Assembly: GCA_020853795.1 (NCBI GenBank) | Contig: JADYYF010000088.1 | Coordinates: forward strand, 12,820-76,819 | DNA from: Candidatus Zixiibacteriota bacterium | GTDB taxonomy: Bacteria; Zixibacteria; MSB-5A5; CAIYYT01 | DNA: 64,000 nucleotides | Direction: 5' to 3' | Shown: piece by piece, positions 1 to 64,000 of the stretch | Layout of the letters: each line of letters begins with the position of its first letter | How positions within the stretch are numbered: the first letter of the stretch is position 1 | Program-made: the position numbers and the translations under genes | Notes under the pieces: generated by a model | Databases searched by the model: none | What the model saw: the letters and a program-made list of their open reading frames with translations, nothing else | What the model was told of the DNA's origin: nothing

Positions 1-128
1 AAGGCGTTGTCCGTCAGGCGCAGCCGGGCATTGGCAATGGTGAGGTTGAGGTTGACGAGTTTGATTTCGTCGACCAACAACGCCACGCGTTCAACGAGGG
101 TCGCCAGGTCCGGAGTCTGCGGTATGGT
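1..128 (-). CDS. hypothetical protein, 5' end only. It starts at an ATG about 2 nt downstream of the receiver gene stop and continues off the window.
   Basis: Reverse-strand ATG near 126-128 opens a frame (MTTIPQTPDLATLVERVALLVDEIKLVNLNLTIANARLRLTDNA...) with no stop to the window edge. It is tightly coupled to the upstream response-regulator gene. Confidence 0.35.
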
Positions 129-130
129 GG

Positions 131-484
131 TCATTCGAGGAACTTCCCGATTTTGGATTTGAGTTCGCGCATGTCGCTGCTCTTGATCAGATAGTCGTTG
201 GCCAGCCAGCTCTTGAAGTCGGACTTGTAAGTGTTGAACGCCGAGTGAAGGATGATCGGGAGCGTGGGGTCGCGGCGTTTGATTTCGGCCAGAATATCAA
301 GGCCGTTCTCGGTACCCATCTTGATATCGAGCACAATCAGGTCGATCGGGTAGAAACGCATGCACTCCAGGGCTTCATTGCAGGTGCAGGCGGTTACCAC
401 CTGATACCCTTCGTCGGTCAAGATCTGCTCGTAGAGCTTGAGCAAGTTGGCTTCGTCGTCGACGCACATAATCGTCTTAGACAT
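131..484 (-). CDS. single-domain CheY-like response regulator (receiver only)
   Basis: The 117-aa product has the receiver motifs CVDDE...LIVLDIKMG...ILHSAF...K. Its ATG (MSKTIMCVDDE) lies 2-3 nt after the kinase stop, with a GGAGG upstream. The ORF-track ORF 131..562 starts at an upstream GTG. Confidence 0.8.
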   Translation of the reverse strand: MSKTIMCVDDEANLLKLYEQILTDEGYQVVTACTCNEALECMRFYPIDLIVLDIKMGTENGLDILAEIKRRDPTLPIILHSAFNTYKSDFKSWLANDYLIKSSDMRELKSKIGKFLE

Positions 485-2237
485 AGAGTTCCTCCAGCGC
501 GGGATAGGCGATATAGAGAGCGGCCTGGCCATCGGCGCAGACGCCGATCCCGGGTTCGCCACCGTTATAGCGAATGGTTTCGAAAGCCAACATCATACGC
601 AGGGAGCCGCCCTGCAGCTCGTTTTCGTAGAAGGCGGTGACCAAGTCGCGCAGGCGCTCGTGTGAGTGGGCACCGGAGCAGACGGCAATTTCGATACGAT
701 AGGTTCCCAGCTCGGCGGCGATGGTGATGCGCAAGGCGACGTCCGGCGGGAAGACCTGATCCATCTGACTGAGCAGGTCAAAGAAGACCTGGATCGACTG
801 GTCGTGGTTGATGCGAACGGTAGCGGCGGCGGGTGCGTCAACCGCGACCTCGAGTGGCCGACGGCAGCCGCGCTGCACGAGGACCTCGATGGCGGCCGTC
901 ACGACCTGTCGGAGATCGACGAATTCGCGCTCCTGGGCAAAGGACTTGGAGAAATTCAGGACGTCGGTCATGGCCGTTTCCAATCGCATTGTCTCATCCA
1001 TGATAATCTGCGCATGCTCACTCATTCTATCGGCAGAGTTGAGTTTGCTTTTTAGCAGTGCGGCGAAGCCGCCAATGATGGTGAGCGGATTGCGCAATTC
1101 GTGGGCGATTTTGTAGGTTAATTGCGCAAGCAGGGAGCTGCGTTCGATGGCGGTAATCTGGCGCTGGACCTGCTCGATCTTGCGCTGGGCCGCTTCGAGC
1201 GAGGAGGCGCGGCGTTCGAGTTCCTCGAAGAGCTGAGCGTGCTCAATGGCCGTGGAGGCATGCGAGGCGAAGACCTGGAGCAGGCGCACGGTGGTGTCGG
1301 GAATCGGTTTGCCGGTGATCAAGTTGTCGGCCACGATGACGCCGAAGGCGCGGCCGCGGGACAGCAGCGGCACGACGGCGCAGCGAGTGGTATTCAGCTC
1401 GCGCAACGCCGGCGATTGGTGGGCGAAGGCATCATACAGACCGGCGTCGACGTTGCACCACTCGCCCTGCTCCATGACCCGGGCAAAGAAGGGATCGACC
1501 GCCAGGTCGATCCGCAGGGAGCGGACGCGGCCGGTGACCTCGATGTCGTAGTGTTCGACGTTGCGCAGATAGCACTGGAGGACCTCATAGAGCGACCGGG
1601 GCGCAGAGCTGATACCGGCCCAGATGCGTCCGGCTTCTTCGGGACTGGAAGGGCCGATCGCGAGTTTGCCGACGAGGGCGTTATCCTCCGGGCTGAGCAC
1701 AAACAGGAAGGCGCGATTGAAGCCGAGGCCTTCGCGCGTGGTTGCACCGGCGAGAATCATGCGCAGGATGTCGTCGGTATGCATCGACGAGTGCAGGGCG
1801 CGGGAGATTTCTTCGATGATCTTGAATTCGCGCAAGTGACGTTCGAGACGCGCCGTGGTCTCGGAAGAATCGGTGAGATCGTAGAGCACGATGACGACGT
1901 GATCGAGGCTATGGCGATCGGGTGCGAGCGAGCCGGCCAGCGAATAGAGGCGTCCGGTCCCATCGGTGAAGGCGAGCGGCGGTAAATCCAGCGGCAGGCC
2001 GGAGGCAATGACATTGGTTACGGAAGCGCGAATGTTATAGTCCAGCAAACCATCGAGTTGAGACAAATCGTCAAGCACTGAATGCCCGTCGGGTGAAAAG
2101 AGACGGCTGAAGGCTCGGTTGGCGTAAACAAGTCGCCCTTCCCGATGCCCGACGGCCACGGCGAACGGGACGTGGTCGAAGGCTGCGAAGACCGCGTCGG
2201 CAGCAGACACGGCCGAGTCGGAGGCGACGGAGGACAT
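477..2237 (-). CDS. sensor histidine kinase with a PAS/GAF-like sensory region, HisKA and HATPase domains
   Basis: H-box HELRNPLTIIGGFAALL is followed by a C-terminal ATPase-like region (RITIAAELGTYRIEIAVCSGAH...). The ORF runs to 2408, but its N-terminus is a low-complexity R/P/S stretch. An internal ATG at MSSVASDS (about 2237) was chosen as the start. Confidence 0.7.
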   Translation of the reverse strand: MSSVASDSAVSAADAVFAAFDHVPFAVAVGHREGRLVYANRAFSRLFSPDGHSVLDDLSQLDGLLDYNIRASVTNVIASGLPLDLPPLAFTDGTGRLYSLAGSLAPDRHSLDHVVIVLYDLTDSSETTARLERHLREFKIIEEISRALHSSMHTDDILRMILAGATTREGLGFNRAFLFVLSPEDNALVGKLAIGPSSPEEAGRIWAGISSAPRSLYEVLQCYLRNVEHYDIEVTGRVRSLRIDLAVDPFFARVMEQGEWCNVDAGLYDAFAHQSPALRELNTTRCAVVPLLSRGRAFGVIVADNLITGKPIPDTTVRLLQVFASHASTAIEHAQLFEELERRASSLEAAQRKIEQVQRQITAIERSSLLAQLTYKIAHELRNPLTIIGGFAALLKSKLNSADRMSEHAQIIMDETMRLETAMTDVLNFSKSFAQEREFVDLRQVVTAAIEVLVQRGCRRPLEVAVDAPAAATVRINHDQSIQVFFDLLSQMDQVFPPDVALRITIAAELGTYRIEIAVCSGAHSHERLRDLVTAFYENELQGGSLRMMLAFETIRYNGGEPGIGVCADGQAALYIAYPALEELYV

Positions 2238-2253
2238 AGCTATCCCGACGCGG

Positions 2254-2862
2254 CTACCGCTGCCGCGCCAAGTCCTCGACTTCGGCGGCGACCTTCTCAG
2301 CGGCCTCGGTCTCGAGGTGGTCGAAAAGTTCTTTGCGGCTCTCGTACGAAAGGTAGAGATCAGGATCGGCGTCGGTGAAATCGAGGTATTGCATGGAAGA
2401 TGGACCATACCGACGGAACTTGAGCCGTTCGGAGGCCACCGTACGACCTCGCAGGCAGTCGAAGATCCGGTAGTCCAGATTAAGCCGTGCCGTCACGCGC
2501 CGCTGTTTGGCAAGGAACGGAAAGGCAAATCCCTGCTCGACGCGCACCTGCTCGGACTCGATTTCGCACCAGACGATATAGCGGTAGCTGTTGTTCAGGC
2601 CGGCTTCAACGATTGCCTGCTTGTCGAAGCGCAGGCCAATGCGATCCTGGACGCGGCGGGCATCGGCGCTGTCGGCGACCAGGATGCCGTTGGTTTCGGC
2701 GATCCGGTCGACAAGCAGTTCAGCGAGCGTTCCGTCGGGCCAGGCACTGGAGGCCGTGTTGACGATCACAACGACCGATTTCTCGACCTGAGCGGAAGCC
2801 GCACCGAAGGCGGCGGCAAGCAGCGCAACCAGCAGGATGACGCTATTCAGCGGTCTGGCCAT
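2254..2862 (-). CDS. secreted hypothetical protein with a signal peptide
   Basis: N-terminus MARPLNSVILLVALLAAAFGAASAQ is a typical Sec signal. No recognisable family. It is co-oriented and overlaps the next gene by 20 nt, within the post-fliA module. Confidence 0.45.
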   Translation of the reverse strand: MARPLNSVILLVALLAAAFGAASAQVEKSVVVIVNTASSAWPDGTLAELLVDRIAETNGILVADSADARRVQDRIGLRFDKQAIVEAGLNNSYRYIVWCEIESEQVRVEQGFAFPFLAKQRRVTARLNLDYRIFDCLRGRTVASERLKFRRYGPSSMQYLDFTDADPDLYLSYESRKELFDHLETEAAEKVAAEVEDLARQR

Positions 2863-3367
2863 GGTCCGCCTCTTTCATTCGCTCCTGCACCTTGCGCGCA
2901 AAGATATAGCGCAGCAGGAAGCGTTTGACGCGGTCGTCGAAGCTGGAAATGACGCTGCCGATATTGGGCTGGCCGAAGACCTGGTTGAGTTCGGAGTCCG
3001 TGCAAAATTCGACGCCAACCAAGTATCCGCCTTCGCCGTCGTCATCGACGCGCTTGACCTTGCCGGCGATGCCGGTGAGCAGGTCGGAGCCGGCGAGTTC
3101 GAGGCTCATGGTGAGATAGGCGCCCTCGGCGAGCTGATGTTCGCAGACCATCAGCACACCGCCGCCGGAAATGTTGAGCATGGTGGCGTTCTGCTGACTG
3201 GCGTGGGCGTCGCCGAGCGGACGATCGAGATCGAGCACCGCATAGACGATCGGCGCGGCGATCTCGAGGCGGACGTAGCGGCGTTTCTTCTCGCGATAGA
3301 GCTGCAGCGGTTGCTTGATGACGAGATTGTCCGCGGCGGCTTTGCGGGGTTGCTGGTGTTTGCTCAT
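2843..3367 (-). CDS. PilZ-domain protein (putative c-di-GMP receptor)
   Basis: PilZ signature: RRYVR (RxxxR) followed by NISGGG (D/NxSxGG). Length 174 aa. Confidence 0.65.
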   Translation of the reverse strand: MSKHQQPRKAAADNLVIKQPLQLYREKKRRYVRLEIAAPIVYAVLDLDRPLGDAHASQQNATMLNISGGGVLMVCEHQLAEGAYLTMSLELAGSDLLTGIAGKVKRVDDDGEGGYLVGVEFCTDSELNQVFGQPNIGSVISSFDDRVKRFLLRYIFARKVQERMKEADHGQTAE

Positions 3368-3386
3368 GTGCTCCTCCTGTAGATTC

Positions 3387-4169
3387 CTATATGATGCCGC
3401 GCTTCTTCATCGCCACTTGCTGAGCGAAGACGAAGTTGAGCAGCGCGGTGCGTTGGGTTTCGGTGAACATTTGATAGCGGCGCGGGACGCGTTGAAGTTC
3501 GCGCTGGGAGAGCAGCATCTGTTGCTCTTCGAGCGTGAAGATTTCCAGACCGTAGTAATGCCAACCGTCTTCGTCGGTGTCGACCCGGCGGGCTACCGCC
3601 AGCAGCGCCAATTCGCGCGGGAAGTCGTTCGGCTTGAGGCGGACGAAGAAGCGTTGACCGGCACTGCCGGAATAGCGCGATTTGACCAGCAGCCCGTTGC
3701 CGGAGAGGTTGCGGCAGGAACCTTCGAATTCGCCCAGGTCACTTTCCTCACACTTGCCGGTAAGAAAGCTGTCGCAAGGGATGAGCACGGCGACGCCCTC
3801 GACCTCAATCCGGTAGTAGCGGCGGCGCTGGTTGCGCTCGATATTGCGCGGGTACGGGATCAGGTAGGTATCGCGGCCATCCGGATCCTTGGACAGGATC
3901 GTGCCATTAAAGGTGTAAGCAGAATCAGGTTTGAAGAAGTAGGCCGTGAAATCGGCACCGACTTCGAAGAGGGCGTCGCCGGAAATCAGGCTCGGGCGAT
4001 CGATGACCAGGCTGGTCTCGGTGATGTCCTCCAGTCGCGTGCGGTAGCGGCCGGTGCGGCCGTGGTCTTCAAACACCAGTTCCAGCTTGTCCCAGAGGTC
4101 GAGCAGTCCGCCGACGCTGACTTTTTGACGAGTGGTTTTCTCCACGTCACTCACCCCGGGCGGCCTCAA
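3387..4169 (-). CDS. YcgR-like flagellar brake protein (PilZN plus PilZ domains)
   Basis: C-terminal PilZ motifs RRRYYR and NLSGNG are preceded by an approximately 110-aa N-domain typical of YcgR/PilZN. The gene lies in the flagellar cluster. Confidence 0.6.
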   Translation of the reverse strand: MRPPGVSDVEKTTRQKVSVGGLLDLWDKLELVFEDHGRTGRYRTRLEDITETSLVIDRPSLISGDALFEVGADFTAYFFKPDSAYTFNGTILSKDPDGRDTYLIPYPRNIERNQRRRYYRIEVEGVAVLIPCDSFLTGKCEESDLGEFEGSCRNLSGNGLLVKSRYSGSAGQRFFVRLKPNDFPRELALLAVARRVDTDEDGWHYYGLEIFTLEEQQMLLSQRELQRVPRRYQMFTETQRTALLNFVFAQQVAMKKRGII

Positions 4170-5334
4170 GATTAAGCTTGCCTTGCGCGACGGCGAGGTC
4201 GACGATTTTGCGCGCGAGCGCGGTGCGAGTCTGGTCGCCGCGGTTCTCGAAGATCATTTGTTGGCCGGCCTTGATCGTATTGTTGAAGTAGAGCTTGGCT
4301 TCAACATTGCGGCCGGCGCGGCGGGAGAGTTCGGCGATAAGATACATCGCCTGGATTTCCTGATTGCCGGGCTGGATTTCGTGGCCGTCTTCGAACGCGG
4401 CTTTATAAAACTCCACGGCAAACAGGAGCGCTTCCTGCTCATTGAGCGGCGCGTATTCCCATTTCACTTTGACTTCGCGCAGGAATTCTTCGAACGAGGC
4501 GAATCCGCCGTAGGCGACACTGCCGGTGTTGGCGCCGCCGGTCGGAATGCGCTGACGCATGTTGTTTTCGATGGCGCCTGCGAGACCGGCCATGCTGGCG
4601 TTGAGTTGCTCCTGCAATTCGCTGATGCGCCGCAAGTGGCTCTTGAAGCCTTCCTGAATGGTCAAGAATTCCGAATTGTGCGGCGCGGCACTTCCCTGCT
4701 GGCCGAGGCTGTCGTCGACCAATTGCGAGATCGAGTTAACGTTGAGCGCAAAATAATCGCGCGCCTGCCGCAGCTTGGCGTAGGCCTTGTCGATGTCGAA
4801 GGCAAAGTGGGCGACTTCGTCGGCGGGGCGGGAGGCGGCACCATAGTATTCGCGATAGAGCCAGGCGATGCGCAAGAAGAAGCGACCGAGATCCAGCTTG
4901 CGCGGATGCTCATTCAACAGTTCGTCGTAGATGCCAAGCAGGAACTTGGTGACGGCAGTGCCGAAGGGGTTGGTTTGGGGGTTGCGGGCCTGGCCGAGCA
5001 TCTTGACGACCGAGCCGTCGACGGCGACCGCTTCGAGATGGCGCGCCTGAGTCGAGCGCTGGCGGTAGGTGCGGAAGGCGGTGTCGTTCTTCCAGTCCTT
5101 GAATGCCTGATTAAATTCGCGGGTATAGAAGCAATTGTCACAGGTAGCCATGAAGAACAGGAGCGGATTGAAGACTTCGTATTTGGGATTGCGCCACTGG
5201 CGGCCCTGGGGACAGAAGTCGGTGTCGTGGTCTTCCTCGATGTAAGCGCCGACCTTGATGTTTTCGAATTCGTTGATGGTCTTGCAGACCGGACACTCAA
5301 CTTTGGTCAAGAAGAACGGTGATTCCATGGCCAT
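4147..5334 (-). CDS. hypothetical protein with an N-terminal zinc ribbon (DUF2225-like)
   Basis: The 395-aa product has CPVCKT...CDNCFY (a Cys4 ribbon) followed by a long helical region. It overlaps the YcgR-like gene by 23 nt. Confidence 0.45.
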   Translation of the reverse strand: MAMESPFFLTKVECPVCKTINEFENIKVGAYIEEDHDTDFCPQGRQWRNPKYEVFNPLLFFMATCDNCFYTREFNQAFKDWKNDTAFRTYRQRSTQARHLEAVAVDGSVVKMLGQARNPQTNPFGTAVTKFLLGIYDELLNEHPRKLDLGRFFLRIAWLYREYYGAASRPADEVAHFAFDIDKAYAKLRQARDYFALNVNSISQLVDDSLGQQGSAAPHNSEFLTIQEGFKSHLRRISELQEQLNASMAGLAGAIENNMRQRIPTGGANTGSVAYGGFASFEEFLREVKVKWEYAPLNEQEALLFAVEFYKAAFEDGHEIQPGNQEIQAMYLIAELSRRAGRNVEAKLYFNNTIKAGQQMIFENRGDQTRTALARKIVDLAVAQGKLNLEAARGE

Positions 5335-5364
5335 AATTGCCTTCCTGTGCTTAAAGTCCCTTCC

Positions 5365-5793
5365 TTATTTCAACTGTCCCAGCAGCTCCAGCTCCATGAA
5401 GGAGATGCCGAGAGCGCGCTCGATGTCTTCGCGGCGGCTGCCCTGGCGGTACATGCGGACGGCTTCCAGATATTTTTCGGTGCGGCTGAGACGCCGCCGA
5501 CCGCGCGACGGCGGTTCCGCCACAAAGGCGCGCTGTGGTTCGTACTGCGCGACCAGGCCCGGGCGGACCGGACGCGGCGCAGCAGGCGCGGCGGCACGGA
5601 CAACCTCGATCGGTTCCGGGACCGAGGCCGGTTTTGGAGCGGCGGGCGCGGGGGCAAGATTGTTGAGAACGTGTTGCGCGATCAGCGCGCGGAGGCGTTT
5701 TTCGCGGCGGTAAAGGAAATAGCTGACCATCGCCGCGATGATGACGATAAATCCGAAGTCTACTGCCAGTCTTGCTACCATCCATGTATCCAT
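5365..5793 (-). CDS. small membrane-anchored protein with a Pro/Ala-rich linker and a C-terminal helical (DUF2802-like?) domain
   Basis: N-terminal TM segment FGFIVIIAAMVSYFLY is followed by a PAPAAPKPAS linker and a C-terminal EKYLEAVRMYRQGSRREDIERALGISFMELELL. Similar small proteins occur near flhF/fliA loci. The family call is from memory only. Confidence 0.4.
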   Translation of the reverse strand: MDTWMVARLAVDFGFIVIIAAMVSYFLYRREKRLRALIAQHVLNNLAPAPAAPKPASVPEPIEVVRAAAPAAPRPVRPGLVAQYEPQRAFVAEPPSRGRRRLSRTEKYLEAVRMYRQGSRREDIERALGISFMELELLGQLK

Positions 5794-5807
5794 AGCTGAC
5801 TCCTGTC

Positions 5808-6086
5808 CTATGCGGTTACATCCAGACCGCCGGGATTCTCCTGTTCTTTGGGTTTCTCCTGCTTCTGTTCTTTCTGCTGCTGTTTCCGGTCGCGGTCGCG
5901 GTGAATGATCGCCTCATCGGTTTTTTCGGTCGGAACCGCCTGGCGCTGTTTTTGCACATTGTGCTGGTCGACGACCTGGGCAGCCTGACGCTGATCGGTG
6001 TCGGGTGCGACCTTCTGGAGCTGGTTGACGCGCTCGGCGAGCGGCGTCTTGGCCAGATTGTCAACGACCGCGATCGGTTGCACCAA
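5808..6086 (-). CDS. small highly charged hypothetical protein (92 aa) immediately downstream of fliA
   Basis: The ORF is K/E/Q-rich with no recognisable domain. It sits 16 nt after the fliA stop. Confidence 0.3.
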   Translation of the reverse strand: MVQPIAVVDNLAKTPLAERVNQLQKVAPDTDQRQAAQVVDQHNVQKQRQAVPTEKTDEAIIHRDRDRKQQQKEQKQEKPKEQENPGGLDVTA

Positions 6087-6101
6087 CGACCATCACCTTC
6101 T

Positions 6102-6899
6102 TTACAGCGCGAACTTCTCGTGCACGAGGTTGCGCAGCTTATTCACGGCTTTGGTATGAATCTGCGAGACGCGCGATTCGGAGATCTGCATCACCTCGCC
6201 GATTTCCTTCAGCGTGAGTTCTTCGTAATAGTAGAGCGCGATCACGAGGCGCTCCTGCTCGGTGAGATTGGAGATGGCGACGCCAAGGTAGGCTTTCAGT
6301 TCCATCTCCTCGATTTCACCGAGGACGGAATATTCGGCCGGACCTTCCACAGTCTCGATGCGGGGAATCTGGCGGTTGTCTTCCTCGCGGTAGATCATCT
6401 CGTCGAGAGAGAGCAAGGTGGCGCCGGAGACGTCGCTGAGGGTGGCGCCGAACTCATCGATCGAGACGTTGAGGTGCTTGGCAACCTCGACGTGCGACGG
6501 TTTGCGGCCAAGCTTGCCTTCCAGTTCGGAGAAGGCGCGGTCGAGTTCGCGCGACTTGGCGCGGGTTGAGCGCGGTACCCAGTCGAGGCTACGGAGTTCA
6601 TCGAGGATTGCGCCGCGGATCCGCGGCACGGCGTAAGTTTCGAACTTGATGCCACGGTTGGGGTCGAAGTTGGCGAAGGCCTCGATCAGGCCGATAACGC
6701 CGGTGTTGACGAGATCGGGGAGTTCGACGGTCTTGGGAAAGCCCATGGCCAAGCGGCCGGCAACGTTGCGCACCAAGGGGAGGTAATGGGCGAGCAGACG
6801 CTGCCGAATTTCCGGGTCGCCGGTGTTACGATAGGATCGCCATGCATCTCCAACGTTGATCATAGGATCTTTGCGCCTTTCCTGAAATATTGATAACAT
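6102..6899 (-). CDS. fliA: flagellar sigma factor sigma-28 (FliA)
   Basis: Sigma-70 regions 2, 3 and 4 are present (LVRNVAGRL..., DLVNTGVIGLIEAFANFD, and the C-terminal HTH LTLKEIGEVMQISESRVSQIHTKAV). It is syntenic after flhF and flhG. Confidence 0.9.
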   Translation of the reverse strand: MLSIFQERRKDPMINVGDAWRSYRNTGDPEIRQRLLAHYLPLVRNVAGRLAMGFPKTVELPDLVNTGVIGLIEAFANFDPNRGIKFETYAVPRIRGAILDELRSLDWVPRSTRAKSRELDRAFSELEGKLGRKPSHVEVAKHLNVSIDEFGATLSDVSGATLLSLDEMIYREEDNRQIPRIETVEGPAEYSVLGEIEEMELKAYLGVAISNLTEQERLVIALYYYEELTLKEIGEVMQISESRVSQIHTKAVNKLRNLVHEKFAL

Positions 6900-6902
6900 G
6901 AT

Positions 6903-7778
6903 CTATTTGCTTCTCTTAATTGTTAGGGCCTGAGCTATCAGTCCGGTATCGTCAGAGTCGATAGCGGTTTTTAGAGAATTCGCGTCGGCGAGGGCGTTCC
7001 AGAGGGCGGAAGCGCGCCGGGGCGACGTTATGTGATTTTCGCGTAAGGTCTTAGTCAGCTTGTCCAATTTTCTAACAGCGGGGTTGCCGGCGCCCGAAAG
7101 TGCCACGAGCGCGTGCGTTTCGGCGAACTGCCCCAGCAGCGGGCTTTCCTCGATGATTCCGAGCGGCGCTACAGCTGTTTGAAGAAACTTCTCGACCAGT
7201 TCAGTGAACTTGGCGGCAGCCTGGAGTCCCTCCGGCTCCGATTCGACTCGATTGACGACGAAGGCAGCGGTGAGACGCGGATTGAGTTGCAGCGCCTCCT
7301 TCAATTGCGTGTAGGCGTCGGCGACGGCGGGAATGCGTGGTGTCGTGACGACGACGCTGAGGTCGGAATAAGCCATCAGAGAAAGTGTCAACGCATCGAG
7401 GCTGGAGGAGGTGTCGAGAATGACGACATCGAAGAGTGCATCAAGCTCGCGGCAGGTGTGCAAACCGCGTTCGTTCAACATGACAAGGTCGCGGGTGGCG
7501 CCGGCTTCAGTACCGATGAGCCAGAGATTCGGCGCGATCTTGGTAACGGCGGCATTCAAGTCGGCCTCGCCGGCGAGAACGCGTTCGAAGCCACAGCGGA
7601 CGACAGCGTTGGTCATGACGGCGAGATCGCCGAGGCCGGTATCGGTGTCAAGCAGGAGCGTGCGGTAGCCGGATTCCGCCAATTTGGCGGCCAGGATCAC
7701 CGCCGTGGTCGATTTGCCGACGCCGCCTTTGCCGGAGCAGACGGTCAAGTAGAACGCGCGGGTCTTGGTCTCAGTCAT
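6903..7778 (-). CDS. flhG: MinD/ParA-family ATPase FlhG (FleN/YlxH)
   Basis: Deviant Walker A CSGKGGVGKST. Length 291 aa. It lies between flhF and fliA. Confidence 0.85.
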   Translation of the reverse strand: MTETKTRAFYLTVCSGKGGVGKSTTAVILAAKLAESGYRTLLLDTDTGLGDLAVMTNAVVRCGFERVLAGEADLNAAVTKIAPNLWLIGTEAGATRDLVMLNERGLHTCRELDALFDVVILDTSSSLDALTLSLMAYSDLSVVVTTPRIPAVADAYTQLKEALQLNPRLTAAFVVNRVESEPEGLQAAAKFTELVEKFLQTAVAPLGIIEESPLLGQFAETHALVALSGAGNPAVRKLDKLTKTLRENHITSPRRASALWNALADANSLKTAIDSDDTGLIAQALTIKRSK

Positions 7779-8790
7779 TGAGCCCTCCCGTGAGCTTGGC
7801 GAAGAAGTTCTCGACGGTGAATTGGGTCACGAGTGCGGTGGGCAGTCGCGAATCACTGATACAGAGGAGCGGCGGGTATTCGCCGACAACAAGGTTTAAC
7901 AGGGCACCGCAACCGGCGGCGGCGTCCAGTTGCGTGAAGGCGACAGCGTCAACACCGAGCGGGCGGACAAAATCGAGAAAATGGCGCATATGCCGCCAGC
8001 CGGTAGTCAGGGACAACACGGCAATGGTGAATCGCTGCGGAATCTCGGCCAGTTGCCGAGTCAGAGAATCTAAGGAATCCTGATCGCCGTTGACCAAGCC
8101 GGTAGTGTCGATCAGATGCCGCGACAGCTTGCCAGCGACAGATTGACGGGGCTCGACGGCGAGTTCGAGGATGTCGGCGAGGTTGCTGATTTCCTCGTCG
8201 GCGCCAGGACGGAAGTTATCAAGCGTTTCGAGAGTCACGCGTTCCTTGCGGTTGAACACGAAGTGGGTCGCATACTTGGCGAGCAGTGAACTCTTACCCG
8301 AGCCGCAGGGACCGATGAAGACGAGATTGGCGGCTTCGGCCGGCAGCTCGATAGCGGTCGGCATGAAAGCGGAAATGATGCGGATCAGGCTTTCATCGGA
8401 AATCTGCTCGGTGCGCTGGAGGCGGCGACAGATATCAAGTGCGAGGTTGGCTTCAACATCGTGGAGACGAAGCGCCAGATAGTAGTTGCGTACCTGGCCC
8501 TTGAGTAATTCGGGCAAGACGACGTCCAGCATTGCCGATTCGAGGCCCGGGTCCCCGAGGCGTGCGATTCCGGGGTTCGGTGCGGCCGGCACGGATGGAG
8601 TCATCGGTGACGGAGTGCGCAGTGGCCGAGCGGCAGGCGCGGCGTCCTTGGCGGCAGTCACCGAGAAGAGGCGCGTGCCGTTATCGCGGATGACGTCGGT
8701 CTTGAGAATGACCGCATCGGCGCCGAACTCACGGCGGACGAGATCGAGCGCGTCCGGAATCGTCGGGGCTTGGAAGTTCTTAATTAGCAT
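7771..8790 (-). CDS. flhF: flagellar biosynthesis GTPase FlhF (SRP-like)
   Basis: G1 motif GPCGSGKSS and the DTTG motif are present. It overlaps flhA and flhG by 8-11 nt. Confidence 0.85.
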   Translation of the reverse strand: MLIKNFQAPTIPDALDLVRREFGADAVILKTDVIRDNGTRLFSVTAAKDAAPAARPLRTPSPMTPSVPAAPNPGIARLGDPGLESAMLDVVLPELLKGQVRNYYLALRLHDVEANLALDICRRLQRTEQISDESLIRIISAFMPTAIELPAEAANLVFIGPCGSGKSSLLAKYATHFVFNRKERVTLETLDNFRPGADEEISNLADILELAVEPRQSVAGKLSRHLIDTTGLVNGDQDSLDSLTRQLAEIPQRFTIAVLSLTTGWRHMRHFLDFVRPLGVDAVAFTQLDAAAGCGALLNLVVGEYPPLLCISDSRLPTALVTQFTVENFFAKLTGGLND

Positions 8791-10837
8791 CGTATATGCT
8801 CACTGCTTCTTTTGAGAAAACTTCGATATGAGGGAGGATCTCCGAGTAGGAGAGCACGACAAGACCGTTGACGGCTCCCTGCAGGTAGCGCTGGAGTGCC
8901 ATGCGGACGTTGGGGCTGACGAGCAGCACCGGCGTGAGTCCTTCACGGGTCATGCGCTCGACCGACTTGGCGATGCGCTGGGTCAGTACTTCCCCGTTGT
9001 TCGGCGGGATGACGAGCATCAAACCCTGCTTGGTCGCCTGAACATTGTCGGCGAGGAACTTTTCGGTACGCGGTTCGAGGGTGAAGACGGTCATCTGATC
9101 GTTGTCGCCAGCATAGTTGCGCGTGATGCTGCGGCGCAGGGCCATGCGCACGTACTCCGTGAGCACGTCGGCATCCTTGGTCTGCTGGGCGTAATCGGCG
9201 AGCGCTTCGAGGATCGTCACCATATCGCGGATGCTGACGCGTTCGTTGAGCAGGTTCTGCAGGACTTTCTGCAAGGTCGCGAGTGGGACGATTTCCTCGA
9301 CGACGCCTTCTACAGCCGCCGGGAACTCGCGCTTGACGCGTTCGATGAGATTCTTGACATCCTGGCGGGTGAAGACTTCGGCCGCATGGGTCTTGATGAT
9401 CTCGGTCAGGTGTGTGGCCATAACGGCGGCCGGTTCGACGACGGTGTAACCCTTCATTTCGGCGAGTTCTTTGTAGTTTTGAATGATCCACTTGGCGGAC
9501 ATGCCGAAGGCCGGTTCTTTGGCGGCAAAGCCTTCGAGGTCGTCTTCGATGTACCCGGGATTGATGGCCAGCAGGTGGTCGACCATCAGCTCGAAGTTGG
9601 CGATCCGGTTACCTTTGAGTTTGACCTCATACAAATTCGGACGCAGTTGAACATTGTCGCGAATGCGAATCGGCGGCACGATAACGCCGAGTTCCTGAGC
9701 GATTTGGCGGCGCAGGCCGGAAATGCGGTCGAGCAGGTCGCCGCCTTGCTGGGTATCGACGAGCGGGATCAAGCCGTAACCGATTTCCAGCTCGAGGGTA
9801 TCTAGATGCAATGACTCTTCGGCCTGTTCCGAAGGGGTTTTCTTCTGCTCCGGCTCGATGCGCACTTCGGTGGACTTGGCTTCTTCGCGGCGCTTGATCG
9901 ATTGCATTGTGATGAAAGCGGCGGCACCGACGATCACGGAGAAGACGGTAAATGGGACAAACGGCATGCCGGGGACGACACCGAGCAGGAAGACGATACC
10001 GGAAGCGACAGCCAACGCCTTTGGCTGTAGCGTCATCTGCTGGGCCATTTCAGTGCCGAAGTTCGAATCACCAGCGGCGCGGGTGACGAGGATACCGGAG
10101 GCGGTGGCGACGATCAGCGCCGGGATCTGGGTGACCAGGCCATCGCCGACCGAAAGCAAGGTGTAACGGCGGAGCGCTTCGGAGATCGGCAGGCCTTCCT
10201 GCGCCATGCCGATGATGAAGCCGCCGATGACGTTGATCAGCGTAATGAGGATGCCAGCGACGGCATCGCCGCGGACAAATTTGGAGGCGCCGTCCATCGC
10301 ACCGTAGAAATCAGCTTCCTTGGTGATGTCGGCGCGACGCTTGCGGGCGTCGTCTTCCGAGATCAGGCCGGCGTTAAGGTCGGCGTCGATTGCCATCTGC
10401 TTACCCGGCATCGCATCCAAAGTAAAGCGCGCGGCGACTTCGGAGATGCGGCCAGCGCCCTTGGTGATAACGACAAACTGGATGATGACCAGGATGATGA
10501 AGATGATAAAGCCGACAACGTAATTGCCTTTGACCACGAAGTTGCCGAAGGAGTTGATGACCGAGCCGGCGTAGCCTTCGCCCAGGATCAGGCGAGTCGA
10601 GGCGACGTTGAGCGAGAGGCGAAAGAGTGTGACGACAAGGAGCATGCCCGGGAATACTGAGAATTCGAGCGGGCGCTTGATATAGAGCGTCGACAGCAGG
10701 ATCACCAGCGACAGCGAGATATTGGCGGCCAGCAGCAGGTCGAGGAACGGCGTCGGAATCGGGATAATCAGGACGGCAATGATGCCGACCACAGCGATGG
10801 CCAAGATAACGTCCGAGTGCTGCATGTACTTCGGCAT
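8780..10837 (-). CDS. flhA: flagellar export apparatus protein FlhA
   Basis: The 685-aa product has an N-terminal 8-TM domain (FHxxxDGASKFVRGDAVAG motif) and a large cytoplasmic C-domain. Confidence 0.95.
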   Translation of the reverse strand: MPKYMQHSDVILAIAVVGIIAVLIIPIPTPFLDLLLAANISLSLVILLSTLYIKRPLEFSVFPGMLLVVTLFRLSLNVASTRLILGEGYAGSVINSFGNFVVKGNYVVGFIIFIILVIIQFVVITKGAGRISEVAARFTLDAMPGKQMAIDADLNAGLISEDDARKRRADITKEADFYGAMDGASKFVRGDAVAGILITLINVIGGFIIGMAQEGLPISEALRRYTLLSVGDGLVTQIPALIVATASGILVTRAAGDSNFGTEMAQQMTLQPKALAVASGIVFLLGVVPGMPFVPFTVFSVIVGAAAFITMQSIKRREEAKSTEVRIEPEQKKTPSEQAEESLHLDTLELEIGYGLIPLVDTQQGGDLLDRISGLRRQIAQELGVIVPPIRIRDNVQLRPNLYEVKLKGNRIANFELMVDHLLAINPGYIEDDLEGFAAKEPAFGMSAKWIIQNYKELAEMKGYTVVEPAAVMATHLTEIIKTHAAEVFTRQDVKNLIERVKREFPAAVEGVVEEIVPLATLQKVLQNLLNERVSIRDMVTILEALADYAQQTKDADVLTEYVRMALRRSITRNYAGDNDQMTVFTLEPRTEKFLADNVQATKQGLMLVIPPNNGEVLTQRIAKSVERMTREGLTPVLLVSPNVRMALQRYLQGAVNGLVVLSYSEILPHIEVFSKEAVSIYDAN

Positions 10838-10840
10838 GGC

Positions 10841-11911
10841 CTATCTCCGCGACTTCCCTTTCAGGCTGTAGACGTAAGCGAGGATTTCGGCAACGGCCTT
10901 GTAGAGGTCAGCCGGAATTTGCATGCCGATTTCGACGGTCTTGAAGAGCGTGCGGGCAAGCGGCTTGTTTTCGATAATCGGGACGCCGGCTTCGGCCGCG
11001 ATTTTCTTGATGGCCTCTGCAATCAGGCGCTCGCCTTTGGCGATCACGGTCGGCGCATCCATGGCAGCGGTGTCGTATTTCAGTGCCACGGCAATATGGG
11101 TCGGGTTGGTGATGACGACGTCCGCCTTGGGTACTTCCTGCATCATGCGCTTGCGTGCCTGATCGCGCTGGATGGCACGGATGCGACCCTTGATCAGCGG
11201 ATTGCCTTCGGTGTGCTTCAGTTCTTCTTTGATGTCCTGAATCGACATCTTGAGACCCTTGATGTAATCCCACTTCTGATAGGCGTAGTCGAGGATCGCG
11301 ATGACGGCGAGCGCGAGCAGGATCTTGAACGAGACGCGAACCGCGATGGCGACCATCGACTTGCCGATTTCGCCGGTGGACATGTCGGTAAAGGCGGCCA
11401 TCAAGGGGACTTCCGCTCTGATGGCATAGAAGGCGATGACGGCGATAATGGTCAGCTTGATCAGGTCGCGGACGGCGGTGAAGACCGACTTCATACTGAC
11501 GAGATTCTTCATGCCCTTGATGATGTTGAGCTTTTCGAACTTGGGTTCGAGCGCCTGAGTCGAGAAGAGACTTCCGACTTGCACATACGAGACGCCGAGC
11601 GCCACGACGACGAGCAGGATGATCATCGGACCGACGATCTTGACCGAAATCCAGCCGACCTGACCGAGAAGGGCCGGAGCGGAATCGGCCGTGATCGAGA
11701 AGTGCGCCGAATTGGCGAAGAGCCAGGTGAACATTTCGCGGCTGGAGGCAGTCATCAGCGAGCCCAGCGCCATCACACCGAGCAAGCCGGTGAACATGAT
11801 GGCAATCGAGCTGAGCTCGGTGGAGCGTGCGACCTGCCCCTTTTCGCGGGCCTCCTTCAGCCGTTTAGGCGTCGGTTGTTCGGTTTTTTCCTGGAACGAT
11901 TCGTCCGCCAT
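10841..11911 (-). CDS. flhB: flagellar export apparatus protein FlhB
   Basis: An autocleavage NPTH motif (VVITNPTHIAVAL) follows the TM domain. Confidence 0.9.
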   Translation of the reverse strand: MADESFQEKTEQPTPKRLKEAREKGQVARSTELSSIAIMFTGLLGVMALGSLMTASSREMFTWLFANSAHFSITADSAPALLGQVGWISVKIVGPMIILLVVVALGVSYVQVGSLFSTQALEPKFEKLNIIKGMKNLVSMKSVFTAVRDLIKLTIIAVIAFYAIRAEVPLMAAFTDMSTGEIGKSMVAIAVRVSFKILLALAVIAILDYAYQKWDYIKGLKMSIQDIKEELKHTEGNPLIKGRIRAIQRDQARKRMMQEVPKADVVITNPTHIAVALKYDTAAMDAPTVIAKGERLIAEAIKKIAAEAGVPIIENKPLARTLFKTVEIGMQIPADLYKAVAEILAYVYSLKGKSRR

Positions 11912-11914
11912 GGC

Positions 11915-12706
11915 TTATCCTGCGAAACCTTTCGCAATCGAGAAGGCTTCGAGACTGATCTGGTTGAAGACTTTTGCGAACATGAAATTGAAGAGCGGCA
12001 GGCCGAGGGCAAGCATCAGCAGACCGACGCCGATTTTAACCTGGAAGCCGACGATCAGGATGTTCATCTGCGGCATGGTGCGGGCCACGATGCCGAGGCA
12101 GATATCGACGATGAAGAGTGTCACCAGCACCGGCGCCGCGATCTTGACACCGATGGCGAAGACCGCGCCGGAGAGGCGCAGTACCTGATCGAGCGCCAGC
12201 GGATTGAATTGCACGTGTCCGAGCGGCACGACCTTGTAGGACTCGAAGAGCGCTTGCAGGATCGTGTGATGACCGTCGATCAGGAAGAAGACCAGCGTCG
12301 AGACGATCATTTTGAGCTGGCCAATAATCGGGACATTTTCCGACGTGGTCGGGTCGATGACATTGACCAGCGCGTAGCCGATCTGATAACCGAGCAAACC
12401 GCCGCCGTATTGGACGCCGAGAAAAATCAATTGGAAGAGAAAGCCGATGATCAGGCCGAAGGCCAATTCGCGCAGGCCGAGCATCGTCAGCGGGATCAAG
12501 CCCGGATCAAGCTGAAGCTGCTGCGTTCCGACTAGCGGGAAGAGGAAGTACCCGAACAGCAGAGCCAGCATGATCTTGACCTGCGCGGGGACGTTGGCCT
12601 GGCCGAACACGGGGGCGGCAATGATCAGCCCGGCAACACGGAAGGTCGCCAGCAGAAAGACTGTAATGTTGTCAAGGGTTAGACCAAAGATTGCCTGAGT
12701 GTGCAC
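11915..12706 (-). CDS. fliR: flagellar export apparatus protein FliR
   Basis: Polytopic 263-aa protein in the conserved position after fliQ. The start codon is GTG. Confidence 0.85.
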   Translation of the reverse strand: MHTQAIFGLTLDNITVFLLATFRVAGLIIAAPVFGQANVPAQVKIMLALLFGYFLFPLVGTQQLQLDPGLIPLTMLGLRELAFGLIIGFLFQLIFLGVQYGGGLLGYQIGYALVNVIDPTTSENVPIIGQLKMIVSTLVFFLIDGHHTILQALFESYKVVPLGHVQFNPLALDQVLRLSGAVFAIGVKIAAPVLVTLFIVDICLGIVARTMPQMNILIVGFQVKIGVGLLMLALGLPLFNFMFAKVFNQISLEAFSIAKGFAG

Positions 12707-12860
12707 GAGTTAGATGTCTCCTCTTCGGCAGACCTTTAAGCAAGGCTTGTGCCGAAGGGGAACAGCGACCTAACTCATTGTGGTATAATAGACTAATTGG
12801 CAACCCAGCGAACTCCCGTCGCGAAGGTAGGAGTATTTTTCCAGCGGCGTGGAAAAAGAT

Positions 12861-13130
12861 TCAGCCGACCAAGGTCGGAATCTGCTCGAAAAGCCGGGTC
12901 GTGAAGCCCACTAACAGGTTGATAATCCACGGGAAAAAGACCAGAAGCGCCAGTCCGACGGCGATGATTTTCGGGACAAAAGTCAGAGTCATTTCGTGGA
13001 TTTGGGTGACGGCCTGAAAGATGGCAATCACCAGGCCGACGATCAGGCCGAGAATCAACATCGGCGCCGACACGGTCAGTGTGAGCAGAATGGCTTCCTT
13101 CCCTAACGCGATGACATATTGCGGCGTCAT
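12861..13130 (-). CDS. fliQ: flagellar export apparatus protein FliQ
   Basis: Two-TM protein of about 89 aa (MTPQYVIALGKEAILLTLTVSAPML...). The ATG was chosen 1-2 nt after the fliP stop. Confidence 0.85.
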   Translation of the reverse strand: MTPQYVIALGKEAILLTLTVSAPMLILGLIVGLVIAIFQAVTQIHEMTLTFVPKIIAVGLALLVFFPWIINLLVGFTTRLFEQIPTLVG

Positions 13131-13131
13131 G

Positions 13132-13890
13132 TTATCCTCCGGCGACGGCAAAACTTTCGAGCAGTGATTTGACGATCAGGTACCAGCCGTCCACCATCAC
13201 GAACAGAAGAATTTTGAACGGCAAAGCTACCAGAATGGGTGGTAGCATCATCATGCCCATTGACATCAAGACCGAGGCGACCACCATATCGATCACGAGA
13301 AACGGAATGAAGATGACGAAGGCGATCGTGAAGGAGGTGCGCAGTTCAGACAGGATGAAGCCGGGCACAACCACGTAGGTCGGGACGTCATTGATCGAGG
13401 CCGGTTTCTCGAGACCGGCGTATTTGACGAAGAGCGCGAGGTCTTTCTCGCGGGTTTGCTTGAGCATGAAGGCGCGCAGCGGTTCGACGCCGCGATCGTA
13501 GAGTTCCTTCTGACTGATTTCGCCCTTCAAGTAGGGCTGGAAGGCGGTCTGGTTAATCTGGTTGGCGACGGGCGACATCACGAAGATCGTCATCACCAAC
13601 GAGATGCCCATGATCAATTGCGAGGGCGGCAACTGGTTGGTGCCAAGTGCCTGGCGCAAGAACGACATGACGATGACGATGCGGATGAACGAGGTGGTCA
13701 TCACCAGAATTGACGGCGCCAGCGCCAGTACGGTCAGAAGCAGCAGAATCTGCAGCGTGGTGGACATCGTCTTGGTATCGTTGCCCTGGCCGAATTGAAT
13801 CGAGACCGACGGCAGCGCTTGGGCGAATGATCCGGCTGAAAGCAACAGCACGAGAGCCAGCGACAGAATGGCGATGGTCCGGGTGCTCAT
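13132..13890 (-). CDS. fliP: flagellar export apparatus protein FliP
   Basis: Signal-like N-terminus followed by the conserved FliP core (LTSFIRIVIVMSFLRQALG, GFKIGLLFVMVDG-like). Confidence 0.9.
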   Translation of the reverse strand: MSTRTIAILSLALVLLLSAGSFAQALPSVSIQFGQGNDTKTMSTTLQILLLLTVLALAPSILVMTTSFIRIVIVMSFLRQALGTNQLPPSQLIMGISLVMTIFVMSPVANQINQTAFQPYLKGEISQKELYDRGVEPLRAFMLKQTREKDLALFVKYAGLEKPASINDVPTYVVVPGFILSELRTSFTIAFVIFIPFLVIDMVVASVLMSMGMMMLPPILVALPFKILLFVMVDGWYLIVKSLLESFAVAGG

Positions 13891-14360
13891 AGCTTTACCT
13901 CGGATTCTTTAACAGCGGTACGCGGCATCAGGGTCTCTTTCGCCTGGCGCAGGAATTGGCTGAACTTGGAGTTCGGCGTGCTGGCGGCACCCAGCGGGCC
14001 GGTGACCGGCGGTGCGGGTAATTCGACGTCACACAACTTGTTGATTCCGGATTCGGTGGCACCGACGAGGATGTGCTTATCGCCAACCTTGACGACGTAG
14101 ATGGCCTGTTTCGGAGTGAGATGGCGGCGGTCGATGACTTTGATGAGGTCGCCGCCGGCGGGAGACTTCCCGACCGTATAGCGTTTCATCAGCCAGACCG
14201 AGGCGTAGATGATGATGATGATCAGCAGGAGCGCACCGGCCAGCTGCAGAAGCGTGGGGCCGATATCGCTGCCGAAATCCGGGGCCGGCTCTTCCTGAGC
14301 CAGGACGGAGGCACTGCCGAACAAGATCAGCGATCCGATGCTGAACAGTGTTCGTTTCAT
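13887..14360 (-). CDS. fliO: flagellar protein FliO/FliZ-like
   Basis: Small 157-aa protein with a single TM segment (LLLIIIIIYASVWLM), positioned between fliN and fliP as in Bacillus fla/che operons. Confidence 0.55.
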   Translation of the reverse strand: MKRTLFSIGSLILFGSASVLAQEEPAPDFGSDIGPTLLQLAGALLLIIIIIYASVWLMKRYTVGKSPAGGDLIKVIDRRHLTPKQAIYVVKVGDKHILVGATESGINKLCDVELPAPPVTGPLGAASTPNSKFSQFLRQAKETLMPRTAVKESEVKL

Positions 14361-14361
14361 A

Positions 14362-14898
14362 TTACAAGCTCTTGAGTCTGTCTTCCGGCGAGATCAGACT
14401 GGTTACGCGCAGTCCGAAATTCTCGTCGACAACTACGACTTCTCCTCTTGCGACGATTTTGTTGTTCACCAGCAAGTCGACCGGTTCGCCGGCGAGTTTG
14501 GTCAATTCGACGACCGAGCCGGAGCCGAGTTCGAGGATTTCCCGAATCGTCATCTCGGTGCGTCCGAGTTCGATCGAAACCGGCAGCTTGACATCCAGCA
14601 GGATGTCGATATTGCGGGGTTGGCCCACCGGCGCGGAGCGCGCGAAGCGGTCGAACTCGACGGACTGGACGGTAGCCGGCTGGGCCGTCGTGGCATCGTG
14701 AGCTTCGGCTCGCGCCAGTTCCTCGAGCATCTGCCGTTCGACCTCGTCATCGATCGAAGCGGGCGAGGCCAGTTGGTCGGCGGGGATCGCCGGCGGCGAT
14801 TGTTTAGCCGAGGGAGCGGCCTCCGGTCCGCCGGGGACACGGCCCGCGAGGTTGTCTTCCTCGCCGGGCGGGAGTCCGGTGTTGAGATTATCAGCCAT
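14362..14898 (-). CDS. fliN: flagellar motor switch protein FliN/FliY C-domain
   Basis: C-terminal SpoA/FliN domain (VSIELGRTEMTIREILELGSGSVVELTKLAGEPVDLLVNNKIVARGEVVVV). Confidence 0.85.
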   Translation of the reverse strand: MADNLNTGLPPGEEDNLAGRVPGGPEAAPSAKQSPPAIPADQLASPASIDDEVERQMLEELARAEAHDATTAQPATVQSVEFDRFARSAPVGQPRNIDILLDVKLPVSIELGRTEMTIREILELGSGSVVELTKLAGEPVDLLVNNKIVARGEVVVVDENFGLRVTSLISPEDRLKSL

Positions 14899-15889
14899 TT
14901 ATCTGCTCCTGTTCTTCCGTCGTCCCGACGACTTGAATTCCCATTTTCTTGCCGACAATACCGGGACGGGCCAAGAACTTCTTTCTTCCACGCACAGAGA
15001 TTTCCAACGGTTCGGCGATACGCTGATCGAGTTGGATGACGTCGCCGAGTTTGAGGTTCATGAAGTCGCGGACGGTCAGAGTAGCGGTTCCGAGCTGGGC
15101 GGCGACGTCTGCCGTGACGTCCTGCAGGTTGTTGATGTTCAACTGACGGCTTTCCTCGTAATCGCCCTTCTTGGACTGGTCAACCCAGGTGTTGCCGATC
15201 AGATCCTTCATGATCGGTTCGAGGGTGACGTAGGGATAGCAGATCGTCAGCAGCCCGGAATTACCGAGCATCTTAACCTGCATGCCGATGACGATTACGG
15301 TTTCGCCGGGGGGCACGATTTGCACGAATTGCGGGTTGGTTTCGAAGGAGTGCTGGCGCACTTGCAGCTTGATGACCGAGGTCCAGGTTCGCTCCAGCTC
15401 CTTGAACACATTACGAGCGATCTTGGACAAGACAGCGCGCTCGATACCGGTCAGTTCGCGCTCGGACTCGAGGATGCGTCCGACGCCGCCGAACATGCGA
15501 TCGATAAAGAGGAACGCGAGCGTCGGGTTGAAATCGATCAGGCAGCGACCTTCCAACGGCTCAAGGTTAATCGTGAAGACGTTGGAGGGGTTCACCAGCG
15601 ACATGATCAGTTCGGAGTAGGTGATCTGGTCGACGCTGACGAGTTCAATGTCGACCATGGCGCGCTGGATCGCCGACAGGCTGGAACCGAGATGGCCGGC
15701 GAAATTATCATGCAGGCTTTCCAGCGTCCGAATCTGGTCTTTGGAGACGCGATTCGGATGTTTGAAATCGTAGGCGACGATCGAGCGGGAGGCATCGTCG
15801 GCCGATTTCAATTTGGAGTCGATGTCCTCCGTCGACGAGACCGTCGAAAGGAGGGCATCAATTTCATCCTGTGACAGAATTTTCGCCAC
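14891..15889 (-). CDS. fliM: flagellar motor switch protein FliM
   Basis: N-terminal MAKILSQDEIDALL (the CheY-binding motif), a FliM middle domain and a C-terminal SpoA-like domain. Confidence 0.85.
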   Translation of the reverse strand: MAKILSQDEIDALLSTVSSTEDIDSKLKSADDASRSIVAYDFKHPNRVSKDQIRTLESLHDNFAGHLGSSLSAIQRAMVDIELVSVDQITYSELIMSLVNPSNVFTINLEPLEGRCLIDFNPTLAFLFIDRMFGGVGRILESERELTGIERAVLSKIARNVFKELERTWTSVIKLQVRQHSFETNPQFVQIVPPGETVIVIGMQVKMLGNSGLLTICYPYVTLEPIMKDLIGNTWVDQSKKGDYEESRQLNINNLQDVTADVAAQLGTATLTVRDFMNLKLGDVIQLDQRIAEPLEISVRGRKKFLARPGIVGKKMGIQVVGTTEEQEQING

Positions 15890-15904
15890 GTTCGGTCCTC
15901 GGTT

Positions 15905-16492
15905 TTACTGCAACACAAAGTCCGTCAGAAACACGGCATCGGCCTGGGCGGGCGCGACGTACCGGTTGACGACGGCCAGAATCTGCTTACGCATATCATT
16001 GCGCTGTTTGACGTCGGCCAGTTCCTCGACGGTCTTCGAGGAGAGGATCGTGATCAGGATGTCCTTGATCTTGACCTGCTTCTCCTTGAACACCGACAAC
16101 GCATCCTTGGCCACTTCGAAGCTGACGCTGCACGACAAGTAGCGCGTGCCGCCGGTTTCGGCGGGGTTGACGACGATGCTTTCGATCGTAAAGAATTCCG
16201 AGGCGCCGTTGCCTTCGCCCGAACCGTGTTCCCCGCCACGTTCCTCCGTTGCGGTTCCTTTGGCCGGCTCGACCTTGGCGGGCGCGGTTTGCTCGACTGC
16301 GGGCGCATCGCTGGCCAGCATCGGTTTGAGCACTTTCAGCGTGACGACGTAGGCCGCGACGATGGCGACCAAGCCGATGACGCCGAAGATGGCGACCTTG
16401 GTCAGAAGCGCGGTCAGGTTGGACGGGAGTTTCACCTTGGCCGCCGCCGGCTGATGCTCAGTCGCTTCGGTTTTTTCTTTGACATCCGGCAT
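15905..16492 (-). CDS. fliL: flagellar basal body-associated protein FliL
   Basis: Single N-terminal TM segment plus a periplasmic domain, in the conserved position upstream of fliM. Confidence 0.6.
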   Translation of the reverse strand: MPDVKEKTEATEHQPAAAKVKLPSNLTALLTKVAIFGVIGLVAIVAAYVVTLKVLKPMLASDAPAVEQTAPAKVEPAKGTATEERGGEHGSGEGNGASEFFTIESIVVNPAETGGTRYLSCSVSFEVAKDALSVFKEKQVKIKDILITILSSKTVEELADVKQRNDMRKQILAVVNRYVAPAQADAVFLTDFVLQ

Positions 16493-16494
16493 CG

Positions 16495-16716
16495 CTATAC
16501 TCTCTCGTTCTCACGGAAGGCGGCCGCCGGTGCGACGCTGTGGGTCGCGCGGCGGTACGCCACCGTTTTCTCGACAATTTCCTCTGTATTTTCCCGCACC
16601 ATGATCTTCTTGCCTGTCGTCAGGCTGATGATCGTGTCCGGGATCTCCTCAACGAACTCGATCAGGTCGGCGTTGACGACGATCTGCTGTCCGTTGAGTC
16701 GGGTGACCTTAATCAT
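16495..16716 (-). CDS. flbD: flagellar protein FlbD
   Basis: MIKVTRLNGQQIVVNADLIEFVEE is the hallmark FlbD N-terminus. It sits between flgE and fliL. Confidence 0.8.
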   Translation of the reverse strand: MIKVTRLNGQQIVVNADLIEFVEEIPDTIISLTTGKKIMVRENTEEIVEKTVAYRRATHSVAPAAAFRENERV

Positions 16717-16733
16717 GATGCCGCCTCAATCGC

Positions 16734-18656
16734 TTATCTCTTCAAGTTGACCAGATCATCGAGCATGTTGTCCGACGTCGTGATGACACGGGCGTTGGAC
16801 TGGAAGCCGCGCTGGGCGATGATCATGTTGGTGAATTCCTGGGCCAGATCGACGTTGGCGGATTCGAGCGCGCCGGAGGAGATCGTCGCGGAGACGGTCT
16901 CACCGGCCGTGCCTTCAATGCCCTCGCCGGAGTTGGCCGAGGTCTGATAAAGCGACTCGCCCGCCTTGATCAAGCCGGCCTCGTTGTTGAAGTCCGCAAG
17001 GGTGACCTGAGCGAGGTTGCGCGAGACGCCGTTGGTGAAAATGCCGATGATCAGTCCGGTCGGGTCAATGGAGATCTTGTCGAGGATGCCCATGCCGTAG
17101 CCGTCCTGATTGATGGCGGCCACGGTCTCGACGCCGGAGAAGCCGGTCAGACCATCGTAGGCGCCGGAGGTGCCGGCGAACAAGTCAATTTGCGCCAGTC
17201 CGGCGCCGTTATTCGGGTCAAACTGCAGGTTGGTCGCGCCGCCGTCATAAGCCCAGCGCAACAGCGAACCGTCGGGGTTGAAGGTCACGGTCCCGGAGCC
17301 ACCGGTCTGGATAGTCTCGCCGCCCTGCATTGTCACTTCCCAATACCACTTGTTCGGTTCATGGGACTTGATGAAGTTCGTCATCAGAGTATGAGTGCCG
17401 CCGAGCGAGTCATAGACAGTGAGCGAGGTGGCTTTCGACGTGTCGGCCGTGGTGATCGATGCGCTTCCGGCAATTAATCCGGCATCGCCGGTACTGGCCG
17501 TCACTCCGCCACCGCCCAAGCCGGTCACACCGGTCGCCAATCCGCTGCTGGAGGAGACGGAGATGCCGAGGTTGGTCGTCACGCTCGCGCCGCCGACGGA
17601 AGGTGTGAAGGTGTCAGTCGCGGCAAAAGTGTGATCAAGGCCGTTATTGACGCTGAACGCAGCTCCGGCCGCGGCGCCAAAGACGCGGTTGGCGATATCC
17701 CCGGCGACGGCCGTGTTGGTCACGACGTTATAGGTCGAGCCGGTCCCGGCCTTGGTGCGGGAAATCTCGACTTCCCCACCGACAATGCGAGCATCGACGC
17801 CGTCGATCAAGTCGATCGCAGCGACCAGCTCATTGATGGTCGAATTGAGGGTCAGGCCCGTAATTGTGATCGGTGTGGCGCCGTCGACGGTTAACGTCAG
17901 AGTCGGCGAGGTCACACCCAGCGTGGTCAGGGTCTCACTTCCGTCGAGAACATCGTTCGGGATGTTGTTGCCGACAGCGGTGGAAAAGGTGGCCTGGTTG
18001 CCGGTAACGGTGATAACATGCGTGCCGCCGGCGCCATCACGGGCAACGCCCGAGACCAACGACAGGTTGTTGGTGACCGGAGCGCCCTCCGTCAGGCTGG
18101 CATCGGAGCGGGTCGCCGAGGCGTCAAGGTTGTTACCGTATTCAACGCGCGAAGTCGGGAGCGCCGGATCCTGCTGGCCGAACGGCAGCTTGATATTGCC
18201 GACGGTGGCCGTCGACGGAATCTGCCCCGAGGCATCCGCCATCTTACCCTGCACGTACAGGCCATTGGCCGGATTCACGAGGAAGCTGTTGGCATCGAAG
18301 CCGAACGCTCCGGCACGGGTATAGAACTTGGAGTTGCCGTCGGAGAGAATGAAGAAGCCGTTGCCCTGGATCGCCATGTCGGTGATCTGCCCAGTCAGCT
18401 CAAGACCGCCCTGGGTGAACAGATTATCGATCGAGGCGACATTCATGCCGAGTCCGAGCTGGACCGGGTTGGTACCACCGGAGACGGCCGAGGGGCGACC
18501 GGCGCCGCGCAGGGTCTGCACCAGCGCTTCCTGGAAAATTGAACGGCCCGACTTGAAGCCGACCGTATTGATGTTCGAGATGTTGTTCCCGATGACGTTC
18601 ATCCGCACCTGATGATTTCTCAGGCCTGCGACACCGGCGAAGAGTGATGCTAACAT
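16734..18656 (-). CDS. flgE: flagellar hook protein FlgE (long form, about 640 aa)
   Basis: N-terminus MLASLFAGVAGLRNHQVRMNVIGNNISNINTVGFK and C-terminus ANVDLAQEFTNMIIAQRGFQSNARVITTSDNMLDDLVNL. The ATG was chosen with a GGAGG about 10 nt upstream. The track ORF starts at an upstream TTG. Confidence 0.9.
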   Translation of the reverse strand: MLASLFAGVAGLRNHQVRMNVIGNNISNINTVGFKSGRSIFQEALVQTLRGAGRPSAVSGGTNPVQLGLGMNVASIDNLFTQGGLELTGQITDMAIQGNGFFILSDGNSKFYTRAGAFGFDANSFLVNPANGLYVQGKMADASGQIPSTATVGNIKLPFGQQDPALPTSRVEYGNNLDASATRSDASLTEGAPVTNNLSLVSGVARDGAGGTHVITVTGNQATFSTAVGNNIPNDVLDGSETLTTLGVTSPTLTLTVDGATPITITGLTLNSTINELVAAIDLIDGVDARIVGGEVEISRTKAGTGSTYNVVTNTAVAGDIANRVFGAAAGAAFSVNNGLDHTFAATDTFTPSVGGASVTTNLGISVSSSSGLATGVTGLGGGGVTASTGDAGLIAGSASITTADTSKATSLTVYDSLGGTHTLMTNFIKSHEPNKWYWEVTMQGGETIQTGGSGTVTFNPDGSLLRWAYDGGATNLQFDPNNGAGLAQIDLFAGTSGAYDGLTGFSGVETVAAINQDGYGMGILDKISIDPTGLIIGIFTNGVSRNLAQVTLADFNNEAGLIKAGESLYQTSANSGEGIEGTAGETVSATISSGALESANVDLAQEFTNMIIAQRGFQSNARVITTSDNMLDDLVNLKR

Positions 18657-18717
18657 AGTTTCATAACCTCCATATCCAGGCTTCCTCAAAGGAGGTCCGG
18701 CCTGTACACATTTGTTT

Positions 18718-19065
18718 CTATCCTAAGACCACAGAATCGATATTCGTAAACACGCCATCCTTCATGCGCGAGGTGGCGATGGCTGTCAAGACCGTGCGCG
18801 ACGGCACGTTGACTAAAAGTGCGAGGTCGTCGAGCAGGACGACGGAATCGCGCGCGCCTTTGCTGGCGACGCGATCGACGGCATCCGCAAGACGGGACAT
18901 GCGATCGGGCGACATCTCGAGTTGGCGACGCTCGATGCGTTCGCTCAGGTGTTTGGAGAAAGTCAGTCCGTCGCCGTCCGCCGGTTGAAACCGAGAAACG
19001 GGGTTTGCGGCCGGTTGCGACGGGTTCGGACGAACTTGCGGAACGGCATTCAAGAATTCAGTCAT
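18718..19065 (-). CDS. flagellar operon protein (TIGR02530-like) between flgD and flgE
   Basis: 115-aa protein in the conserved slot. Call is by position and size only. Confidence 0.5.
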   Translation of the reverse strand: MTEFLNAVPQVRPNPSQPAANPVSRFQPADGDGLTFSKHLSERIERRQLEMSPDRMSRLADAVDRVASKGARDSVVLLDDLALLVNVPSRTVLTAIATSRMKDGVFTNIDSVVLG

Positions 19066-19068
19066 CGT

Positions 19069-19746
19069 CTATCCTCCTGCCACGTGGCGAACAAGCGCCA
19101 GCGGAATCATGCCGCCATCGATCAGCAGGAAGGCCTGGCCGTCGACATACTCGACGCCTTCGACCACACCGCGGGTGAAGCTTGAGGCCGGGACCGACTG
19201 GCCCTTGGCATCGCGCAGATCGACGCGGAAGCCGTAATTGCCCGTGGCCAATTCGTTGCCGTTGGCATCGCGGCCGTTCCAGGCGATGCTGTGCTCGCCG
19301 GGACCGAGTTGAGAGACCGACAAGGTGCGGACGACTTCGCCAGCATCGTTGTAAATCGTGATGGTGCCGTTGAGGGAGAAGACACCGGTCGAGAAGGTGA
19401 TCGGGCTGACGGTCTCGTCGCCGACAGTCGTGACGCTGGCGTCAGCCGTGATCGTTTTGCCGATCAGCGAGGTGGCCATCGTGTTATTGATGGTCTGCGA
19501 CAGAAGCATGTTCCACTGCGTGTTCTGCGACAGCAGATCGTTCATGTTCTGCAGTTGCTCGAGCGACGAGAATTGGGTCATCTGTCCGATGAACTCCGCG
19601 TCGTTCATTGGCTCGAGCGGATTCTGGTACTTCATCTGCGCCGTCAGCATCTTCAGAAAGTCCTCCTTGCCAAGGGTCTCTTTCTTGGTAGAGGTCGATT
19701 CCGTCACTTGCGGCTGCAGGATCGAGCTGACTGATTGCGGTTCCAT
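19069..19746 (-). CDS. flgD: flagellar hook capping/assembly protein FlgD
   Basis: FlgD N-domain (DFLKMLTAQMKYQNPLEPMNDAEFIGQMTQFSSLEQL) and a C-terminal Ig-like domain (GEHSIAWNGRDANGNELATGNYGF). Confidence 0.8.
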   Translation of the reverse strand: MEPQSVSSILQPQVTESTSTKKETLGKEDFLKMLTAQMKYQNPLEPMNDAEFIGQMTQFSSLEQLQNMNDLLSQNTQWNMLLSQTINNTMATSLIGKTITADASVTTVGDETVSPITFSTGVFSLNGTITIYNDAGEVVRTLSVSQLGPGEHSIAWNGRDANGNELATGNYGFRVDLRDAKGQSVPASSFTRGVVEGVEYVDGQAFLLIDGGMIPLALVRHVAGG

Positions 19747-19753
19747 GGCTATC

Positions 19754-21328
19754 TCACGCTAACAGGTTGAGTCCATTGACTAAGGCCGTTAGACCCGTCG
19801 TCACGGTCACGGCGGCCGGGCTTTCGGCAACCGCTGCCGGAACGAATTGGCGGCGTGGCTGCCGGGGTTGGCGCGCAAACGCCTGCGAATGCCGCGACAG
19901 GGCATCCTCGCTGACGATAACTTCGATTTGATTCAGCTTGAGCCCGGCGCGTTCAAAGCTCTCGCGCAGCTGCGGCAGGTTGGCCTCAACCAGGCGGCGG
20001 GCATCGTCACTGGAGGTCTCCAGTCGCGCCGAGGTCTCATGCGGCGTCGTAACGAGGCGCACTTTGACGGTTCCGAGGTGCTCCGGTTGGAGTTGCAGCT
20101 TAATCTCGCCGCGCTTGATCAGAGTCTCGATCTGGACGCGCTTGAGCGAAACGTGGACGCGTTCGGTGTCAGGAATCTCGATGGCCGCGGTATTCGGCAC
20201 TTGGCCGTGATCTTCGGCCGGCAATTTGTCGACTGCGGCAAAGGTGCTCTGTCCGGTGCCGGCACTGATAGTCAGATCTTGTTTAAGCATCTCAGATGGA
20301 CGGATCGCTTCGGCGCCGGGCAATGGTTTCGGGCTTGTCTCGGACAGCGGTGCCGGCGCGGGCTTCGCAACGGCCGCCTCTGCCCCCACTTCGGAAGTTG
20401 GCGGTTGCGATCCAACTGCAGCGACAGGCTGTGCCGATGGTTGACCGCTCTTCTTGTGACCGGCAAGGTTGACCACCGAATGACCACGCAACGGCAGCGG
20501 CAGGGCCGCAAACTCCGCGACCGTCGGCTGAATAGTGGGATCTTTTGCCGCGGTTTCCGGCTGAAGTTTGACTGTGGCGTCGGTCTGCAGATGTCCATCC
20601 AGCGACTGGATGCGAAGCTCGGGAAATAGCTGCTGCAACTGGGATTTCAGTTGATGAACAGCCGCCGGCTGCGAGCCTGCAACGAACCGACTGACGCGAG
20701 GTGCGTCAGACAATGCCACGTCGGTGTCGGCAATTGGAGTCGGCTGAGTTAATGCGGCCACCAATTCTTGAGCGGTGATCGGCTGATCAACTTTGACATC
20801 AACGGTTGATGGCAGCGTAACAGCGACCGCGGTCTGGCTCGGGACTTGCGCGGGCTGACCGAGCATTTCGACGAGCATCACGGCCAACTGCTGATCGGCA
20901 AGCGGAGTCACGATATCAGCAACGACTGCGTCTTGATGCGCCGGTCGATTCGACTGATTTGGCAATGCTTGCGGCGAGGTGATGGCGGTGTTCGGATCCA
21001 ACAACGCAAGGAGCGGCGGACCGGTATAAACCGTGGCATTGACGGCCGCGGGTTCAGACTGAGGAACCGCCAAGTGTGGTTGCGGGTCGACTTCTGTTGG
21101 CGAATGCGGCTGTTCCGATGCGACGGTTTGCTCGGCAAGTGCCGGAGTCAGCAGCGCAGCGGTCGTGCCGTCGGCATTGACCGGGACGATTGACTGCTGC
21201 ACGGCAGCGTTCAAGGCCAACGCGAACAAGCCTGCGGGAACGACACCGGCCTGCGCTGACGGCGCTGCCGCGTTGGCTGCATTCGCAGTGGCGGGGACCT
21301 GAGTCAATATGTCGAGCAGCGGATTCAT
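19754..21328 (-). CDS. fliK: flagellar hook-length control protein FliK
   Basis: Pro/Ala/Gln-rich central region and a C-terminal Flg_hook domain (LQPEHLGTVKVRLVTTPHETSARLETSSDDARRLVEANLPQLRESFERAGLKL). Confidence 0.7.
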   Translation of the reverse strand: MNPLLDILTQVPATANAANAAAPSAQAGVVPAGLFALALNAAVQQSIVPVNADGTTAALLTPALAEQTVASEQPHSPTEVDPQPHLAVPQSEPAAVNATVYTGPPLLALLDPNTAITSPQALPNQSNRPAHQDAVVADIVTPLADQQLAVMLVEMLGQPAQVPSQTAVAVTLPSTVDVKVDQPITAQELVAALTQPTPIADTDVALSDAPRVSRFVAGSQPAAVHQLKSQLQQLFPELRIQSLDGHLQTDATVKLQPETAAKDPTIQPTVAEFAALPLPLRGHSVVNLAGHKKSGQPSAQPVAAVGSQPPTSEVGAEAAVAKPAPAPLSETSPKPLPGAEAIRPSEMLKQDLTISAGTGQSTFAAVDKLPAEDHGQVPNTAAIEIPDTERVHVSLKRVQIETLIKRGEIKLQLQPEHLGTVKVRLVTTPHETSARLETSSDDARRLVEANLPQLRESFERAGLKLNQIEVIVSEDALSRHSQAFARQPRQPRRQFVPAAVAESPAAVTVTTGLTALVNGLNLLA

Positions 21329-21335
21329 TTCGTCC

Positions 21336-22016
21336 TTAGTTGTTCATCGAAATCAGATACTGGGTGATGCGCGCGGCGCGCTCCGGCGGGAGCTGGCCGA
21401 GCACTTCGGAAGCCTTCTGCTTCTTCATCTTGCTGATCAGAATGCTGACCTGAGCATCTTCAAGGTTGGCCAGGATCGGAACGAGCGCGGAAGTTTCCAT
21501 GCCTTCATAGAGCTTGGCCATCTGGGTGATATTGCCTTCTTCCGCAGCTTTCTTGCGGTCAAGCAGGGCTTCGACCTGGGCTTTGAGTTGTTCCAGTTGT
21601 TTGCGTTCAACGTTGAGTTGAGCCACCTTGCGGTCGATTTCCTGCCGCTGTTCTTCGTACCACTGGACTTTCTGGAGCGAATCGCGCACCATCGCCGAGT
21701 CGGTGACTTGCGTTTCAGTGGAACCGCCGTCGAAGCCGTCAAACAGCTCGTCGTAGGCGCTGGCGCCGGTGGATTCTTCGGAGTTGTCCGGTTCCTGAGC
21801 CACAGAGTCGCTTGCGGTCGCCGCCGGTTCGATTGATTGCGCTGACGGTTTGACGTTGGTGGAACTGAAGACCCCGAATTTCAGGGAGAAAATGATCACA
21901 AACACGACAAAGACGATCAGTCCGCCGGCGATCGGCGCCAGATGCGACTTGCCGCCGGCTTTGGCCTTTGGTGTCGGCTCGGCTTGCGGTGTTTGTTCTT
22001 GTTCTTTTTCCGGCAT
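21336..22016 (-). CDS. MotE/FlbB/YlxF-like flagellar protein (MgtE-N-like domain); first gene of the operon
   Basis: TM-anchored protein with a coiled-coil region and a C-terminal MgtE_N-like helical domain (LVPILANLEDAQVSILISKMKKQKASEVLGQL). It occupies the same position as ylxF/flbB in other fla operons. An AGGAG lies 6 nt upstream of the ATG. Confidence 0.55.
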   Translation of the reverse strand: MPEKEQEQTPQAEPTPKAKAGGKSHLAPIAGGLIVFVVFVIIFSLKFGVFSSTNVKPSAQSIEPAATASDSVAQEPDNSEESTGASAYDELFDGFDGGSTETQVTDSAMVRDSLQKVQWYEEQRQEIDRKVAQLNVERKQLEQLKAQVEALLDRKKAAEEGNITQMAKLYEGMETSALVPILANLEDAQVSILISKMKKQKASEVLGQLPPERAARITQYLISMNN

Positions 22017-22063
22017 GTCTGCTCCTATTCAAGCGACAAATGCTTTTCTGCCGCTCTGCGAAG

Positions 22064-22080
22064 ATGCAAGGGGGATGCCA
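22064..22080 (-). promoter_or_regulatory. sigma-54 (-24/-12) promoter driving the flagellar operon
   Basis: The minus strand reads TTGGCATCCCCCTTGCAT. This matches the TGGCAC-N5-TTGCA consensus with perfect GG/GC spacing. It sits about 45 nt upstream of the MotE-like ATG, and an AGGAG RBS follows. Confidence 0.6.
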
Positions 22081-22236
22081 AACCTGCCGGCGAACTCGCA
22101 AGTTTCTGCAAGGTAAGGCTTTAGTCGTGAGCGTCGATTGCGAGAGATGAGATGAAAGGCGACGGCGAGGAAAGATTTTCTTGGTGGAAGGAACTAAGTG
22201 TCGAGCGCCGTGGACGACCGAATTCGTAGCGGCAGA

Positions 22237-23817
22237 CTACGGTTGAGTGAGTCGGCGCAGGTGTTTCAATGTCGTGTTGGGGTCGAGCGATCCCAAGTCG
22301 AGCTGGACGGATAGTTGACTAGCGCTGAGCCGGCGGCCGAAGGACCAGAATTCCTTCAACAAGTTACCGTAGTCAGGCTGGCGGAAGTAGTCGTCGCCGA
22401 GATTTTCCGTAGCGAAGTTTTGCAGAGCGGCCGCCAAGCCGAGTCCCTGCAGGTACTCGGCGGCAGTTTCCTCGCCAATACCGCGTAGATACATTTCACG
22501 GTCGACGGCACTCCATTCAAATCCGAAGAGTTGTCGATGCGATTGCTCGTATTCCGCCTGGATGTTCTCAGCTTCAGAAAACAGCACTTGTTCAAAGAGC
22601 ACGTCGGCGCAGAGACGCCGCAACAACAGCAGGCGCTGGAATGCGGCCAAGCGGACGTAGCGGCGGGCGGCGGCAGGCGCCATGGTCAAGGTCTCGGTGA
22701 GATAGCGCGGTTCCAACAAGAGGTCTTCGAGCGCGAAGGCGGACGCCTCGCTGACGGCAACGCTGCCAAGCTGCGCCAGCTCCAACTCGCGCTCCTGTGA
22801 GTAGAGATAGCCGAGCGCGTGGCCAAGTTCGTGGTAGTACTCGTGAAAATGTGCAGAACCGCGCGGACAAGTAACGATGATACGAAGGTCACTGGGCGGC
22901 GCGATTGCGTAGGTTGAAGAACGACCGCCAAAATCAGAGCTGTCGACAACAATTTGGATGAGGATAAGGGTGTCCGGCGGCAGATGCCAGGCCCTGAGCG
23001 TGCGAGCTACAATCGGTGGCAGCGAATCAGGGTGAAACAGCGCTCCCAGGGGATCGGCGTTCATCAGGTAGGCAATATCGTAGCCACGCAAATTGTTGAG
23101 TTTGATGCCGGCAAGTTGCGGGACTAGATCTTCGGCCAGGGCGCGAAAGAGCGAGTCACTGGCAGTCAAGAATTCCTGGGCCTGGGTGGCCAGAGCGGCA
23201 TAGTCGACATCGAGCTTCTCTTCCACGAACGACAGAATCGAGCCGTAGCCGAAGTGGTAGAGGGCAGAATCGGTGAGTTCGAGCACCCGCCGCCGTACGG
23301 CGTTTTCGCGCTGCAACAGCGGCAGAAGATTCTCGTAGAGCTGCTCGCGCAAAGTACGATCGGGGGATTCCGCCAACACGCGCGAGGCCTGAGGGAGTGA
23401 ATACGTTCGATCATTGAGGTTGAAGCGGTAGCCGGACAGCATTTCTTCCAAGTACTGTCTCTCCGGTAACAAGGCGGCGCGAATGCGCGATTCGATCAGA
23501 AAGAGGCGGAGGCGACGGAACTTGCGTTCGTCCGGTCCGGGTTCGAAACTATCCTCCACCCGCTGCAGGAGTTCGATGTTGGCTTCCGAAAAGAGATTCT
23601 GATAGCGCGCGAAGATGTCGGCGCGCTCGTCGGGACCGGCACCGGTGCGGCTGTTGAATTCGTTTTTCTGCAATTCGCGCAGGAAATCACGAGCCTCGCC
23701 GCGCAATGCGATCACCTTTTCCCATTCGCTCTGGGCGATTTCCGATTTACGTTCGGAGGCGCAGGCACTGAGAAGCAGACCAGTTGCGGCGATCAGTACG
23801 GCGAGCAATCGTTGCAT
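22237..23817 (-). CDS. putative zinc metallopeptidase lipoprotein (HExxH, family uncertain)
   Basis: Lipoprotein signal MQRLLAVLIAATGLLLSAC. Zinc motif FHEYYHELGHALGY. The start was chosen at the internal ATG downstream of the rpsA terminator; the ORF extends to 23883. Confidence 0.55.
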   Translation of the reverse strand: MQRLLAVLIAATGLLLSACASERKSEIAQSEWEKVIALRGEARDFLRELQKNEFNSRTGAGPDERADIFARYQNLFSEANIELLQRVEDSFEPGPDERKFRRLRLFLIESRIRAALLPERQYLEEMLSGYRFNLNDRTYSLPQASRVLAESPDRTLREQLYENLLPLLQRENAVRRRVLELTDSALYHFGYGSILSFVEEKLDVDYAALATQAQEFLTASDSLFRALAEDLVPQLAGIKLNNLRGYDIAYLMNADPLGALFHPDSLPPIVARTLRAWHLPPDTLILIQIVVDSSDFGGRSSTYAIAPPSDLRIIVTCPRGSAHFHEYYHELGHALGYLYSQERELELAQLGSVAVSEASAFALEDLLLEPRYLTETLTMAPAAARRYVRLAAFQRLLLLRRLCADVLFEQVLFSEAENIQAEYEQSHRQLFGFEWSAVDREMYLRGIGEETAAEYLQGLGLAAALQNFATENLGDDYFRQPDYGNLLKEFWSFGRRLSASQLSVQLDLGSLDPNTTLKHLRRLTQP

Positions 23818-23877
23818 TGGGGTGACGGTACAGGAAACGAAGCCGCTTGTCCAATACAAATTGCGGCAGCTGTTTTG

Positions 23878-23916
23878 GGGCAAAAGAAAGCGGGCGCGAT
23901 GTCGATCGCGCCCGCT
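23878..23916 (-). terminator. rho-independent terminator after rpsA
   Basis: 12-bp GC stem AGCGGGCGCGAT/ATCGCGCCCGCT with a 4-nt loop, followed on the minus strand by TTCTTTTG. Confidence 0.6.
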
Positions 23917-23942
23917 GGAATGGACACAACGATGGGGGCAGC

Positions 23943-25931
23943 CTACGCTTCGGGCGCGGCGGCCTCGCCGGAGCCGGTGTTTTCCATGCCGGCATCTTCG
24001 AGCGCCGCAGCCATCTGCGAGGTCGTGATGGTCGGGTGCTTGGCGGCAAAGGCCTCCAACTCGGCGTGTTCACGGCCCTTGTAGTAGTCGTCAACGGAAA
24101 GGACGATCTTGCGCTGAGTCTGATCGAATTCGATCACCTTCAACGGGATTTCGTCGCCTTCCTTGAAGGCATCGCCCGGCTTGGTCAGGTCGGGCACGCC
24201 CAGATGATGGGTGGCCACAAAGCCTTCGACCTCGTTGCCGAGTTCGACGATGACGCCACGGTCAAGCACACGAGTAATGATGCCGACCGATTCGGTACCG
24301 ATGCCGTATTTCAGCGCGTACGACGGCCACGGGTCGTCAAAGAGCTGCTTGTAGCCCAGCGAGATCCGGCGATTGGCGCGGTCGATCTTGAGCACGATCA
24401 CGTCCACTTCCTGTCCCTTCTTCATGACTTCCGAAGGATGTTGGATGCGGCGATTCCACGACATATCGGAGATGTGCACCAGGCCGTCGATACCCTCTTC
24501 GAGTTCGATGAAGGCGCCGAAGGTCGTCAAGTTGCGCACTTTGCCGCGCACCTTCGAACCAATCGGGTACTTCTGGTCGAGGATGGTCCACGGATCAGGT
24601 TCCATCTGCTTGATGCCGAGGGAGATCTTCTCATTCTCCTTGTCGACAGCCAGGACGACGGCATCGAGGCGATCACCGACGTTCATGATCTTCGAAGGGT
24701 GCTTGATGTGCTGGGTCCAGCTCATTTCGCTGATGTGGATCAGGCCTTCGATGCCCTTCTCCAGCTCGACGAAAGCGCCGTAGTCGGTCAAGGAGACGAC
24801 GGTGCCGTTCACCTTGCTGCCGACCGGGTACTTCTCCTCGATCCGCTCCCACGGGTACTCCGTGAGTTGCTTCATACCGAGCGAGATGCGGCCGGTATCT
24901 TTATCGAAATCGAGAATCTTCACTTTGATAGAATCGCCCAATTGCACCAGTTCCGACGGGTGGGAAATCCGGCCCCACGACATGTCGGTAATATGGAGCA
25001 GGCCGTCGAGTCCGCCGAGGTCGATGAAGACGCCGAAGTCGGTGATATTCTTGACCTGGCCTTCACGCACCTGGCCAACCTCGATGTGTTCGAGCAGTTT
25101 CTTGCGCATTTCTTCACGCTCGTGCTCGAGGACCACGCGGCGGCTGACGACGATATTGCGGCGGCTCTTATTGAGCTTGATAATCTTGAGCGGCAGGGTC
25201 TTGCCGATCAATTCGTCGAAATCGGGCACCTGGCGCAGGGCGATTTGCGACCCGGGCAGGAAAGCGTCGACACCAAATAGGTCGACGACGATGCCGCCCT
25301 TGATGCGGCGCATGAGACGGCCCTGGACCAGTTCGCCGGCGTCGTGGGCGTCGCGGATACGATCCCAGACGCGCATGAAATCGGCCTTCTGCTTGGACAA
25401 AATCAGTTGGCCGTTTTGATCTTCGACCGATTCGAGGTAGACGTCGATCTGGTCACCGACCATGATGTTGATCGGTTCCGGGAATTCCTCGATCGGGATG
25501 ATGCCTTCGGATTTGAAGCCGACGTCGACAATCACGTCTTCGCGGGTGATGTCGAGGACGCGGCCCTTGATGATCTCGCCTTCGCGGATGTCCTGCAGCG
25601 TGTGGTTGTACATCGCCAGCAGTTCATCGTACTCCTTGGACGAATACTCCTCGTCGTCCAGTTCGGTCTGCTTGATGGCATCGACATGGGCAAACATGGC
25701 GCCGGTGTCGAAGCGACTCTGGGCGCGTTCGGAAACGCGGCGTTGGCGTTCGGTGGAGATGGAGCCGACTTCCTGGGCCAAGGTGGTCACCATCGAGGTG
25801 CCCTTTTGCTCGGCCTTGCTGACCTTCTTGACGATGGCGCCTTTGGCGCCGCGCGAAGATGACCTTTTGTCCTGAGCCTCACCTCCTGTCTTTGAAGTTA
25901 ACTTAGTGGTTTTTGTGGTTTCGTCAGACAT
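23943..25931 (-). CDS. rpsA: 30S ribosomal protein S1
   Basis: 662-aa protein with six tandem S1 domains (repeated GxV.GxVxxIxxFGAFV motifs). It lies downstream of cmk. Confidence 0.9.
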   Translation of the reverse strand: MSDETTKTTKLTSKTGGEAQDKRSSSRGAKGAIVKKVSKAEQKGTSMVTTLAQEVGSISTERQRRVSERAQSRFDTGAMFAHVDAIKQTELDDEEYSSKEYDELLAMYNHTLQDIREGEIIKGRVLDITREDVIVDVGFKSEGIIPIEEFPEPINIMVGDQIDVYLESVEDQNGQLILSKQKADFMRVWDRIRDAHDAGELVQGRLMRRIKGGIVVDLFGVDAFLPGSQIALRQVPDFDELIGKTLPLKIIKLNKSRRNIVVSRRVVLEHEREEMRKKLLEHIEVGQVREGQVKNITDFGVFIDLGGLDGLLHITDMSWGRISHPSELVQLGDSIKVKILDFDKDTGRISLGMKQLTEYPWERIEEKYPVGSKVNGTVVSLTDYGAFVELEKGIEGLIHISEMSWTQHIKHPSKIMNVGDRLDAVVLAVDKENEKISLGIKQMEPDPWTILDQKYPIGSKVRGKVRNLTTFGAFIELEEGIDGLVHISDMSWNRRIQHPSEVMKKGQEVDVIVLKIDRANRRISLGYKQLFDDPWPSYALKYGIGTESVGIITRVLDRGVIVELGNEVEGFVATHHLGVPDLTKPGDAFKEGDEIPLKVIEFDQTQRKIVLSVDDYYKGREHAELEAFAAKHPTITTSQMAAALEDAGMENTGSGEAAAPEA

Positions 25932-26081
25932 TTCTGTCTTCCTCCTTACGAACTATCGCTAACCCTTCCGGGCTGTTTTTGCTTGTTGGCTGCACGACAC
26001 CTCCTGTAGTGAAAGTTACTCGTGACCGTAGTCGAGATTCGACCCGACCGTTTACTATCTGAGTTGCGCCCCAGGGACGCT

Positions 26082-26735
26082 TCAGAGCTTCTCCAATTCG
26101 GACTTCAGCCGACCAATTTCGCGCATGACGGTCTCAGTCAGATCGTCGTATCGCGGTTTGCCGCCGCCGGGGGCTGTGAAGCGGCTGACATCCAGCGGCT
26201 CGGCGAAGGCGATGCCCAGTTTAGCGCGGCGAAAGAACACGTCTTTCAGCCGGTTGGAGCCGACAATTGCCGTCGGGACTACCGGCACACCGGCGGAGAG
26301 CGCCAGCCGCGCCATACCGGGTTGAGCCCGTTGTATCTCACCCGTCTTCGAGCGCGTGCCCTCCGGAAAGAAGAGCAGCTGATCGCCCAGACGGAGATGA
26401 TTCAAAGCGACTTTCCAAGCCGTCCGATCGGCTTCCCCGCGGCGTGCCGGAAAGGCATGAAAGAATTTCAGGATTGCGCCGATCAGCCGGTTTTCGAACA
26501 ACTCGATCTTCGCGAAATAGTAAGACCGGCGCGACAACAGCGATCCAAGCAGGGGCGGATCGAAGTTGGACAGGTGATTCGACGCAATCACGGCCGCACC
26601 CGGCGGGACGTGTTCGTGTCCGACTACCCGCCAGCCCAGGAGTCCGCGCGCTCCGCAGCGAATCAGGATCTGGACCAGCCAGTACACCAAAATCAATCGA
26701 CCGCGACCTGGCGAGCCAGATCGACGATTTTGCAC
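26082..26735 (-). CDS. plsC: 1-acyl-sn-glycerol-3-phosphate acyltransferase
   Basis: Motifs NHLSNFDPP (HxxxxD variant) and FPEGTRS. Confidence 0.85.
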   Translation of the reverse strand: MQNRRSGSPGRGRLILVYWLVQILIRCGARGLLGWRVVGHEHVPPGAAVIASNHLSNFDPPLLGSLLSRRSYYFAKIELFENRLIGAILKFFHAFPARRGEADRTAWKVALNHLRLGDQLLFFPEGTRSKTGEIQRAQPGMARLALSAGVPVVPTAIVGSNRLKDVFFRRAKLGIAFAEPLDVSRFTAPGGGKPRYDDLTETVMREIGRLKSELEKL

Positions 26736-27400
26736 ACCTGCTGTTCGAAAGTCAGGTGCGACGTATCGAGGTCGATGGCGTCGGCCACTCGCGTCAACGG
26801 CGAAGCCGCGCGACTCGAGTCGGCGTGATCACGCCGCGCCAGCAGTTCGCTTTGCTCCTGCGACGAGGTCGTGACGCCAAGCTCGTTCATATCCTTGACG
26901 CGGCGCACGGCGCGCTCGCGAATATCCGCGTGCATATAGATTTTCAGATCGGCGTCCGGGAACACCACTGAAGTTGTATCCCGACCTTCGGCGACCACGC
27001 CGCCGCTGGCACCGATTTCCTGTTGCCGCCGGACCAGAATCTCGCGCACCTGGGGGTGTTGCGAGACCGGCGTCGTACCGGCGGTTACCTCCGGTGTGCG
27101 AATCTCGGAGGAGACGTCCTGCCCGTCGAGAAGAACCCGCTGGCTGCCCGCGACGATTCTGAACTCAATACGAGTCGAACGCGTCAGGTCGACAAGTCGA
27201 TCCTGATCGTTCAGATCAAGTCCCTGGCGCAGGGCCTTCAGTGTTACCGCGCGATACATGGCCCCGGTATCGAGATAGAGCAATCCGAGGCGACGGGCGA
27301 CTTCCCGGGCGGTGGTGCTCTTCCCCGATCCGGCCGGGCCGTCGATCGCGATCACGAGCTGTTGCAGTGACTTGTTCAATCCCTTGCGCAATTCAGGCAC
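26693..27400 (-). CDS. cmk: cytidylate kinase
   Basis: IAIDGPAGSGKSTTAREVARRLGLLYLDTGAMYRAV. Classic cmk-rpsA linkage. Confidence 0.9.
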   Translation of the reverse strand: MPELRKGLNKSLQQLVIAIDGPAGSGKSTTAREVARRLGLLYLDTGAMYRAVTLKALRQGLDLNDQDRLVDLTRSTRIEFRIVAGSQRVLLDGQDVSSEIRTPEVTAGTTPVSQHPQVREILVRRQQEIGASGGVVAEGRDTTSVVFPDADLKIYMHADIRERAVRRVKDMNELGVTTSSQEQSELLARRDHADSSRAASPLTRVADAIDLDTSHLTFEQQVCKIVDLARQVAVD

Positions 27401-27458
27401 AGCCTTATAACAATAAACATAATCGCCGGATAATCAACAGAAAAGTCACCGCTCGGGT

Positions 27459-28178
27459 TCAGTGAAGTCCGACCTTTTTCTTGAGGCGGTCGACTTCGTG
27501 AGGACTCAGGAAGCGCCATTTGCCGCGCTCGAGGCCGGTCAAGGGGATTTCGTCGTATTTGATGCGAGTGAGGGCGATAACAGGAAACCCGATGATTTTG
27601 CACATGCGGCGGATTTCACGCTTTCGTCCTTCGGTCAATTCAATCGACAGCAGCGTCGTATCTTCTTCGCTTTCAAGGATCTTCACGCGGGCTTTTGCGA
27701 TGTGGCCGTCCTCCAATTGGATTCCATCGAAGAAATGGCGCAGGTCTTCCTGACCGAGGCGACCTTTCACGCTGACGTGATAGAGCTTCTTGACCCCGTA
27801 GCTTGGGTGGGCGAGGCGGAAAGCCAGTTCGCCGTCGTCGGTAAGCAGCAACAGCCCTTCGGAATCAAGATCGAGCCGACCGACCGGGTAGACGCGCTGC
27901 TTGAGTCCGCGCAGAAGCCAGCGGATCGTCCTGCGGCCAAAGTCATCCTTTAAGGTAACAAGGTAACCTTTTGGTTTATATAGGGCTAAGTATACGTGCT
28001 CCGAAGGTCGAACGCACGGTCTGCCGTCGACTGTGATCTGATCGGTGTTCTCGTCGATATTTGTTCCGAGCTTGATGACGGTTTCCCCGTTGACTGTAAC
28101 CTTGCCGCTGGCGATGAGCAAGTCAGCCGCACGACGTGAGGCGAGCCCGCAGAGTGAGATGTAACGGTTTAGGCGCAA
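27459..28178 (-). CDS. rluB: 23S rRNA pseudouridine synthase, RluB/RsuA family
   Basis: N-terminal S4 domain (MRLNRYISLCGLASRRAADLLIASGKVTVNG) and catalytic GRLDLDSEGLLLLTDDG. Confidence 0.8.
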   Translation of the reverse strand: MRLNRYISLCGLASRRAADLLIASGKVTVNGETVIKLGTNIDENTDQITVDGRPCVRPSEHVYLALYKPKGYLVTLKDDFGRRTIRWLLRGLKQRVYPVGRLDLDSEGLLLLTDDGELAFRLAHPSYGVKKLYHVSVKGRLGQEDLRHFFDGIQLEDGHIAKARVKILESEEDTTLLSIELTEGRKREIRRMCKIIGFPVIALTRIKYDEIPLTGLERGKWRFLSPHEVDRLKKKVGLH

Positions 28179-28180
28179 GA

Positions 28181-28942
28181 TCAGCTATTGGGGTTGTTCT
28201 GGTCACCGTCCAGCTCATCAAGATCAAGCTCGGCGGTGTCTTCTTCATCGGTGACATCAGGCGCAAGATCGTAGCGGGACGTCAAGGCGTCGGCGGCGGC
28301 ATCGGCCAAGTCAGTAACAGTATCCGCCGCATCTGCGGTCGAGGCGCCCAGCTCAAGCTCGGGCTGGCGGTGCGCCAGCACCTTGTGGGAGGCAACCTCT
28401 GCGAGCCGCGGCAATTGCTCAAGGCCGGCAATGCCGAAGTATTCCAGAAATTTCTGTGTCGTGGCATAGAGGAGCGGCTTGCCGACCTTCTCTGCCCTGC
28501 CGGCCATCTTGATCAACTTCCGTTCGAGCAGAGTCTGAACCACACCATCGGCGGCAACACCGCGGATTTGTTCGATCTCGCCCTTGGTGATCGGCTGTTT
28601 GTAAGCGATGATGGCGAGCGTCTCCAACCCGGCCGGGGTCAGACGGCGATCGCGCTGAACCGAAAAGTACTTCTCAACCTGCACCGCAAAATCGGGAATC
28701 AGGTAGTATTGAAAGCCGCCGGCGATTTCACGGATGCGGAAGGTATTGTTGTTCGCCGTGTATTTCTCGTTCAACTTGTCGACGATGCCTTTGACACCGC
28801 CTTTGTGGCGCGAGGAGAGAAGCTTCTTCAATTCGACGGTCGGCATCGGCCGCGGCGACGAAAACAGCACCGCCTCGATCAGATTGATTTCTTCCTCGGT
28901 ATATCCCTGCGGATTAGAGTCGGACGACATAGATTTCTCCAA
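28181..28942 (-). CDS. scpB: segregation and condensation protein B
   Basis: ScpB winged-helix repeats (IEAVLFSSPRPMPTVELKKLL...) with an acidic C-terminal tail. It follows scpA. Confidence 0.85.
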   Translation of the reverse strand: MEKSMSSDSNPQGYTEEEINLIEAVLFSSPRPMPTVELKKLLSSRHKGGVKGIVDKLNEKYTANNNTFRIREIAGGFQYYLIPDFAVQVEKYFSVQRDRRLTPAGLETLAIIAYKQPITKGEIEQIRGVAADGVVQTLLERKLIKMAGRAEKVGKPLLYATTQKFLEYFGIAGLEQLPRLAEVASHKVLAHRQPELELGASTADAADTVTDLADAAADALTSRYDLAPDVTDEEDTAELDLDELDGDQNNPNS

Positions 28943-29666
28943 AGTGTTGGTGCTGGCGGGCGGCGATGCGTTGCAGTTTGACCAGTTCCAGCAGCGCCAG
29001 CAACGTCACGACGTAGTAGATCCGCGCCTGGTTGCGCTCGACCAGTTCGGTCAGAGTGGTCTCGTCCTTGCGTTCGAGGACCGAGAGGATATACTCGATC
29101 TGGTCTTCGATCGACAGCTCAAAATTCTCCACCTCGTGGGTCGGTTGGTCGGCCGCGGATTTCATCACCTCGGCAAAGGCGCGCACGAGGTCATACAGCG
29201 TGGCATCGATCGTAAACGTCTCGCGGACTTCCGGGCTGAGAAAGGAGAAATCACCGCGCTTGAGCACTTGCCGCTCGCGGACTTCCATCAGAGCCATCTG
29301 CTCGGAGGCTTCCTTGTAGCGTTTGTATTCGAGCAGCGCCATGATGAGTTCTTCGCGCGGGTCCTCATCATCACCTTCGAGTTCAGGATGGCGTGGCATC
29401 AGCAGGCGCGCCTTGATCCGAATGAGCGTGGCGGCCATCAGCAGATATTCACCCGCCACTTCGAGATTCAGCAGCTTCATCATCTTGATGTAGTCAAGAT
29501 ACTGGCCGGTGATGCGGGCGATGGGTATGTCGTAGATGTCGATCTCTTCGTTGCGGATCAAGTAGAGCAAGAGGTCCAGCGGGCCTTCGAAGCCTTCGAT
29601 CTTGATCGGGAAGCTCTCATTTTCCGCGACCGCTGAGATATCGTCATACAGGTTGTCGTCGGTCAT
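28914..29666 (-). CDS. scpA: segregation and condensation protein A
   Basis: ScpA N-terminus FEGPLDLLLYLIRNEEIDIYDIPIARITGQYLDYI. Confidence 0.85.
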   Translation of the reverse strand: MTDDNLYDDISAVAENESFPIKIEGFEGPLDLLLYLIRNEEIDIYDIPIARITGQYLDYIKMMKLLNLEVAGEYLLMAATLIRIKARLLMPRHPELEGDDEDPREELIMALLEYKRYKEASEQMALMEVRERQVLKRGDFSFLSPEVRETFTIDATLYDLVRAFAEVMKSAADQPTHEVENFELSIEDQIEYILSVLERKDETTLTELVERNQARIYYVVTLLALLELVKLQRIAARQHQHFGEIYVVRL

Positions 29667-30643
29667 CGCAGATGCATCTTCCCGCGCACAATCGCCATGG
29701 TTTCCTGAGCCCGCTCCCGGGCTCGTTTGGCGCCGTCGGCGAGGACATCGTTGACGAAGGACAGATTGCCTTCGAGTTCGCGCCGCCGCGCCCGGATCGG
29801 TTCTAACGCTTTATTTACATGATCGGCAAGCTCTTTTTTGCAGGCCACACAGCCGAGTTCGCCGCTGCGACAGGTGCGGTCAATGCGGTCGATGTCGTCT
29901 TTGGCAGTATAGAGCTGATGCAAGGCGAAGACGGGACAGATTTCCGGGCGCCCGGGATCGCCCTTGCGCAGCTTCTGCGGATCGGTAAACATCTTCTTGA
30001 TCTTGGCAGCGGTTTCTTCCGGTGTCTCGGCGATGGTGATTTCATTGCCGTAGGACTTGCTCATTTTCTGGCCGTCGATTCCCGGCACAACCGGCACTTT
30101 GGTCAGGAGCGCGTCGGGATCGGGAAAGACGTCGCCATAGAGGAAATTAAAGCGGCGACCGACTTCGCGCGTCAATTCGATGTGCGGCAACTGATCTTTG
30201 CCGACCGGCACATAGTCGGCGCGGTAAAGTAGAATGTCGGCAGCCTGCAGGAGCGGGTAGCCGAGGAAGCCGTAGCTGTCGAGCCCGAGTTTCTCAGCCT
30301 TCTCTTTGTAGGACGGCACGCGTTCGAGCCAAGAGGTCGGCGTAATCATCGAGAACAACAGATGCAATTCGGCGTGTTCCTTGACCTGCGACTGGATGAA
30401 AATGGCGCACAGTTTAGGGTCCAGTCCGGCAGCGAGATAGTCGATGGCCATCTGGACGATCTTGTCGTCGAGGTCGGCAGTCTTGTCGTAATCGGCGGTC
30501 AGCGCATGCCAATCGACGATACAGGCATACATGTGGTAGTCGTGCTGGAGCCGCACCCAGTTGGCGAGCGCGCCTTCAAGATTGCCCAGATGCAACTTTC
30601 CCGTCGGCTGCATGCCGGAGAGAATGATTTTCTTCTGATTCAT
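29663..30643 (-). CDS. trpS: tryptophan--tRNA ligase
   Basis: Class I HIGH variant (SGMQPTGKLHLGNLEGA) and KMSKS. The start was chosen at MNQKKIILSG. Confidence 0.9.
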   Translation of the reverse strand: MNQKKIILSGMQPTGKLHLGNLEGALANWVRLQHDYHMYACIVDWHALTADYDKTADLDDKIVQMAIDYLAAGLDPKLCAIFIQSQVKEHAELHLLFSMITPTSWLERVPSYKEKAEKLGLDSYGFLGYPLLQAADILLYRADYVPVGKDQLPHIELTREVGRRFNFLYGDVFPDPDALLTKVPVVPGIDGQKMSKSYGNEITIAETPEETAAKIKKMFTDPQKLRKGDPGRPEICPVFALHQLYTAKDDIDRIDRTCRSGELGCVACKKELADHVNKALEPIRARRRELEGNLSFVNDVLADGAKRARERAQETMAIVRGKMHLR

Positions 30644-30653
30644 GGATGATTGA

Positions 30654-31160
30654 TTACCCGACAAAGAGATACTTCTTCCAGACTTCATCGCCTTTGCGCA
30701 CCAGCTGGCGAATGAAGGTGAGGTGGCTCGGTTTGCGCGGCCGGTTGATCAGCGGCAAGCCGGCCTCCTCGGGGGTGCGGTTACCCTTCTTGTTGTTGCA
30801 GCGCTCACAGGCGCAGACCAGATTCTCCCAGGTATCGCCGCCACCACGCAACTTGGGGATGACGTGATCAACGGTCATGGTGCCCACGGTGGTGCCGCAG
30901 TACTGGCAGACGCCGTTGTCGCGCTTGATGACGTTCTTACGATTCAGCATCACTTGTCGGTACGGGACCCGCGCGTACAGCTCGAGGCGGACGATCGATG
31001 GCTCGTCGATGGCGCGCGAAATCGAGCGGATTTTGCGGCCGCGCCGCGCTTCCACCATGGAAGCCTTCCCCATGTATACCATGACAATGGCGCGTTTGAC
31101 GCTGGTGGTAATCAACGGTTCGTAGTTCTGGTTAACGACGAGTACGGGGTCACTTAGCAT
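30654..31160 (-). CDS. HNH endonuclease family protein
   Basis: CQYCG...TVDHVIP...WENLVCACERCNNKKG. This is a Cys4 Zn-binding HNH motif. 168 aa. Confidence 0.7.
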   Translation of the reverse strand: MLSDPVLVVNQNYEPLITTSVKRAIVMVYMGKASMVEARRGRKIRSISRAIDEPSIVRLELYARVPYRQVMLNRKNVIKRDNGVCQYCGTTVGTMTVDHVIPKLRGGGDTWENLVCACERCNNKKGNRTPEEAGLPLINRPRKPSHLTFIRQLVRKGDEVWKKYLFVG

Positions 31161-31301
31161 ATATAAACCAAAGTAGCCTCTAAGTTACCCCGTTGCGACC
31201 GGAGTGTCAAACTAAAAACTGAGTTTCCCCCTTGAAATTCGCGGCTGCGCGCCGGATTGTTTTAGATTGACAGCCCGGCGAGGAGCGCGGAGATTGACAG
31301 C

Positions 31302-32231
31302 ATGAAGAAACCCGCGATTACATACCGAGCAGCCCGCGCGAGCGATCTGGTTCCCGCGCAAAAAATGATCATGGTTTCGTTCAACGATCTGCGCAAGAAG
31401 TCGGGGATGGCGCGCATTAAGTACAAGATTACCGGCCCTGATCCCTGGATGGCCCACTTCATCAAGACTGATCCGGAGGGCGCGTTTGCCGCATTTGACA
31501 AGCAGGACCGGCTGATTGGCTATGCGCAGGCGCTGATTCGTGAGAACGAGTGGTACCTGGGATTTCTCTTCGTGCTGCCGGAGTTTCAGAGCGCCGGCGT
31601 CGGCGGCAGGCTGCTAAAACGGGCGCTGGATTACGGGCGACGGAACCGGGGGATCAAGCGCTGGGCATTGGCAACGTTTGCCTACAACCCGCAGGCGATC
31701 GCTATTTACAGCAAGCACGGCATGACGCCACAGAGTCCGCTGATCGCGATGGTGCGTAAGTGGGACGAAAAGCGCCCGCCGCGGCCGATCAAGGGCGGCT
31801 GTACGGCACGGGTCGTGACCGAGATCGACCACAAGTTGATCGGCCGACTGACAGCGTTTGATCGCAAGGTACGCGGGATTGCCCGTCCCGAGGAGCACTT
31901 CTTGTGGAGCGATACCGACACGATCTATCCACTGGTGTTCCTCGAGGGCCGAAGGATTCTTGGCTACTGCGTCGTCACCAAGGGCGGCTCGATCGGCCCC
32001 ATCGCGGCGTCACGGCCGGAGTTGCTGAAGCCGATCCTGATTTCCGCTTTGAACTACGGTCTGGTGCTCGGCCATACTCGCCAGTTGATTCAGGCGGTTG
32101 GAGAGAATGTCGAGATCGTCCGGTTGTTGATGGACAACAGTTTTCGCATCGAGGAGACTTCGCTGGTGATGGCGAGCGAGCGCTTTGCCGATCCGCAGCG
32201 ATACATTCCGGGGCATTTGGCGCACTATTAG
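31302..32231 (+). CDS. GNAT family N-acetyltransferase (two-lobed)
   Basis: Acetyl-CoA motif QSAGVGGRLLKRALDYGRRN. 309 aa. Confidence 0.65.
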   Translation: MKKPAITYRAARASDLVPAQKMIMVSFNDLRKKSGMARIKYKITGPDPWMAHFIKTDPEGAFAAFDKQDRLIGYAQALIRENEWYLGFLFVLPEFQSAGVGGRLLKRALDYGRRNRGIKRWALATFAYNPQAIAIYSKHGMTPQSPLIAMVRKWDEKRPPRPIKGGCTARVVTEIDHKLIGRLTAFDRKVRGIARPEEHFLWSDTDTIYPLVFLEGRRILGYCVVTKGGSIGPIAASRPELLKPILISALNYGLVLGHTRQLIQAVGENVEIVRLLMDNSFRIEETSLVMASERFADPQRYIPGHLAHY

Positions 32232-32412
32232 TCGAAGAACGCCCCGCCAAGCGAACCCCCGCTGAAGAGATTTTCGTATATTCTTGAGAAGCGCAAGCCG
32301 ATAGCTGCCTACAGAAGACCGCAGCAACGACTTCGTTAAAGCGAAGTTCGCCGGGCCGTCAAAAGTGAGGCCTTGGGAACCGCAAATATGACTTCAGGTT
32401 ATCATAGGTGAG

Positions 32413-33648
32413 ATGAGGCAATTCCAGTTAGCCGTAGCCGCCGGAATATTCGTGTTATTGCTCGCCCTCGGACAGGTGATCCTGCTGCGGGTGATGAATA
32501 CGATTTGGTGGCGCAAGAGGCCGATCAAGCGGGTGTCGCTGGGTTTGCTGTTTTTCACACTGGCGGCTGCCGCGGGCTGGGCGATCGTGGCGTACTTCCG
32601 GATCTCGCCGACGTTCACCTACATTTTCGCCACCGCGACTTCCCTTGCAGCGATCTTGAGTTTTGCCTTGTTGGTATCGCTGCCATTTTCAGGAGTCCTG
32701 AACACGATTGAATACTGGATTGCGCGAATTCAGACCAAGCGCGCACCGGCCGCCTCCGACGAACCCGGCTCGAAGCAGCGGCGATTAGTTCTACAGACTG
32801 CGGCGGCATTCTTCCCCTTAAGTGCCGTGGCGTTGGGATCGGGCGGGATGAGCAAGGCGTTCTCCGGCGTCGACGTGCGCGAGATTCCGTTCTACTTCGA
32901 GGATCTGCCACCGGATCTGGACGGTTTCCGGATCTTCCACTTTTCCGACAGCCACTTGGGACCGTACGTCGACAATGACGATGTGGAAGCGCTCTTGCTC
33001 AAGGCTGAGACATTTCAGCCGCACCTGATGCTGATTTCCGGAGATATCGCAGATGATTTGACAATGCTACCAACCTGTGTGCGGCAGTTCGAGCAGTTCA
33101 AGACGAAGTACGGCGCCTACGCCTCGATGGGCAATCACGACTATTATCGGGGTGCGCCGCAAGTGATCGCGCAATTTGAGCGGTCGAGCGTGCCGATGCT
33201 GATCGACCGCGGCGTGACGCTGAAGGTCGGCCGGACCGACCTGTATATCGGCGGGGCTGATGATCCGCGGCGGATGGGCGAGCCGGTCGATGACTTCCTG
33301 CGTGTTTCGGTCGAGCGCACTCTTAACGGCGCTCCGGGCCAAGGATTCAAAATCATCATGAGTCATCGGCCGAGCGGATTTGACCAATCGGCTGTGCAGG
33401 GCGTGGACTTAACGCTGGCGGGGCACACTCACGGCTGCCAGATCGGATTCATGGGAGAGCCGATTTTCAACGAGTGGGGCGGTGAGCGCTATGTTTGGGG
33501 CAAATACCGGAAAGGTAATTCACAGCTGTACACGTCCAGCGGCGTCGGCCACTGGTTTCCCTTCCGGCTGGGCTGCCCGACAGAAGCGCCGATTATTGTC
33601 CTGAAACGCGGGAAAGACCCGAGAGCCGTATCCGAACAAGCGGTTTAA
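32413..33648 (+). CDS. membrane-anchored calcineurin-like metallophosphoesterase
   Basis: Four N-terminal TM segments followed by the motifs FSDSHLG, GDIADD, GNHDYY and GHTHG. Confidence 0.75.
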   Translation: MRQFQLAVAAGIFVLLLALGQVILLRVMNTIWWRKRPIKRVSLGLLFFTLAAAAGWAIVAYFRISPTFTYIFATATSLAAILSFALLVSLPFSGVLNTIEYWIARIQTKRAPAASDEPGSKQRRLVLQTAAAFFPLSAVALGSGGMSKAFSGVDVREIPFYFEDLPPDLDGFRIFHFSDSHLGPYVDNDDVEALLLKAETFQPHLMLISGDIADDLTMLPTCVRQFEQFKTKYGAYASMGNHDYYRGAPQVIAQFERSSVPMLIDRGVTLKVGRTDLYIGGADDPRRMGEPVDDFLRVSVERTLNGAPGQGFKIIMSHRPSGFDQSAVQGVDLTLAGHTHGCQIGFMGEPIFNEWGGERYVWGKYRKGNSQLYTSSGVGHWFPFRLGCPTEAPIIVLKRGKDPRAVSEQAV

Positions 33649-33657
33649 TCCCACATC

Positions 33658-33700
33658 TGCCCAAAACAAAAACGGCGGGTCTTCCGACTCGCCGTTTGCA
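33658..33700. terminator. bidirectional rho-independent terminator between convergent genes
   Basis: 12-bp stem AAACGGCGGGTC/GACTCGCCGTTT (one G-U pair) with a TTCC loop. It is flanked by an A-tract on one side and a T-tract on the other. On the minus strand it is followed by TTTTTGTTTTGGG. Confidence 0.6.
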
Positions 33701-33716
33701 TTGCCCAAGACATTCC

Positions 33717-35750
33717 TTACACGCCGACCGGATCGCCGCGCCGTGCCTCCTGGATTGCGCGGACTTCCTTGACGATCTTTTCCGCTTGCCGCTTGATGGC
33801 GACCAGATTGGTCGAGGCATCCTCGTCGCGCACGCCAACGGTAGTGATGAGATGATCGGTCCGGGCCATGATCGAGGTAAGCGGCGTGGCCAGCCGGACC
33901 GGAAGATCGACGAAGACCTCGCCGAGGGTCTGCGTCCGCTCCAATTGGTTGACGCGGCGACGCAAAGCATCGACCTGCAGGGTATCGCCAATTCGTTCGA
34001 GGACATGCGCCATCACACCGGCCATACCGCGCGCAAACAGCGTATCCGCGAGTGAAAAGTGGCTGCGCTCCCAACAGCGCAACTCCGAAACCGTCAGCAG
34101 CCCGAGGACGCGGCTGTTGGCGACAATCGGAATAATCAGGGCCGACTGCACGCCGGCAACCGTGGTCAGGGAGATTTCGCCGTCATCCATGCTGATGTGT
34201 TCCTCGCGCTGATTGATCACGATCAACCGCCCGTGCTGGACGGCAGCATTATGCCAGCGCGCCGTGTTTAGCGGGACGCTCGTGACCGCAGCGGCCTGCG
34301 CGGAGACGTCGTGGCTGGCCGATTCGCCGACCAGCTCGATCGTATCGGCGCGATGGTCGTAGCGCCAGAGTCGGCAGAAGGTGGCGGGAAGCTTGTGGAC
34401 CAGGAGCGACATCAATTCGGCCAGGAGGCGATCAGGCGTCTTCTCCTGAGCGACGATGCGCAGCGCGCCGGTCAGATCGAGCAGTTGGCGATTGAGTGTC
34501 ACCAGTTGATGGTTCAGCTGGTCGACGCGGATCGCCGGCGCCAGGGTGGTAATCAGGTCGGCCGCGATCTGTTCGCCCAGCTGATACGGCAAAGTCGGGG
34601 ACTCGGAGGCGAGTGTGATCGCGGCAATAACCAGATTGTTGTGCAAGACCGGGAAAGTGAGCGCGTAGTTGACGCCGCACGAACTGAGCCAACGGTCATC
34701 TTCGAAATTGCTGCGGGCGAGGTCGTCGGCGGCGATGAGTTGTGGGCTGGCGAAGACGCGGCCAAGCTGGGTCGAGTGAGTTGCGATCGATTTGTTGCGT
34801 TCGCTGATCAGGTTGCGGCCCTTGCCGACGCAATACTGCGTCACCTGGAATCCGCGCGGATCAAAGACAGCGATACGCAGCAGGTCGAACGAGAGAGAGC
34901 GCCGCAGGGTATCGTAGATGAGCAGCAGCTTGTCCTCCAACAACTCGGCATCCCCCAGTTCACGGCGGAGTTCTGCCAGGCAGGCATTGAGGGTGCGATG
35001 GGGAGCGCCGGCGCCCGTCGCCGGCTGCATGCCGAACAGCCTATTCGCCGATTGCAGAAGTGCCATCTGACGGTCCCCGGGAAATTCGCTGCTATCCCAT
35101 TCCAGGAGCGCCAGGGTGAGATCATCGCCTTCGCGACCGGTCGGCATGACAACGGCGGGACACGCGTTATCACGCAATCCGTCCGACACGAAGACGAAAT
35201 TGGCGGAATCGAGGAGTTGCCGGTATGGCATGAGCCGTCGCGAGAGGAGTTCCGTATCGAGGCCGGCAGCGGCAGGAGAGTTGACGACGCCGCCGGGTGA
35301 CAGCTTCAGCCAAAGTGCCGGTCGGCAGTCGAGGAATTTTGTAAGCGTGGCGGCGATTTGTGCGGCTCGTTCGGCTGGCGCAACGGAGATGTGCAGTGAG
35401 GCGGACAGCTCGTGCATCAGAGCCAGTTGCGATTGCACGAGAGCCGCGGAATGGCGCGTATCCGCGATGGCGGTCAGCCAGTCATAGAGTCCCGAACCGA
35501 AGACGATCGCGCCAGCCGCCAGACAGACTGCTTCCGCAGTAATCACGGCTGCTGGTGTGATCAGGTAAGCAATTTCGGCCACCCAGCCGGCGCGTACACA
35601 GACGTGGATGAACAGCGCAACCAGCCAGAAGAGCTGTCCCATCATCAATTTGTTGTAGGTTGCGGGCACCTCGGCAAAGAACGTCTGGCGGATACGCGAG
35701 AAGCCGAAGGTCGATACGATGAGCACAATCAGCAGCAGATATTCAGTCAC
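33717..35750 (-). CDS. polytopic membrane sensor with tandem GAF-like domains and a C-terminal dimerisation/HisKA-like helix (no recognisable ATPase domain)
   Basis: N-terminal TM helices (LLLIVLIVSTFGF, LFWLVALFIHV, AAVITAEAVCLAAGAIVFGSGL) are followed by GAF-like repeats. The C-terminus is helical (RLATPLTSIMARTDHLITT). Confidence 0.5.
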   Translation of the reverse strand: MTEYLLLIVLIVSTFGFSRIRQTFFAEVPATYNKLMMGQLFWLVALFIHVCVRAGWVAEIAYLITPAAVITAEAVCLAAGAIVFGSGLYDWLTAIADTRHSAALVQSQLALMHELSASLHISVAPAERAAQIAATLTKFLDCRPALWLKLSPGGVVNSPAAAGLDTELLSRRLMPYRQLLDSANFVFVSDGLRDNACPAVVMPTGREGDDLTLALLEWDSSEFPGDRQMALLQSANRLFGMQPATGAGAPHRTLNACLAELRRELGDAELLEDKLLLIYDTLRRSLSFDLLRIAVFDPRGFQVTQYCVGKGRNLISERNKSIATHSTQLGRVFASPQLIAADDLARSNFEDDRWLSSCGVNYALTFPVLHNNLVIAAITLASESPTLPYQLGEQIAADLITTLAPAIRVDQLNHQLVTLNRQLLDLTGALRIVAQEKTPDRLLAELMSLLVHKLPATFCRLWRYDHRADTIELVGESASHDVSAQAAAVTSVPLNTARWHNAAVQHGRLIVINQREEHISMDDGEISLTTVAGVQSALIIPIVANSRVLGLLTVSELRCWERSHFSLADTLFARGMAGVMAHVLERIGDTLQVDALRRRVNQLERTQTLGEVFVDLPVRLATPLTSIMARTDHLITTVGVRDEDASTNLVAIKRQAEKIVKEVRAIQEARRGDPVGV

Positions 35751-35833
35751 AGTTCTCCTCCTTGAGAGGCATGCTCTCCCCTGTACTCAATGTATCGACA
35801 ATTGGAAGCTAACGATTACCGCCGGGGCGGCGG

Positions 35834-36688
35834 TCAGAACTTGCTGAGATTCTCGTGGATCGCCGCCGGAAGCTGCGCCGGCGACAAGGCGCCGAGATCG
35901 GTGACAAAGCTGGTGACCAGGCGATTGGGGGTTTCTTCGAAAAGCCGGTCGATGCGGGTAATCCGGTCGGCGATCGGGACGGCCGATTCATGGCGCGACG
36001 GCCGCAGATGTGCCGGCGCCAGCTTGCTGCGATCAGCCAGAACATAGACCGGCAGGCGCAGGTCGGCGGCAAAGCGGCAGAGGGCATGCGTGCCAACCTT
36101 GTTCGTGAAATCGGCTTCGGCGATCCAGTCGGCACCGAGCAGGACGGCGTTTACCTCTTTCAGGAAGGTGAGGCGGGCATCATCGGGAAAGATGGTGACG
36201 GCGAATTTATCAGCCGCCAGCTTGGTGGCCAAGCGCAGACCTTCGACATCAGGGCGCGCCTCAGACAAGAAGATTCTGGTCTTGCGATTGAAAATCTCGG
36301 TCACGGCCTGTTCGAGGATGCCGGAATTGCTGTGCAGCATGATCGCCTCCCAGTTGGAGCCGATCGGCCAGAAATGGCTTACGATTTGAGTGCGGGCCAG
36401 CTGATGGTCAGCAGTCAGGCGCTGCAAGAGTTCGCGCAGGTGAGCCGTGAGGTCGCTACCGCCACCGCCAGTGACAGCGGCGGCTAGCGCTGCGCCGGCG
36501 TAATGGAAACAGGCCATTTCGCGACGCGTTGCAGTGACCGCTGCCGGCAGTTCAACCAGGTTGGCGCCGACCAACTCCGACTGATTCAACGCGGTTGTCA
36601 GGATGCTCAAGAGTTGTTGGTACAATTGCGACGAGCCGCTAGTGCGATCGGCGCGCAGCGGTTCAAGCAGTCTGGCCCAGTCGTGCAT
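35834..36688 (-). CDS. eIF-2B alpha/beta/delta family protein (MtnA / ribose-1,5-bisphosphate isomerase-like)
   Basis: Family motif AVLLGADWIAEADFTNKVGTHALC (compare GADRIAANGDVANKIGT of MtnA). 284 aa. Confidence 0.55.
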   Translation of the reverse strand: MHDWARLLEPLRADRTSGSSQLYQQLLSILTTALNQSELVGANLVELPAAVTATRREMACFHYAGAALAAAVTGGGGSDLTAHLRELLQRLTADHQLARTQIVSHFWPIGSNWEAIMLHSNSGILEQAVTEIFNRKTRIFLSEARPDVEGLRLATKLAADKFAVTIFPDDARLTFLKEVNAVLLGADWIAEADFTNKVGTHALCRFAADLRLPVYVLADRSKLAPAHLRPSRHESAVPIADRITRIDRLFEETPNRLVTSFVTDLGALSPAQLPAAIHENLSKF

Positions 36689-37313
36689 GGATCTTGCTCG
36701 TGTTTTTGAAGTGCGTTTTGGCGACGTCCGCCAGTTTCATGTCGCCGTGTTGGCGGACGAATCGAGCGCCGACTTCGTCGACGATGGCGCCGCCGCCTTT
36801 CGGCAGTGCGATTGCAAATTCCGCTGAAAGTCGTTGCAGGCGGTCGAGGAATTCCGCACGGGCAATGATCGAAGCGACCGCGACGGCCGGCTCGGCTTCG
36901 CCGCGTACCCGTTGGACGATTTCGACATTGCGCCCCTTCTCCATCAATGCGCCGTTGAGCACATGGGCCTTAGCAAACTGATCGCTGACAACCCGGGAAC
37001 AATCGACCTTTTCCAGCAGGTTTTCGATGGCGCGGGCATGCCCCCAAGCGAGCAGTTTGTTAAGGTTGCCGATGCGAGCGTAGAGCTCGTTGTACTTGGC
37101 GGGCATAATTACGACGAGGGCGTGCGGCACGTCGCGCCGCAGCCGTGCGGCCACAGTGAGCGCGCGCTGGTCGGAAAGCAGTTTTGAGTCGCGGACATTG
37201 AGTTCATCGAGCAGCGGCCGCTCCAAGACGCTGATCGCTGCCGCCACCACCACCAGCGGGCCGAAATAGTCGCCCTTGCCGGACTCATCGACGCCGCCAA
37301 CGTAGTCGCTCAA
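36663..37313 (-). CDS. ribonuclease H, HII/HIII family
   Basis: GVDESGKGDYFGPLVVVAAAI matches the DExG.GDYFGP motif of RNase HIII. It is HII-sized (216 aa) and lacks an N-terminal TBP-like domain. Also contains DSKLLSDQRAL. Confidence 0.7.
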   Translation of the reverse strand: MSDYVGGVDESGKGDYFGPLVVVAAAISVLERPLLDELNVRDSKLLSDQRALTVAARLRRDVPHALVVIMPAKYNELYARIGNLNKLLAWGHARAIENLLEKVDCSRVVSDQFAKAHVLNGALMEKGRNVEIVQRVRGEAEPAVAVASIIARAEFLDRLQRLSAEFAIALPKGGGAIVDEVGARFVRQHGDMKLADVAKTHFKNTSKIHARLGQTA

Positions 37314-37322
37314 GCGCCGCTC

Positions 37323-37880
37323 CTACGCGCGCTCGAGATATTTGCCGGTACGCGTATCGATCTTGATCATGTCGCCTTCCTTGATGAACAGCGGCACGCG
37401 GACATCCAAACCGGTTTCGACCTTGGCGTTCTTGGTCACGTTCGAGACGGTATCACCCTTAACGGACGGCTCGACCTCGATCACCTTGAGGATGACCGAA
37501 GTGGGCATGTCGAGGTTGATCGGCCGGCCCTCGAAGTAGAGGATCGTGTATTCGGCATTCTCTTTGAGGTAGTCGGCGTAGCCCTCCAATTGTTCCTTGG
37601 TCAGGAAGAACTGGTCGTAAGTAGCGGCGTCCATGAAGTAGTACTCGTCGTCGCTGTGATACAGATACTGAGTTTTCTTGTGCTCGAAGTCGGGGATATT
37701 GAAATTTTCTCCGGAGGCGAAGGTGCGCTCCACGACCTGGCCGGTCTTGATATTTTTCAACTTGGTCCAAACGTTGGCGCGGCCGCGGCCGGTCTGCGAG
37801 CGCAGAAAGTCGATGATGTAATAGGGTTCTCCTTCGATGGCAATCTTCATACCGATTCGAAAATCGCTGGTTGAAATCAT
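37323..37880 (-). CDS. efp: elongation factor P (arginine-type loop)
   Basis: 185 aa. The EPY...TGRGRANV loop aligns Arg with Lys34 of E. coli EF-P. Confidence 0.9.
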   Translation of the reverse strand: MISTSDFRIGMKIAIEGEPYYIIDFLRSQTGRGRANVWTKLKNIKTGQVVERTFASGENFNIPDFEHKKTQYLYHSDDEYYFMDAATYDQFFLTKEQLEGYADYLKENAEYTILYFEGRPINLDMPTSVILKVIEVEPSVKGDTVSNVTKNAKVETGLDVRVPLFIKEGDMIKIDTRTGKYLERA

Positions 37881-38210
37881 TATTCCTCCGTTGGCGCCAA
37901 TCGGCGCGGTCGCAATCTAACAAAGAAAAATATAATACCTCACGTTGCCCGCCTGAGGCAAGCGAATAAGTGCCCGCGGCGGCATTCGCCAGTCCGTTGC
38001 CGGGCATCACCATCGCTCGAAATATGCCATCTTCCCTACCCGCGTACCTATCGGTTGAATCCCACAATCCACCGCAAAAGCGACCGTTTCAGAGTGCACC
38101 GATCCTGCTTAATCACAACAGGATCGCCAAGTTAGGGCGGCCCTAATTGTCGGCACGTCGATTGCGCCAATCAGCAGGCAAATCACCTGTTCTGGGGAGG
38201 TAACAAACCG

Positions 38211-40187
38211 ATGAAGGAGCAAAAGACGGCCCGAGGCCGGCTGCTGGCTGTTGGCGCGCTGTTGATCGCGACGGCGGCCCTTGTGGTCAGCTGCGGCATT
38301 GAAGCACCGAAGGCCCCCAGCTGGGATACCACGCTGACGGTGCCATTAATCAACCGCACATTCACGTCCGGCGAGCTGTTCGACAAACTCGCCAGTGCGA
38401 ATATCACCACCGACAGTCTCGGCAACAACATTTTCCAGGTAATGCAGCAGCTTGATACGGTGCGGCTGGAATCGATTCTGGAGGTCGATCCGATCGCGGA
38501 CGACTACGCCAAAGCTGTCGGTTCAATCAGAATGGCGCAACCGGCGGATTTGACGCAAAGTATCAACCTGGCCGATCACATGTCGCTTGTCCTCGGCGAG
38601 GTCCCGGATACCGGCATGGCGGTCGCCACCGAGTTTGGTCCGGCAGACTCCTTCACGGAGGCGGTTGTTGACCAGGGGACACTATCAATCACGGCGACCA
38701 ACAACACTGGATTTGACCTGGACTCGCTGACCGGCGAACTGCGTCATCCGGTGAGTCATGCACTGATCGCTCGATTCGTGGCGCCGGGGGGGTTGGCGGA
38801 TAACGCCAGCCACACTCAGCAGTTTTCGCTGGACGAGCAGGCGCTCGCGGCGGACGCGGATTTTGACGTCTATTTTCACACGCCGGGCGGTCCGGCGCTG
38901 TCGCTGGCCGATCGCGCGATCGATTTTCGGCTGCAATTCGGCAATGAGATCTATGTCAGGTCGATTACCGGCGCCGTGGCGGAATTCGAGACGGAGCTTG
39001 ATCAACGGATCGGGCTCGACGAGTCAGTAGAGATTCACTCGGCACGGTTAGCCGGCGGGCAATTGCACTTTGTGGCGGTCAACAATCTGCCTTTGGGCGC
39101 GCAGTTGACGGTGACGGTTCCCGAGCTGACCACTGGCGGGCAGCCACTGCAATTCACGATCAATCCGGCGGCGCATTCACAGCAACAATACCAGCTCGAT
39201 TTGGCGGGCTGGACGTTGATTCCGGTTGACGATTCACTGCAGGCCAGAATCGAAGCGCAGATTCCCAGCAGCAACGGCGGTTACGTTTCGATCGACGAGA
39301 ACGATCGTTTCGATATCCACTTCAGTGTCGACGCCATCGAGATCGCGCAAGCAACCGGCATCGTACCACCGACGCAAGTCGAGTGGGACGCTACCGACGT
39401 AGGCATTGAAGTGCCGACGGGTTTTGAGACGGCGTCGCTCGAACTGGTCGAACTCGTCATCACCATTGCCAATCGGAGCGAGCTTTCCGGCGATATCGAA
39501 CTTGCGTTGAACGCCTCCAACGGCAAGTCGCTGACGGTGAACGGTACAATCGCTTCGGGAAGTACGCAGAGCGCCGCCGTCAGCGAGATCTATTCCGACC
39601 AAGTGGCTGATCTGCTCTCGCCGCTCCCGGACCAGATTCGCGTGGCGGGCATCACGCTCCTGGGCGACGGCGTTACCACGGTTGATTTCTCCGCTGCTGA
39701 CTATATCACCGCAACGGCGCGGTTGACGGCGCCGATGGCGTTCAGCCTGACGGCGGCGACGGTCGATGGCGACCTTAACGAACTGAAGGTCGACGAAGAG
39801 ATTTCTGATCGGGCCGACCGGCTACACAGCGGCCACTTCCAAGGCACGATCACGAATCATCTGCCGTTGGGGGCTACGATAGAAATCCACATCGCCGCCA
39901 ATCCGGACGACGTTCTGGCGCAGCCGCAGGTCGTGATCGGGCCACTGGAGTTTACGATGGCGCCGGTGGACGGCAACGGTCTGGTGACCCAGGCGTTGAG
40001 CAGTGACAATGACATCGAATTGACGCAGGAGGATCTGGGGGTTTTTGCCAACCGCACGCTTTATGTCGCTCCGGTGCTCGTCATTGCCGGAACGAACGGT
40101 CAGGTCGTGCGCATCCGCGCCAACGACTACCTCACGATATCAGGAACTCTGGAGATCCAGGCGCGCGTCGGCGGGGAGGATTTTTAA
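38211..40187 (+). CDS. large lipoprotein, function unknown
   Basis: Lipobox LVVSCG. 658 aa, rich in beta-strands. It ends 1 nt before the next ORF, suggesting translational coupling. Confidence 0.5.
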   Translation: MKEQKTARGRLLAVGALLIATAALVVSCGIEAPKAPSWDTTLTVPLINRTFTSGELFDKLASANITTDSLGNNIFQVMQQLDTVRLESILEVDPIADDYAKAVGSIRMAQPADLTQSINLADHMSLVLGEVPDTGMAVATEFGPADSFTEAVVDQGTLSITATNNTGFDLDSLTGELRHPVSHALIARFVAPGGLADNASHTQQFSLDEQALAADADFDVYFHTPGGPALSLADRAIDFRLQFGNEIYVRSITGAVAEFETELDQRIGLDESVEIHSARLAGGQLHFVAVNNLPLGAQLTVTVPELTTGGQPLQFTINPAAHSQQQYQLDLAGWTLIPVDDSLQARIEAQIPSSNGGYVSIDENDRFDIHFSVDAIEIAQATGIVPPTQVEWDATDVGIEVPTGFETASLELVELVITIANRSELSGDIELALNASNGKSLTVNGTIASGSTQSAAVSEIYSDQVADLLSPLPDQIRVAGITLLGDGVTTVDFSAADYITATARLTAPMAFSLTAATVDGDLNELKVDEEISDRADRLHSGHFQGTITNHLPLGATIEIHIAANPDDVLAQPQVVIGPLEFTMAPVDGNGLVTQALSSDNDIELTQEDLGVFANRTLYVAPVLVIAGTNGQVVRIRANDYLTISGTLEIQARVGGEDF

Positions 40188-41491
40188 TGAAACGAAACAA
40201 AATCAAAGCGATTGCGGTCGCAGCGAAACGCTCGCTCTCAGCGACCGAGCTGGGGTTGCTGGTGTTGTCGGCCATCGTGCTGGCGCTGATCCTCAGCCTG
40301 AGCGCCCGCGGTCAATCGACACGCAGCGCACGGTCGCTGGGAATGGCGGATAGCTATTTTCTGTTGTCGGCCAACAGTGACGGCGCCCTGCTGAATCCGG
40401 CCAACCTGGCATTGGCGCGCGAAAAGACGCGTTCCTTGAAGCTGATTTCGGTGGCCGGGTATGCGGCGAACAACGCGTTTTCGCTGTCGGACTACAAGAA
40501 GTACAACGGCGAATACCTTGATGAGAGCGACAAGCGCGACATTCTGAACAAGATCCCAACCGAGGGACTGCTGTTTGATGCAGCCGCCACAGCCGGAACG
40601 ATGTCGTTCTCTGTCGGGACGCTGGCGATCAATGCCGAAGTCATCGGCGGCGGCCGCGGTAACCTCTCGAAAGATCCGATCGAGTTAGCCCTGATGGGCA
40701 ACAAGATCGGTCAAGTGGTGACGGTTGCCGGCTCAGACGGCGAGTCCTGGGCAGCGGCTTCGATCGGGCTATCGTACGCGCGGCCGGCCGGCCGGATTTT
40801 TGGACGCGACTTTGCCGTGGGCGGTACGCTCAAGTATTTGCAAGGGCTGGGCTACTTCGCCGCGACAGAACTGACCGCGCAGGCGGTGACGCTGGCGAGC
40901 GGCATCGACGGCGAGGGCGGTCTCAAGACGATCAGTTCCACCGGCGGCAGCGGCTATGCCTTCGATCTGGGCTTCGCGGCGCAGGGAGCTTTTGCACAGT
41001 ACGGCATTGCCGTGCGCAACATGATCGGCCGGATGAACTGGACGAAGGAAGTCGAGCACACCGAGTACACATTTCACATCGATAACATGACCATCGACAA
41101 CGCTGACGACGACACGATTGTCGTGAGCGACGAGGTCAAATCGTCGTTGGTCTCCTACACCACCCGACCGCCAGTCGAAGTAGAGGTCGGTGCGGCGCGG
41201 CATTTCGGCAAAATCCTGACGGCCGTTAGCCTGCGGCAGGGCTTTACCGACGCCGTCTTCATTTCGAAGACTCCGCGCCTGGCGGCGGGATGCGAGTATC
41301 CGCTGGCCGGCCTGTTGGAGCTGCGCACCGGCATGGCGTTTGGTGGGGTGGATGACTTCTCACTGGGGCTCGGGCTGGGTTTGAATTTCGGTCCGGTCAA
41401 TATGGACTTGGCTTACGCGTCCTCGGCGAAACTGCAGCCGTGGGACGGCAATGGCGCCAAGCTGGCATTCTCGACAATACTTGAGTTTTAG
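40187..41491 (+). CDS. outer-membrane beta-barrel protein (PorP/SprF-like N-terminal motif?)
   Basis: Signal peptide and a C-terminal aromatic residue (..STILEF). Alternating amphipathic strands. The N-terminal SYFLLSANSDGALLNPANLA resembles the PorP/SprF motif SQYMFN..NPAYAG. Confidence 0.45.
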   Translation: MKRNKIKAIAVAAKRSLSATELGLLVLSAIVLALILSLSARGQSTRSARSLGMADSYFLLSANSDGALLNPANLALAREKTRSLKLISVAGYAANNAFSLSDYKKYNGEYLDESDKRDILNKIPTEGLLFDAAATAGTMSFSVGTLAINAEVIGGGRGNLSKDPIELALMGNKIGQVVTVAGSDGESWAAASIGLSYARPAGRIFGRDFAVGGTLKYLQGLGYFAATELTAQAVTLASGIDGEGGLKTISSTGGSGYAFDLGFAAQGAFAQYGIAVRNMIGRMNWTKEVEHTEYTFHIDNMTIDNADDDTIVVSDEVKSSLVSYTTRPPVEVEVGAARHFGKILTAVSLRQGFTDAVFISKTPRLAAGCEYPLAGLLELRTGMAFGGVDDFSLGLGLGLNFGPVNMDLAYASSAKLQPWDGNGAKLAFSTILEF

Positions 41492-41505
41492 CTAAGGAGG
41501 ATCCC

Positions 41506-43233
41506 GTGAAAATCCGTAAATCGATGCTTCTGATGCTCGGCCTGTTGCTGATCGGCGCGCTGATCGCCTCCGGTGTCGACGCCATGCCGCCGCACCCCAG
41601 CTTGCTGGAGAGCCAGGATCGTGACGGACGGCCGGAGTTGTCGCCGTTGCACAGAGTGTGTCCGCAGCCGACTCCCCTGGCCGGATCGCCGGACGGGCGT
41701 GGTTTCGGCGCCCCGCTGCGGTTCGGCGGTGCAGCCCCAACAGCGACCGGCAATATTCTGTGCATCCTAATCGAGTTTTCGGACAAGGCGGCGCAGGCTA
41801 CTGCGGTCTCGTTCGACAGCCTGATCTTCGGTAGTTATCAAGGCACAGTGAAGCACTATTACAATGAAGTCTCGTATGGCTCGTTCGACGTGGTGACCGT
41901 CAATTATCCGTCGACGATCGACTGGCAGACGGCACCGCAAACGTACGCTTACTACTGCAACGGCAATAACGGCCTCGGTTCCTATCCGCAGAACACGCAG
42001 AAGCTGTTCGAAGATGTGATCGATCTGGTTGATCCCGTTGTCAATTTCGCCAACTACGATAACAATGGGGACGGTTACGTTGATGCCGTGATGCTGGTGC
42101 ATACCGGCCCCGGCGCGGAACTGACCGGCAGCGATTTTGATATTTGGTCGCATGCCTGGGGCATCACCCCGAAATCGAAGGACGGCAAATGGCTGTCGCG
42201 CTACGCGATAATGCCGGAGTATTGGACGACTGTCGGCGACATGACTTGCGGCGTCTTTGCACACGAAATGGGTCATGCCTATTTTGAGTACCCTGACTTG
42301 TATGACATCGATTACACGTCGCGCGGCGTCGGCCGCTGGTCGCTGATGGCGGGCGGCTCGTGGAACGGCACACTCGGCAATTCGCCGGCGCATCTGGACG
42401 CCTGGTGCCGACTGCAGGCCGGCTTCACGACGGCCACCAACGTGCTGGCCAACCAGATCAACCAATCGATCCCGAATGTCGAGCAGAACGCCTCCGGCGC
42501 TATTTTCCGGCTCTGGACCAACGGCACGGTCGGGAATCAGTATTTCCTCGTGGAGAATCGGCAGAAACTCGGTTACGACGCACAACTGCCGGGCGCGGGG
42601 CTGTTGATCTGGCATATTGACGATGGCGTAAATCCGGGTGACAACAGCGACAACTCCGACGAGTGGTATCCGGGGCACACCAGTTCCGGGCATCTCCGCG
42701 TAGCGATCGAACAGGCGGACGGGCTCTTCGAACTTGAGAAGAACCTCGACAACGGTGATGCCGGCGATCCCTTCCCGGGAACTACGAATAACACGGCGTT
42801 CACCAGTCTGGCGACCCCCAATTCCAACGACTATTTGGGTCTCGGGACGCTGGTCTCGGTGACCAACATCTCGGCATCGGCCGCGACGATGAGCGCCGAT
42901 CTGGCGGTGAGCTTGATCGCCGATGTCGATGACTATGCCTACGACGGCGTATTGCCGGATGAGTATGCGCTCGACCAGAATTGGCCGAATCCGTTCAATC
43001 CCGTCACCAAGATCTCATTTGATTTGCCGAAGACCGGCGCAGTGACGCTGGCGGTCTACAATCTGCTGGGTGAAAAGATTGAGACGTTAGTGGACTGCGT
43101 GCTGCCGGCGGGCAAGCACTCGTTTAGTTGGCGGGCCGATCAGAACGGGCGCGACCTGGCTTCAGGTGTGTACTTCTACAAGTTAAATACCGAAGGCGCT
43201 TCGTTAAGCCGCAAGATGCTGCTGCTGAAGTAA
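41506..43233 (+). CDS. secreted M6 (InhA-like) zinc metalloprotease with a T9SS C-terminal sorting domain
   Basis: Signal peptide, VFAHEMGHAY (HExxH), and M6-like regions (YYNEVSYGSFDV, GDGYVDAVMLVHTG). The C-terminal type-A T9SS domain is NWPNPFNPVTKISFDLP...GVYFYKL. Confidence 0.75.
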   Translation: MKIRKSMLLMLGLLLIGALIASGVDAMPPHPSLLESQDRDGRPELSPLHRVCPQPTPLAGSPDGRGFGAPLRFGGAAPTATGNILCILIEFSDKAAQATAVSFDSLIFGSYQGTVKHYYNEVSYGSFDVVTVNYPSTIDWQTAPQTYAYYCNGNNGLGSYPQNTQKLFEDVIDLVDPVVNFANYDNNGDGYVDAVMLVHTGPGAELTGSDFDIWSHAWGITPKSKDGKWLSRYAIMPEYWTTVGDMTCGVFAHEMGHAYFEYPDLYDIDYTSRGVGRWSLMAGGSWNGTLGNSPAHLDAWCRLQAGFTTATNVLANQINQSIPNVEQNASGAIFRLWTNGTVGNQYFLVENRQKLGYDAQLPGAGLLIWHIDDGVNPGDNSDNSDEWYPGHTSSGHLRVAIEQADGLFELEKNLDNGDAGDPFPGTTNNTAFTSLATPNSNDYLGLGTLVSVTNISASAATMSADLAVSLIADVDDYAYDGVLPDEYALDQNWPNPFNPVTKISFDLPKTGAVTLAVYNLLGEKIETLVDCVLPAGKHSFSWRADQNGRDLASGVYFYKLNTEGASLSRKMLLLK

Positions 43234-43252
43234 CAGCGCGGAAACAGTGCTG

Positions 43253-43281
43253 GGGGACTCGGCTGCTCCTTCCGAGTCCCC
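43253..43281. terminator. bidirectional terminator hairpin between convergent genes
   Basis: GGGGACTCGG/CCGAGTCCCC 10-bp stem with a 9-nt loop. On the minus strand it is followed by TGTTTCC. It overlaps the stop codon of the zinc-ribbon gene. Confidence 0.45.
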
Positions 43282-43568
43282 TACATTGGCGTGAGAGGTT
43301 CACCGCCACCCGGACCGATGGAGCCGTTCCCGATATCGCCAATCGGAGGAAGATCGGGATCGAAGTCGGGTGGAAAGCCGCCGTTGGACTTCCCATTACC
43401 GCCATTTCCCCGGCCCTTCCGCTTGTACTCGGCGTAACAAGTCCGGCATCGTTTCGGGTCTTCGGTAAAACCCTTCTCGGCGAAATATTCTTGAGCGCTC
43501 TCGGTAAAGGCGAATTCCTCTTTGCAGTCGACGCAAATCAGGATTTTCACCCGATAATGTTTGTCCAT
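43281..43568 (-). CDS. zinc-ribbon protein (zf-trcl-like) with a Gly/Asn/Pro-rich tail
   Basis: CVDC...C..C with the pattern YRVKILICVDCKEEFAFTESAQEYFAEKGF..PKRCRTC. The C-terminus is low-complexity (GNGGNGKSNGG). Confidence 0.5.
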   Translation of the reverse strand: MDKHYRVKILICVDCKEEFAFTESAQEYFAEKGFTEDPKRCRTCYAEYKRKGRGNGGNGKSNGGFPPDFDPDLPPIGDIGNGSIGPGGGEPLTPM

Positions 43569-43798
43569 AAATCCCCCCGTCCCGGATTATGGATTGTTAG
43601 TTACTACACGAAGTAGCTGCTCGATTCCATCCTCACTAATGGCGCGCATCCATGCGCAGTCAATGATTGCCCAAGGGGTATTTCGCCATACCCGCTCGAT
43701 TATATCTCAGTCCACGATTTGAAAGTCAACTAAAATTTCTGCAACGGCTTACGGAAATGCCGCAACAACACTCCCGGCGGTCGCAGCCGCCGCTGCGA

Positions 43799-46700
43799 CT
43801 ACTGCAGCTTGAGCATTTTGCGAATTTCGGAGTAGCTGCCCGCCTCGAGCCGGTAGAAGTAGACACCACTCGATACCGAACGCCCGAACTGATCGGTGCC
43901 ATCCCAGGTGACGCTGCGGAATCCGGCCTCCTCGTAGCTGTCGACGAGAATCCGGACGGTCTGGCCGAGGATATTGTGCACGGTCAGACGAACATTGCAG
44001 CCCTCCGGCAGCGCATAACTGATTTGCGTCTGCGGATTGAAGGGGTTCGGATAATTCTGCAGCAAGGTGAATTCGCGCGGCAGCACCGATTCTGCCGCCA
44101 GCGAACTGACGATCGCCAACATCCGATTGCCGCTCTCGCTGCCGGAGAGCGCTGCGAGCGCCGGTCGCAATTGGCGGAAGCCCTCGGCGTACTGCCGGAA
44201 GTCCACGGCATCGGTCAAGGTCGGCGCAATCAACTGGTGCGACGAACTCCAATTCTGCGCGATGGTCAAGAGATCGGCGATGTCGATTGCGCCGTCACCG
44301 TCGGCGTCGGCATAGGTTGCCCGCGGGTCAGCCCATTCTTGCGCCTGTTTGGGCGCCCAGCCGTTGCCTTCACCGTAGAGATTGCGCGCCGGGCCTTCCT
44401 GTCCGAAGAAGACACCCAGCGGCAGAACGTCGGCTTCGTTGACGTTTCCGTCATTATTGCAGTCCCCCGGATAAACTGCCGGTCCTGTGACAAAGCGGAA
44501 GACGTAGTCGTCCACGGGCGAGCCTTCGGCGAGATTGTTGTTGTTGCCATCGAGCGAATTGCCGGACTGATCGCGCACAGTGCCCAACAGGCGCACGATA
44601 ATGGTATCATACGGCGGCAGTTTCGCCGCCGGCACCAGCCGCAGGCGGGTGTTATCGTTCAACACCGTGAAGGTCCCGGTAATCTGCTGCTGAGCGAGCC
44701 GGGCGCGCACATCGATGCGTCCGGCATCGAGGGTCGAATCGGCGAGGGGCTCGTTGAGATCAATCAGGATATCGCTGCCGATCAGCACGTGATCGGCCTC
44801 AGCGGCCGGCACGGTCGCGACCACTTTCGGCGGTTTCTGTTCGGGAATCGCCTGTGCCGCCAGAGAGACATAGAGTGTTTCGGCTACCGGGTCGTTCGAG
44901 ACGATCCGCAGAGTCCCCTGCGCCGGTCCGATCGCGGTGGGATCAAACCGTACCGGGATCTTGAAGACGCCGCCGGGCTGAATCGCCGTGCTGGCAGTGG
45001 CCAGGGGCGTAAACTGCGGTTCATCACTGAGCACATTCGAAACGGTGAAGCTCAGGAGCGGGTCCTGGGGGAACTGCAAGCGATTGTTGACATACACGGT
45101 GTCGATGTCGGTCTCATCCTCCTGAACAAGGCCGAAATCGAGAACCGCCGGAGTCACTGCGGCAATCGACAACGGATTGGAATAGAACTGCAGTCTGATC
45201 GTATCGCGCGGCGCATTACGGGCGGAAACGGCGACGACCTGAAGATCATAAGCACCTTTGGCCAGGTCGTTCGACATGGTCACGGTCGCCGTGAAGCTCT
45301 GATTGGCGAGGACTTGGGAAGAACTCAATTGTACCGTTGCCGTTCCCCGCCGCGGCGTTTGCAGAACTGACGCGTTGAGATTGATGCCATATTCATACGG
45401 GCCAAACAAGGTATCGACGTTAATTGTGAAGCGGCGCTGCAACGGCGCAGTAAGGGAGTCGACCGCAAGGAGGCGCAGATCAAAGCCGGTCGCGCGAATA
45501 TAGTCGAGGCGAATGTCGCGATCACCGGTACCGCATTCGTTGGAGGCCACGAGGTCGACCTGGTAGATTCCCGGCCGTAAATAAGTGTAGGTCGGCGATT
45601 GCTGGGTCGAGGTGCCGCCATCGCCAAACGCCCATTCCCAGCCGGTAGCCGGATAGTCGGAACTGCCGGTGAAATTGACTTGCAGCGGCGCCGAGCCGGT
45701 GAGGGGTGTGCCGGAAACAGCTGCAGCCGGCGCATCGATCACGTTGATCGCGAGCAGCATCGTGTCCTCGCCACAACCGTTGGCGGCAATCAAGCGCACG
45801 TTGTTGGCGCCAACGATATTGAACTGATGGGAGGGATTGGCCGTGGTGGAAGTACCACCGTCGGAGAATTGCCAGGCGAAGGTCAGGTCGGCTCCAAGCG
45901 ACGTGCTGCTGAAGTTTACGGTCGTACCGACACAGATGGTGGTGTCGCTTGCCGTGAATGCGGCCTGCGGCGCCGCCAGTACCGTGATCGGCCGTGTGAT
46001 CGTCACGGTATCTGTCTCGCACATGAACGTGGCACTGATCGTCAGGTCACCGGCGATCAGGAACGTTTTCGGAGACATGATCTCATCCCAGACATAGAAC
46101 GTGTCGACGTCCCCATCGCCAAAATTCCAGATCGAAGTTTGCCAGTAGGCGTTGTAGGCGGGAGTAAAGTCGACCAATTCGCCGACGCAGGGCGTCAGCG
46201 GCAACCAGGTGAAGTCCTCGACCGCCAGCTTGCAGTTTTCGTACGGGCCGATGTCGTTGGCGGCACCGACGAAGCGGGAGCTGCCCGCGAAGTCGTTAAA
46301 GTGCGCCCAGTAGGGCAAATTGCGGCCGGCATCAATGAGCGGCGAATTCGAAGACAGGCGAAAATCGCCGCCGGCGAGATTGACGAAAAGCGGATTCACA
46401 CCCTCTAAATTGCCCGCGCCTTGCGCACAGTTGATCTGCGGGAAATCAATAGGGATATTCTGATAAAAGGCGTTGTTGAAGACGAAGCTGGTGTCGCCGT
46501 TGAAGCAATTCGTGGCCGTGCCGTAATTCTCGACAAAGATGTTGTTATAAATCAGCGCCTGAGCGAAAAGCTCGCGATAGATCGCGCCGCCGCCGTCAGC
46601 GGTGGCAATAAGACTACTGTCGCGATAGAACAAATTATTGAAGAGATTGGCGTTCGTGTAATCGGACAGGAACACGGCCCCGCCGTGCCCCTGCACGGCG

Positions 46701-47473
46701 GTATTGCCGATGAAGATATTATTCTGGATCAGAATTGCTGAATCCTGCATGGACGACGAACGGCCCACGACATGGATAGCGGCACCGTCACCTTGCAGGG
46801 AGCGGTTATCTTCGAAGATGTTATTAATGATTTTGGGTTCAGAGAACTCGCAGTCCATGGCCGCGCCGCGCGCGAAGGCGATATTCTGCGCGATATAGTT
46901 GTTGCTGATGATGGAGCGGGAGTACTGCATGGCGATTCCTGCGCCCCAGATATCGGATTCAACCGAACCGTTCTGGTAAATGCGGCAGTTGCGAATTTGC
47001 GGCGAGGAGTACACACCTTCCAATCCCTGCATACTGATTGCGGTCGGCCAATAGCGCGTAATCGTAAAGCCGTCGACGATCGTCGATTCCGAGATGCCGT
47101 AGCCGAAATAGAACGCCGTGCCGTCGCCGTTGCCGTCGAGGAAGGTCGAGTCGGCGCCGCCACGGCTCTTGAACACGACCGAGCCAAAGGTGATAGTGAG
47201 ATACTCCTGGTACGTTCCCGGCTTGACCATTACCGTGTCAGTGGCGTTGAAATTGCGCTGGTTATAGGCAAACTGGATCGTGCGGAAGGGATTGGCCTCG
47301 GTGCCGAAATTGGCGCCGACGGCATCGGTGCCGTTGGTTGCGACCCAAAGCAGGCGCGCTTGCGCCGTTGACGAGAGCAAGACCACGACAAGCAGGACGA
47401 AGATAACGATGTTGATTCGCCGATTACGGTGCGCCAATTTGGACCTCTCCATTTTCGATATACAAAACTCCAT
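43799..47473 (-). CDS. giant secreted multidomain protein. Domains: right-handed beta-helix, two PKD domains, Ig-like domains, a dockerin-like module and a T9SS C-terminal domain.
   Basis: Signal peptide. Repeated beta-helix NNxFxxN motifs. PKD signatures (WQFSDGGTST, WEWAFGDGGTST). Dockerin-like GDCNNDGNVNEADVLPL and DADGDGAIDIADLLTIAQNW. T9SS C-terminal domain NYPNPFNPQTQISYALP...GVYFYRL. The ATG at 47452 is an alternative start. Confidence 0.7.
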   Translation of the reverse strand: MEFCISKMERSKLAHRNRRINIVIFVLLVVVLLSSTAQARLLWVATNGTDAVGANFGTEANPFRTIQFAYNQRNFNATDTVMVKPGTYQEYLTITFGSVVFKSRGGADSTFLDGNGDGTAFYFGYGISESTIVDGFTITRYWPTAISMQGLEGVYSSPQIRNCRIYQNGSVESDIWGAGIAMQYSRSIISNNYIAQNIAFARGAAMDCEFSEPKIINNIFEDNRSLQGDGAAIHVVGRSSSMQDSAILIQNNIFIGNTAVQGHGGAVFLSDYTNANLFNNLFYRDSSLIATADGGGAIYRELFAQALIYNNIFVENYGTATNCFNGDTSFVFNNAFYQNIPIDFPQINCAQGAGNLEGVNPLFVNLAGGDFRLSSNSPLIDAGRNLPYWAHFNDFAGSSRFVGAANDIGPYENCKLAVEDFTWLPLTPCVGELVDFTPAYNAYWQTSIWNFGDGDVDTFYVWDEIMSPKTFLIAGDLTISATFMCETDTVTITRPITVLAAPQAAFTASDTTICVGTTVNFSSTSLGADLTFAWQFSDGGTSTTANPSHQFNIVGANNVRLIAANGCGEDTMLLAINVIDAPAAAVSGTPLTGSAPLQVNFTGSSDYPATGWEWAFGDGGTSTQQSPTYTYLRPGIYQVDLVASNECGTGDRDIRLDYIRATGFDLRLLAVDSLTAPLQRRFTINVDTLFGPYEYGINLNASVLQTPRRGTATVQLSSSQVLANQSFTATVTMSNDLAKGAYDLQVVAVSARNAPRDTIRLQFYSNPLSIAAVTPAVLDFGLVQEDETDIDTVYVNNRLQFPQDPLLSFTVSNVLSDEPQFTPLATASTAIQPGGVFKIPVRFDPTAIGPAQGTLRIVSNDPVAETLYVSLAAQAIPEQKPPKVVATVPAAEADHVLIGSDILIDLNEPLADSTLDAGRIDVRARLAQQQITGTFTVLNDNTRLRLVPAAKLPPYDTIIVRLLGTVRDQSGNSLDGNNNNLAEGSPVDDYVFRFVTGPAVYPGDCNNDGNVNEADVLPLGVFFGQEGPARNLYGEGNGWAPKQAQEWADPRATYADADGDGAIDIADLLTIAQNWSSSHQLIAPTLTDAVDFRQYAEGFRQLRPALAALSGSESGNRMLAIVSSLAAESVLPREFTLLQNYPNPFNPQTQISYALPEGCNVRLTVHNILGQTVRILVDSYEEAGFRSVTWDGTDQFGRSVSSGVYFYRLEAGSYSEIRKMLKLQ

Positions 47474-48224
47474 CCAACGGCAGCAAATCGCCGCGCCAGT
47501 TGACTAGTTGCAGCGTACTCGGATCGATATTGAGATGCGCCAATCCGGAGCCGACAGCGGTGAATGTCACTTGCAGCAAAGTCGCGTCCGCTGAGACGCC
47601 TTGTGGCTGCTGGTTGCCCTTCAAAGTATAACCCACGGCCAGGTAGTTCTCGCGTTCAACCGCAAAGAAGATCGGGTCGCGACCGGCAAAGAGATCTCCG
47701 GCTTCGAAGGCGGCGACTGACATCATGGTGGAATCAAATTCCAGTCGAAAACTCGCGCCGAAGAGTGAGTCAACGTTATAAATCCGTACCTGGAAAGTGG
47801 CCGAGTCGGCATCGGTCATGGCGTGATAGATTGGCGTCACCTTAATCATCGGAACTTGTGGTTCAAGATCGATGATGATCTCGGTTATCTGGCCACCCAA
47901 CACATCCGCCGTGCGGCTGCCGCTGTAGAGAGCCACCTCCTCGGCATCAAAAGCTGTCATCGTGAAGACGCGGTCCTCGCCGATCGGCACTTCCAGTTCA
48001 ATCGTCGCTTCGCCGTTTACCATTTCTGCCGACTGGGTGATGGTCTCCATGTCGGCGGCTGTCACGGCCAAGACTATGCCGGTGACATTGCTACCGACAC
48101 CCAAATCCTTGGCCAAGGCTGAAACCACGACTTCCCGGGCACTAGCCGACGAGGGCAGATTTCCTGAGCAGCCGGCGACCAGGAGCGCCGCGCCACCGAG
48201 CAAGAACAGAAGAAGATTGCGCAT
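47424..48224 (-). CDS. lipoprotein with a cohesin-like C-terminal domain
   Basis: Lipobox LLVAGCSG. The C-terminal approximately 140 aa (FQVRIYNVDSLFGASFRLEFDSTMMSV...ATLLQVTFTAVGSGLAHLNI...) fit the cohesin beta-sandwich sequence pattern. It overlaps the 3' end region of the giant dockerin-bearing gene. Confidence 0.45.
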   Translation of the reverse strand: MRNLLLFLLGGAALLVAGCSGNLPSSASAREVVVSALAKDLGVGSNVTGIVLAVTAADMETITQSAEMVNGEATIELEVPIGEDRVFTMTAFDAEEVALYSGSRTADVLGGQITEIIIDLEPQVPMIKVTPIYHAMTDADSATFQVRIYNVDSLFGASFRLEFDSTMMSVAAFEAGDLFAGRDPIFFAVERENYLAVGYTLKGNQQPQGVSADATLLQVTFTAVGSGLAHLNIDPSTLQLVNWRGDLLPLDGVLYIENGEVQIGAP

Positions 48225-49342
48225 CAGAAGCTAAACCTCCCTCCGAAAGTGAACTCAGTGCCGGAGACATCGATCTCCCGGTCTTGGGCGGCGTCCTTGT
48301 TGGCTTTGCCGTCGTGGAGCAACAAGCGGGCGAAGAAGGTGTAATGCTTGTTCGGAGCCGTATACTCCAGTCCTGCGCCATAGGAATAGACATCGGACTT
48401 GCCGAAGAAGTTGGTTGAACTCGATTCGTAATCGTTGGCGGACAGCGAGCGGTAGCCGCCGGTAACCGAAGCTCGCACCGTCGGGGCCAGCAGGTAGGAT
48501 AGCGTGCCGCCGAGAACCAACTTGTTGCTGTTGGAATTCTGTTCTTCAGTGGTCAGCGAATTGCCGAACAGGATCGAGTTCTTCTGGCGAGCGATGTAGC
48601 CTAAATACGCCTGCACTCCGGCTTTACCGAACTGGTTGCGTTGGCCCAGCAGAATCGACATCACGCCACCACTCTTAAAGACTTCGCGGCTCCCGACTTT
48701 GTCCGCCAGGTAGTAGCGGTACGACAGGTCAATATCGGTGCTCGACGTTTCGGTCGCGGAGGCGGTAGCGGAGAATTGGAGGCTGAACTCGTCGCCGGGA
48801 TTGTACTTCTCGCCGTTCTCCTGATAGGTAAAACCGCCATTGAGATTGTAGCTGACCGAGGCGCCGTAGGCAAGCCAGGCATTCGCTTCGGTAGCGAAGC
48901 CCAACTGCCCGATCAGGCCGAAGCCCTGAGTCACCTGCTTGACCGGCGTGGTCAAGTAATCATCAGAGATCAACTCCGCCAGCCGCACCTCCACCGTGTC
49001 CAACTCCGAGGTTCCGGAGGGAAGCTGGAGGCCGAGCGAAGCAAACATCCGGTCGTCGGCGAATGCGCGGTAGGCGCGCAGCGTCGTACCGGAAAATGAA
49101 GTCAGGGTCGCATCGAAATCGCCGTAATCGTAGTTTGAGCGGCTGATGGCGCTATTGAAGTGGACTTCCCAATTGTCCTGCAACGGGATCATTACCATGA
49201 AGGGGAAGGCTGACTGGGTGAGGTTAGTTTCCTCGCCGCCGGCAGTCAGCTTCCAGCTTTGGTAAACAACGCGCGCTGAAATTACTTTCGACTGGCCGTA
49301 CACGATTTGAGCGGTAAGATTCGCAGTCGCAAACAGAGTCAA
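48224..49342 (-). CDS. outer-membrane beta-barrel protein
   Basis: C-terminal ...GGRFSF. Alternating hydrophobic strands. The signal peptide is probably encoded from a non-ATG start just upstream (LIPTICALTLFATANLTAQ). Confidence 0.45.
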   Translation of the reverse strand: MTLFATANLTAQIVYGQSKVISARVVYQSWKLTAGGEETNLTQSAFPFMVMIPLQDNWEVHFNSAISRSNYDYGDFDATLTSFSGTTLRAYRAFADDRMFASLGLQLPSGTSELDTVEVRLAELISDDYLTTPVKQVTQGFGLIGQLGFATEANAWLAYGASVSYNLNGGFTYQENGEKYNPGDEFSLQFSATASATETSSTDIDLSYRYYLADKVGSREVFKSGGVMSILLGQRNQFGKAGVQAYLGYIARQKNSILFGNSLTTEEQNSNSNKLVLGGTLSYLLAPTVRASVTGGYRSLSANDYESSSTNFFGKSDVYSYGAGLEYTAPNKHYTFFARLLLHDGKANKDAAQDREIDVSGTEFTFGGRFSF

Positions 49343-49380
49343 AGCGCAGATCGTTGGAATCAGATAGCGATAACCAGGTT

Positions 49381-50685
49381 TCAGTTCGGCCTCCCTCGCA
49401 CAATCACGGTACCGCGGCTTTCGCGCGGCGCGACATATGGATTTTCATTTTCGGGAGCCACCCCGCGTGTCGATTCTTGCAGCCGCTGCATTACTTCGCT
49501 GCGATCGACTTGCTGCGCCGGTTGCTGTTCTTCGGTGCCGAGGCTGGTCAGTTCGACAACCTGGCTGATCGGTTTCAACTGGCCGTTATAGTCACTCAGG
49601 CCACCGAATTCCTGCAACGCTTGTTGCGCCAGACCGAAGTTCGGGTCTTCCTTGGCGGCTTCCTTGAACTCGGCCTCGGCCAGGGCATATCGTCCCTGGT
49701 CGACATATTCCAGCCCGCGCGAGTAAGCCACCAGCGCCAGCATCGATTCGGTTGCCGGTTTGGCAATCGCGTGGCGCAGTTCGGGGGTGATCTCATAGCC
49801 CATGGTCTGAATCAGATCAAGACTGAGGCGCTTCTGCATCTGGAAAAACTCATTGAGCTTCCCTTCCTGCTTCTGCGGATACTTCGCCATCCCGGGGCCG
49901 ACGTCGATAATGCCGGCGTCGATTTCCAGGCCGCTTTCGGAACGGCCGGTGAGTTTGCCGGTCACGACGCGCGCGGCACCAACCAGGCGGCCGACCCGGG
50001 GCGAGTGATACTTGTCGGAAAATTCCGTCTGGCTGAGTGCCAACTCCTTGCGCAATTGATCAAGTTCCAGCCGCTCCACCAGGCTGAGGCCTTCAACTTT
50101 TGCAAGATCGGCATAAACCAATTCGGCGATACCGCGCCCCAGAGGTTGGTATTGAGCGGGCAGCGAATCGGCGTCAAAACGAATCACCGCGACGGCGTTT
50201 GACGGGATCTTATCGGTATTGATGTTTTTCTCATTGGCCACGGCGCCGCTAACGATGGTCTTCAGATTCTGATCCTCTAACCACCGCAAGCGCTGTCGGA
50301 TCTCCGTCGCGATACGCGGGTCGTTCTTGCCGGAGACGTAAGTGCGGTACAGCGCCCGCGCCTCGTCATTCTTCCCCAGGCGCTCAAAGGTCATGCCTTG
50401 GTAAAGCGTCGTGGTGGCATCATCCGCCTTCAAACGCGCCGCCTGGTCCAGTGCGTTTTGCGCCTGCGTCAGGCTGTCGAGATTGAAGTACGCGATGCCC
50501 AGGGAACGCCAGGCTTCGGACTTGTTCGGAGAGGTTTCGGTCTCGCGCTGATAAACAGCGAGTGCCTTCTCATAATCGCCCCGCGACAGGGCGCGGGAGC
50601 CGGTACTTTGCCTGCCGGCGGCACAGCCGGCCACCAGGCCGGCCAGTGCGATCAGGACTGCCGCTTGGAGAAATCCGTTTCTCAT
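49381..50685 (-). CDS. TPR-repeat lipoprotein with a central CsgG/LpoB-like domain
   Basis: Lipobox GLVAGC. TPR-like helices flank a core AVIRFDADS...GRGIAELVYADLAKVEGLSLVERLELDQLRKELALSQTEF...VGRLVGAARVVTGKL typical of the CsgG-like fold. Confidence 0.5.
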   Translation of the reverse strand: MRNGFLQAAVLIALAGLVAGCAAGRQSTGSRALSRGDYEKALAVYQRETETSPNKSEAWRSLGIAYFNLDSLTQAQNALDQAARLKADDATTTLYQGMTFERLGKNDEARALYRTYVSGKNDPRIATEIRQRLRWLEDQNLKTIVSGAVANEKNINTDKIPSNAVAVIRFDADSLPAQYQPLGRGIAELVYADLAKVEGLSLVERLELDQLRKELALSQTEFSDKYHSPRVGRLVGAARVVTGKLTGRSESGLEIDAGIIDVGPGMAKYPQKQEGKLNEFFQMQKRLSLDLIQTMGYEITPELRHAIAKPATESMLALVAYSRGLEYVDQGRYALAEAEFKEAAKEDPNFGLAQQALQEFGGLSDYNGQLKPISQVVELTSLGTEEQQPAQQVDRSEVMQRLQESTRGVAPENENPYVAPRESRGTVIVRGRPN

Positions 50686-51692
50686 TGGGTATTCGACTTA
50701 ATCTCCAACTCTACGCGTTGCTTTTGCTCCGAGGCCAACACGAAATTCGGAGAGATTTCGAGCGCCTGGGCGAAGCACTTGTTTGCCTCTTCCAGTTTGC
50801 CCGCTTCGCGATAGGCCAGACCCTGACCGTAGAGGATCGTCGAAGCCAAACTGACGTCGGGAACGCGTCCGGATGCCTTCTTGATCGCCTCGGCCTGAAC
50901 GTTAAAGTAGGTCAAGATCGAATCGGCGACTTGGGTGATCAACTGACCGATCTTGCCTTCCTTGCCTTCGATATCCACGACTTTCTTCGGCAAACTGGTC
51001 TCGGTGTCGATGATGCGGGCAATGATCTTGACCTTATTGCCATCCATCTTCATGAAGGTACCGAAGACGAAGTTCTGCACGCCGACCAGCTTGCCAACCT
51101 GAACGCGGTTGTTCTGATCCGCCAGGTCGCTTTGAGAGAGTTTGAGTTCGTCGAAGATGTAATTGAAATTCTCGCGGGCCGGCACATAAACGACGCCGGA
51201 CTGCGTTAACGAGCTGTTGATCAACGCGGCGATCCCGACACCGGCGGTGGCATACTTCTCAGCATCCATGATCGAGCCGTTGTTGAAGTCGGAGGCAAAA
51301 ACGGTGACCGCTTTGGCCGCCTGCCCCGGTTTGAAGCCCGTATCGTTCACGAACTTGATCCAGGCGTGGCCAACCAGCTTTGGCTCTTTGTCGGGATTGA
51401 ACGCGGTGGTCGGGTCGAGCTTGACAAGCACGGCCAGGTAGTTCTGCGCCAAGTCGGGCTGTTTCGCCTGAGCAGCAGCGCGTGCCAATAGCTGGATGAT
51501 CTTGACGCTGTCGGGCGTGGTCATCCCCGGCGCGGCCAGCAGATCCTTGGCTTTCAGCACTACCTGATCAAATTGCGCGTCGTAGTAAAGGTTCTCTAAT
51601 TTCTTGAGATCGTCACTGACGGCGGCCGTAGCGTTTGCGACAAAGCAGACGGCGAGCACCAATGCGATCAGCGTCGTGGTTAGAGTCTTCAT
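50682..51692 (-). CDS. paralogous secreted TPR / CsgG-like domain protein
   Basis: Signal peptide. Core KAVTVFASDFNN...RVQVGKLVGVQNFVFGTF..GNKVKIIARIIDTETS with TPR-like ends. It overlaps the previous gene by 4 nt. Confidence 0.5.
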   Translation of the reverse strand: MKTLTTTLIALVLAVCFVANATAAVSDDLKKLENLYYDAQFDQVVLKAKDLLAAPGMTTPDSVKIIQLLARAAAQAKQPDLAQNYLAVLVKLDPTTAFNPDKEPKLVGHAWIKFVNDTGFKPGQAAKAVTVFASDFNNGSIMDAEKYATAGVGIAALINSSLTQSGVVYVPARENFNYIFDELKLSQSDLADQNNRVQVGKLVGVQNFVFGTFMKMDGNKVKIIARIIDTETSLPKKVVDIEGKEGKIGQLITQVADSILTYFNVQAEAIKKASGRVPDVSLASTILYGQGLAYREAGKLEEANKCFAQALEISPNFVLASEQKQRVELEIKSNTQ

Positions 51693-51745
51693 ACTGTTTT
51701 CCTTTCTTCAAACATCAGAAAGTTGACAAAATCACGCAAATCATT

Positions 51746-53728
51746 TTAGCGCTTGCGCAATGTAAACCGGACAACGTCATCCTGCCGAAGATTGACAAAC
51801 TGGGCGCGGCCACCGGTGCTGTAGTCCGGGTGCTCCACCCAGATCTTATGCGGTCCGGCCAACAGCTTGAGATTACAAGGAGTTTCTGTGTCCTCTATCT
51901 TGACGTTGTCCACAATGACTTGCGCCGCAACGCCCGGACCGTCGTTGGGTTCGCGAGCGCCGATACTCAGTTTGTATTCTTTGTTCTCCAACGAAAAGAC
52001 CTTGCTGGCTTCTGTGCCGGTCACCATCACCACATCTGTTAGCCTGCCCATATCGGTGACGATTCCGACCTCATGATTTCCTGGAGCGAGATCACCAAAT
52101 GTCACGGGTTGTCCATCATATTTTACGCCTTTTCCGTCGAAGATGACCTGAACCGGTTCGAAAATCTTGTAGTTTTCGACGGTTACGCGGATTGAACCCA
52201 GCGCCGTCGGGACTAATCCCTGTAATGTCAACGACTTGGATTCGACAGAATTGCCAATCCGAATCGTTTCGTTGACTGGTTTCATCTCTCGACCAGAAAC
52301 CTTGATTGCATAATCACCGGGGGCCAGGCCGGTGTAGTCCAGCGCTGTCCCCGTATACGCCTGACTCTGCCCGGCGAATTCAACGGTCACAGGCACAAAT
52401 GCCTGATAGTTGTTCAGAGTTAGTTTCAGACCGCCGGTAGCAGGCGTCTCCTGGAAACCGCGCCAAATTTTAATCAGCGCCGGTGGGAAACGACCCTCGG
52501 CAAAATCGAGCTTCGGGTTGGAACTGTAAAGGCCGCGCAGAAGTGTGGTTGCTTCAGTGATCTTCTGATTCATCAGCATTGCAGACGCCAGAAGTTGGAC
52601 GATTTCCTGTTGCTGCTGCGGTGACGCGCCCGATGAGTTCCGCAGATTGGTCAGCAGGGATTCAGCCAGGGGATATTGCTTGTCGGAGTAACGATCCATC
52701 GCCAGTTGCATGGAGTCGGCGAAGGTGGCTTGTGCCGGGAGCTTGCCGTCTTCCCTGCCGCTCAAGAGCATCACGCCCGCAACCACCGCTGCAACTATGA
52801 CCACGCCGATCAAGGCATACAGCCACTTGCGCGAACCGCCGGGCTTGGAGTACTCGACGGCGATCGTCTTGTCGAGGCTGGCGGTGTCGGTGCGCACAGT
52901 CTTGTCGTCGGTCCCCGTCAGCGGCAGGGCGCGGAGGGCCTGCGACATTTCGCCGGCACTCTGGTAGCGCTTCTCCGGCTTCTTCTCCAACGATTTCATT
53001 ACGATCTGCTCGAGCGGACGCGGTAAATCATTGCGGTACTGAAGAGGCGACGGCGGGTCTTTCTCCAAGTGACCGGACATGATTTCATAGTCGGTATCCG
53101 CCTCAAACGGCGTGTGCGCGGTCAAGACCTGATAAAGCGTGACGCCCACCGAATACAGGTCGCTGCGGTTGTCGATGTCTTTGCCGCGAATCTGCTCCGG
53201 TGACATGTAGAGCAGCGAGCCGGCACCGGTCCCGGTGCGGGTGAGCTTGGCGCTGCCGGCGACTTTGGCGATGCCGAAGTCGGTGATCTTGACCGTACCT
53301 GACTTGGTCAGCATGATGTTGGACGGTTTGATGTCGCGGTGAACTATCCCGTTTTGGTGGGCGTAGCCAAGCGCTGAGAGCAATTGGTCGAAGATGGGAA
53401 CGACTTCCGCCGCCGAAAGAAAGCGGCGGTCGCGCAGAACCTTGTCAAGATTCGTGCCGTCGACAAACTCCATCACGATGAAGTTGAGGCCGTCGAGTTG
53501 ATCGTAATCGTAGACGCGCACAATGTTGGGGTGCTCGAGCCGCGCCAACGCCAGCGCCTCGCGCTCGAAGTAAGCGGCCAGCATCTCATCGGAAGCGACT
53601 TGCGGATGAAGGATCTTGAGCGCGACCTGCTTCTGCAGCTTGGTGTGATACGCCAAGAAGACCGCCCCGAATCCCCCTTCGCCGAGCTTATCAATGATGT
53701 CGTATTTCCCGACGCGCTTTAAGTCCAT
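51746..53728 (-). CDS. Hanks-type Ser/Thr protein kinase with TM anchor and extracellular PEGA-domain repeats
   Basis: Kinase motifs GEGGFGAVF, VALK, HRDIKPSNIML and DFGIAK. TM segment LYALIGVVIVAAVVAGVML. PEGA-like repeats include GPHKIWVEHPDYSTGG and GDYAIKVSGREMKPV. Confidence 0.8.
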   Translation of the reverse strand: MDLKRVGKYDIIDKLGEGGFGAVFLAYHTKLQKQVALKILHPQVASDEMLAAYFEREALALARLEHPNIVRVYDYDQLDGLNFIVMEFVDGTNLDKVLRDRRFLSAAEVVPIFDQLLSALGYAHQNGIVHRDIKPSNIMLTKSGTVKITDFGIAKVAGSAKLTRTGTGAGSLLYMSPEQIRGKDIDNRSDLYSVGVTLYQVLTAHTPFEADTDYEIMSGHLEKDPPSPLQYRNDLPRPLEQIVMKSLEKKPEKRYQSAGEMSQALRALPLTGTDDKTVRTDTASLDKTIAVEYSKPGGSRKWLYALIGVVIVAAVVAGVMLLSGREDGKLPAQATFADSMQLAMDRYSDKQYPLAESLLTNLRNSSGASPQQQQEIVQLLASAMLMNQKITEATTLLRGLYSSNPKLDFAEGRFPPALIKIWRGFQETPATGGLKLTLNNYQAFVPVTVEFAGQSQAYTGTALDYTGLAPGDYAIKVSGREMKPVNETIRIGNSVESKSLTLQGLVPTALGSIRVTVENYKIFEPVQVIFDGKGVKYDGQPVTFGDLAPGNHEVGIVTDMGRLTDVVMVTGTEASKVFSLENKEYKLSIGAREPNDGPGVAAQVIVDNVKIEDTETPCNLKLLAGPHKIWVEHPDYSTGGRAQFVNLRQDDVVRFTLRKR

Positions 53729-53910
53729 TTAAGTTTTACGCTTCCAGCTACTTAGTCATTACGGGTCCAGCTTTAATTGTTATCGGCATTTTGGTGCAGG
53801 GTCAACAAAAAACCACGACCTTTCTGCGAACTTCGAGCCGTCGCAGTCCAGAAATGACTCACCCCGATCGGCTTCGACCGGGGTGGAAATTCCTAAAATT
53901 GTCGTTTGGC

Positions 53911-55938
53911 TCAGAAGGGATTGCAGGGGGGGTACGGTCCACCGCCGAAGATGTACGAGATCAGGGCGACCGCATCCGAGATGTTCACCGGCATGCTGCA
54001 GTTGGCATCACCGGCTTCGTCAACGGGGGTCGGTGCGGGGCCGCTGGCAAAGATGTACTGGATGACATAGACGGCGTCGCTGACGTTGATGGCGCCGCTG
54101 TTGTCAGCATCTCCATGCATGACCAGCACGAGCACATCGCCGGAATCGGTATCGCTGACTCCCACAACGCTGGTGGCATCGGCAGTGACGCTGACCGAAT
54201 TGACGGTCGCGGGCATCACGCCGGCCGGCGCCGTCAAATTCACGGTAACGTCGGCCTTGTCGCCCGCCGCCACGGTTACCGACGAAGGCGAGAAGGTCTG
54301 CGCCCAGCCAAGGGAATTGGTCGCGCTGACGTTATAGGTCTCATCGAGCAGGCCGGTATTCTCGATCTGGAAGAGCAGCGACGTGCCGGTATTCGAGTAG
54401 ACGCTGTCGGCGGCCGTGGCGATGACGTTGACCGCGTAGTTCGGAGCAGTGGTGTACGAGGCGCCATAAGTGTAGCTGCGGTCGTTGATCGACTGAGAGA
54501 CGTTGGTAATGACCATGATCAGCGCATCGTAGTTGCCGGCATTGGGCAGGGTGAAGGAGCCATCGCCGGTGACATTGAGCGACATCTGATTCTCGACGTA
54601 GGTGTTGGTCGGGGTCATCTTCCAGGCGAGTAAGTTGACGATCCAGGGTACCGAGTTGTCGCCGTTGAAGTCGACCGTGAAAGTGGCGGCGCCGGCCGGA
54701 ATGTTAAAACGCACGTAGTTGGAGCCGTAAGCATCGGGGAACTTGCCGGTAATGGGCGTCTGGCCGGAGGTCGGATATGTTGTGTGGGTGCGCACCAGCG
54801 GCACCTGCAGGTAATGGGAAGCCTCGACGTAGTGAAGTCCGTCACTACGGCTGCCGGTGATGAAATTCCACATGGTAAACCGCGCCACCTGCTGGTTAAT
54901 ATTCTGCCCGTAGTTGTTGGTCAGGATATTGCCGGTGCCGACATACGAGGTCGTGGTGCGCAGTTCATCCCAAATCTGCGGCATGATCGCGACGCCGAAA
55001 TTTTCCTGCAGGAAGGTCGGCCAGATGAATGCCGCATACATGTGCAGACCGGTATTAGAATTCAAGGCGTAGTCCGGGACACTAAAGAACTCCGTCATAT
55101 AGTTGTAGTTGTCGTTCACCGGATCAAAGACCACATCCTCCATCCAAGTGGAAGAAGCTTCCATGAACCAGGAGTTCTCGCCGACGTCATAGGCAAACTG
55201 CACGGCGTGGTAGTATTCGTGGGCGACAGTCACTTTGGCAGCGCCCTTCTGGTCGCCGTCGGGGTCATCATTATTCGGGAAACCGATGAAATTGCGATGA
55301 ACCGAGATATAGCTAATGGCATCGTTCCAGGCTTCAGGTCCGGCGCCTTCCGGCTGGGTGTAGCCGTAGTAGCCCATTTCTTCGGTGTAAATATCATAGC
55401 GGGCGTCGCCGCCGGCCACTCCATCCGAGGGCGGCTTGCGGTGGCCGAGGTTGGTGACCTCGGTGCGGTAAGAGCTGTCGGCGTAGGCGGCAAGCCATTC
55501 AACATAATCGGGGATGCCGTTCGCCGGGCTGGTATCGGCGGTGGGGACGGCATCCGAGCCGGTGATATTGTAGTGAATCTTAAACTCACCACCGGGAGAA
55601 TTGTAAGTGTTCGTTGCTGACGGCCGGGCCATGATCTCACGGAATTGTGCCTGCCCCTCCGGGGTAAACTGGTCCCAGTTCTGGCGGATTTCGAGGATGA
55701 TCTCGGTAGCGCACTTGGCGACTTCGATCGCGTCGGACTGAAAGTCCGCCGGCAGGGCCTGCGGTTCGCGGATCGACATCATTTCGTAGAGCATCTTTTG
55801 TTCGTAGTTTAACTCGCCGTTGGCGTAGGCATCCTCGATCAGGCGATAGGACGATTGGCGGGCGGCGGATGACGGAATCGCCGCGGCAAGCACGACGATC
55901 GCCAACAGCAGCAAGGTACGTTTTAATCCGATTTGCAT
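53911..55938 (-). CDS. secreted thermolysin-like (HExxH...E) gluzincin with a C-terminal dockerin-like tandem module
   Basis: Signal peptide. TVAHEYYHAVQFAYDVGENSWFMEASSTWMED (compare thermolysin AHELTHAV..NEAISD). C-terminal GDADNSGAINVSDAVYVIQYIFASGP...GDANCSMPVNISDAVALISYIFGGGP. The ATG at 55938 with a GGGAG RBS was chosen as the start. The track ORF starts at 55965. Confidence 0.55.
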   Translation of the reverse strand: MQIGLKRTLLLLAIVVLAAAIPSSAARQSSYRLIEDAYANGELNYEQKMLYEMMSIREPQALPADFQSDAIEVAKCATEIILEIRQNWDQFTPEGQAQFREIMARPSATNTYNSPGGEFKIHYNITGSDAVPTADTSPANGIPDYVEWLAAYADSSYRTEVTNLGHRKPPSDGVAGGDARYDIYTEEMGYYGYTQPEGAGPEAWNDAISYISVHRNFIGFPNNDDPDGDQKGAAKVTVAHEYYHAVQFAYDVGENSWFMEASSTWMEDVVFDPVNDNYNYMTEFFSVPDYALNSNTGLHMYAAFIWPTFLQENFGVAIMPQIWDELRTTTSYVGTGNILTNNYGQNINQQVARFTMWNFITGSRSDGLHYVEASHYLQVPLVRTHTTYPTSGQTPITGKFPDAYGSNYVRFNIPAGAATFTVDFNGDNSVPWIVNLLAWKMTPTNTYVENQMSLNVTGDGSFTLPNAGNYDALIMVITNVSQSINDRSYTYGASYTTAPNYAVNVIATAADSVYSNTGTSLLFQIENTGLLDETYNVSATNSLGWAQTFSPSSVTVAAGDKADVTVNLTAPAGVMPATVNSVSVTADATSVVGVSDTDSGDVLVLVMHGDADNSGAINVSDAVYVIQYIFASGPAPTPVDEAGDANCSMPVNISDAVALISYIFGGGPYPPCNPF

Positions 55939-55952
55939 GGGGTCTCCCGGGG

Positions 55953-57752
55953 TTAGTATTGGCATGGCGGCGGGCCGCCGGCAAAGATATACGAAATCAG
56001 ATGCACGGCATCACTAATGGAACCGATGCCGTCGCAGTTGACATCGGCGATGTAGCTCGGGTAGGGTGTAGCGCCGCCGGCGAAGATCCAGTTGATCAAG
56101 AAGACGGCGTCGGAGATGCTGATCTGAGTGTCGCCGTCGACATCGCCGGGACGGCGAAAATGCAGATGATACGTGAAATTGTACTCGGTGCCGAAGTGCG
56201 CGGCGACAGCGGGAATGAACGTGACGCGCAGCACATTCCGGAAATCGGCGATCCAGACCTTGGCCTTGCCTCCGGCAAGCGGCACGAGCAGCGAATCAAA
56301 GTAGTTGCCGTCGCCGTAATCCACCACATACGCCAATGTCCAAGTGGTGGCGTTCAGGCCGGTGAAGTCGAACCCGACGATGCCGTCATAGCCGTTAAGA
56401 TTTTCAAAGACGATATAATTCGAGGCATACGGCTGCGGCGGAGTCACCGAGAAATTACCCGAATCGGGGAGGTCGTAGTGATAAGCCATCACATCGACTG
56501 GTGGATAATCGGGCGCGGATTCATAGTGTGTGCCGGTGGAGCGGCTGTTGGTGTAGTAGTTCCACAGCACGAAGCGCGTAAACTCGCGTTCGAACGAGCT
56601 TCCGGCCGAGTCGATTACAGCGCCCCAGGCTACGATTGCGGAGGTCGTGCGGCATTTTGCCCACAGATCGCGCATGATGATGGCACCGAAGCGTTCCTCA
56701 AGGTACTTCGGCCACACGAACGAAGCGTAGCGATGAAAATCGCCGGCCTGTAACCCGACCTCCGGATAGTTGAAGAATTCCGGTAGGTAGTTGTAGTTGT
56801 CATTCACTTGCGGAAACGCCATCTCTTCCATCCAGGTGGACGACATCTCCATAAAGAAACTAGCTTCCGAAACATCGTAGGCGAACTGCACGGCGTGGTA
56901 GAACTCGTGGGCAATCGTGACTTTGAGCGCACCCATCACATCGCCCTCGGGATCGTCGTTCGGTGGAAATCCCGGCGAGAAGGTGCTGTGGATCACGATA
57001 TGGGAGGCGTAATCGTTCCACGATTCGGGACCAGGTGACTCGGGAGTCGTGTACCCGTAGTATGGAATTTTTTGGAAGTAGATATCGTATTGATCGCTGC
57101 CGCCCTGGCCGTTGTCGACCGGCGGTTTAAGATGCGCCAGTTGGTCGAGTTCATAGGACCAAACGGAATCGGCGAGGTTCGCGGCACGTTCGATGAAGTC
57201 GGGAATTCCGGACGAATCATTGTCGGCCGTCGGTACAGCGTGCAGGCCAGTGAGGTCGAAGAAAAGCCGGAAGTAGCCTTGCGGCGACTCGACGTAGAAT
57301 TGCGTCTGTGGTCGGGCCATAAACATCTTGGCATACGAGCCGTAAAGTTCGGGATTGGCGTTGATCACGGCAAAGGCCTCGACGAGGGCATCAGTCGCGC
57401 ACTTCGAGATGGCGGCGGATTCGCGCGAATAGCGCTGGGGAAGCGATTGCGGTTCAAGAATTGCCATTGCCCGATAGATCGTGGCCATGTCGGCACTAAT
57501 CAAGCTCGACTGCTGGTCGGCAGCGAGTTGTTGTTCGAAAAGAGATGGCGAAGTCGTCGGAGCCTCATGAGCCAGGAGTGCCGGGCTGAGCAAGGCGATG
57601 TAAAGAAGTGATAGAAGTCTGCGCAATTCAACAACCTTCAGGACAAGACGGTACGGTGACTGGCACGAAATACACTTCGACGAATGCAATATACTCCCGC
57701 CGTTGCGGTTTGTCAAGTACAGTTCCGGCAATGGCTTAAGGGTCGTTTTCAA
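55953..57752 (-). CDS. paralogous secreted gluzincin with a C-terminal dockerin-like tandem module
   Basis: TIAHEFYHAVQFAYDVSEASFFMEMSSTWMEE. C-terminal GDVDGDTQISISDAVFLINWIFAGG...VNCDGIGSISDAVHLISYIFAGGPPPCQY. The true start is probably an internal GTG near 57635, just before the signal peptide LRRLLSLLYIALLSPALLA. Confidence 0.55.
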   Translation of the reverse strand: MKTTLKPLPELYLTNRNGGSILHSSKCISCQSPYRLVLKVVELRRLLSLLYIALLSPALLAHEAPTTSPSLFEQQLAADQQSSLISADMATIYRAMAILEPQSLPQRYSRESAAISKCATDALVEAFAVINANPELYGSYAKMFMARPQTQFYVESPQGYFRLFFDLTGLHAVPTADNDSSGIPDFIERAANLADSVWSYELDQLAHLKPPVDNGQGGSDQYDIYFQKIPYYGYTTPESPGPESWNDYASHIVIHSTFSPGFPPNDDPEGDVMGALKVTIAHEFYHAVQFAYDVSEASFFMEMSSTWMEEMAFPQVNDNYNYLPEFFNYPEVGLQAGDFHRYASFVWPKYLEERFGAIIMRDLWAKCRTTSAIVAWGAVIDSAGSSFEREFTRFVLWNYYTNSRSTGTHYESAPDYPPVDVMAYHYDLPDSGNFSVTPPQPYASNYIVFENLNGYDGIVGFDFTGLNATTWTLAYVVDYGDGNYFDSLLVPLAGGKAKVWIADFRNVLRVTFIPAVAAHFGTEYNFTYHLHFRRPGDVDGDTQISISDAVFLINWIFAGGATPYPSYIADVNCDGIGSISDAVHLISYIFAGGPPPCQY

Positions 57753-57879
57753 CTGAATCTATCGCCCGGACTGTCATATTGGCCGATCGCTACGGGGATC
57801 TGGCCGTGCTGCTTAAGCGCAGGAAATGTGCCAGATTTTCGCTCAGTTGGCGACAAACATGTGGAGCTTCATGCGGTAG

Positions 57880-60258
57880 TTGACTCCGCCACTGAAAAGC
57901 CTATTTTGGGGCGTGGTTCGACCGCAAGTTTATATCACGCTTTTCCTTGTGACCACCGCAACTTTGCTCTTTGAGCTCTCGCTCACACGGTTGTTCTCTG
58001 TCGTCATGTATTACCACTTTGCTTTTCTGGCAATCTCGTTGGCAATGTTCGGGTTAGGAGCGTCCGGCTTGTGGCTCTATTTTCGGCGTCGCCGCCACTC
58101 CCTGGAAAACCTGAGCCGCGACCTGACGCTGCTCACGGCTGGATTTGCGTTCACCGCAGTGATCGCAATCGTGACGGCGTTATCGCTGCCGATCTCGATC
58201 AATTACAGTTCCGGCAATGTGATTCGATTGGTGGTCGTCTATCTCGCCTGTGTTTTGCCGTTCTTCTTCTCCGGTCTTACCGTCTCGCTAATCTTGTTCC
58301 TCGGTGCGAAAGCGATATCGCGGCTGTACTTCATGGATTTGATCGGCGCTGCTACCGGCGCGCTTCTGACGGTGCCGGTGCTCAATTGGGTCGGCGCGAT
58401 AAACGGGTTGTTGATAGCCGCGGCGTTGGCTGCACTCGCCGCTTTTCTTGGCGGCGAGCAGACCCGCGGGCAGTTGCGTTGGCTTGGCAGAGCGATCGCT
58501 GCGGCGGCAATTGGGCTGGTTATCATCAATTTGACGTCACCCGTGCTCAAGGTGCGCTATTTCAAGGGTCAGGAAAAGCAGCTGGTCGAATTCCAAAAGT
58601 GGAACGCGCTGTCATGCATCACCGTGCAAGGTGTCGAAGGAGAGCAGACCGCGAAGGCGATGGACATCGACGCCGATGCGCGGACGTACATCTTGCGCGA
58701 CCCGTTCCGCCTGTTTGGTCTGGAGCTGATCAAGACGGAGATCGCGCGGCGCTGGATTTCGCATCTACCGAACGTCCTTCGACCCGACGGTGACGTCTTG
58801 ATCATCGGCCCCGGCGGCGGCATCGATGTCATCTTCAGCCTGGCTTGGGGTGCTCGATCGGTTGATGCCGTCGAGATCAATCCGATTATTACTGACGATG
58901 TGATGCGCGGTGAATATGCGGAATTTTCCGGCCGGCTGTACAGCCACCCAGCCGTGCGGGTTCACACGGCGGAAGGGCGCGCCTTCATAGCTCGAAGCAA
59001 TCAGCAGTATGATCTGATTCAACTGACGCTGGTGGATACCTGGGCGGCTACGGCGGCGGGAGCGTTCAGCCTGTCAGAGAGCTACCTCTACACGGTCGAG
59101 GCGTTCCGCGAATATCTGCGTCACCTGAATCGCGACGGGATTGTGGCGATTACCCGCTGGCTCTCCGCCAAACCGAAAGAGGGACTGCGGCTGATGGCGG
59201 TGGCGCTGGAAGCTGCCGGCACTCCCGCAGTCCAACGGGGCGGGAATATTGTGATCATCGGCAGCAATTCTCGGGCAGGCGGGGAGTCGGAGATGATGAC
59301 AATGTTGCTCAAGCGCGAGGCGTTTACGGCGGCGGAAATCGCGGCAATCGATAATCGCTTGAACGAAGTCGGCGGACGTTTTGTCTTTCGACCGGATGGC
59401 GCGGGTGATCCGGCATTCGTGCAATTGGCAAGTGCTGCCGACCGGGAGCGATTCTATGAAGGCTATGAATTCAATATTCGCCCAACCACCGACAATCAGC
59501 CCTTCTTCTTTGCCACCGCCAAGGGCACCGAGCTGGCGCAGATCATGGCGTTCGAGTACGAATCGAGAAAGAACAATCTCGGGTTGTTCAATCTGTACCT
59601 GGCCGGAGTGCTGTCGGTGATATTGGTGCTCGTATTCCTGGTGGCGCCAATTATCTTCAGCGTCGACGGTCGCAGCGTTCTGAAAGAGCCCGGGTCGCTG
59701 CGCGCGCTGGGATATTTCATCGCAATCGGGCTGGGATTCATCCTGATCGAGGTTGCGGTGATGCAGAAACTGATCCTCTATCTGGGTCATCCCATCTACT
59801 CACTGACGGTGGTGCTGAGCACAATTCTGATTTGCGCCGGCTTGGGCTCGATGGCGACAACGAATTACGTTCCGGAAACCGGGGGCAAGCGACGCCGCGT
59901 CATCTTCAGCGGAATCCTGGTCTACACTCTGGCGTTGCTCGTCGGACTCGGACCGGTGACCCAGGCCACCTTTGGCTGGCCGGACGCCGCGAGAATGACG
60001 CTGACTGTTTTGCTCCTGGCGCCGTTGGGGTTTCTGATGGGGCAGCCGTTTCCGTTGCAGTTGAAATGGGTCGAGAAGAACCACAGCAGTTTCATCCCGT
60101 GGGTGTGGAGCTTGAATGGCGCCGCGTCGGTTCTGGGCTCGGTGGCAGCGGTCGCGCTGGCGATGACGTACGGATTCAACACCGTCATCGTGATAGGAGC
60201 GGTGTGCTATTTGGCCGCGTTCGGTCTGGGAGCCACCGCAGCAATCAAACGGGGCTGA
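57880..60258 (+). CDS. polytopic membrane protein with a fused spermidine synthase-like (aminopropyltransferase fold) domain
   Basis: Six to eight N-terminal TM helices and a central SpeE-like core (DVLIIGPGGGIDVIFSLAWGARSVDAVEINPII...YDLIQLTLVD), followed by C-terminal TM helices. Confidence 0.7.
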   Translation: MTPPLKSLFWGVVRPQVYITLFLVTTATLLFELSLTRLFSVVMYYHFAFLAISLAMFGLGASGLWLYFRRRRHSLENLSRDLTLLTAGFAFTAVIAIVTALSLPISINYSSGNVIRLVVVYLACVLPFFFSGLTVSLILFLGAKAISRLYFMDLIGAATGALLTVPVLNWVGAINGLLIAAALAALAAFLGGEQTRGQLRWLGRAIAAAAIGLVIINLTSPVLKVRYFKGQEKQLVEFQKWNALSCITVQGVEGEQTAKAMDIDADARTYILRDPFRLFGLELIKTEIARRWISHLPNVLRPDGDVLIIGPGGGIDVIFSLAWGARSVDAVEINPIITDDVMRGEYAEFSGRLYSHPAVRVHTAEGRAFIARSNQQYDLIQLTLVDTWAATAAGAFSLSESYLYTVEAFREYLRHLNRDGIVAITRWLSAKPKEGLRLMAVALEAAGTPAVQRGGNIVIIGSNSRAGGESEMMTMLLKREAFTAAEIAAIDNRLNEVGGRFVFRPDGAGDPAFVQLASAADRERFYEGYEFNIRPTTDNQPFFFATAKGTELAQIMAFEYESRKNNLGLFNLYLAGVLSVILVLVFLVAPIIFSVDGRSVLKEPGSLRALGYFIAIGLGFILIEVAVMQKLILYLGHPIYSLTVVLSTILICAGLGSMATTNYVPETGGKRRRVIFSGILVYTLALLVGLGPVTQATFGWPDAARMTLTVLLLAPLGFLMGQPFPLQLKWVEKNHSSFIPWVWSLNGAASVLGSVAAVALAMTYGFNTVIVIGAVCYLAAFGLGATAAIKRG

Positions 60259-60399
60259 GTTTCCTCAACCCCGTACCATTCGGAAGGTTCGCCCAAGGGA
60301 GCGAGATCACATTACCCCGGGGACGTCGCCGTACGAGAAGACGGATCTTCGCGACTTGACGATCGAGCCAAGGCGACTTCCCTGTCGCGCACGCGGTCG

Positions 60400-60579
60400 T
60401 TACAGCTCGATGGTGCGAGCGCAGTGCGATGTGTCCAGCATCGCATATTCGCCCTTGAGGATCTTGTTGACAATCGTCACGAACTTGCGGGTTACGAGCG
60501 ACTGCAACTCATACGGATGCCAGATGTCCTTCTCGAGGACCGGAGCGAACTGCTCGTTCTGCTTGCGACGTGGCATGTA
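60400..60579 (-). CDS. small hypothetical protein (59 aa)
   Basis: The ATG is preceded by a strong GGAGGTGTTAC RBS. An in-frame upstream extension to 60762 would overlap the sigma-like gene. Product MPRRKQNEQFAPVLEKDIWHPYELQSLVTRKFVTIVNKILKGEY... Confidence 0.3.
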   Translation of the reverse strand, partial: YMPRRKQNEQFAPVLEKDIWHPYELQSLVTRKFVTIVNKILKGEYAMLDTSHCARTIEL

Positions 60580-60724
60580 ACACCTCCAATCAAGAATGAT
60601 TGAAGTCAGCACCCACAGACGGACGGTGCGTGGTTTATGCCCGATTCCAGGTGATTTCTTGGAAATACGTTGGCGGCTCAGTGTGAGGGCGAACCTTCCA
60701 TCTTTTAGTCGTTTGACATACAGC

Positions 60725-61039
60725 TCAAAGTCTAAATTTCTCGTGTAACCGCTTGATGGCACGCTGTTTATAAATATGAACGACCTGCTGGGTTACACCC
60801 AGGAGAGCGGCAATTTCGCGTTCAGTTTTGCCCGAAAGAATCATCATCAGAGTTTGTCGTTGTCGCTCGGAGAGACTGTGACGGATATGCCAAAGCAGTT
60901 TGTTGCGGAATTTCACGTAGCTGGCGCGTTTATCGGCAGCAGCGGCAGTCTCGTAATAGGCGGACATCTCTTGCGAGAAGCGTTCAAGGACGTCACGATC
61001 AACAATGACTTCGGCAAAAATGTGTTCGCGTTGTGCCAT
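60725..61039 (-). CDS. stand-alone sigma-70 region-4-like HTH mini-protein (about 105 aa)
   Basis: C-terminus LSERQRQTLMMILSGKTEREIAALLGVTQQVVHIYKQRAIKRLHEKF is a canonical sigma-70 r4 / ECF-type HTH. No region 2 is present. An internal ATG at MAQREHIF was chosen; the longer ORF N-terminus is low-complexity. Confidence 0.5.
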   Translation of the reverse strand: MAQREHIFAEVIVDRDVLERFSQEMSAYYETAAAADKRASYVKFRNKLLWHIRHSLSERQRQTLMMILSGKTEREIAALLGVTQQVVHIYKQRAIKRLHEKFRL

Positions 61040-61124
61040 GCTGGTTACGACTGAATCTTGATCGGGAGAAGGATAACAGCTGGCGCCGGCGCCGCAAATC
61101 AAAAACTGGTGACGAGTCGCACAA

Positions 61125-61796
61125 TTAGTTATCGGCGAGATGGTACAGCAGGCCGAAGTAGACCGGGAAGTACAGCATATTCTTGCGCAGCGGACCAATC
61201 GATGCGCCGTCGGTATCCCACGCTGAGCTGAAAGAGTTGAGCCAGACGGCCTCGATGGCGAAGCTGCCGCTGATCTGCGGGGAGAAATCGGCGTGAATTC
61301 CAAAGCCGATGGTGCCGACCGGCTTGGCGCCGAGAGTGTAGTCATGAAATTGCAGCGAATCGTTGTCGAACCGAGGCATGGAGACGCGGCTGGCATCGAA
61401 GAGCCCCGCACCGAGTCTCATGAAGGGACGGTACTTCCCACTCTGCAGGAGGCTGTACTGCATGAAGACGCCGGCGCGGCGGATGCGCACATGCGAGTCG
61501 TCGGCGTCACCGAAGACCGAGACTGATCGTGGGCCGAAAGTGGAATACGAGAGTTCCAGTCCGGCGACAGTGGAGTTTGAGACGAAGTAGCCGAATTCGC
61601 CGGAGAGCGTGTAGCCCTGCTTGCGCCAACTGGCCGCGGCGGCGTTGTAGTTGGCGTCGGCCAGAGCGCCGACGGGAAAGCTGATGCCAAGGCGCGGCGA
61701 GATATAGGCCGTCCCGGAACGATCGAGGTCGGCGGGCGGCGTCGCCGCAGCAACAGCCGAAGCCAGGACAACGAAGAACAGAAAAGTCCGCATCAT
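61125..61796 (-). CDS. small outer-membrane beta-barrel protein (OmpW/OmpA-beta-barrel-like)
   Basis: Signal peptide MMRTFLFFVVLASAVAAA. Eight to ten amphipathic strands. C-terminal aromatic-rich ...LLYHLADN. Confidence 0.45.
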   Translation of the reverse strand: MMRTFLFFVVLASAVAAATPPADLDRSGTAYISPRLGISFPVGALADANYNAAAASWRKQGYTLSGEFGYFVSNSTVAGLELSYSTFGPRSVSVFGDADDSHVRIRRAGVFMQYSLLQSGKYRPFMRLGAGLFDASRVSMPRFDNDSLQFHDYTLGAKPVGTIGFGIHADFSPQISGSFAIEAVWLNSFSSAWDTDGASIGPLRKNMLYFPVYFGLLYHLADN

Positions 61797-61856
61797 AGTT
61801 TGTTATCGACAACACGGACGTGGAGTTTAGGTGCTCAATTATGGGGAGAGCGGCGC

Positions 61857-64000
61857 TTACTTGCAGTTGGCGCACGGAGCCTGGCCACCGGCGAAGATGT
61901 AATTGATCAGATAGACAGCGTCCGAGATCGAGACGGCGTGGCTGCAGTCGGCATCGCCGGCCAGCACAGGGTTGGGCGGCGGACCGCCGGCAAAAATGTA
62001 ATTGATCAGATAGACGGCGTCGGAGATCGAGATGGCCTGGCTGCCGTCGGCATCTCCGCACACATACTCGGGACAGCCCACTTGATCGGGCGAGACGTAC
62101 TGGCAATTAAAAAACAGCGCCTTGTCGATGACCGCCTTGAGAGTCGTAGTCGTGCCGTTAAGTTGGCCGGCGAGGATGAAGACCAAGCTGAGAGTGTCAC
62201 TCGGACCGACGAGGCTCTCATGAATACCGCCGACGACGATACTGTTAAGATCACCCGGCAGCGGTGTCGACTCGAATTTGGTGACGCCGTTCATCTTGTT
62301 CCAGACGCTGTCGACCTGATACACGCGCAGCGGGACGACATACTTGCTGTCTTCCCAAACGAAACCGCCGGGAGCCGGATTGCCGTCGACGCGCAGTACT
62401 GCCAATCCGGCAAGACGATTGGAATTGGGCGGAGTGGCGGTTCCCTGCTGGTAAACCATCTGGTGGCTGTCAAAGCCGCCGCCAAGATTATCGAAGCCAT
62501 TGTCGGACGGAAGATCCCAGTCGGCGGCGAAACCGACGGTGAGGTCCTCGATCCGGCCGGCCGCGTTATGCGGCCCGAGATAGAAGTCGAAACGCGCCAG
62601 CAGGAACTCGGAATTGCCGGCGTCCTTGGCGGCATAATAGCGCACATTGAAACCAATCGTCGAGTCGCGGTTGACGCCCTTGCCGAAGGCGCGCCGGTAA
62701 GCCGGCGACCCGGTGGAATCGACAGTGAGCGCCGAGACGGCATAGAGGGAGCCATAGGGGTTGGCGGCAGTCGGCATGCCGCCGCCATGGCCATAGATCA
62801 GCCAACTCAGGGAATTGCGCGAGGTGCCGAGGATCAGAGAGGCGTCGCGCAGATAGCTCAGTCCGCCACCGCTAAAGAAAGTAAACTGATTGCCGGTGGA
62901 GTAGCAGCCGATGCGGCCGGCCTGATTGACGGCAGTACGCACCACGGCTGTGCGCAACGCAAAGTTCTGGGGCTGGAAAAAGGTCGCAAAGTTGTAAAGG
63001 TCAAAGGGGATTTGTTCGGTGATCTCGCTGTCACCGTCGCTGTAAGTGAAAGCTACAGTTGCCTGGTAAAAGCCCTCGACGATCGGCCCCGTCAGACGGA
63101 TTTCCAGCGTATCGAAATTGATGCAGCCGACAGAGACCGCGCCGTTGGGAGGATGATTCGGGAAAACCAGCCAATTGGCTCCCTGCTGGAAAGTGATGCC
63201 CCGCGTGTAATTCGCGACGGCGTTGCCGGTATTGGTCAGCACCAGAAATGTATCCAGCTGTTGTCCCGGGGCGGTGTGGAGCGGATAGCGAAATTCGGTC
63301 GGTTCAACGACGAGGTGGCTGTAAGATTCTGTCGCAAAGCAAGGATGGCTGAGGTTCATAACATCATTGAGCGTCCATGTTCCTTCGGAATAGGCGACTG
63401 CGCCCGGATCCTTGTCGAGAATGTACTGCAATCGCAACGAATCGGTGACATAGGGGGCGGCAGATGACCAGTGTTCGGAGAGGCAGGAGCCGGCAGCGCA
63501 ATTGTTGGACGCTGTAATGGTGAGGTTCACGGGCGGTCCCCAGGAGGCGCCGCCATTTTGTGAGACCTGGGCAAAGAGCTCACCGTTGGCAAAACCGGCC
63601 TGAGAACAGTCATGGTGGGGCGGAACGCTCTCGTCGTCACCGAGGAAGTAAGTGTAGGTCGCATAGAGCCGGGGCATGCCGCTGACGATGCACTCGCTTA
63701 AAGCCATCTTGGAGACGTTTTTGTTCCAAATGCCGCGCTTGCAGGCGGGTTCATCGTTATCCGCGGCGAGCACCAAAGTTCGACACTGGCTGCAGTCACT
63801 CCAATGATAGAGGCGCGCGCCCTGGTTGCCCACTTGAGCCGTGGCGGAGTCGAAGAAGGAAGTTGTCCAGACGATCTGCAGGCAGCCATCGGAGGTATAG
63901 AGCGCGTTGAGATCGGTATAGGCCCGTTCGTCATCGGCACCGGTGTAGTTGGTGATGTTGACGGCAGCCGACCAGTTCGTGCCGAGGTTGGTCGAGTACT
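61857..64000 (-). CDS. secreted Cys-rich protein with a C-terminal dockerin-like tandem module; N-terminus lies beyond the window
   Basis: Reading the minus strand upstream of the listed GTG start shows an open frame to the window edge (…YTSDGCLQIVWTTSFFDSATAQVGNQGARLYHW…). C-terminal GDADGSQAISISDAVYLINYIFAGGPPP...GDADCSHAVSISDAVYLINYIFAGGQAPCANCK. Confidence 0.55.
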   Translation of the reverse strand, partial: YSTNLGTNWSAAVNITNYTGADDERAYTDLNALYTSDGCLQIVWTTSFFDSATAQVGNQGARLYHWSDCSQCRTLVLAADNDEPACKRGIWNKNVSKMALSECIVSGMPRLYATYTYFLGDDESVPPHHDCSQAGFANGELFAQVSQNGGASWGPPVNLTITASNNCAAGSCLSEHWSSAAPYVTDSLRLQYILDKDPGAVAYSEGTWTLNDVMNLSHPCFATESYSHLVVEPTEFRYPLHTAPGQQLDTFLVLTNTGNAVANYTRGITFQQGANWLVFPNHPPNGAVSVGCINFDTLEIRLTGPIVEGFYQATVAFTYSDGDSEITEQIPFDLYNFATFFQPQNFALRTAVVRTAVNQAGRIGCYSTGNQFTFFSGGGLSYLRDASLILGTSRNSLSWLIYGHGGGMPTAANPYGSLYAVSALTVDSTGSPAYRRAFGKGVNRDSTIGFNVRYYAAKDAGNSEFLLARFDFYLGPHNAAGRIEDLTVGFAADWDLPSDNGFDNLGGGFDSHQMVYQQGTATPPNSNRLAGLAVLRVDGNPAPGGFVWEDSKYVVPLRVYQVDSVWNKMNGVTKFESTPLPGDLNSIVVGGIHESLVGPSDTLSLVFILAGQLNGTTTTLKAVIDKALFFNCQYVSPDQVGCPEYVCGDADGSQAISISDAVYLINYIFAGGPPPNPVLAGDADCSHAVSISDAVYLINYIFAGGQAPCANCK

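Follow-up and report, generated by a model that had tools for sequence, protein, structure and literature searches.

The genes following fliA in the flagellar cluster of a candidate division Zixibacteria MAG probably (at a probability of roughly 0.6) represent the conserved 3′ end of the main flagellar operon of this phylum, i.e. an expanded sigma-28 sub-module with about ten lineage-specific accessory genes inserted. The locus was analysed within a window of 64 000 nucleotides, and the FliA protein encoded in the window was identical to NCBI entry MCC6962957.1 of a candidate division Zixibacteria MAG. The fliA tail is regarded as a variant, particular to this lineage, of flagellar accessory modules already known, and not as a new kind of system; the literature already covers the sigma-28 sub-module, the membership of PilZ brakes in flagellar regulons and a Leptospira motility gene of the DUF2225 family.

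Gene content and operon structure

Eight genes were identified on the minus strand 3′ of fliA, where the preliminary description had counted seven; its open reading frames, minus-strand coordinates and domain calls were all verified. The features are, in order of transcription:

6102-6863, minus strand: fliA (sigma-28), 253 aa, anchor of the cluster, with Sigma70_r2, r3 and r4 domains
5808-6086, minus strand: p92, small charged protein of 92 aa, no family match
5365-5793, minus strand: p142, N-terminal hydrophobic segment (single-pass TM) and weak HTH/DUF2802-like C-terminus
4147-5334, minus strand: DUF2225 protein, 395 aa (PF09986, E=2.9e-22)
3387-4154, minus strand: PilZNR-PilZ protein of the YcgR/MotI/PlzD type, 255 aa (PF12945, 1.2e-7; PF07238, 1.1e-12)
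2843-3367, minus strand: single-domain PilZ protein (PilZ174), 174 aa (PF07238, E=2.2e-10)
2254-2862, minus strand: p202, signal-peptide-like N-terminus and TolB-N/LptE/CsgG/FlgT-like alpha/beta fold
477-2237, minus strand: PAS-GAF-HisKA sensor, 586 aa, with HisKA, GAF and PAS matches
131-484, minus strand: stand-alone receiver, 117 aa (Response_reg, E=2.1e-23)
1-134, minus strand: p121, first 44 codons of a tip-only MCP-like protein (121 aa in full, remainder outside the window)

FliA scored 265 bits against TIGR02479 FliA_WhiG (cut-off 190). The tail genes are located directly after flhF-flhG-fliA, and the operon genes upstream encode hook, C-ring and export-gate components, which belong to the early or middle class and not to the late class to which the tail had been said to be joined. 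At the junctions in the tail, genes overlap by up to 20 nt or are separated by up to 39 nt, and a scan of the gaps found no promoter or terminator consensus in any of them, the promoter scan covering only the sigma-70-type consensus, which may not suit the Zixibacteria phylum. As read from the sequence, fliA and the tail genes are packed tightly enough to support one transcription unit, compatible with the co-transcription proposed earlier; internal promoters inside coding sequence are possible. A classical cheY between fliN (14362-14898) and fliO (13887-14360) had been reported as missing, and the two genes are indeed adjacent. In the Bacillus subtilis fla/che operon, cheY lies between fliY (fliN homologue) and fliZ (fliO homologue), which is no general rule, and because the placement is a feature of that operon the missing gene is uninformative and carries no weight.

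Conservation across Zixibacteria

The order fliA, small ORF, membrane ORF, DUF2225, PilZ gene or genes, p202 and sensor was kept across about 96 Zixibacteria-type loci, the sample consisting of 15 species-level genomes, one complete 2.6-Mb genome and 80 metagenome loci. Recurrence in about 96 independent loci places the arrangement far beyond chance and confirms that the tail is conserved beside fliA in relatives. The fliA gene was upstream of DUF2225 in all 61 loci (61/61), and neighbour counts were 52/53 for p202, 36/42 for the sensor, 36/39 for p121 and 38/39 for the CheY-like receiver. The PilZNR-PilZ gene was lost in four close relatives (L013, L014, L015 and L017), and the sensor and receiver genes in L018 and L027; these parts are thus dispensable.

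Relation to the sigma-28 sub-module

The sigma-28 sub-module, comprising sigma-28, a small YjfB-like protein, a TM+HTH protein and FapA, is found in the flagellar superoperons of many phyla, and has been described, alongside FlgV, for spirochetes, Firmicutes and other phyla (PMC11607428). In the Zixibacteria tail, too, the genes next after fliA encode a small protein and a membrane protein that spans the membrane once and has an HTH-like C-terminus; FapA, a part of the sub-module, closes the cluster. In contrast to the sub-module, FlgV is lacking between flhG and fliA, p92 gives no YjfB match, and the TM+HTH gene is separated from fapA by about ten additional genes (DUF2225, PilZ proteins, p202, sensor, receiver, mini-MCP, CheB-like protein and CheY-like receiver). 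The earlier statement that the arrangement is not a standard one was too strong in view of this sub-module, of the FliA dependence of ycgR in E. coli (PMC4183435), and of the co-transcription of flgZ with flgMN in Pseudomonas (PMC3913639).

Candidate assembly and placement factors

The p92 protein had no Pfam, NCBIfam or PDB match; its N-terminal segment and its C-terminal tail (G/H-[LI]-D-[VL]-[TK]-A) are conserved and flank a middle rich in K, E and Q. In nearly every Zixibacteria locus, fliA and the membrane ORF are separated by an ORF with p92-like features and a length of about 75-120 aa, in most cases about 100.

The p142 protein is FipA-like in architecture and position, with one TM segment and a predicted cytoplasmic HTH-like C-terminal domain. 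FipA, a DUF2802 membrane protein reported as gamma-proteobacterial, recruits FlhF in Vibrio, Pseudomonas and Shewanella (PMC11620751). In both proteins a short N-terminus precedes a single TM helix, and the cytoplasmic C-terminal domain is conserved; both genes are downstream of flhF-flhG-fliA, and the spacing of the conserved p142 residues G118, E134 and L137 (16 and 19 residues) equals that of G110, E126 and L129 in V. parahaemolyticus FipA. However, the DUF2802 score of p142 was 20.2 bits, i.e. below the family cut-off of 33.5, and HTH_7 was matched as well. A TM ORF occupies the position of p142 phylum-wide, but DUF2802 matches were confined to the clade of the window (2/33 across the phylum), and a profile search with p142 reached this clade only and no gamma-proteobacterial relatives. 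With a sub-threshold score and a link that does not extend phylum-wide, homology of p142 to FipA was not demonstrable.

The DUF2225 protein contains a four-Cys zinc ribbon (C14/C17 at 5284-5295, C65/C68 at 5131-5142), the four Cys being invariant in 36 sequences, as well as TPR/MIT-like helical repeats that include a long helical hairpin. The AF2 model reached a pLDDT of 84 and a pTM of 0.80, and no specific relative of the protein was found in the PDB. Its identity to orthologues was 65-98%, which places it third in conservation in the cluster behind FliA and FlhA. The DUF2225 family co-occurs with flagellar motility, and a knock-out of its Leptospira biflexa member LEPBIa0550 was motility-defective with less spread in semisolid medium and no morphological defect by scanning electron microscopy (PMC12236494). 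Likeness between the two proteins is at the level of the Pfam family; the Zixibacteria protein, from another phylum, has the long helical hairpin as an insertion, and its gene follows closely on fliA.

The p202 protein carries two invariant Cys, and its fold resembles Vibrio H-ring FlgT and the ring-forming TolB-N/LptE/CsgG/PelC-fold proteins, from which it differs as a single domain of about 175 aa with no sequence similarity and no lipobox. The fold is promiscuous, being common to TolB, LptE, CsgG, PelC and TraT and thus to many non-flagellar proteins, and it is mainly the position of p202 that suggests a flagellar role. Altogether, the TM+HTH protein, the DUF2225 protein and the periplasmic TolB-N/FlgT-fold protein are likely assembly or placement factors.

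PilZ proteins

Both PilZ proteins retain the c-di-GMP motifs RxxxR and [D/N]xSxxG: RRYYR (3810-3824) and NLSGNG (3693-3710) in the PilZNR-PilZ protein, RRYVR (3269-3283) and NISGGG (3158-3175) in the single-domain protein, with both motifs present in 88/92 and 81/85 ORFs of the respective families. A C-terminal extension, LLxYIFAxxV, is common to the two. Like YcgR, FlgZ, MotI (DgrA) and PlzD, the PilZNR-PilZ protein combines a PilZ-like domain at the N-terminus, which here is PilZNR (PF12945) as it is in MotI and PlzD, with a canonical C-terminal PilZ domain, and as for YcgR-type brakes its motifs are intact and its gene is in a flagellar gene set. Since these motifs are kept, the PilZNR-PilZ protein can reasonably be read as a c-di-GMP motor brake. 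Unlike the genes of YcgR-type brakes, its gene is inside the main flagellar operon, its start overlapping the DUF2225 stop by 8 nt; it is paired with a paralogous single-domain PilZ sharing the extra C-terminal helix motif, and is dispensable in some close relatives.

Sensor and coupled receiver

The receiver has an acidic pocket (VDDE, 452-463) and a phospho-acceptor Asp in VLDIK (320-334), and its orthologues conserve DD, D, S/T and K. Its start codon is not 2 nt beyond the kinase stop, as first described; the receiver gene overlaps the sensor end by 8 nt (ATGTCTAA) and is translationally coupled to it. Of the GAF/PAS histidine kinase described earlier, the PAS and GAF domains and the overlap with the regulator gene stood. 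The H-box (HELRNP, 1086-1103) is intact, but the domain search found no recognisable HATPase_c in the sensor even at E≤10. The catalytic region is degenerate (N-box region 753-785; GGSLRM replacing GxGLGL at 594-611), and in residue-level alignment with ThkA, KinB and ZraS the N, G1 and G2 boxes were lost. Phylum-wide, HisKA was matched in 28/28 family members and HATPase_c in one (E=0.04, marginal), the N-box Asn position was occupied by Gln, His, Ala or Leu, and G1 DxGxG was absent; deep clades encode a second GAF-HisKA protein entirely without a catalytic domain. With no recognisable ATP-binding domain across the phylum, the proposed classical autokinase phospho-relay is therefore unlikely, as judged from these alignments, and 27 of the 28 members lack the match; the domain may be highly divergent yet still active.

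DivL, RetS and LvrB were among the PDB sequence matches of the sensor, and share with it a retained dimerisation/phosphotransfer domain and a defective or absent ATP-binding domain. DivL has Tyr at the phospho-acceptor position, unlike the sensor, which keeps the His and an HExxN phosphatase motif. The sensor also differs from all three in its PAS-GAF sensory part and in its gene being in a flagellar operon, translationally coupled to a receiver.

Proposed function and alternatives

In the expanded sub-module, the tail products would be produced along with the basal body. When c-di-GMP is high, the PilZNR-PilZ protein would, by analogy with YcgR and MotI, bind stator or rotor so that the motor is slowed or disengaged, and its single-domain paralogue may be a second, MapZ-like adaptor. 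The DUF2225 protein could be a cytoplasmic scaffold required for normal motility, as its Leptospira relative suggests, p142 a membrane anchor for an FlhF/FlhG-related or export-related step, and p202 a periplasmic basal-body accessory. The sensor would not autophosphorylate; towards the coupled receiver it may be a phosphatase under signal control, a phosphotransfer partner or a binding partner, and it may feed a degenerate chemotaxis-like set downstream, made up of the mini-MCP, the CheB-like protein, whose catalytic triad is incomplete, the CheY-like receiver and FapA.

The preliminary description proposed a module dedicated to motor control, where an active GAF/PAS kinase phosphorylates the receiver for CheY-like action on the switch alongside two c-di-GMP brakes. 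The brake part is retained, and the conserved His and Asp, the coupled sensor and receiver genes, the intact PilZ motifs and the location inside a flagellar operon agree with such a module; the gene set is heterogeneous, half of it resembling structural or placement factors rather than regulators, and together with the lost N, G1 and G2 boxes, the near-absence of HATPase_c in the family and the catalytic-domain-free second protein of deep clades this makes an active-kinase module rather improbable. That the tail serves mainly assembly and placement, the TM+HTH protein, DUF2225, p202 and FapA building or positioning the flagellum with FlhF and FlhG while the PilZ proteins act as gates on assembly or export and not on rotation, is unlikely. 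Its place immediately 3′ of flhF-flhG-fliA, FlhF recruitment by FipA, FapA and the TM+HTH protein as members of the sigma-28 assembly sub-module, the FlgT match of the p202 fold, and a DUF2225 conservation equal to that of core structural genes argue for it. However, the studied PilZNR-PilZ proteins (MotI, PlzD, YcgR) target running motors, the FipA link of p142 is not demonstrable, and scanning electron microscopy showed no defect in the morphology of the Leptospira mutant.

It is very improbable that the sensor, receiver and chemotaxis-like genes form a separate unit abutting the flagellar operon, possibly FliA-driven from an internal promoter. A sigma-28-like match (TAAA-N16-GCCGATA, 1054-1028, coding strand) was found within the sensor gene, and the joint loss of sensor and receiver in some relatives left the neighbours undisturbed; yet 17 of 100 shuffles gave a match of this kind by chance, the p202-sensor gap is only 16 nt and has no terminator, and the gene order is conserved phylum-wide.

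Downstream chemotaxis-like genes

The cluster is truncated by the left window edge; in identical contigs, where four more co-oriented genes follow, it continues with the tip-only mini-MCP (p121), a CheB-like protein in which two catalytic residues are missing, a CheY-like receiver and FapA. The p121 ATG overlaps the receiver stop (ATGA), and the complete gene is present in L001 and L007. In a profile search against the PDB, the 13 best matches of p121 were all MCP signalling tips (best E=3e-5).

Gene order and probable transcription unit

The region downstream of fliA corresponds most closely to the sigma-28 sub-module known from flagellar superoperons, enlarged in Zixibacteria by a lineage-specific insertion. 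The genes from flhA onward are listed below in order of transcription, p92, p142 and p202 being ORFs named by their length in amino acids.

Genes from flhA to the CheB-like gene (window coordinates unless a related locus, L001 or L007, is named)
8780-10837 (-), flhA
7771-8790 (-), flhF
6903-7778 (-), flhG
6102-6863 (-), fliA
5808-6086 (-), p92
5365-5793 (-), p142
4147-5334 (-), DUF2225 protein
3387-4154 (-), PilZNR-PilZ protein, 255 aa
2843-3367 (-), single-domain PilZ protein, 174 aa
2254-2862 (-), p202
477-2237 (-), PAS-GAF-HisKA sensor
131-484 (-), stand-alone receiver
1-134 (-), start of p121, a 121-aa MCP-like gene; full gene at 15201-15566 in L001 and 15201-15563 in L007
15556-16185 in L001, off the window and downstream of p121, CheB-like protein (CheB_methylest, E=1.2e-20)

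The distances at the junctions from flhA to the receiver, in the same order, are -11, -8, +39, +15, +14, +30, -8, +19, -20, +16 and -8 nt. The arrangement given in the preliminary description was essentially right, with small errors in gene count and in one junction: eight genes follow fliA, not seven, and the ATG of the receiver, which had been placed 2 nt past the stop codon of the kinase gene, falls within the final codons of the sensor gene (ATGTCTAA), giving an 8-nt overlap. The receiver stop codon in turn overlaps the start of the next gene, p121 (ATGA), which is thereby translationally coupled to the receiver gene and crosses the left edge of the window.

On the same strand upstream of flhA are fliK, flgD, flgE, fliL, fliM, fliN, fliO, fliP, fliR and flhB, with fliN and fliO adjacent and, as had been noted, no cheY between them. 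The preceding genes thus encode hook, C-ring and export-gate components, and therefore the appended genes are not located behind "late" flagellar genes, with which co-transcription had been proposed. The flagellar operon appears to start after rpsA and cmk, near 22–24 kb. At its head (window 21336-23883, -), a 548-aa ORF with no Pfam match is accompanied by a 226-aa protein whose resemblance to MgtE_N is marginal. As fliE-fliJ and motAB are absent from the window, the flagellar genes occupy two or more loci. FlhF (window 7771-8790, -) is short, 339 aa, and scores 94 bits against the TIGR03499 equivalog cut-off of 174; it aligns to the G-domain part of this model only, and its N-terminal region appears reduced or divergent.

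No sigma-70-type promoter consensus was found within window positions 1-11000. Likewise, no coding-strand hairpin of an intrinsic terminator was located inside any intergenic gap, and hairpins were not commoner than in shuffled sequence. One sigma-28-like match (TAAA-N16-GCCGATA, window 1028-1054, -) lies inside the sensor gene, about 550 nt before the receiver start. The match is not significant, with an equivalent seen in 17 of 100 shuffles; it may be due to chance, or could represent an internal FliA promoter. Rfam elements and tRNAs were not detected in the window.

Conservation across Zixibacteria

Zixibacteria are uncultured, and no paper describing their flagellar system was found in the literature. 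Proteins identical to the receiver (MCC6962949), the DUF2225 protein (MCC6962954) and FliA (MCC6962957) have been deposited from a candidate division Zixibacteria MAG. Past the window edge, identical or near-identical contigs add four genes, which encode the 121-aa protein, a 209-aa CheB-like protein, a 137-aa CheY-like receiver, and a 500-aa FapA.

The order from flhA to fapA is the same in fifteen species-level genomes as far as their contigs reach (DUF2225 identity 65–98%), except that the PilZNR-PilZ gene is lost in four, the sensor and receiver genes in one, and the CheB-like gene in one. The order is also kept in a complete 2.6-Mb Zixibacteria genome with 46% DUF2225 identity, where one more PilZ-type gene and a second GAF-HisKA gene, shorter than the first, are added. 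In CP070766.1 (locus L022), an additional PilZ-type gene and a 294-aa GAF-HisKA protein without a catalytic domain are encoded at 11943-12677 and 13807-14691, and such a pair upstream of the long sensor gene is present in many deep-clade Zixibacteria loci as well.

HMMs made from the orthologues were run on 96 loci, including 80 metagenome contigs (40–100% DUF2225 identity), and neighbours were counted in those loci with sufficient flanking sequence. Adjacency to fliA in relatives, on which the proposal of a dedicated module had been made to depend, was kept: fliA was upstream of the DUF2225 gene in 61 of 61 loci. The gene for p202 was downstream of it in 52 of 53, and the sensor (36/42), the receiver (26/39), the 121-aa gene (36/39) and the CheY-like receiver (38/39) were likewise found in most. 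Between fliA and the DUF2225 gene, nearly all loci contain a non-membrane ORF of about 75–120 aa (mostly ca. 100) and a membrane ORF of about 100–150 aa (mostly ca. 140).

The sigma-28 sub-module: p142 and p92

p142 comprises a hydrophobic segment (residues 8–27) and a conserved C-terminus (residues 104–142) with the segment RxEKYLEAVRMYRQGxxxxxIExxLGISFMELELLG. Two known types of protein were considered for it. FipA is a DUF2802 membrane protein which recruits FlhF in gamma-proteobacteria, is encoded behind the flhF-flhG-fliA-che operon, and depends on a conserved Gly and Leu for FlhF binding (PMC11620751). The layout of p142 is similar: one TM helix at the N-terminus is followed by a cytoplasmic C-terminal domain, and the gene sits beside flhF-flhG-fliA in a position conserved across loci. 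G118, E134 and L137 are conserved in p142 with a spacing equal to that of G110, E126 and L129 in Vibrio parahaemolyticus FipA, three residues that all FipA proteins share. The DUF2802 score of p142 is 20.2 bits against a cut-off of 33.5, which is below the family threshold, and its match to an HTH model is sub-threshold as well. Such sub-threshold DUF2802/HTH matches were obtained for 10 of 11 close orthologues but for 2 of 33 phylum-wide positional equivalents. Since a profile search of 1.84 billion representatives returned 11 matches, all from the clade of the window, membership of p142 in the FipA family is not shown. Profile search against the PDB returned a generic HTH-like motif only.

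The second type is a "TM + HTH" flagellar-associated protein, which many phyla encode in their flagellar superoperons as part of a sigma-28 sub-module, alongside sigma-28, FapA and a small YjfB protein (PMC11607428, 2024). By architecture and position p142 fits this protein, FapA closes the Zixibacteria cluster, and p92 is located in the slot of the small protein. p92 itself begins with a conserved segment, continues with a charged region whose length varies, and ends in a conserved H/G-[IL]-D-[LV]-[KT]-A tail. YjfB proteins presumably end in a similar G-x-x-D-x-x-A tail. As a FlgM or YjfB candidate, the window protein produced no Pfam, NCBIfam or PDB profile match, and neither did its 24 orthologues, N-terminal fragments, or constructs without the charged middle.

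Inserted into this sub-module are genes for a putative DUF2225 scaffold and a periplasmic protein, for between one and three PilZ receptors, for one or two HisKA sensors along with a receiver, and for a degenerate set of chemotaxis-like proteins.

DUF2225 and PilZ proteins

The DUF2225 protein matches PF09986 with 79.9 bits (cut-off 21, E=2.9e-22). All 36 sequences compared carry the cysteines C14, C17, C65 and C68, and the predicted model has a beta zinc-ribbon domain at residues 1–75. Conservation of the protein ranks third in the cluster, after FliA and FlhA, and protein, genome and metagenome scans returned only the Zixibacteria-type orthologous family, with identities of at least 40%. In spirochetes, phylogenetic profiling picked out a DUF2225 family in spiral species, and a member in Leptospira biflexa is required for normal spreading (2025 preprint, PMC12236494); by this work, the profiling of the gene with flagellar genes that had been suggested is in effect done, in another phylum. 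The protein might act as a cytoplasmic scaffold, and the 8-nt overlap of its gene with that of the PilZNR-PilZ protein suggests that the two act together.

Two PilZ proteins had been put forward as candidate c-di-GMP receptors, and both retain the binding motifs. The 255-aa protein matches PF12945 (32.2 bits, cut-off 23, residues 27–106) and PF07238 (48.6 bits, cut-off 22.5, residues 114–219), with the motifs RRYYR and NLSGNG, and so has the YcgR/MotI-type (xPilZ-PilZ) architecture as well as the c-di-GMP motifs; Bacillus subtilis MotI and Vibrio cholerae PlzD share the same PilZNR-PilZ architecture. The 174-aa protein (PF07238, 41.2 bits; RRYVR and NISGGG) has the features of a canonical single-domain PilZ receptor, i.e. 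a MapZ-like adaptor. When scored as RxxxR and [D/N]xSxxG, the two motifs occur together in 88 of 92 ORFs of the first family and in 81 of 85 of the second, some of the motif-less ORFs being truncated at contig ends.

Both proteins have a common C-terminal extension, LLxYIFAxxV, so they look like paralogues. The extension is part of an extra C-terminal helix (F-x7-LL-x-[YF]-[IV]-F-A-x-x-V) past the canonical PilZ helix, encoded at window 3387-3530 and 2843-2960 (-), and the common helix suggests a shared docking partner. No solved relatives of either protein were found by sequence.

A c-di-GMP brake, plausible from the retained motifs, is the best-supported part of the earlier interpretation. 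Pseudomonas aeruginosa uses a YcgR-like protein alongside the single-domain PilZ adaptor MapZ. Such brakes are already members of flagellar regulons elsewhere: Escherichia coli ycgR is under a FliA promoter (PMC4183435), and Pseudomonas flgZ is co-transcribed with flgMN (PMC3913639).

p202

The N-terminus of p202 resembles a signal peptide of the cleaved type (MARPLNSVILLVALLAAAFGAASAQ) and lacks a lipobox; only 12 sequence homologues were found. Its fold is one commonly seen in envelope proteins that form rings in the periplasm. The structure 8Z5N contains FlgH, FlgI, FlgT, FlgP, MotX and MotY, and from chain length we infer that the chain matching p202 is FlgT; TraT, LptE, CsgG, PelC and HpaA were also listed in the fold comparison. 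A basal-body accessory role is plausible, mostly from gene position.

Sensor and receiver

The sensor consists of PAS, GAF and HisKA domains (HisKA 42 bits) with an intact HELRNP box; in an alignment of 28 family members, N383 and P384 of this box never vary and H379 is kept by 90% or more. It thereby has the DHp domain and phospho-acceptor His of a classical HisKA kinase. The HExxN/T motif, contained in the HELRNP box, is tied to phosphatase activity of HisKA kinases. The HATPase_c domain of such kinases, with its N, G1 and G2 boxes, was not found in the sensor: the C-terminal 150 residues gave no HATPase_c match even at E≤10. Alignments to the solved kinases ThkA, KinB and ZraS, which reach across this C-terminal region, show Gln at the position of the N-box Asn (His, Ala or Leu in orthologues), no G1 DxGxG box, and GGSLRM as the G2 box. 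In the phylum-spanning family (n=28), HisKA and GAF were detected in every member (28/28 each) and HATPase_c in one (1/28, E=0.04), and in the extra GAF-HisKA protein of the deep clades the catalytic domain is wholly absent. Matches of the sensor in the PDB include DivL, RetS and LvrB, which are HisKA proteins with a defective catalytic domain or with none.

The receiver is a 117-aa CheY-like domain (PF00072, 83 bits) with acidic pocket, phospho-acceptor Asp, Ser/Thr and Lys all present, and its DDE, LDI, SAF and K residues are conserved among orthologues. With the boxes lost and no HATPase_c match, the sensor is read as a putative pseudokinase, which would act on the receiver as phosphatase, phosphotransfer partner or binding partner, and probably not as an autokinase.

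Elsewhere, a 677-aa protein with GAF as its sole recognisable domain (window 33717-35750, -) is a further GAF sensor of the neighbourhood, though unrelated to the flagellar cluster.

Downstream chemotaxis-like genes

When the p121 profile was compared with the PDB, the best 13 matches were all MCP signalling tips (E 3e-5 to 0.1), and the protein aligns ungapped across the MCP hairpin. p121 has no methylation helices, HAMP, TM or ligand-binding parts; by its sequence it is a tip-only mini-receptor and would be far shorter than known chemoreceptors. In the CheB-like protein that follows, VADIGG takes the place of GSSTGG, with Asp for the catalytic Ser, and FLTSDPLL lacks the His of QHMPPGF, leaving only the Asp of the Ser-His-Asp triad. 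The CheB-like gene has the lowest conservation in the cluster, and is missing from several relatives. No CheA, CheW or CheR was found in the cluster, nor in the Pfam-scanned ORFs elsewhere in the window.

Interpretation

A counterpart is already known for every single part of the region. What is new is how the parts are combined, their constant position behind fliA, and that the signalling proteins have systematically lost catalytic residues, among them the inserted HisKA sensors with an apparently degenerate or absent catalytic domain. The description as a non-standard arrangement overstated how unusual the region is, as both the sigma-28 sub-module and PilZ brakes in flagellar regulons were known. 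From the functional proposal of a motor-control module, plausible c-di-GMP control and conservation beside fliA are retained, and an ordinary phospho-relay is not, given a sensor that has no recognisable ATP-binding domain. Current models are not overturned; accessory modules known from elsewhere now extend to another phylum, where they are newly combined.

It is conceivable, if rather unlikely, that the Zixibacteria flagellar operon hard-wires a circuit without CheA or an autokinase, which steers motor output or flagellar placement by protein-protein switching. Built from domains without their catalytic residues, it may comprise the degenerate HisKA sensor, the receiver, the tip-only MCP, the CheB-like protein with an incomplete triad and the CheY-like receiver, together with the DUF2225 protein and the two c-di-GMP receptors. 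If true, this would be a new logic for flagellar control, in place of ATP-driven phosphorylation.

For the whole phylum, the operon tail supplies a short list of proteins that are candidates for flagellar accessory functions. The location of DUF2225, linked to motility only recently in Leptospira, beside fliA and a putative c-di-GMP brake suggests testable partners for this family. The sensor, coupled to a receiver, is a natural HisKA example in which the His box is kept and no ATP-binding domain is recognisable, and the tip-only MCP beside a CheB-like protein without two of three catalytic residues is useful for studying the reuse of degenerate signalling domains.

Other features of the window

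Window 41506-43233 (+) encodes an M6-peptidase protein whose C-terminus is a T9SS sorting domain, and 43799-47473 (-) a 1224-aa PKD/beta-helix/Big_5 protein with a FlgD_ig-like domain at its end. Both fit an organism of the FCB group.

Follow-up and report, generated by a model that had tools for sequence, protein, structure and literature searches.

Control of flagellar genes by sigma-54 is well established and is textbook knowledge in Proteobacteria. In Vibrio and Pseudomonas, FlrA/FleQ and FlrBC/FleSR act with sigma-54 and are followed in the hierarchy by FliA (sigma-28); for Vibrio cholerae this hierarchy was reportedly described by Prouty and colleagues in 2001. The class III/IV promoters of Caulobacter crescentus use sigma-54 and FlbD, the latter acting at ftr enhancers about 100 bp upstream, with an IHF site in between. 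In Campylobacter and Helicobacter, neither fliA nor the export-gate genes are known to depend on sigma-54, and FlgR, which has no DNA-binding domain, needs no enhancer. In Bacillus subtilis, the promoters of the fla/che genes lie upstream of flgB and are of the sigma-A and sigma-D types. Sigma-54 occurs in nearly all diderm LPS bacteria, its presence being correlated with motility (PMC3162934), and sigma-54 promoters on flagellar genes have been predicted in Thermodesulfobacteriota, Planctomycetia and Deferribacteres (PMC12316311). Neither of these two papers mentions Zixibacteria or the other FCB-group names searched for, RBG-1, the first Zixibacteria genome to be described, was reported to be that of a non-flagellated organism (PMC3903129), and no paper on Zixibacteria together with sigma-54 or rpoN was found in the library that was searched.

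The DNA analysed here, a 64-kb stretch (the window), belongs to a MAG of candidate division Zixibacteria. The first gene of its flagellar cluster has homologs in genomes named Candidatus Zixiibacteriota or candidate division Zixibacteria, the closest being 97% identical. Gene identities were assigned with Pfam and NCBIfam, by reading of the open reading frames, and from gene calls on sister contigs, as follows.

21336 to 22016, minus strand: MotE/YlxF/FlbB-like first gene, 226 aa; Pfam MgtE_N at 25.0 bits, below the 25.9-bit cut-off
19754 to 21328, minus strand: fliK (Pfam/NCBIfam)
19069 to 19746, minus strand: flgD (Pfam/NCBIfam)
18718 to 19065, minus strand: TIGR02530 flagellar gene (Pfam/NCBIfam)
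16734 to 18689, minus strand: flgE (Pfam/NCBIfam)
16495 to 16716, minus strand: flbD (reading of the open reading frame; PF06289 on an ortholog)
15905 to 16492, minus strand: fliL (Pfam/NCBIfam)
14891 to 15889, minus strand: fliM (Pfam/NCBIfam)
14362 to 14898, minus strand: fliN (Pfam/NCBIfam)
13887 to 14360, minus strand: fliO (Pfam/NCBIfam)
13132 to 13890, minus strand: fliP (Pfam/NCBIfam)
12861 to 13130, minus strand: fliQ (reading of the open reading frame and sister-contig gene calls)
11915 to 12706, minus strand: fliR (Pfam), downstream of both promoters described below, P1 and P2
10841 to 11911, minus strand: flhB (Pfam), downstream of P1 and P2
8780 to 10837, minus strand: flhA (Pfam), downstream of P1 and P2
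7771 to 8790, minus strand: flhF (Pfam), downstream of P1 and P2
6903 to 7778, minus strand: flhG (Pfam), downstream of P1 and P2
6102 to 6863, minus strand: fliA, FliA/WhiG family TIGR02479, 265 bits, above cut-off
131 to 6083, minus strand: co-directional tail of a 91-aa gene, a 142-aa gene, a DUF2225 gene, two PilZ (YcgR-like) genes, a 202-aa gene, a PAS-GAF histidine kinase and a stand-alone receiver, with gaps of 30 nt or less

The first gene also scored 20 bits, below cut-off, against NCBIfam FlbB (collar), and its homologs carry the JGI name 'flagellar motility protein MotE'; with all family matches below cut-off, its designation as MotE/YlxF-like is a weak one. All gaps in the block from fliK to fliQ (12861..21328) are 28 nt or less, and those from fliR onward to fliA are 4 nt or less. 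An internal promoter in the apparent flgE-fliL gap was considered and rejected, as that gap is filled by flbD. Contigs of sister genomes, reached via exact matches of the receiver and PilZ proteins (no exact-sequence record was found for the kinase protein), continue past the left edge of the window with a 121-aa gene, a CheB-like gene, REC and FapA, followed by der.

The Bacillus-like gene order noticed in an earlier, sequence-only reading of the window is correct: the cluster matches the fla/che order from ylxF to sigD, that is, ylxF/motE, fliK, flgD, flgE, flbD, fliL, fliM, fliN/Y, fliO/Z, fliP, fliQ, fliR, flhB, flhA, flhF, flhG and then sigD/fliA. Part of this order, from ylxF onward, was also seen in the Sutcliffiella and Bacillus loci recovered in our scans (L020-L029). 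In contrast to Bacillus, the cluster has rpsA and a lipoprotein gene upstream in place of the flgB-fliJ half, its promoters are of sigma-54 type, no che genes separate flhG from fliA, and fliQ is split from fliR by a 154-nt, promoter-bearing gap.

The 220-nt gap between the 548-aa lipoprotein gene and the motE/ylxF-like gene contains P1, the first promoter, which stands at the head of the flagellar cluster and is very probably functional and of sigma-54 type. Read directly from the window, the minus strand is TTGGCATCCCCCTTGCAT at 22081..22064; the features delimited at P1 are the following.

22065 to 22080, minus strand: P1 core promoter, TGGCAT-CCCCC-TTGCA, with the -24 GG at 22079-22078 and the -12 GC at 22067-22066
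22017 to 22054, minus strand: predicted P1 leader, 38 nt, its start placed at about 22054, 12 nt past the C of the -12 GC

The GG-N10-GC spacing of P1 is exact, as had been claimed. The claimed match to TGGCAC-N5-TTGCA holds for the spacing and for TTGCA, but position 6 is T instead of C (TGGCAT), which is the one mismatch to TGGCAC-N5-TTGCW. From the 3′ end of P1 at 22065 to the ATG of the MotE/YlxF-like gene at 22016 there are 48 nt, against about 45 nt in the sequence-only reading, and the AGGAG ribosome-binding site which that reading had named is present at 22026-22022, ending 5 nt ahead of that ATG. Three sites in the window, P1 among them, have at most one mismatch to TGGCAC-N5-TTGCW. 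The degenerate pattern TGGCAY-N5-TTGCW matches once on the two strands of the 64-kb window, at P1, whereas 0.09 matches were expected from dinucleotide-preserving shuffles of the window, 9 of 100 of which gave at least one match. A looser sigma-54 pattern allowing two mismatches was not enriched in the window (21 found, 28.9 expected), and the count of bare GG-N10-GC there was uninformative (852 found, 845 expected). Because the two-mismatch pattern is not enriched, these single-sequence statistics for P1 are only suggestive, and it is conservation that we regard as the decisive evidence. Three loose sigma-54-like sites, at 38151 on the plus strand and at 57818 and 31194 on the minus strand, were rejected, each having two mismatches and no palindrome 60-160 nt upstream.

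A scan of a genome collection with an alignment of MotE-like proteins yielded 17 Zixibacteria loci having upstream sequence, and TGGCA[CT]-N5-TTGCA was found 48-62 nt before the start codon in all 17. These loci have in common the order lipoprotein gene, gap, motE, fliK, flgD, flgE, with rpsA upstream in most. Two more divergent genomes, L120 and L121, whose MotE proteins are 43-46% identical, keep both the P1 motif and the whole 30-kb synteny. The check for conservation at orthologous operons that accompanied the sequence-only reading therefore gave the motif in 19/19 further loci, and with the window included the contact bases hold in 20/20 genomes at 43-96% protein identity, these genomes being mutually related and not 20 independent trials. 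The N5 spacer takes nine or more forms (CCCCC, TACTC, TACTA, GCCCG, CACTA, CAGTA, TCTCC, TCTCT and ACCCC in the 17 loci), and the flanks are near random. The only invariant blocks of the P1 alignment are TTCC, two A/T positions, TGGCA, TTGCA, the leader GG, AGGA and ATG. The Bacillus and Sutcliffiella ylxF loci, in which ylxF is internal to the operon, served as a negative control and have no P1-type motif.

The invariant TTCC belongs to a palindrome upstream of P1, which looks like a site for an enhancer-binding protein.

22169 to 22189, minus strand: candidate enhancer (UAS) of P1, TTCC at 22189-22186, ACCA, then the 13-nt palindrome-like AGAAAATCTTTCC at 22181-22169

From the start of the palindrome to the T of TGGCA there are 101 nt, and the centre of the palindrome lies near -121 from the predicted start, which is in the usual range for enhancers of sigma-54 promoters. 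[G/A]GAA-N5-TTCC was found at an offset of 101-102 upstream of P1 in 15/18 genomes; the remaining three carry a variant there (GGAG-N5-TTCC, GGAA-N6-TTCC or TGAA-N5-TTCC), the TTCC half-site being invariant throughout the alignment. The 88 alignment columns from the palindrome to the -24 box contain no indels, and yet their mean pairwise identity is 0.33 (ten diverse genomes), which indicates that the spacing, and not the sequence, is under selection. Such constrained spacing is as expected of two sites that cooperate on the DNA helix. The invariance of P1 in 20 genomes, together with its fixed-distance coupling to the upstream palindrome, is the reason why P1 is very probably functional, and on this basis the claim of a sigma-54 promoter heading the flagellar operon is borne out.

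The sequence-only reading had placed the operon under this one promoter. P1 does stand at the head of the cluster, but it does not appear to be the sole promoter, since a second one, P2, which that reading did not contain and which, like P1, is very probably real, was found between fliQ and fliR.

12739 to 12754, minus strand: P2 internal promoter core, CGGCAC-AAGCC-TTGCT, with GG at 12753-12752 and GC at 12741-12740
12830 to 12854, minus strand: P2 candidate enhancer, TTCC at 12854-12851, N8, then GGAAAAATACTCC at 12842-12830

P2 is the second-best consensus match in the window, with one mismatch to TGGCAC-N5-TTGCW. It lies in the 154-nt fliQ-fliR gap, 32 nt before the GTG of fliR at 12706, with GAGGAG in between and a predicted start at about 12728, and the 13-mer GGAAAAATACTCC starts 88 nt upstream of its -24 box. 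No terminator after fliQ and no sigma-70-like site were predicted in this gap. Conservation of P2 was investigated by a metagenome scan with FliQ, which gave 80 loci. The fliQ-fliR gap is 153-260 nt in relatives whose FliQ is about 66% identical or more, and likewise in the more distant L061 and L083. In 14 of the metagenome loci, NGGCA[CT]-N5-TTGC[A/T/C] is present, mostly 32-35 nt before fliR, with a variable N5 and with C, T, G or A as the first base; L120 confirms all P2 elements, bringing the number of relatives with P2 to about 15. Four loci carry a GGCAC-N5-TTGA variant at the P2 position, and about 40 more distant loci, in which fliQ and fliR abut, overlap or lie a few tens of nt apart, do not have the P2 motif. 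Most P2 loci have [G/A]GAA-N5-[T/C]TCC at 87-90, 100, 108-110 or 130-131 nt upstream, and the invariant columns of the P2 alignment are AA..TCC, GGCA and TTGC. Within the window, a good -24/-12 match combined with the palindrome occurs only at P1 and P2, so the same elements, invariant and spaced as described, co-occur at two promoters. The copies in the window are imperfect, the palindromes reading AGAA..TTCC at P1 and GGAA..CTCC at P2. P2 is thus best described as a second conserved sigma-54-type promoter in a lineage-specific gap, which would drive fliR-flhBAFG-fliA on its own; with two such promoters, the cluster does not look like a single-promoter unit.

Between palindrome and core, both promoters have a further element that might be a bending site.

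22099 to 22108, minus strand: possible IHF-type bending site of P1, CAGAAACTTG in the window and CAA-N4-TTR in relatives, 28 nt upstream of the -24 box
12771 to 12780, minus strand: CAA-N4-TTR element of P2, CAATGAGTTA, 26 nt upstream of the P2 -24 box

Strict CAA-N4-TTR was found at an offset of exactly 28 in 10/18 P1 sequences and at no other offset, the window copy being CAG..TTG. At P2 it was found at an offset of 25-27 in 6/14 sequences, and also in L120. In each of the two alignments, an A and a T at a distance of seven columns are invariant. CAA-N4-TTR is similar to the IHF consensus core; binding of a bending protein there is the weakest of our inferences.

From the predicted start at about 22054 to the fliA stop at 6102 the distance is 15.9 kb, less than the more than 20 kb given in the sequence-only reading, in which the operon terminated in fliA. 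The co-directional cluster does not end there but runs about 9 kb beyond fliA, through FapA, and comes to about 24.9 kb in all.

The statement that no enhancer-binding protein is encoded in the window was confirmed: the Sigma54_activat domain was absent from the 51 window ORFs scanned, and neither GAFTGA nor an RpoN box was found in six frames of the window or of about 590 kb of related DNA. No activator or rpoN gene was found beside the cluster in about 3-4.5 kb of sister-genome sequence beyond the left edge, and the neighbourhoods of the most distant homologs were fully syntenic and had no activator. FlrA/FleQ- or FlrC/FleR-type genes were not found with the flagellar genes, the cluster having only the PAS-GAF kinase and stand-alone receivers. 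As to other promoter signals before P1, a single weak sigma-70-like site (9/12), which overlaps the palindrome, was rejected; relatives do not retain its -10-like hexamer. Terminator prediction gave nothing between the HExxH-lipoprotein gene and P1, and some read-through from rpsA could therefore occur. The P1 leader contains a conserved (C/A)GGC at 22053-22050, besides the AGGAG ribosome-binding site. This (C/A)GGC, together with local hairpins, had prompted a test for a structured leader RNA, which was rejected because there was no consensus fold (2 pairs, -0.29 kcal/mol, no covariation); Rfam gave no match anywhere in the window. GG, AGGA and ATG are invariant in the leader alignment.

We consider it highly probable that P1 is genuinely RpoN-dependent and that its module is repeated at P2, and we propose that an activator encoded elsewhere binds the palindrome and loops to the promoter. 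The near-ubiquity of sigma-54 among diderm LPS bacteria (PMC3162934) lends indirect support to a role of RpoN. In the mechanism that we infer from these elements, P1 would start transcription near 22054 and head motE-like, fliK, flgD, flgE, flbD and fliLMNOPQ onward, that is, the second half of the flagellar genes of a flagellated member of the Zixibacteria, the extent of co-transcription being predicted from gene order and spacing. The sigma-54 holoenzyme would form a closed complex at P1 that cannot open unaided, so that opening would need an AAA+ enhancer-binding protein whose gene lies elsewhere in the genome. As a dimer or higher oligomer, this activator would bind [G/A]GAA-N5-TTCC near -121 and contact the promoter via DNA looping, which a bend at CAA-N4-TTR near -50 may aid. 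The same three-part module at P2 (start at about 12728) would serve the same activator, and since it is repeated in the fliQ-fliR gap, fliR, flhB, flhA, flhF, flhG and fliA would receive a second input from it. With fliA downstream of both P1 and P2, the sixth gene after the latter, sigma-28 would depend on sigma-54.

That P1 is a chance match without function, the operon being served either by a housekeeping-type promoter that escaped recognition or by transcription running on from rpsA and the lipoprotein gene, is so improbable that we give it hardly any credence. The frequency of matches in the shuffled windows, the lack of enrichment of looser matches and the missing terminator upstream of P1 would fit such a reading, as would the fact that sigma-70-like sites were scored with a consensus that is possibly not that of Zixibacteria housekeeping promoters. 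Against it, none of the 11 specified bases varies among 20 genomes in which the spacer, the flanks and the neighbouring protein (about 33% identity) have diverged, a second copy of the module stands before fliR, and the lone sigma-70-like site is weak and its -10-like hexamer not conserved. Conservation by itself does not name the binding factor, and the sequence searched yielded neither rpoN nor an activator; the conserved TGGCA-N6-TTGCA might instead bind another protein (a different sigma factor or a repressor, for example) or act as a signal at the RNA level. This is improbable, if somewhat less so than a chance match: the conserved positions are the sigma-54 contacts, GG and GC 10 nt apart in TGGCAY/TTGCW, with the bases between them varying; the site is accompanied by a classic enhancer position at about -90 to -150 and a mid-way A/T element; the module lies upstream of a ribosome-binding site at two separate operon heads; and an RNA-level signal is disfavoured by the lack of an Rfam match and of a conserved RNA fold. 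To our knowledge, no other factor has TGGCAY-N5-TTGCW specificity.

A reading of more weight, though still an unlikely one, accepts P1 and P2 as real sigma-54 promoters and takes the palindrome to be the operator of a separate regulator, or has the activator act from solution, as has been reported for FlgR of Campylobacter and Helicobacter, which does so without DNA binding. It would agree with the outcome of the activator searches, none of the searched sequence having yielded one, with the degenerate left half-site of the palindrome in the most divergent genomes (L017, L120 and L121), and with the different helical phase implied by palindrome-to-promoter distances of 101 nt at P1 and 88 nt at P2. 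The palindrome, however, keeps a fixed distance with no indels at P1, its distances at P2 (88, about 109 and about 131 nt) are spaced by about two helical turns, and it lies 88-101 nt upstream of both good -24/-12 sites in the window. These observations argue for the enhancer reading, in which the palindrome is the site of the looping activator.

If P1 and P2 are read in this way, the closest systems would differ by aspect: Caulobacter class III/IV promoters in layout, Vibrio/Pseudomonas in the order sigma-54 to sigma-28, and Bacillus fla/che in gene order. At several flagellar operons of Caulobacter, a -24/-12 core is combined with an enhancer at about -100 to -130 and, between the two, an A/T-containing element, and P1 and P2 with their candidate enhancers are laid out in this way; the enhancer sequence, hierarchy and gene order differ, and a role of FlbD or IHF in Zixibacteria would be conjecture from the layout. 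The Vibrio/Campylobacter-like hierarchy proposed in the sequence-only reading stands for Vibrio (and Pseudomonas), in that fliA lies downstream of sigma-54 promoters, but, from general knowledge, not for Campylobacter. In V. cholerae and Pseudomonas aeruginosa, too, more than one sigma-54 promoter drives hook, switch and export genes, and flhF-flhG-fliA lies downstream of such a promoter, making sigma-28 dependent on sigma-54. The cluster, from a different phylum, differs from them in a Firmicute-like instead of proteobacterial gene order, in an operon boundary at fliQ/fliR rather than flhB/flhA, and in having no FlrA/FleQ or FlrC/FleR gene in or beside the cluster. The palindrome GGAA-N5-TTCC is not known to resemble the FleQ site. 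With the FlgS/FlgR systems of Campylobacter jejuni and Helicobacter pylori, the cluster shares hook genes (flgD, flgE, fliK) under sigma-54 and a histidine kinase encoded among the flagellar genes (PMC12316311, PMC3162934). It differs from these in having the export genes and fliA downstream of its promoters and in its conserved enhancer-like palindrome. The sequence of the palindrome and the promoter-bearing fliQ-fliR insertion appear to be lineage-specific.

The locus thus represents a known type of control in a new phylum and not a new mechanism; it extends the principle and overturns none of it. For an uncultured lineage, it provides a conservation-backed regulatory map with two promoters, a candidate enhancer motif at fixed spacing and a possible bending site, and it offers as predictions two transcription starts, a motif for finding the activator, and sigma-28 under sigma-54. 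More tentatively, and with some doubt on our part, one enhancer-binding protein with a new specificity (GGAA-N5-TTCC) may run the structural half of the regulon via the two sigma-54 promoters, P2 having arisen from the lineage-specific insertion that splits the fliQ-fliR junction, elsewhere universal, and acting as a separate, activator-dependent checkpoint for the export gate and sigma-28. If true, none of the model hierarchies as described would have such a regulatory design, and searches with the palindrome could lead to the activator and to the whole regulon of this uncultured phylum.

Upstream of P1, the minus strand carries genes of housekeeping type, in the order HNH, trpS, scpA, scpB, rluB, cmk, plsC, rpsA, and then the 548-aa gene. 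The product of this last gene was considered as a regulator and rejected; it has a lipobox and the motif HEYYHELGH (HExxH lipoprotein) and looks like a peptidase, not a flagellar protein. Its counterparts in most of the 17 loci are 31-55% identical.

The fliQ-fliR gap, which in the window holds the second predicted sigma-54-type promoter (P2), varied among the loci recovered by the FliQ scan. Four metagenome loci of one sub-lineage (L053, L059, L062 and L114) carried GGCAC-N5-TTGA(A/G) at the internal promoter position, TTGC being replaced, and TGAAC-TTTTT-TCC-like elements upstream of it; judged by sequence, this variant is a putative non-canonical -12 element. On an unrelated metagenome contig (L110), the gap was occupied by a tandem array, not a promoter:

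L110:1759-1993, fliQ-fliR gap, tandem array with units of about 10 nt (CTACGAATCTACGGTTCTACG...)

In the genome of a divergent relative (L120:19479-19502), fliR was called from an ATG at 19500, just 5 nt past the P2 core; this start was probably mis-called, with the true start further downstream, matching the window arrangement.

Further sites resembling -24/-12 elements were also seen:

38151-38166, plus strand, loose match CGGCAC-N5-TTGCG with two mismatches
57818-57833, minus strand, loose match TGGCAC-N5-CTGCG with two mismatches
L030:1332-1347, plus strand, TGGCATGCGTATTGCT, on an unclassified MAG contig about 370 nt downstream of a distant MotE-like gene

The two loose sites precede the genes for an unknown 658-aa protein (by 45 nt) and a DUF6055/dockerin protein (by 66 nt), respectively, and the GGAA-N5-TTCC element was absent 60-160 nt upstream of both. 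The L030 site may be a further sigma-54 promoter in a different lineage.

The sigma-28-like pattern with up to two mismatches was found seven times in the window, versus 2.8 expected. The best match lies directly upstream of the minus-strand ORF at 61125-61796, and a LuxR-type gene (60725-61411) is located nearby:

61803-61829, minus strand, TAAA-N15-GTCGATAA with one mismatch

The flagellar cluster extends past fliA, and an ORF precedes its first gene:

131-6083, minus strand, continued in the sister-genome contig (L031:10282-13244), co-directional tail after fliA
22237-23883, minus strand, 548-aa ORF with lipoprotein signal and zinc-peptidase motif

The tail is regulatory: besides small genes of unknown function and DUF2225, it encodes two YcgR-like PilZ proteins, FapA, a PAS-GAF kinase with weak similarity to AtoS, ZraS and NtrB, and three proteins of receiver or CheB-like type; no enhancer-binding protein was present in either of its segments. 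The 548-aa ORF, which likely starts at Met 23, contains an LLSAC lipoprotein signal and an HEYYHELGH motif, and generated no match in Pfam or NCBIfam searches. Its position between rpsA and the flagellar operon is common to all Zixibacteria loci examined, and identity of the homologues is just 31-55% in most of them.

A run of large secreted proteins occupies another part of the window:

41506-63833, large secreted proteins bearing C-terminal T9SS sorting domains

Dockerin and cohesin modules also occur in these proteins, as do DUF6055, an M6 peptidase domain and repeats of the PKD and Ig types; CsgG/TPR lipoproteins and a Ser/Thr kinase accompany them.

Follow-up and report, generated by a model that had tools for sequence, protein, structure and literature searches.

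The analysed locus occupies positions 38211 to 43233 of the window, which here means the whole 64,000-nucleotide stretch of contig JADYYF010000088.1 that was analysed, and it encompasses three genes in the same orientation, listed here with two Shine-Dalgarno-type sequences that were read directly from the sequence, one of them just 5' of the locus:

38194-38200, forward strand: GGGGAGG, Shine-Dalgarno-like, 10 nt 5' of the lipoprotein ATG
38211-40187, forward strand: lipoprotein gene (ORF, 658 aa; no Pfam or NCBIfam match)
40187-41491, forward strand: outer-membrane barrel gene (ORF, 434 aa; DUF5723, FadL fold, PorV/PorQ-related)
41494-41500, forward strand: AAGGAGG, Shine-Dalgarno of the protease gene, 2 nt past the barrel stop codon
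41506-43233, forward strand: gene for an M6 (InhA-like) secreted metalloprotease (ORF, 575 aa, GTG start)

The lipoprotein stop codon TAA (40185-40187) and the barrel start codon ATG (40187-40189) share one nucleotide within the string TAATG, and the tight coupling of these genes that had been read from the window earlier is thereby upheld, with the correction that they overlap by 1 nt instead of lying 1 nt apart. Overlapping or closely spaced lipoprotein and barrel genes were also observed in most related loci, and the AAGGAGG of the protease gene is separated from its GTG by 5 nt. Full-length homologues of conserved size were detected for all three genes in many metagenome-assembled genomes (MAGs), which indicates that the three ORFs are genes and not chance reading frames, with the closest named match being a candidate division Zixibacteria MAG. 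A promoter and terminator scan of positions 37800-43700 yielded a number of sites no higher than that in shuffled sequence.

The earlier description of the third gene as an M6 metalloprotease that bears a type-A sorting domain of the T9SS was confirmed by the following features:

41764-42615, forward strand: M6 catalytic domain (TIGR03296, PF05547)
42262-42276, forward strand: HEMGH, residues 253-257, intact in the translated sequence
42982-43221, forward strand: type-A T9SS sorting domain (TIGR04183, PF18962)

The protease scored 194.3 bits against TIGR03296 (cut-off 110.8) and 66.7 bits against PF05547, and its C-terminal domain scored 29.4 bits against TIGR04183 (cut-off 23) and 27.5 bits against PF18962 (cut-off 27), so that an M6 peptidase domain, an HExxH motif and a TIGR04183 C-terminal domain are all present. 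CHU_C (PF13585), which Pfam names as a T9SS signal domain and which we take to be the type-B domain, reached 14.7 bits on the same protein, against a threshold of 27.

The lipoprotein displays a signal peptide, a short conserved tail and an array of repeats, with the following coordinates:

38211-38294, forward strand: signal peptide and lipobox VVSC, read in the translation, with the lipidated Cys28 at 38292-38294
38295-38366, forward strand: conserved N-terminal tail of the mature protein, residues 29-52, its core PKAPSWDTTL lying at 38307-38336; putative docking element
38616-40184, forward strand: four tandem homologous beta-sandwich repeats, delimited as internal repeats
38616-38975, forward strand: repeat 1, residues 136-255
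38976-39365, forward strand: repeat 2, residues 256-385
39366-39770, forward strand: repeat 3, residues 386-520
39771-40184, forward strand: repeat 4, residues 521-658

Searches of Pfam and NCBIfam with the lipoprotein returned no family above threshold, and weak, sub-threshold matches to Germane, ArfA_OmpATb_N, PEP_CTERM_QFxxD and LIC_11026 were discarded. A word-index search recovered 26 homologues, whereas a profile search (E<=1e-3) placed the family size at 2,592 clusters at 50% identity. In the AF2 model, which has a mean pLDDT of 84.2, the protein is all-beta, and its top structural match is 4h3w (BDI_1231), an entry without literature. Differential conservation was observed along the protein: Cys28 is invariant among 22 homologues, and residues 31-45 form the best-conserved 15-residue block (0.69 vs ~0.47 for the rest of the protein, across 14 sequences that span several phyla), the tail stretch also being the best-conserved search pattern in the family alignment (A2), and its motif persists in homologues at ~21% identity as well as in a second clade of the pair, which is introduced below. 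The acidic lipoprotein export signal that marks Bacteroidota surface lipoproteins (PMC12578637) is absent from this protein, in which Cys28 is followed by GIEAPK with a single acidic residue, and the lipoprotein may therefore face the periplasm.

The barrel matched DUF5723 (PF18990) with 60.2 bits (E 3.8e-16; gathering threshold 26.8) and belongs to this family, which was also matched by 25 of its 30 homologues. Its fold is FadL-like, as in the PorV/PorQ family, and the combination that marks FadL/TodX proteins, this fold together with an NPA motif near the N-terminus, was likewise found. Among the NCBIfam profiles, PorV_fam (NF033709) scored 31.7 bits (E 1.1e-7), which lies below the curated cut-off of 90 and so leaves the barrel outside that family as defined; it was nevertheless the commonest NCBIfam match, recovered for 29/30 homologues at sub-threshold level (best E 8.2e-10), and PorV was also the best sequence match of the barrel in the PDB (E 3.9e-5). 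The generic porin that had been offered as an alternative is not what was found, as the fold is that of FadL and the nearest sequence family is PorV/PorQ, whose members are shuttles and anchors of the T9SS. The conserved N-terminal segment of the barrel is located as follows:

40325-40411, forward strand: barrel N-terminal motif, residues 47-75, SARSLGMADS...NPANLA, with NPA at 40394-40402; it encloses the motif quoted in the preliminary description

Within this segment SYFLLSANSDGALLNPANLA occupies residues 56-75. Residues N70, P71, A72 and L74 are invariant among the 30 homologues, which shows that the motif quoted earlier is real and under selection. Its comparison with PorP/SprF did not hold, as the segment aligns with the N-termini of PorV (6h3i_F), TbuX and TodX, and it thus represents the "NPA" motif at the N-terminus of the FadL superfamily, not one specific to PorP/SprF.

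The distribution of the pair was assessed by a locus search of genome contigs with the lipoprotein alignment A2 as query, and the co-occurrence counts of pair and cargo gene rest on ~30 loci. The barrel gene lies directly 3' of the lipoprotein gene at every locus with enough downstream sequence, except L023-L025, where three distant lipoprotein homologues have no adjoining barrel. The pair is shared by a number of FCB-type lineages without cultivated members: it is present in Zixibacteria; in Krumholzibacteria (L006); in Eisenbacteria (L026, L028); in KSB1 (L027); in a MAG labelled Bacteroidota (L030); and on a further contig (L031). The last two loci represent a second DUF5723 clade, preceded by a lipoprotein homologue with the same N-terminal motif, which the A2 HMM detected at E 2e-21 and 1e-33, respectively. 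A gene for an M6 protease with a sorting domain was observed directly 3' of the pair only in Zixibacteria, where it occurs in four unrelated flanking contexts: an EF-P block (the window, L001, L003 and L004); L015, L017 and L019; L020; and L029. No M6 gene was seen beside the pair in another Zixibacterium, in Krumholzibacteria, KSB1 and Eisenbacteria, in the Bacteroidota-labelled MAG or on the further contig, and beyond the main clade of Zixibacteria there are at least seven loci where the cargo gene is missing beside the pair. At the two Eisenbacteria loci an M14 peptidase is the neighbour instead, with a sorting-domain match that is weak and sub-threshold at most, and at one of them (L028) it lies on the opposite strand. 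The linkage of orthologous barrels to T9SS-domain genes, set out beforehand as a check, is thus seen at the Zixibacterial loci in their four contexts and is lacking in most other lineages; the pair is far more broadly conserved than the cargo gene. Since the cargo gene is absent at these seven or more loci, a T9SS role of the core pair can be held as a candidate only, and the core role of the module appears to be independent of the M6 protease.

These results bear directly on the preliminary description, in which the barrel was likened to PorP/SprF proteins and a cargo-specific T9SS adaptor was suggested. That the barrel belongs to the PorP/SprF family and shuttles or tethers the adjoining M6 protease as its specific T9SS cargo now seems highly improbable. 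The likeness lies in an outer-membrane barrel that is encoded beside, and in the same orientation as, a gene for sorting-domain cargo, in the NPA within its N-terminus, and in the recurrence of the trio of lipoprotein, barrel and M6 genes in Zixibacteria. However, neither PF11751 nor TIGR03519 matched the barrel at E<=1 in Pfam and NCBIfam; only 1/30 of its homologues reached E=0.098 against the PorP/SprF profile; and the N-terminal motif is shared with PorV, TbuX and TodX. In Bacteroidota the PorP/SprF shuttles that are linked to cargo act on sorting domains of type B, whereas type-A domains all use PorV (PMC12618676, PMC9143113), and the neighbouring cargo here is of type A; furthermore, the pair is retained without cargo in other phyla. 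A connection to the T9SS does persist in that PorV/PorQ is the nearest family and the M6 gene follows in Zixibacteria, but the distribution of the pair beyond the cargo speaks against a cargo-specific role, so that the earlier description was right in part on function and wrong on family.

Membership of the FadL superfamily raises a second possibility, that the barrel is a channel of the FadL type which takes up hydrophobic compounds or products of proteolysis, with the lipoprotein as its substrate-binding partner, and that with the protease they constitute a nutrient-acquisition locus. The fold and the NPA motif are those of such channels, but PorV, which is not a transporter, also keeps this motif, and the profile of FadL, TodX and TbuX (Toluene_X, PF03349) did not match the window barrel and matched only 4/30 homologues weakly (best E 3.9e-4). 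The gene context likewise gives no hint of a metabolism of hydrocarbons or fatty acids, the neighbouring genes in most other lineages are unrelated to nutrient use, and the M14 gene at L028 is not co-oriented with the pair. FadL channels are not known to have a lipoprotein partner, whereas the barrel here possesses one. An uptake function is accordingly judged to be unlikely.

A barrel adjoining a lipoprotein can also be compared with BamG, which anchors the surface lipoprotein BamH through the conserved lipidated N-terminal tail of the latter, the genes bamG and bamH being adjacent in many FCB lineages (PMC12611786, PMC12578637). The same arrangement, a barrel beside a lipoprotein whose lipidated N-terminal tail is conserved, was found in the window, and by analogy with BamH the tail is proposed to be a docking element. 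The pair could then be the equivalent of BamG-BamH itself, in which case the barrel would bind to BamA at its back and keep the lipoprotein above the BAM complex, aiding the assembly of complex outer-membrane proteins, and the protease would be incidental. In contrast to BamG, however, the window barrel gave no match to the BamG profile (NF053685), which 2/30 homologues reached at E 0.004, and a PDB profile search with the barrel returned no BamG chain at E<=10. The lipoprotein has no detectable sequence similarity to the BamH chains (9n2d, 9hj3, 9hjm), none of which stands among the fold-search matches listed, and no link to BamA was seen. The N-terminus of BamG is ~10-12 residues longer than that of FadL and threads the lateral opening, whereas the motif of the window barrel begins ~4 residues past the predicted signal-peptide cleavage ARG|Q, as compared with 12 residues before the aligned position in TbuX; this speaks against an extension, insofar as the predicted cleavage site and the sequence alignment, on which the comparison depends, are correct. 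Equivalence to BamG-BamH is improbable.

A change from transporter to dock for surface proteins has taken place repeatedly among the FadL-like barrels of the FCB superphylum, the known cases being PorV, which holds PorU as well as cargo, PorQ, which holds PorZ, and, since 2025, BamG, which holds BamH. The reading we tentatively favour, while placing it somewhat below an even chance, is that the two genes at 38211-41491 specify a conserved outer-membrane module of two components, in which a FadL-fold DUF5723 barrel docks a lipoprotein of four beta-sandwiches. By analogy with the known docks, the barrel and the lipoprotein would form a stoichiometric complex, the barrel being its dock in the membrane and gripping the lipoprotein by the N-terminal tail, while the beta-sandwich array would project from the membrane. 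The M6 metalloprotease with its type-A sorting domain would have joined the operon in a Zixibacterial lineage, and this platform would then probably retain the protease, or position it, at the cell surface after its export by the T9SS; like PorV and PorQ, the barrel may bind the sorting domain of the protease. Under the docking model the locus points to another widely conserved lineage of dock barrels with a partner family of its own (~2,600 clusters at 50% identity), found in phyla for which metagenomes are nearly the sole source of knowledge, and the model, if true, would provide a handle on how the outer membrane is built and decorated in these organisms. The present gain is modest, namely a corrected family assignment and a gene pair that can be annotated.

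A further reading, which is rather doubtful, extends the docking module towards secretion, with the pair as an undescribed T9SS outer-membrane component of uncultivated FCB-type phyla, composed of a barrel of the PorV/PorQ lineage and an obligate lipoprotein held by its lipidated tail, which would be threaded or docked, and devoted in Zixibacteria to shuttling or anchoring the M6 protease. PorV and PorQ themselves have no obligate co-translated lipoprotein partner, as the barrel here does, and the latter, unlike them, shows no linkage to any T9SS gene in most lineages. Bacteroidota employ one general PorV for all type-A cargo (PMC12618676), and a shuttle or anchor dedicated to a single type-A cargo is an arrangement not known in them. 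The protease link, if functional, would represent a first case of a PorV-like barrel that is linked to a cargo of type A.

Within DUF5723 at large, a family to which no function is assigned and which the window barrel resembles in its profile match above the gathering threshold, the partnership with a lipoprotein is limited to some clades, and a distant member (L032) has no such neighbour. The DUF5723 protein of P. gingivalis, Q7MT24, is listed beside PorA/PG2172 (Q7MT25), a proximity in accession order only.

The lipoprotein, barrel and protease genes occupy a contiguous plus-strand block:

38211-40187, plus strand, lipoprotein gene, 658 aa (ORF)
40187-41491, plus strand, barrel gene, 434 aa (ORF)
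41506-43233, plus strand, protease gene, 575 aa, GTG start (ORF)

In the window the block lies between minus-strand genes, with EF-P and RNase HII as its upstream neighbours and a small treble-clef zinc-finger gene downstream, and is therefore most simply read as a three-gene operon. The lipoprotein TAA (40185-40187) and the barrel ATG (40187-40189) have one base in common (TAATG, 40185-40189), so the genes overlap by 1 nt; the contiguity behind the earlier claim of translational coupling holds, with the junction being an overlap and not a stop 1 nt before the barrel. AAGGAGG directly precedes the protease GTG. The window, where EF-P adjoins the operon, lacks a divergent WYL/HTH regulator gene that five related loci carry immediately 5' of the lipoprotein gene and that may control the module:

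4815-5765, minus strand, regulator in L004
4744-5721, minus strand, regulator in L015
790-1767, minus strand, regulator in L017
4744-5736, minus strand, regulator in L019
136-1155, minus strand, regulator in L020

Pfam assigns the barrel to DUF5723 (PF18990, 60.2 bits; threshold 26.8) and matches it marginally to TraF_2, its NCBIfam match is to PorV/PorQ alone and is sub-threshold (31.7 bits against 90), and none of the PorP/SprF models of Pfam and NCBIfam matched it at E<=1. A similar pattern was observed for its homologues, among which the PorP family was matched only once.

Families matched among 30 barrel homologues (number matched, best E-value)
DUF5723: 25/30, 1.7e-35
PorV_fam: 29/30, 8.2e-10
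TraF_2: 19/30, 4.8e-7
PorV2: 12/30, 2.8e-5
Toluene_X: 4/30, 3.9e-4
BamG: 2/30, 0.0042
PorP family: 1/30, 0.098

AF2, run on the 30-sequence alignment, gave a confident model (mean pLDDT 83.8), and the next match in the structure comparison was OmpG (16.5). The N-terminal stretch that the preliminary description likened to the PorP/SprF motif spans residues 56-75 and is strongly conserved, with invariant N70, P71, A72 and L74. In a PDB profile search its alignment partners were the N-termini of PorV, TbuX and TodX, so it is the NPA segment general to the FadL superfamily and not a PorP/SprF signature. It is very improbable that the barrel is a PorP/SprF adaptor, as this reading is contradicted both by the profile searches and by the rule that in Bacteroidota type-B sorting domains are served by PorP/SprF shuttles and type-A domains by PorV (PMC12618676, PMC9143113); the family named in the preliminary description is wrong. 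In the searchable literature DUF5723 itself receives passing mentions only, in two papers.

The lipoprotein carries a signal peptide and a VVSC lipobox whose Cys28 is invariant in 22 homologues, and its sequence is identical to an entry from a candidate division Zixibacteria MAG. Searches of Pfam, NCBIfam and PDB sequences gave no match. It has no acidic export signal of the Bacteroidota type and may therefore face the periplasm. Among 1.84 billion cluster representatives searched with a profile, 2,592 matched at E<=1e-3, 677 of them at E<=1e-30, with lengths mostly of 650-700 aa in the 150 matches listed; the named members, from Zixibacteria, KSB1 and Eisenbacteria, are all 'hypothetical protein'. 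AF2 predicts an all-beta structure (mean pLDDT 84.2, pTM 0.60), and hhalign exposed four tandem homologous repeats (residues 136-255, 256-385, 386-520 and 521-658), with three repeat pairs at 85-94% probability. The best-conserved 15-residue block, residues 31-45 (0.69 against ~0.47 elsewhere), directly follows the lipidated cysteine, and the consensus of this tail, C-x-[IL]-[EK]-x-P-x-[AS]-P-x-W-[DT]-T-x-L, is kept even at ~21% identity (L023-L025).

Approximately 30 loci were compared: barrel homologues led to L001-L006, scanning genomes for matches to the lipoprotein profile to L007-L025, and further family members to L026-L032. The barrel gene lies immediately 3' of the lipoprotein gene in all loci with sufficient sequence except L023-L025, mostly with a start/stop overlap or a short gap, including Krumholzibacteria (L006), Eisenbacteria (L026, L028) and KSB1 (L027). 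The pair also occurs in a second DUF5723 clade of ~460 aa, in a Bacteroidota-labelled MAG (L030) and contig L031, where the upstream protein is a lipoprotein homologue (E 2e-21 and 1e-33 with the HMM of the lipoprotein alignment) that retains the tail motif; no lipoprotein partner accompanies a DUF5723 gene that is more distant still (L032). No description of the lipoprotein family or of its pairing with the barrel was found in profile libraries or searchable literature.

The distant homologues at L023 5995-8112 (labelled KSB1), L024 5944-8046 and L025 5941-8085 have a near-perfect tail motif and no barrel gene found in their flanks; the L023 homologue shares its 3' end with an overlapping radical-SAM gene. 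The lipoprotein gene of L003 (6028-7998) is broken into two ORFs and the barrel gene of L013 (8052-9285) into three, reflecting either assembly frameshift errors or pseudogenisation. Several MAGs with Zixibacteria-type loci (L007-L009, L011, L014, L020, L022) are labelled 'uncultured Ignavibacteria bacterium' or 'Ignavibacteriales', labels that look unreliable: identity to the window protein reaches 93%, and Zixibacteria give the closest named protein match.

The third gene proved, as described earlier, to encode a bona fide M6 protease (TIGR03296, 194 bits; HEMGH at residues 253-257) whose sorting domain is of T9SS type A (TIGR04183, 29.4 bits; cut-off 23). Among the ~30 loci, only Zixibacteria-like ones have such a gene after the pair, with four unrelated sets of flanking genes (the EF-P block, as in the window; L015/L017/L019; L020; L029). 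In another Zixibacterium (L005) it is missing, each of the six frames 3' of the barrel being closed, and it is also missing beside the pair in Krumholzibacteria, KSB1, Eisenbacteria, L030 and L031; most lineages have no T9SS gene adjoining the pair. The Eisenbacteria neighbour is an M14 carboxypeptidase gene, on the opposite strand in one locus; any sorting-domain signal in its product is weak at best (E 0.034). What is conserved as a unit is the lipoprotein-barrel pair, with the protease as a lineage-specific third gene; the proposed T9SS-linked outer-membrane module survives in part, inside Zixibacteria and with another barrel family, and its core role is wider than the single cargo first proposed.

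In the FCB superphylum, FadL-like barrels act as docks, not transporters, in three solved systems (PorV, PorQ and BamG), PorV having type-A cargo and PorU as partners and PorQ having PorZ; systems of this kind, in which such a barrel docks a surface or periplasmic partner, are already known. The BamG groove grips the conserved lipidated N-terminal tail of the surface lipoprotein BamH (PMC12611786, PMC12578637), and the two genes are adjacent in Ignavibacterium, Salinibacter, Fibrobacter, Gemmatimonas, Caldithrix and Chitinophaga (PMC12611786, Supplementary Table 1). The present pair likewise joins a FadL-fold barrel to a co-translated lipoprotein whose tail is its most conserved element. By the same logic as in the PorV, PorQ and BamG systems, we infer that barrel and lipoprotein would form a stoichiometric complex, with the tail as docking element. 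Orthology with BamG-BamH agrees with the fold, the side-by-side genes, the tail conservation and the housekeeping gene neighbourhoods, but is unlikely given that the BamG and BamH profiles gave no match, that the barrel, judged from its predicted cleavage site and a sequence alignment, has no apparent N-terminal extension and that BamH chains are absent among the fold-search matches listed. A T9SS-related role is tentatively favoured over a BAM-related one, since the closest sequence relatives of the barrel are PorV and PorQ and not BamG, the BamG-type extension shows no sign, and the type-A cargo gene stays in the operon through several rearrangements in one Zixibacterial lineage. In P. gingivalis W83, the UniProt accession of the DUF5723 protein Q7MT24 adjoins that of the T9SS component/cargo PorA/PG2172 (Q7MT25), a numbering, not a gene position, which hints that a cultivated species may encode such a barrel near a T9SS protein.

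A second coupled pair was observed in the window, comprising a 372-aa barrel without a Pfam family (48224-49342, minus strand) and a 266-aa cohesin-domain lipoprotein (47424-48224, minus strand) overlapping by 1 nt, within a cohesin-dockerin cluster:

43799-47473, minus strand, cluster region
47424-49342, minus strand, cluster region
53911-57752, minus strand, cluster region
61857-63833, minus strand, cluster region

Dockerin domains occur in at least four proteins near the cohesin lipoprotein, among them a 1224-aa beta-helix/PKD protein that combines the dockerin with a type-A T9SS sorting domain and two MXAN_6640/DUF6055-type metalloproteases with HExxH. The arrangement, syntenic in L001, L003 and L004, suggests a cohesin-dockerin display system with its anchor in a Gram-negative outer membrane; none of the searched papers named Zixibacteria together with dockerin. 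Immediately upstream of the 372-aa barrel and on its strand lie two TPR lipoproteins (49381-51692, minus strand) that have a weak CsgG-like segment and may be part of the same surface-assembly cluster, and a Ser/Thr protein kinase gene (51746-53728, minus strand) with a weak, sub-threshold C-terminal PEGA-domain match sits between them and the dockerin metalloproteases. Elsewhere, a flagellar export/hook cluster (6903-21328, minus strand) encodes MinD/FlhG-like, FlhF, FlhA, FlhB, FliP, FlgE and FliK proteins; the ORF at 19069-19746, between fliK and flgE at the expected flgD position, is weakly matched by an HMM from the M6/sorting-domain proteases, likely because of a FlgD Ig-like domain that is also matched by the T9SS sorting domains of this genome.
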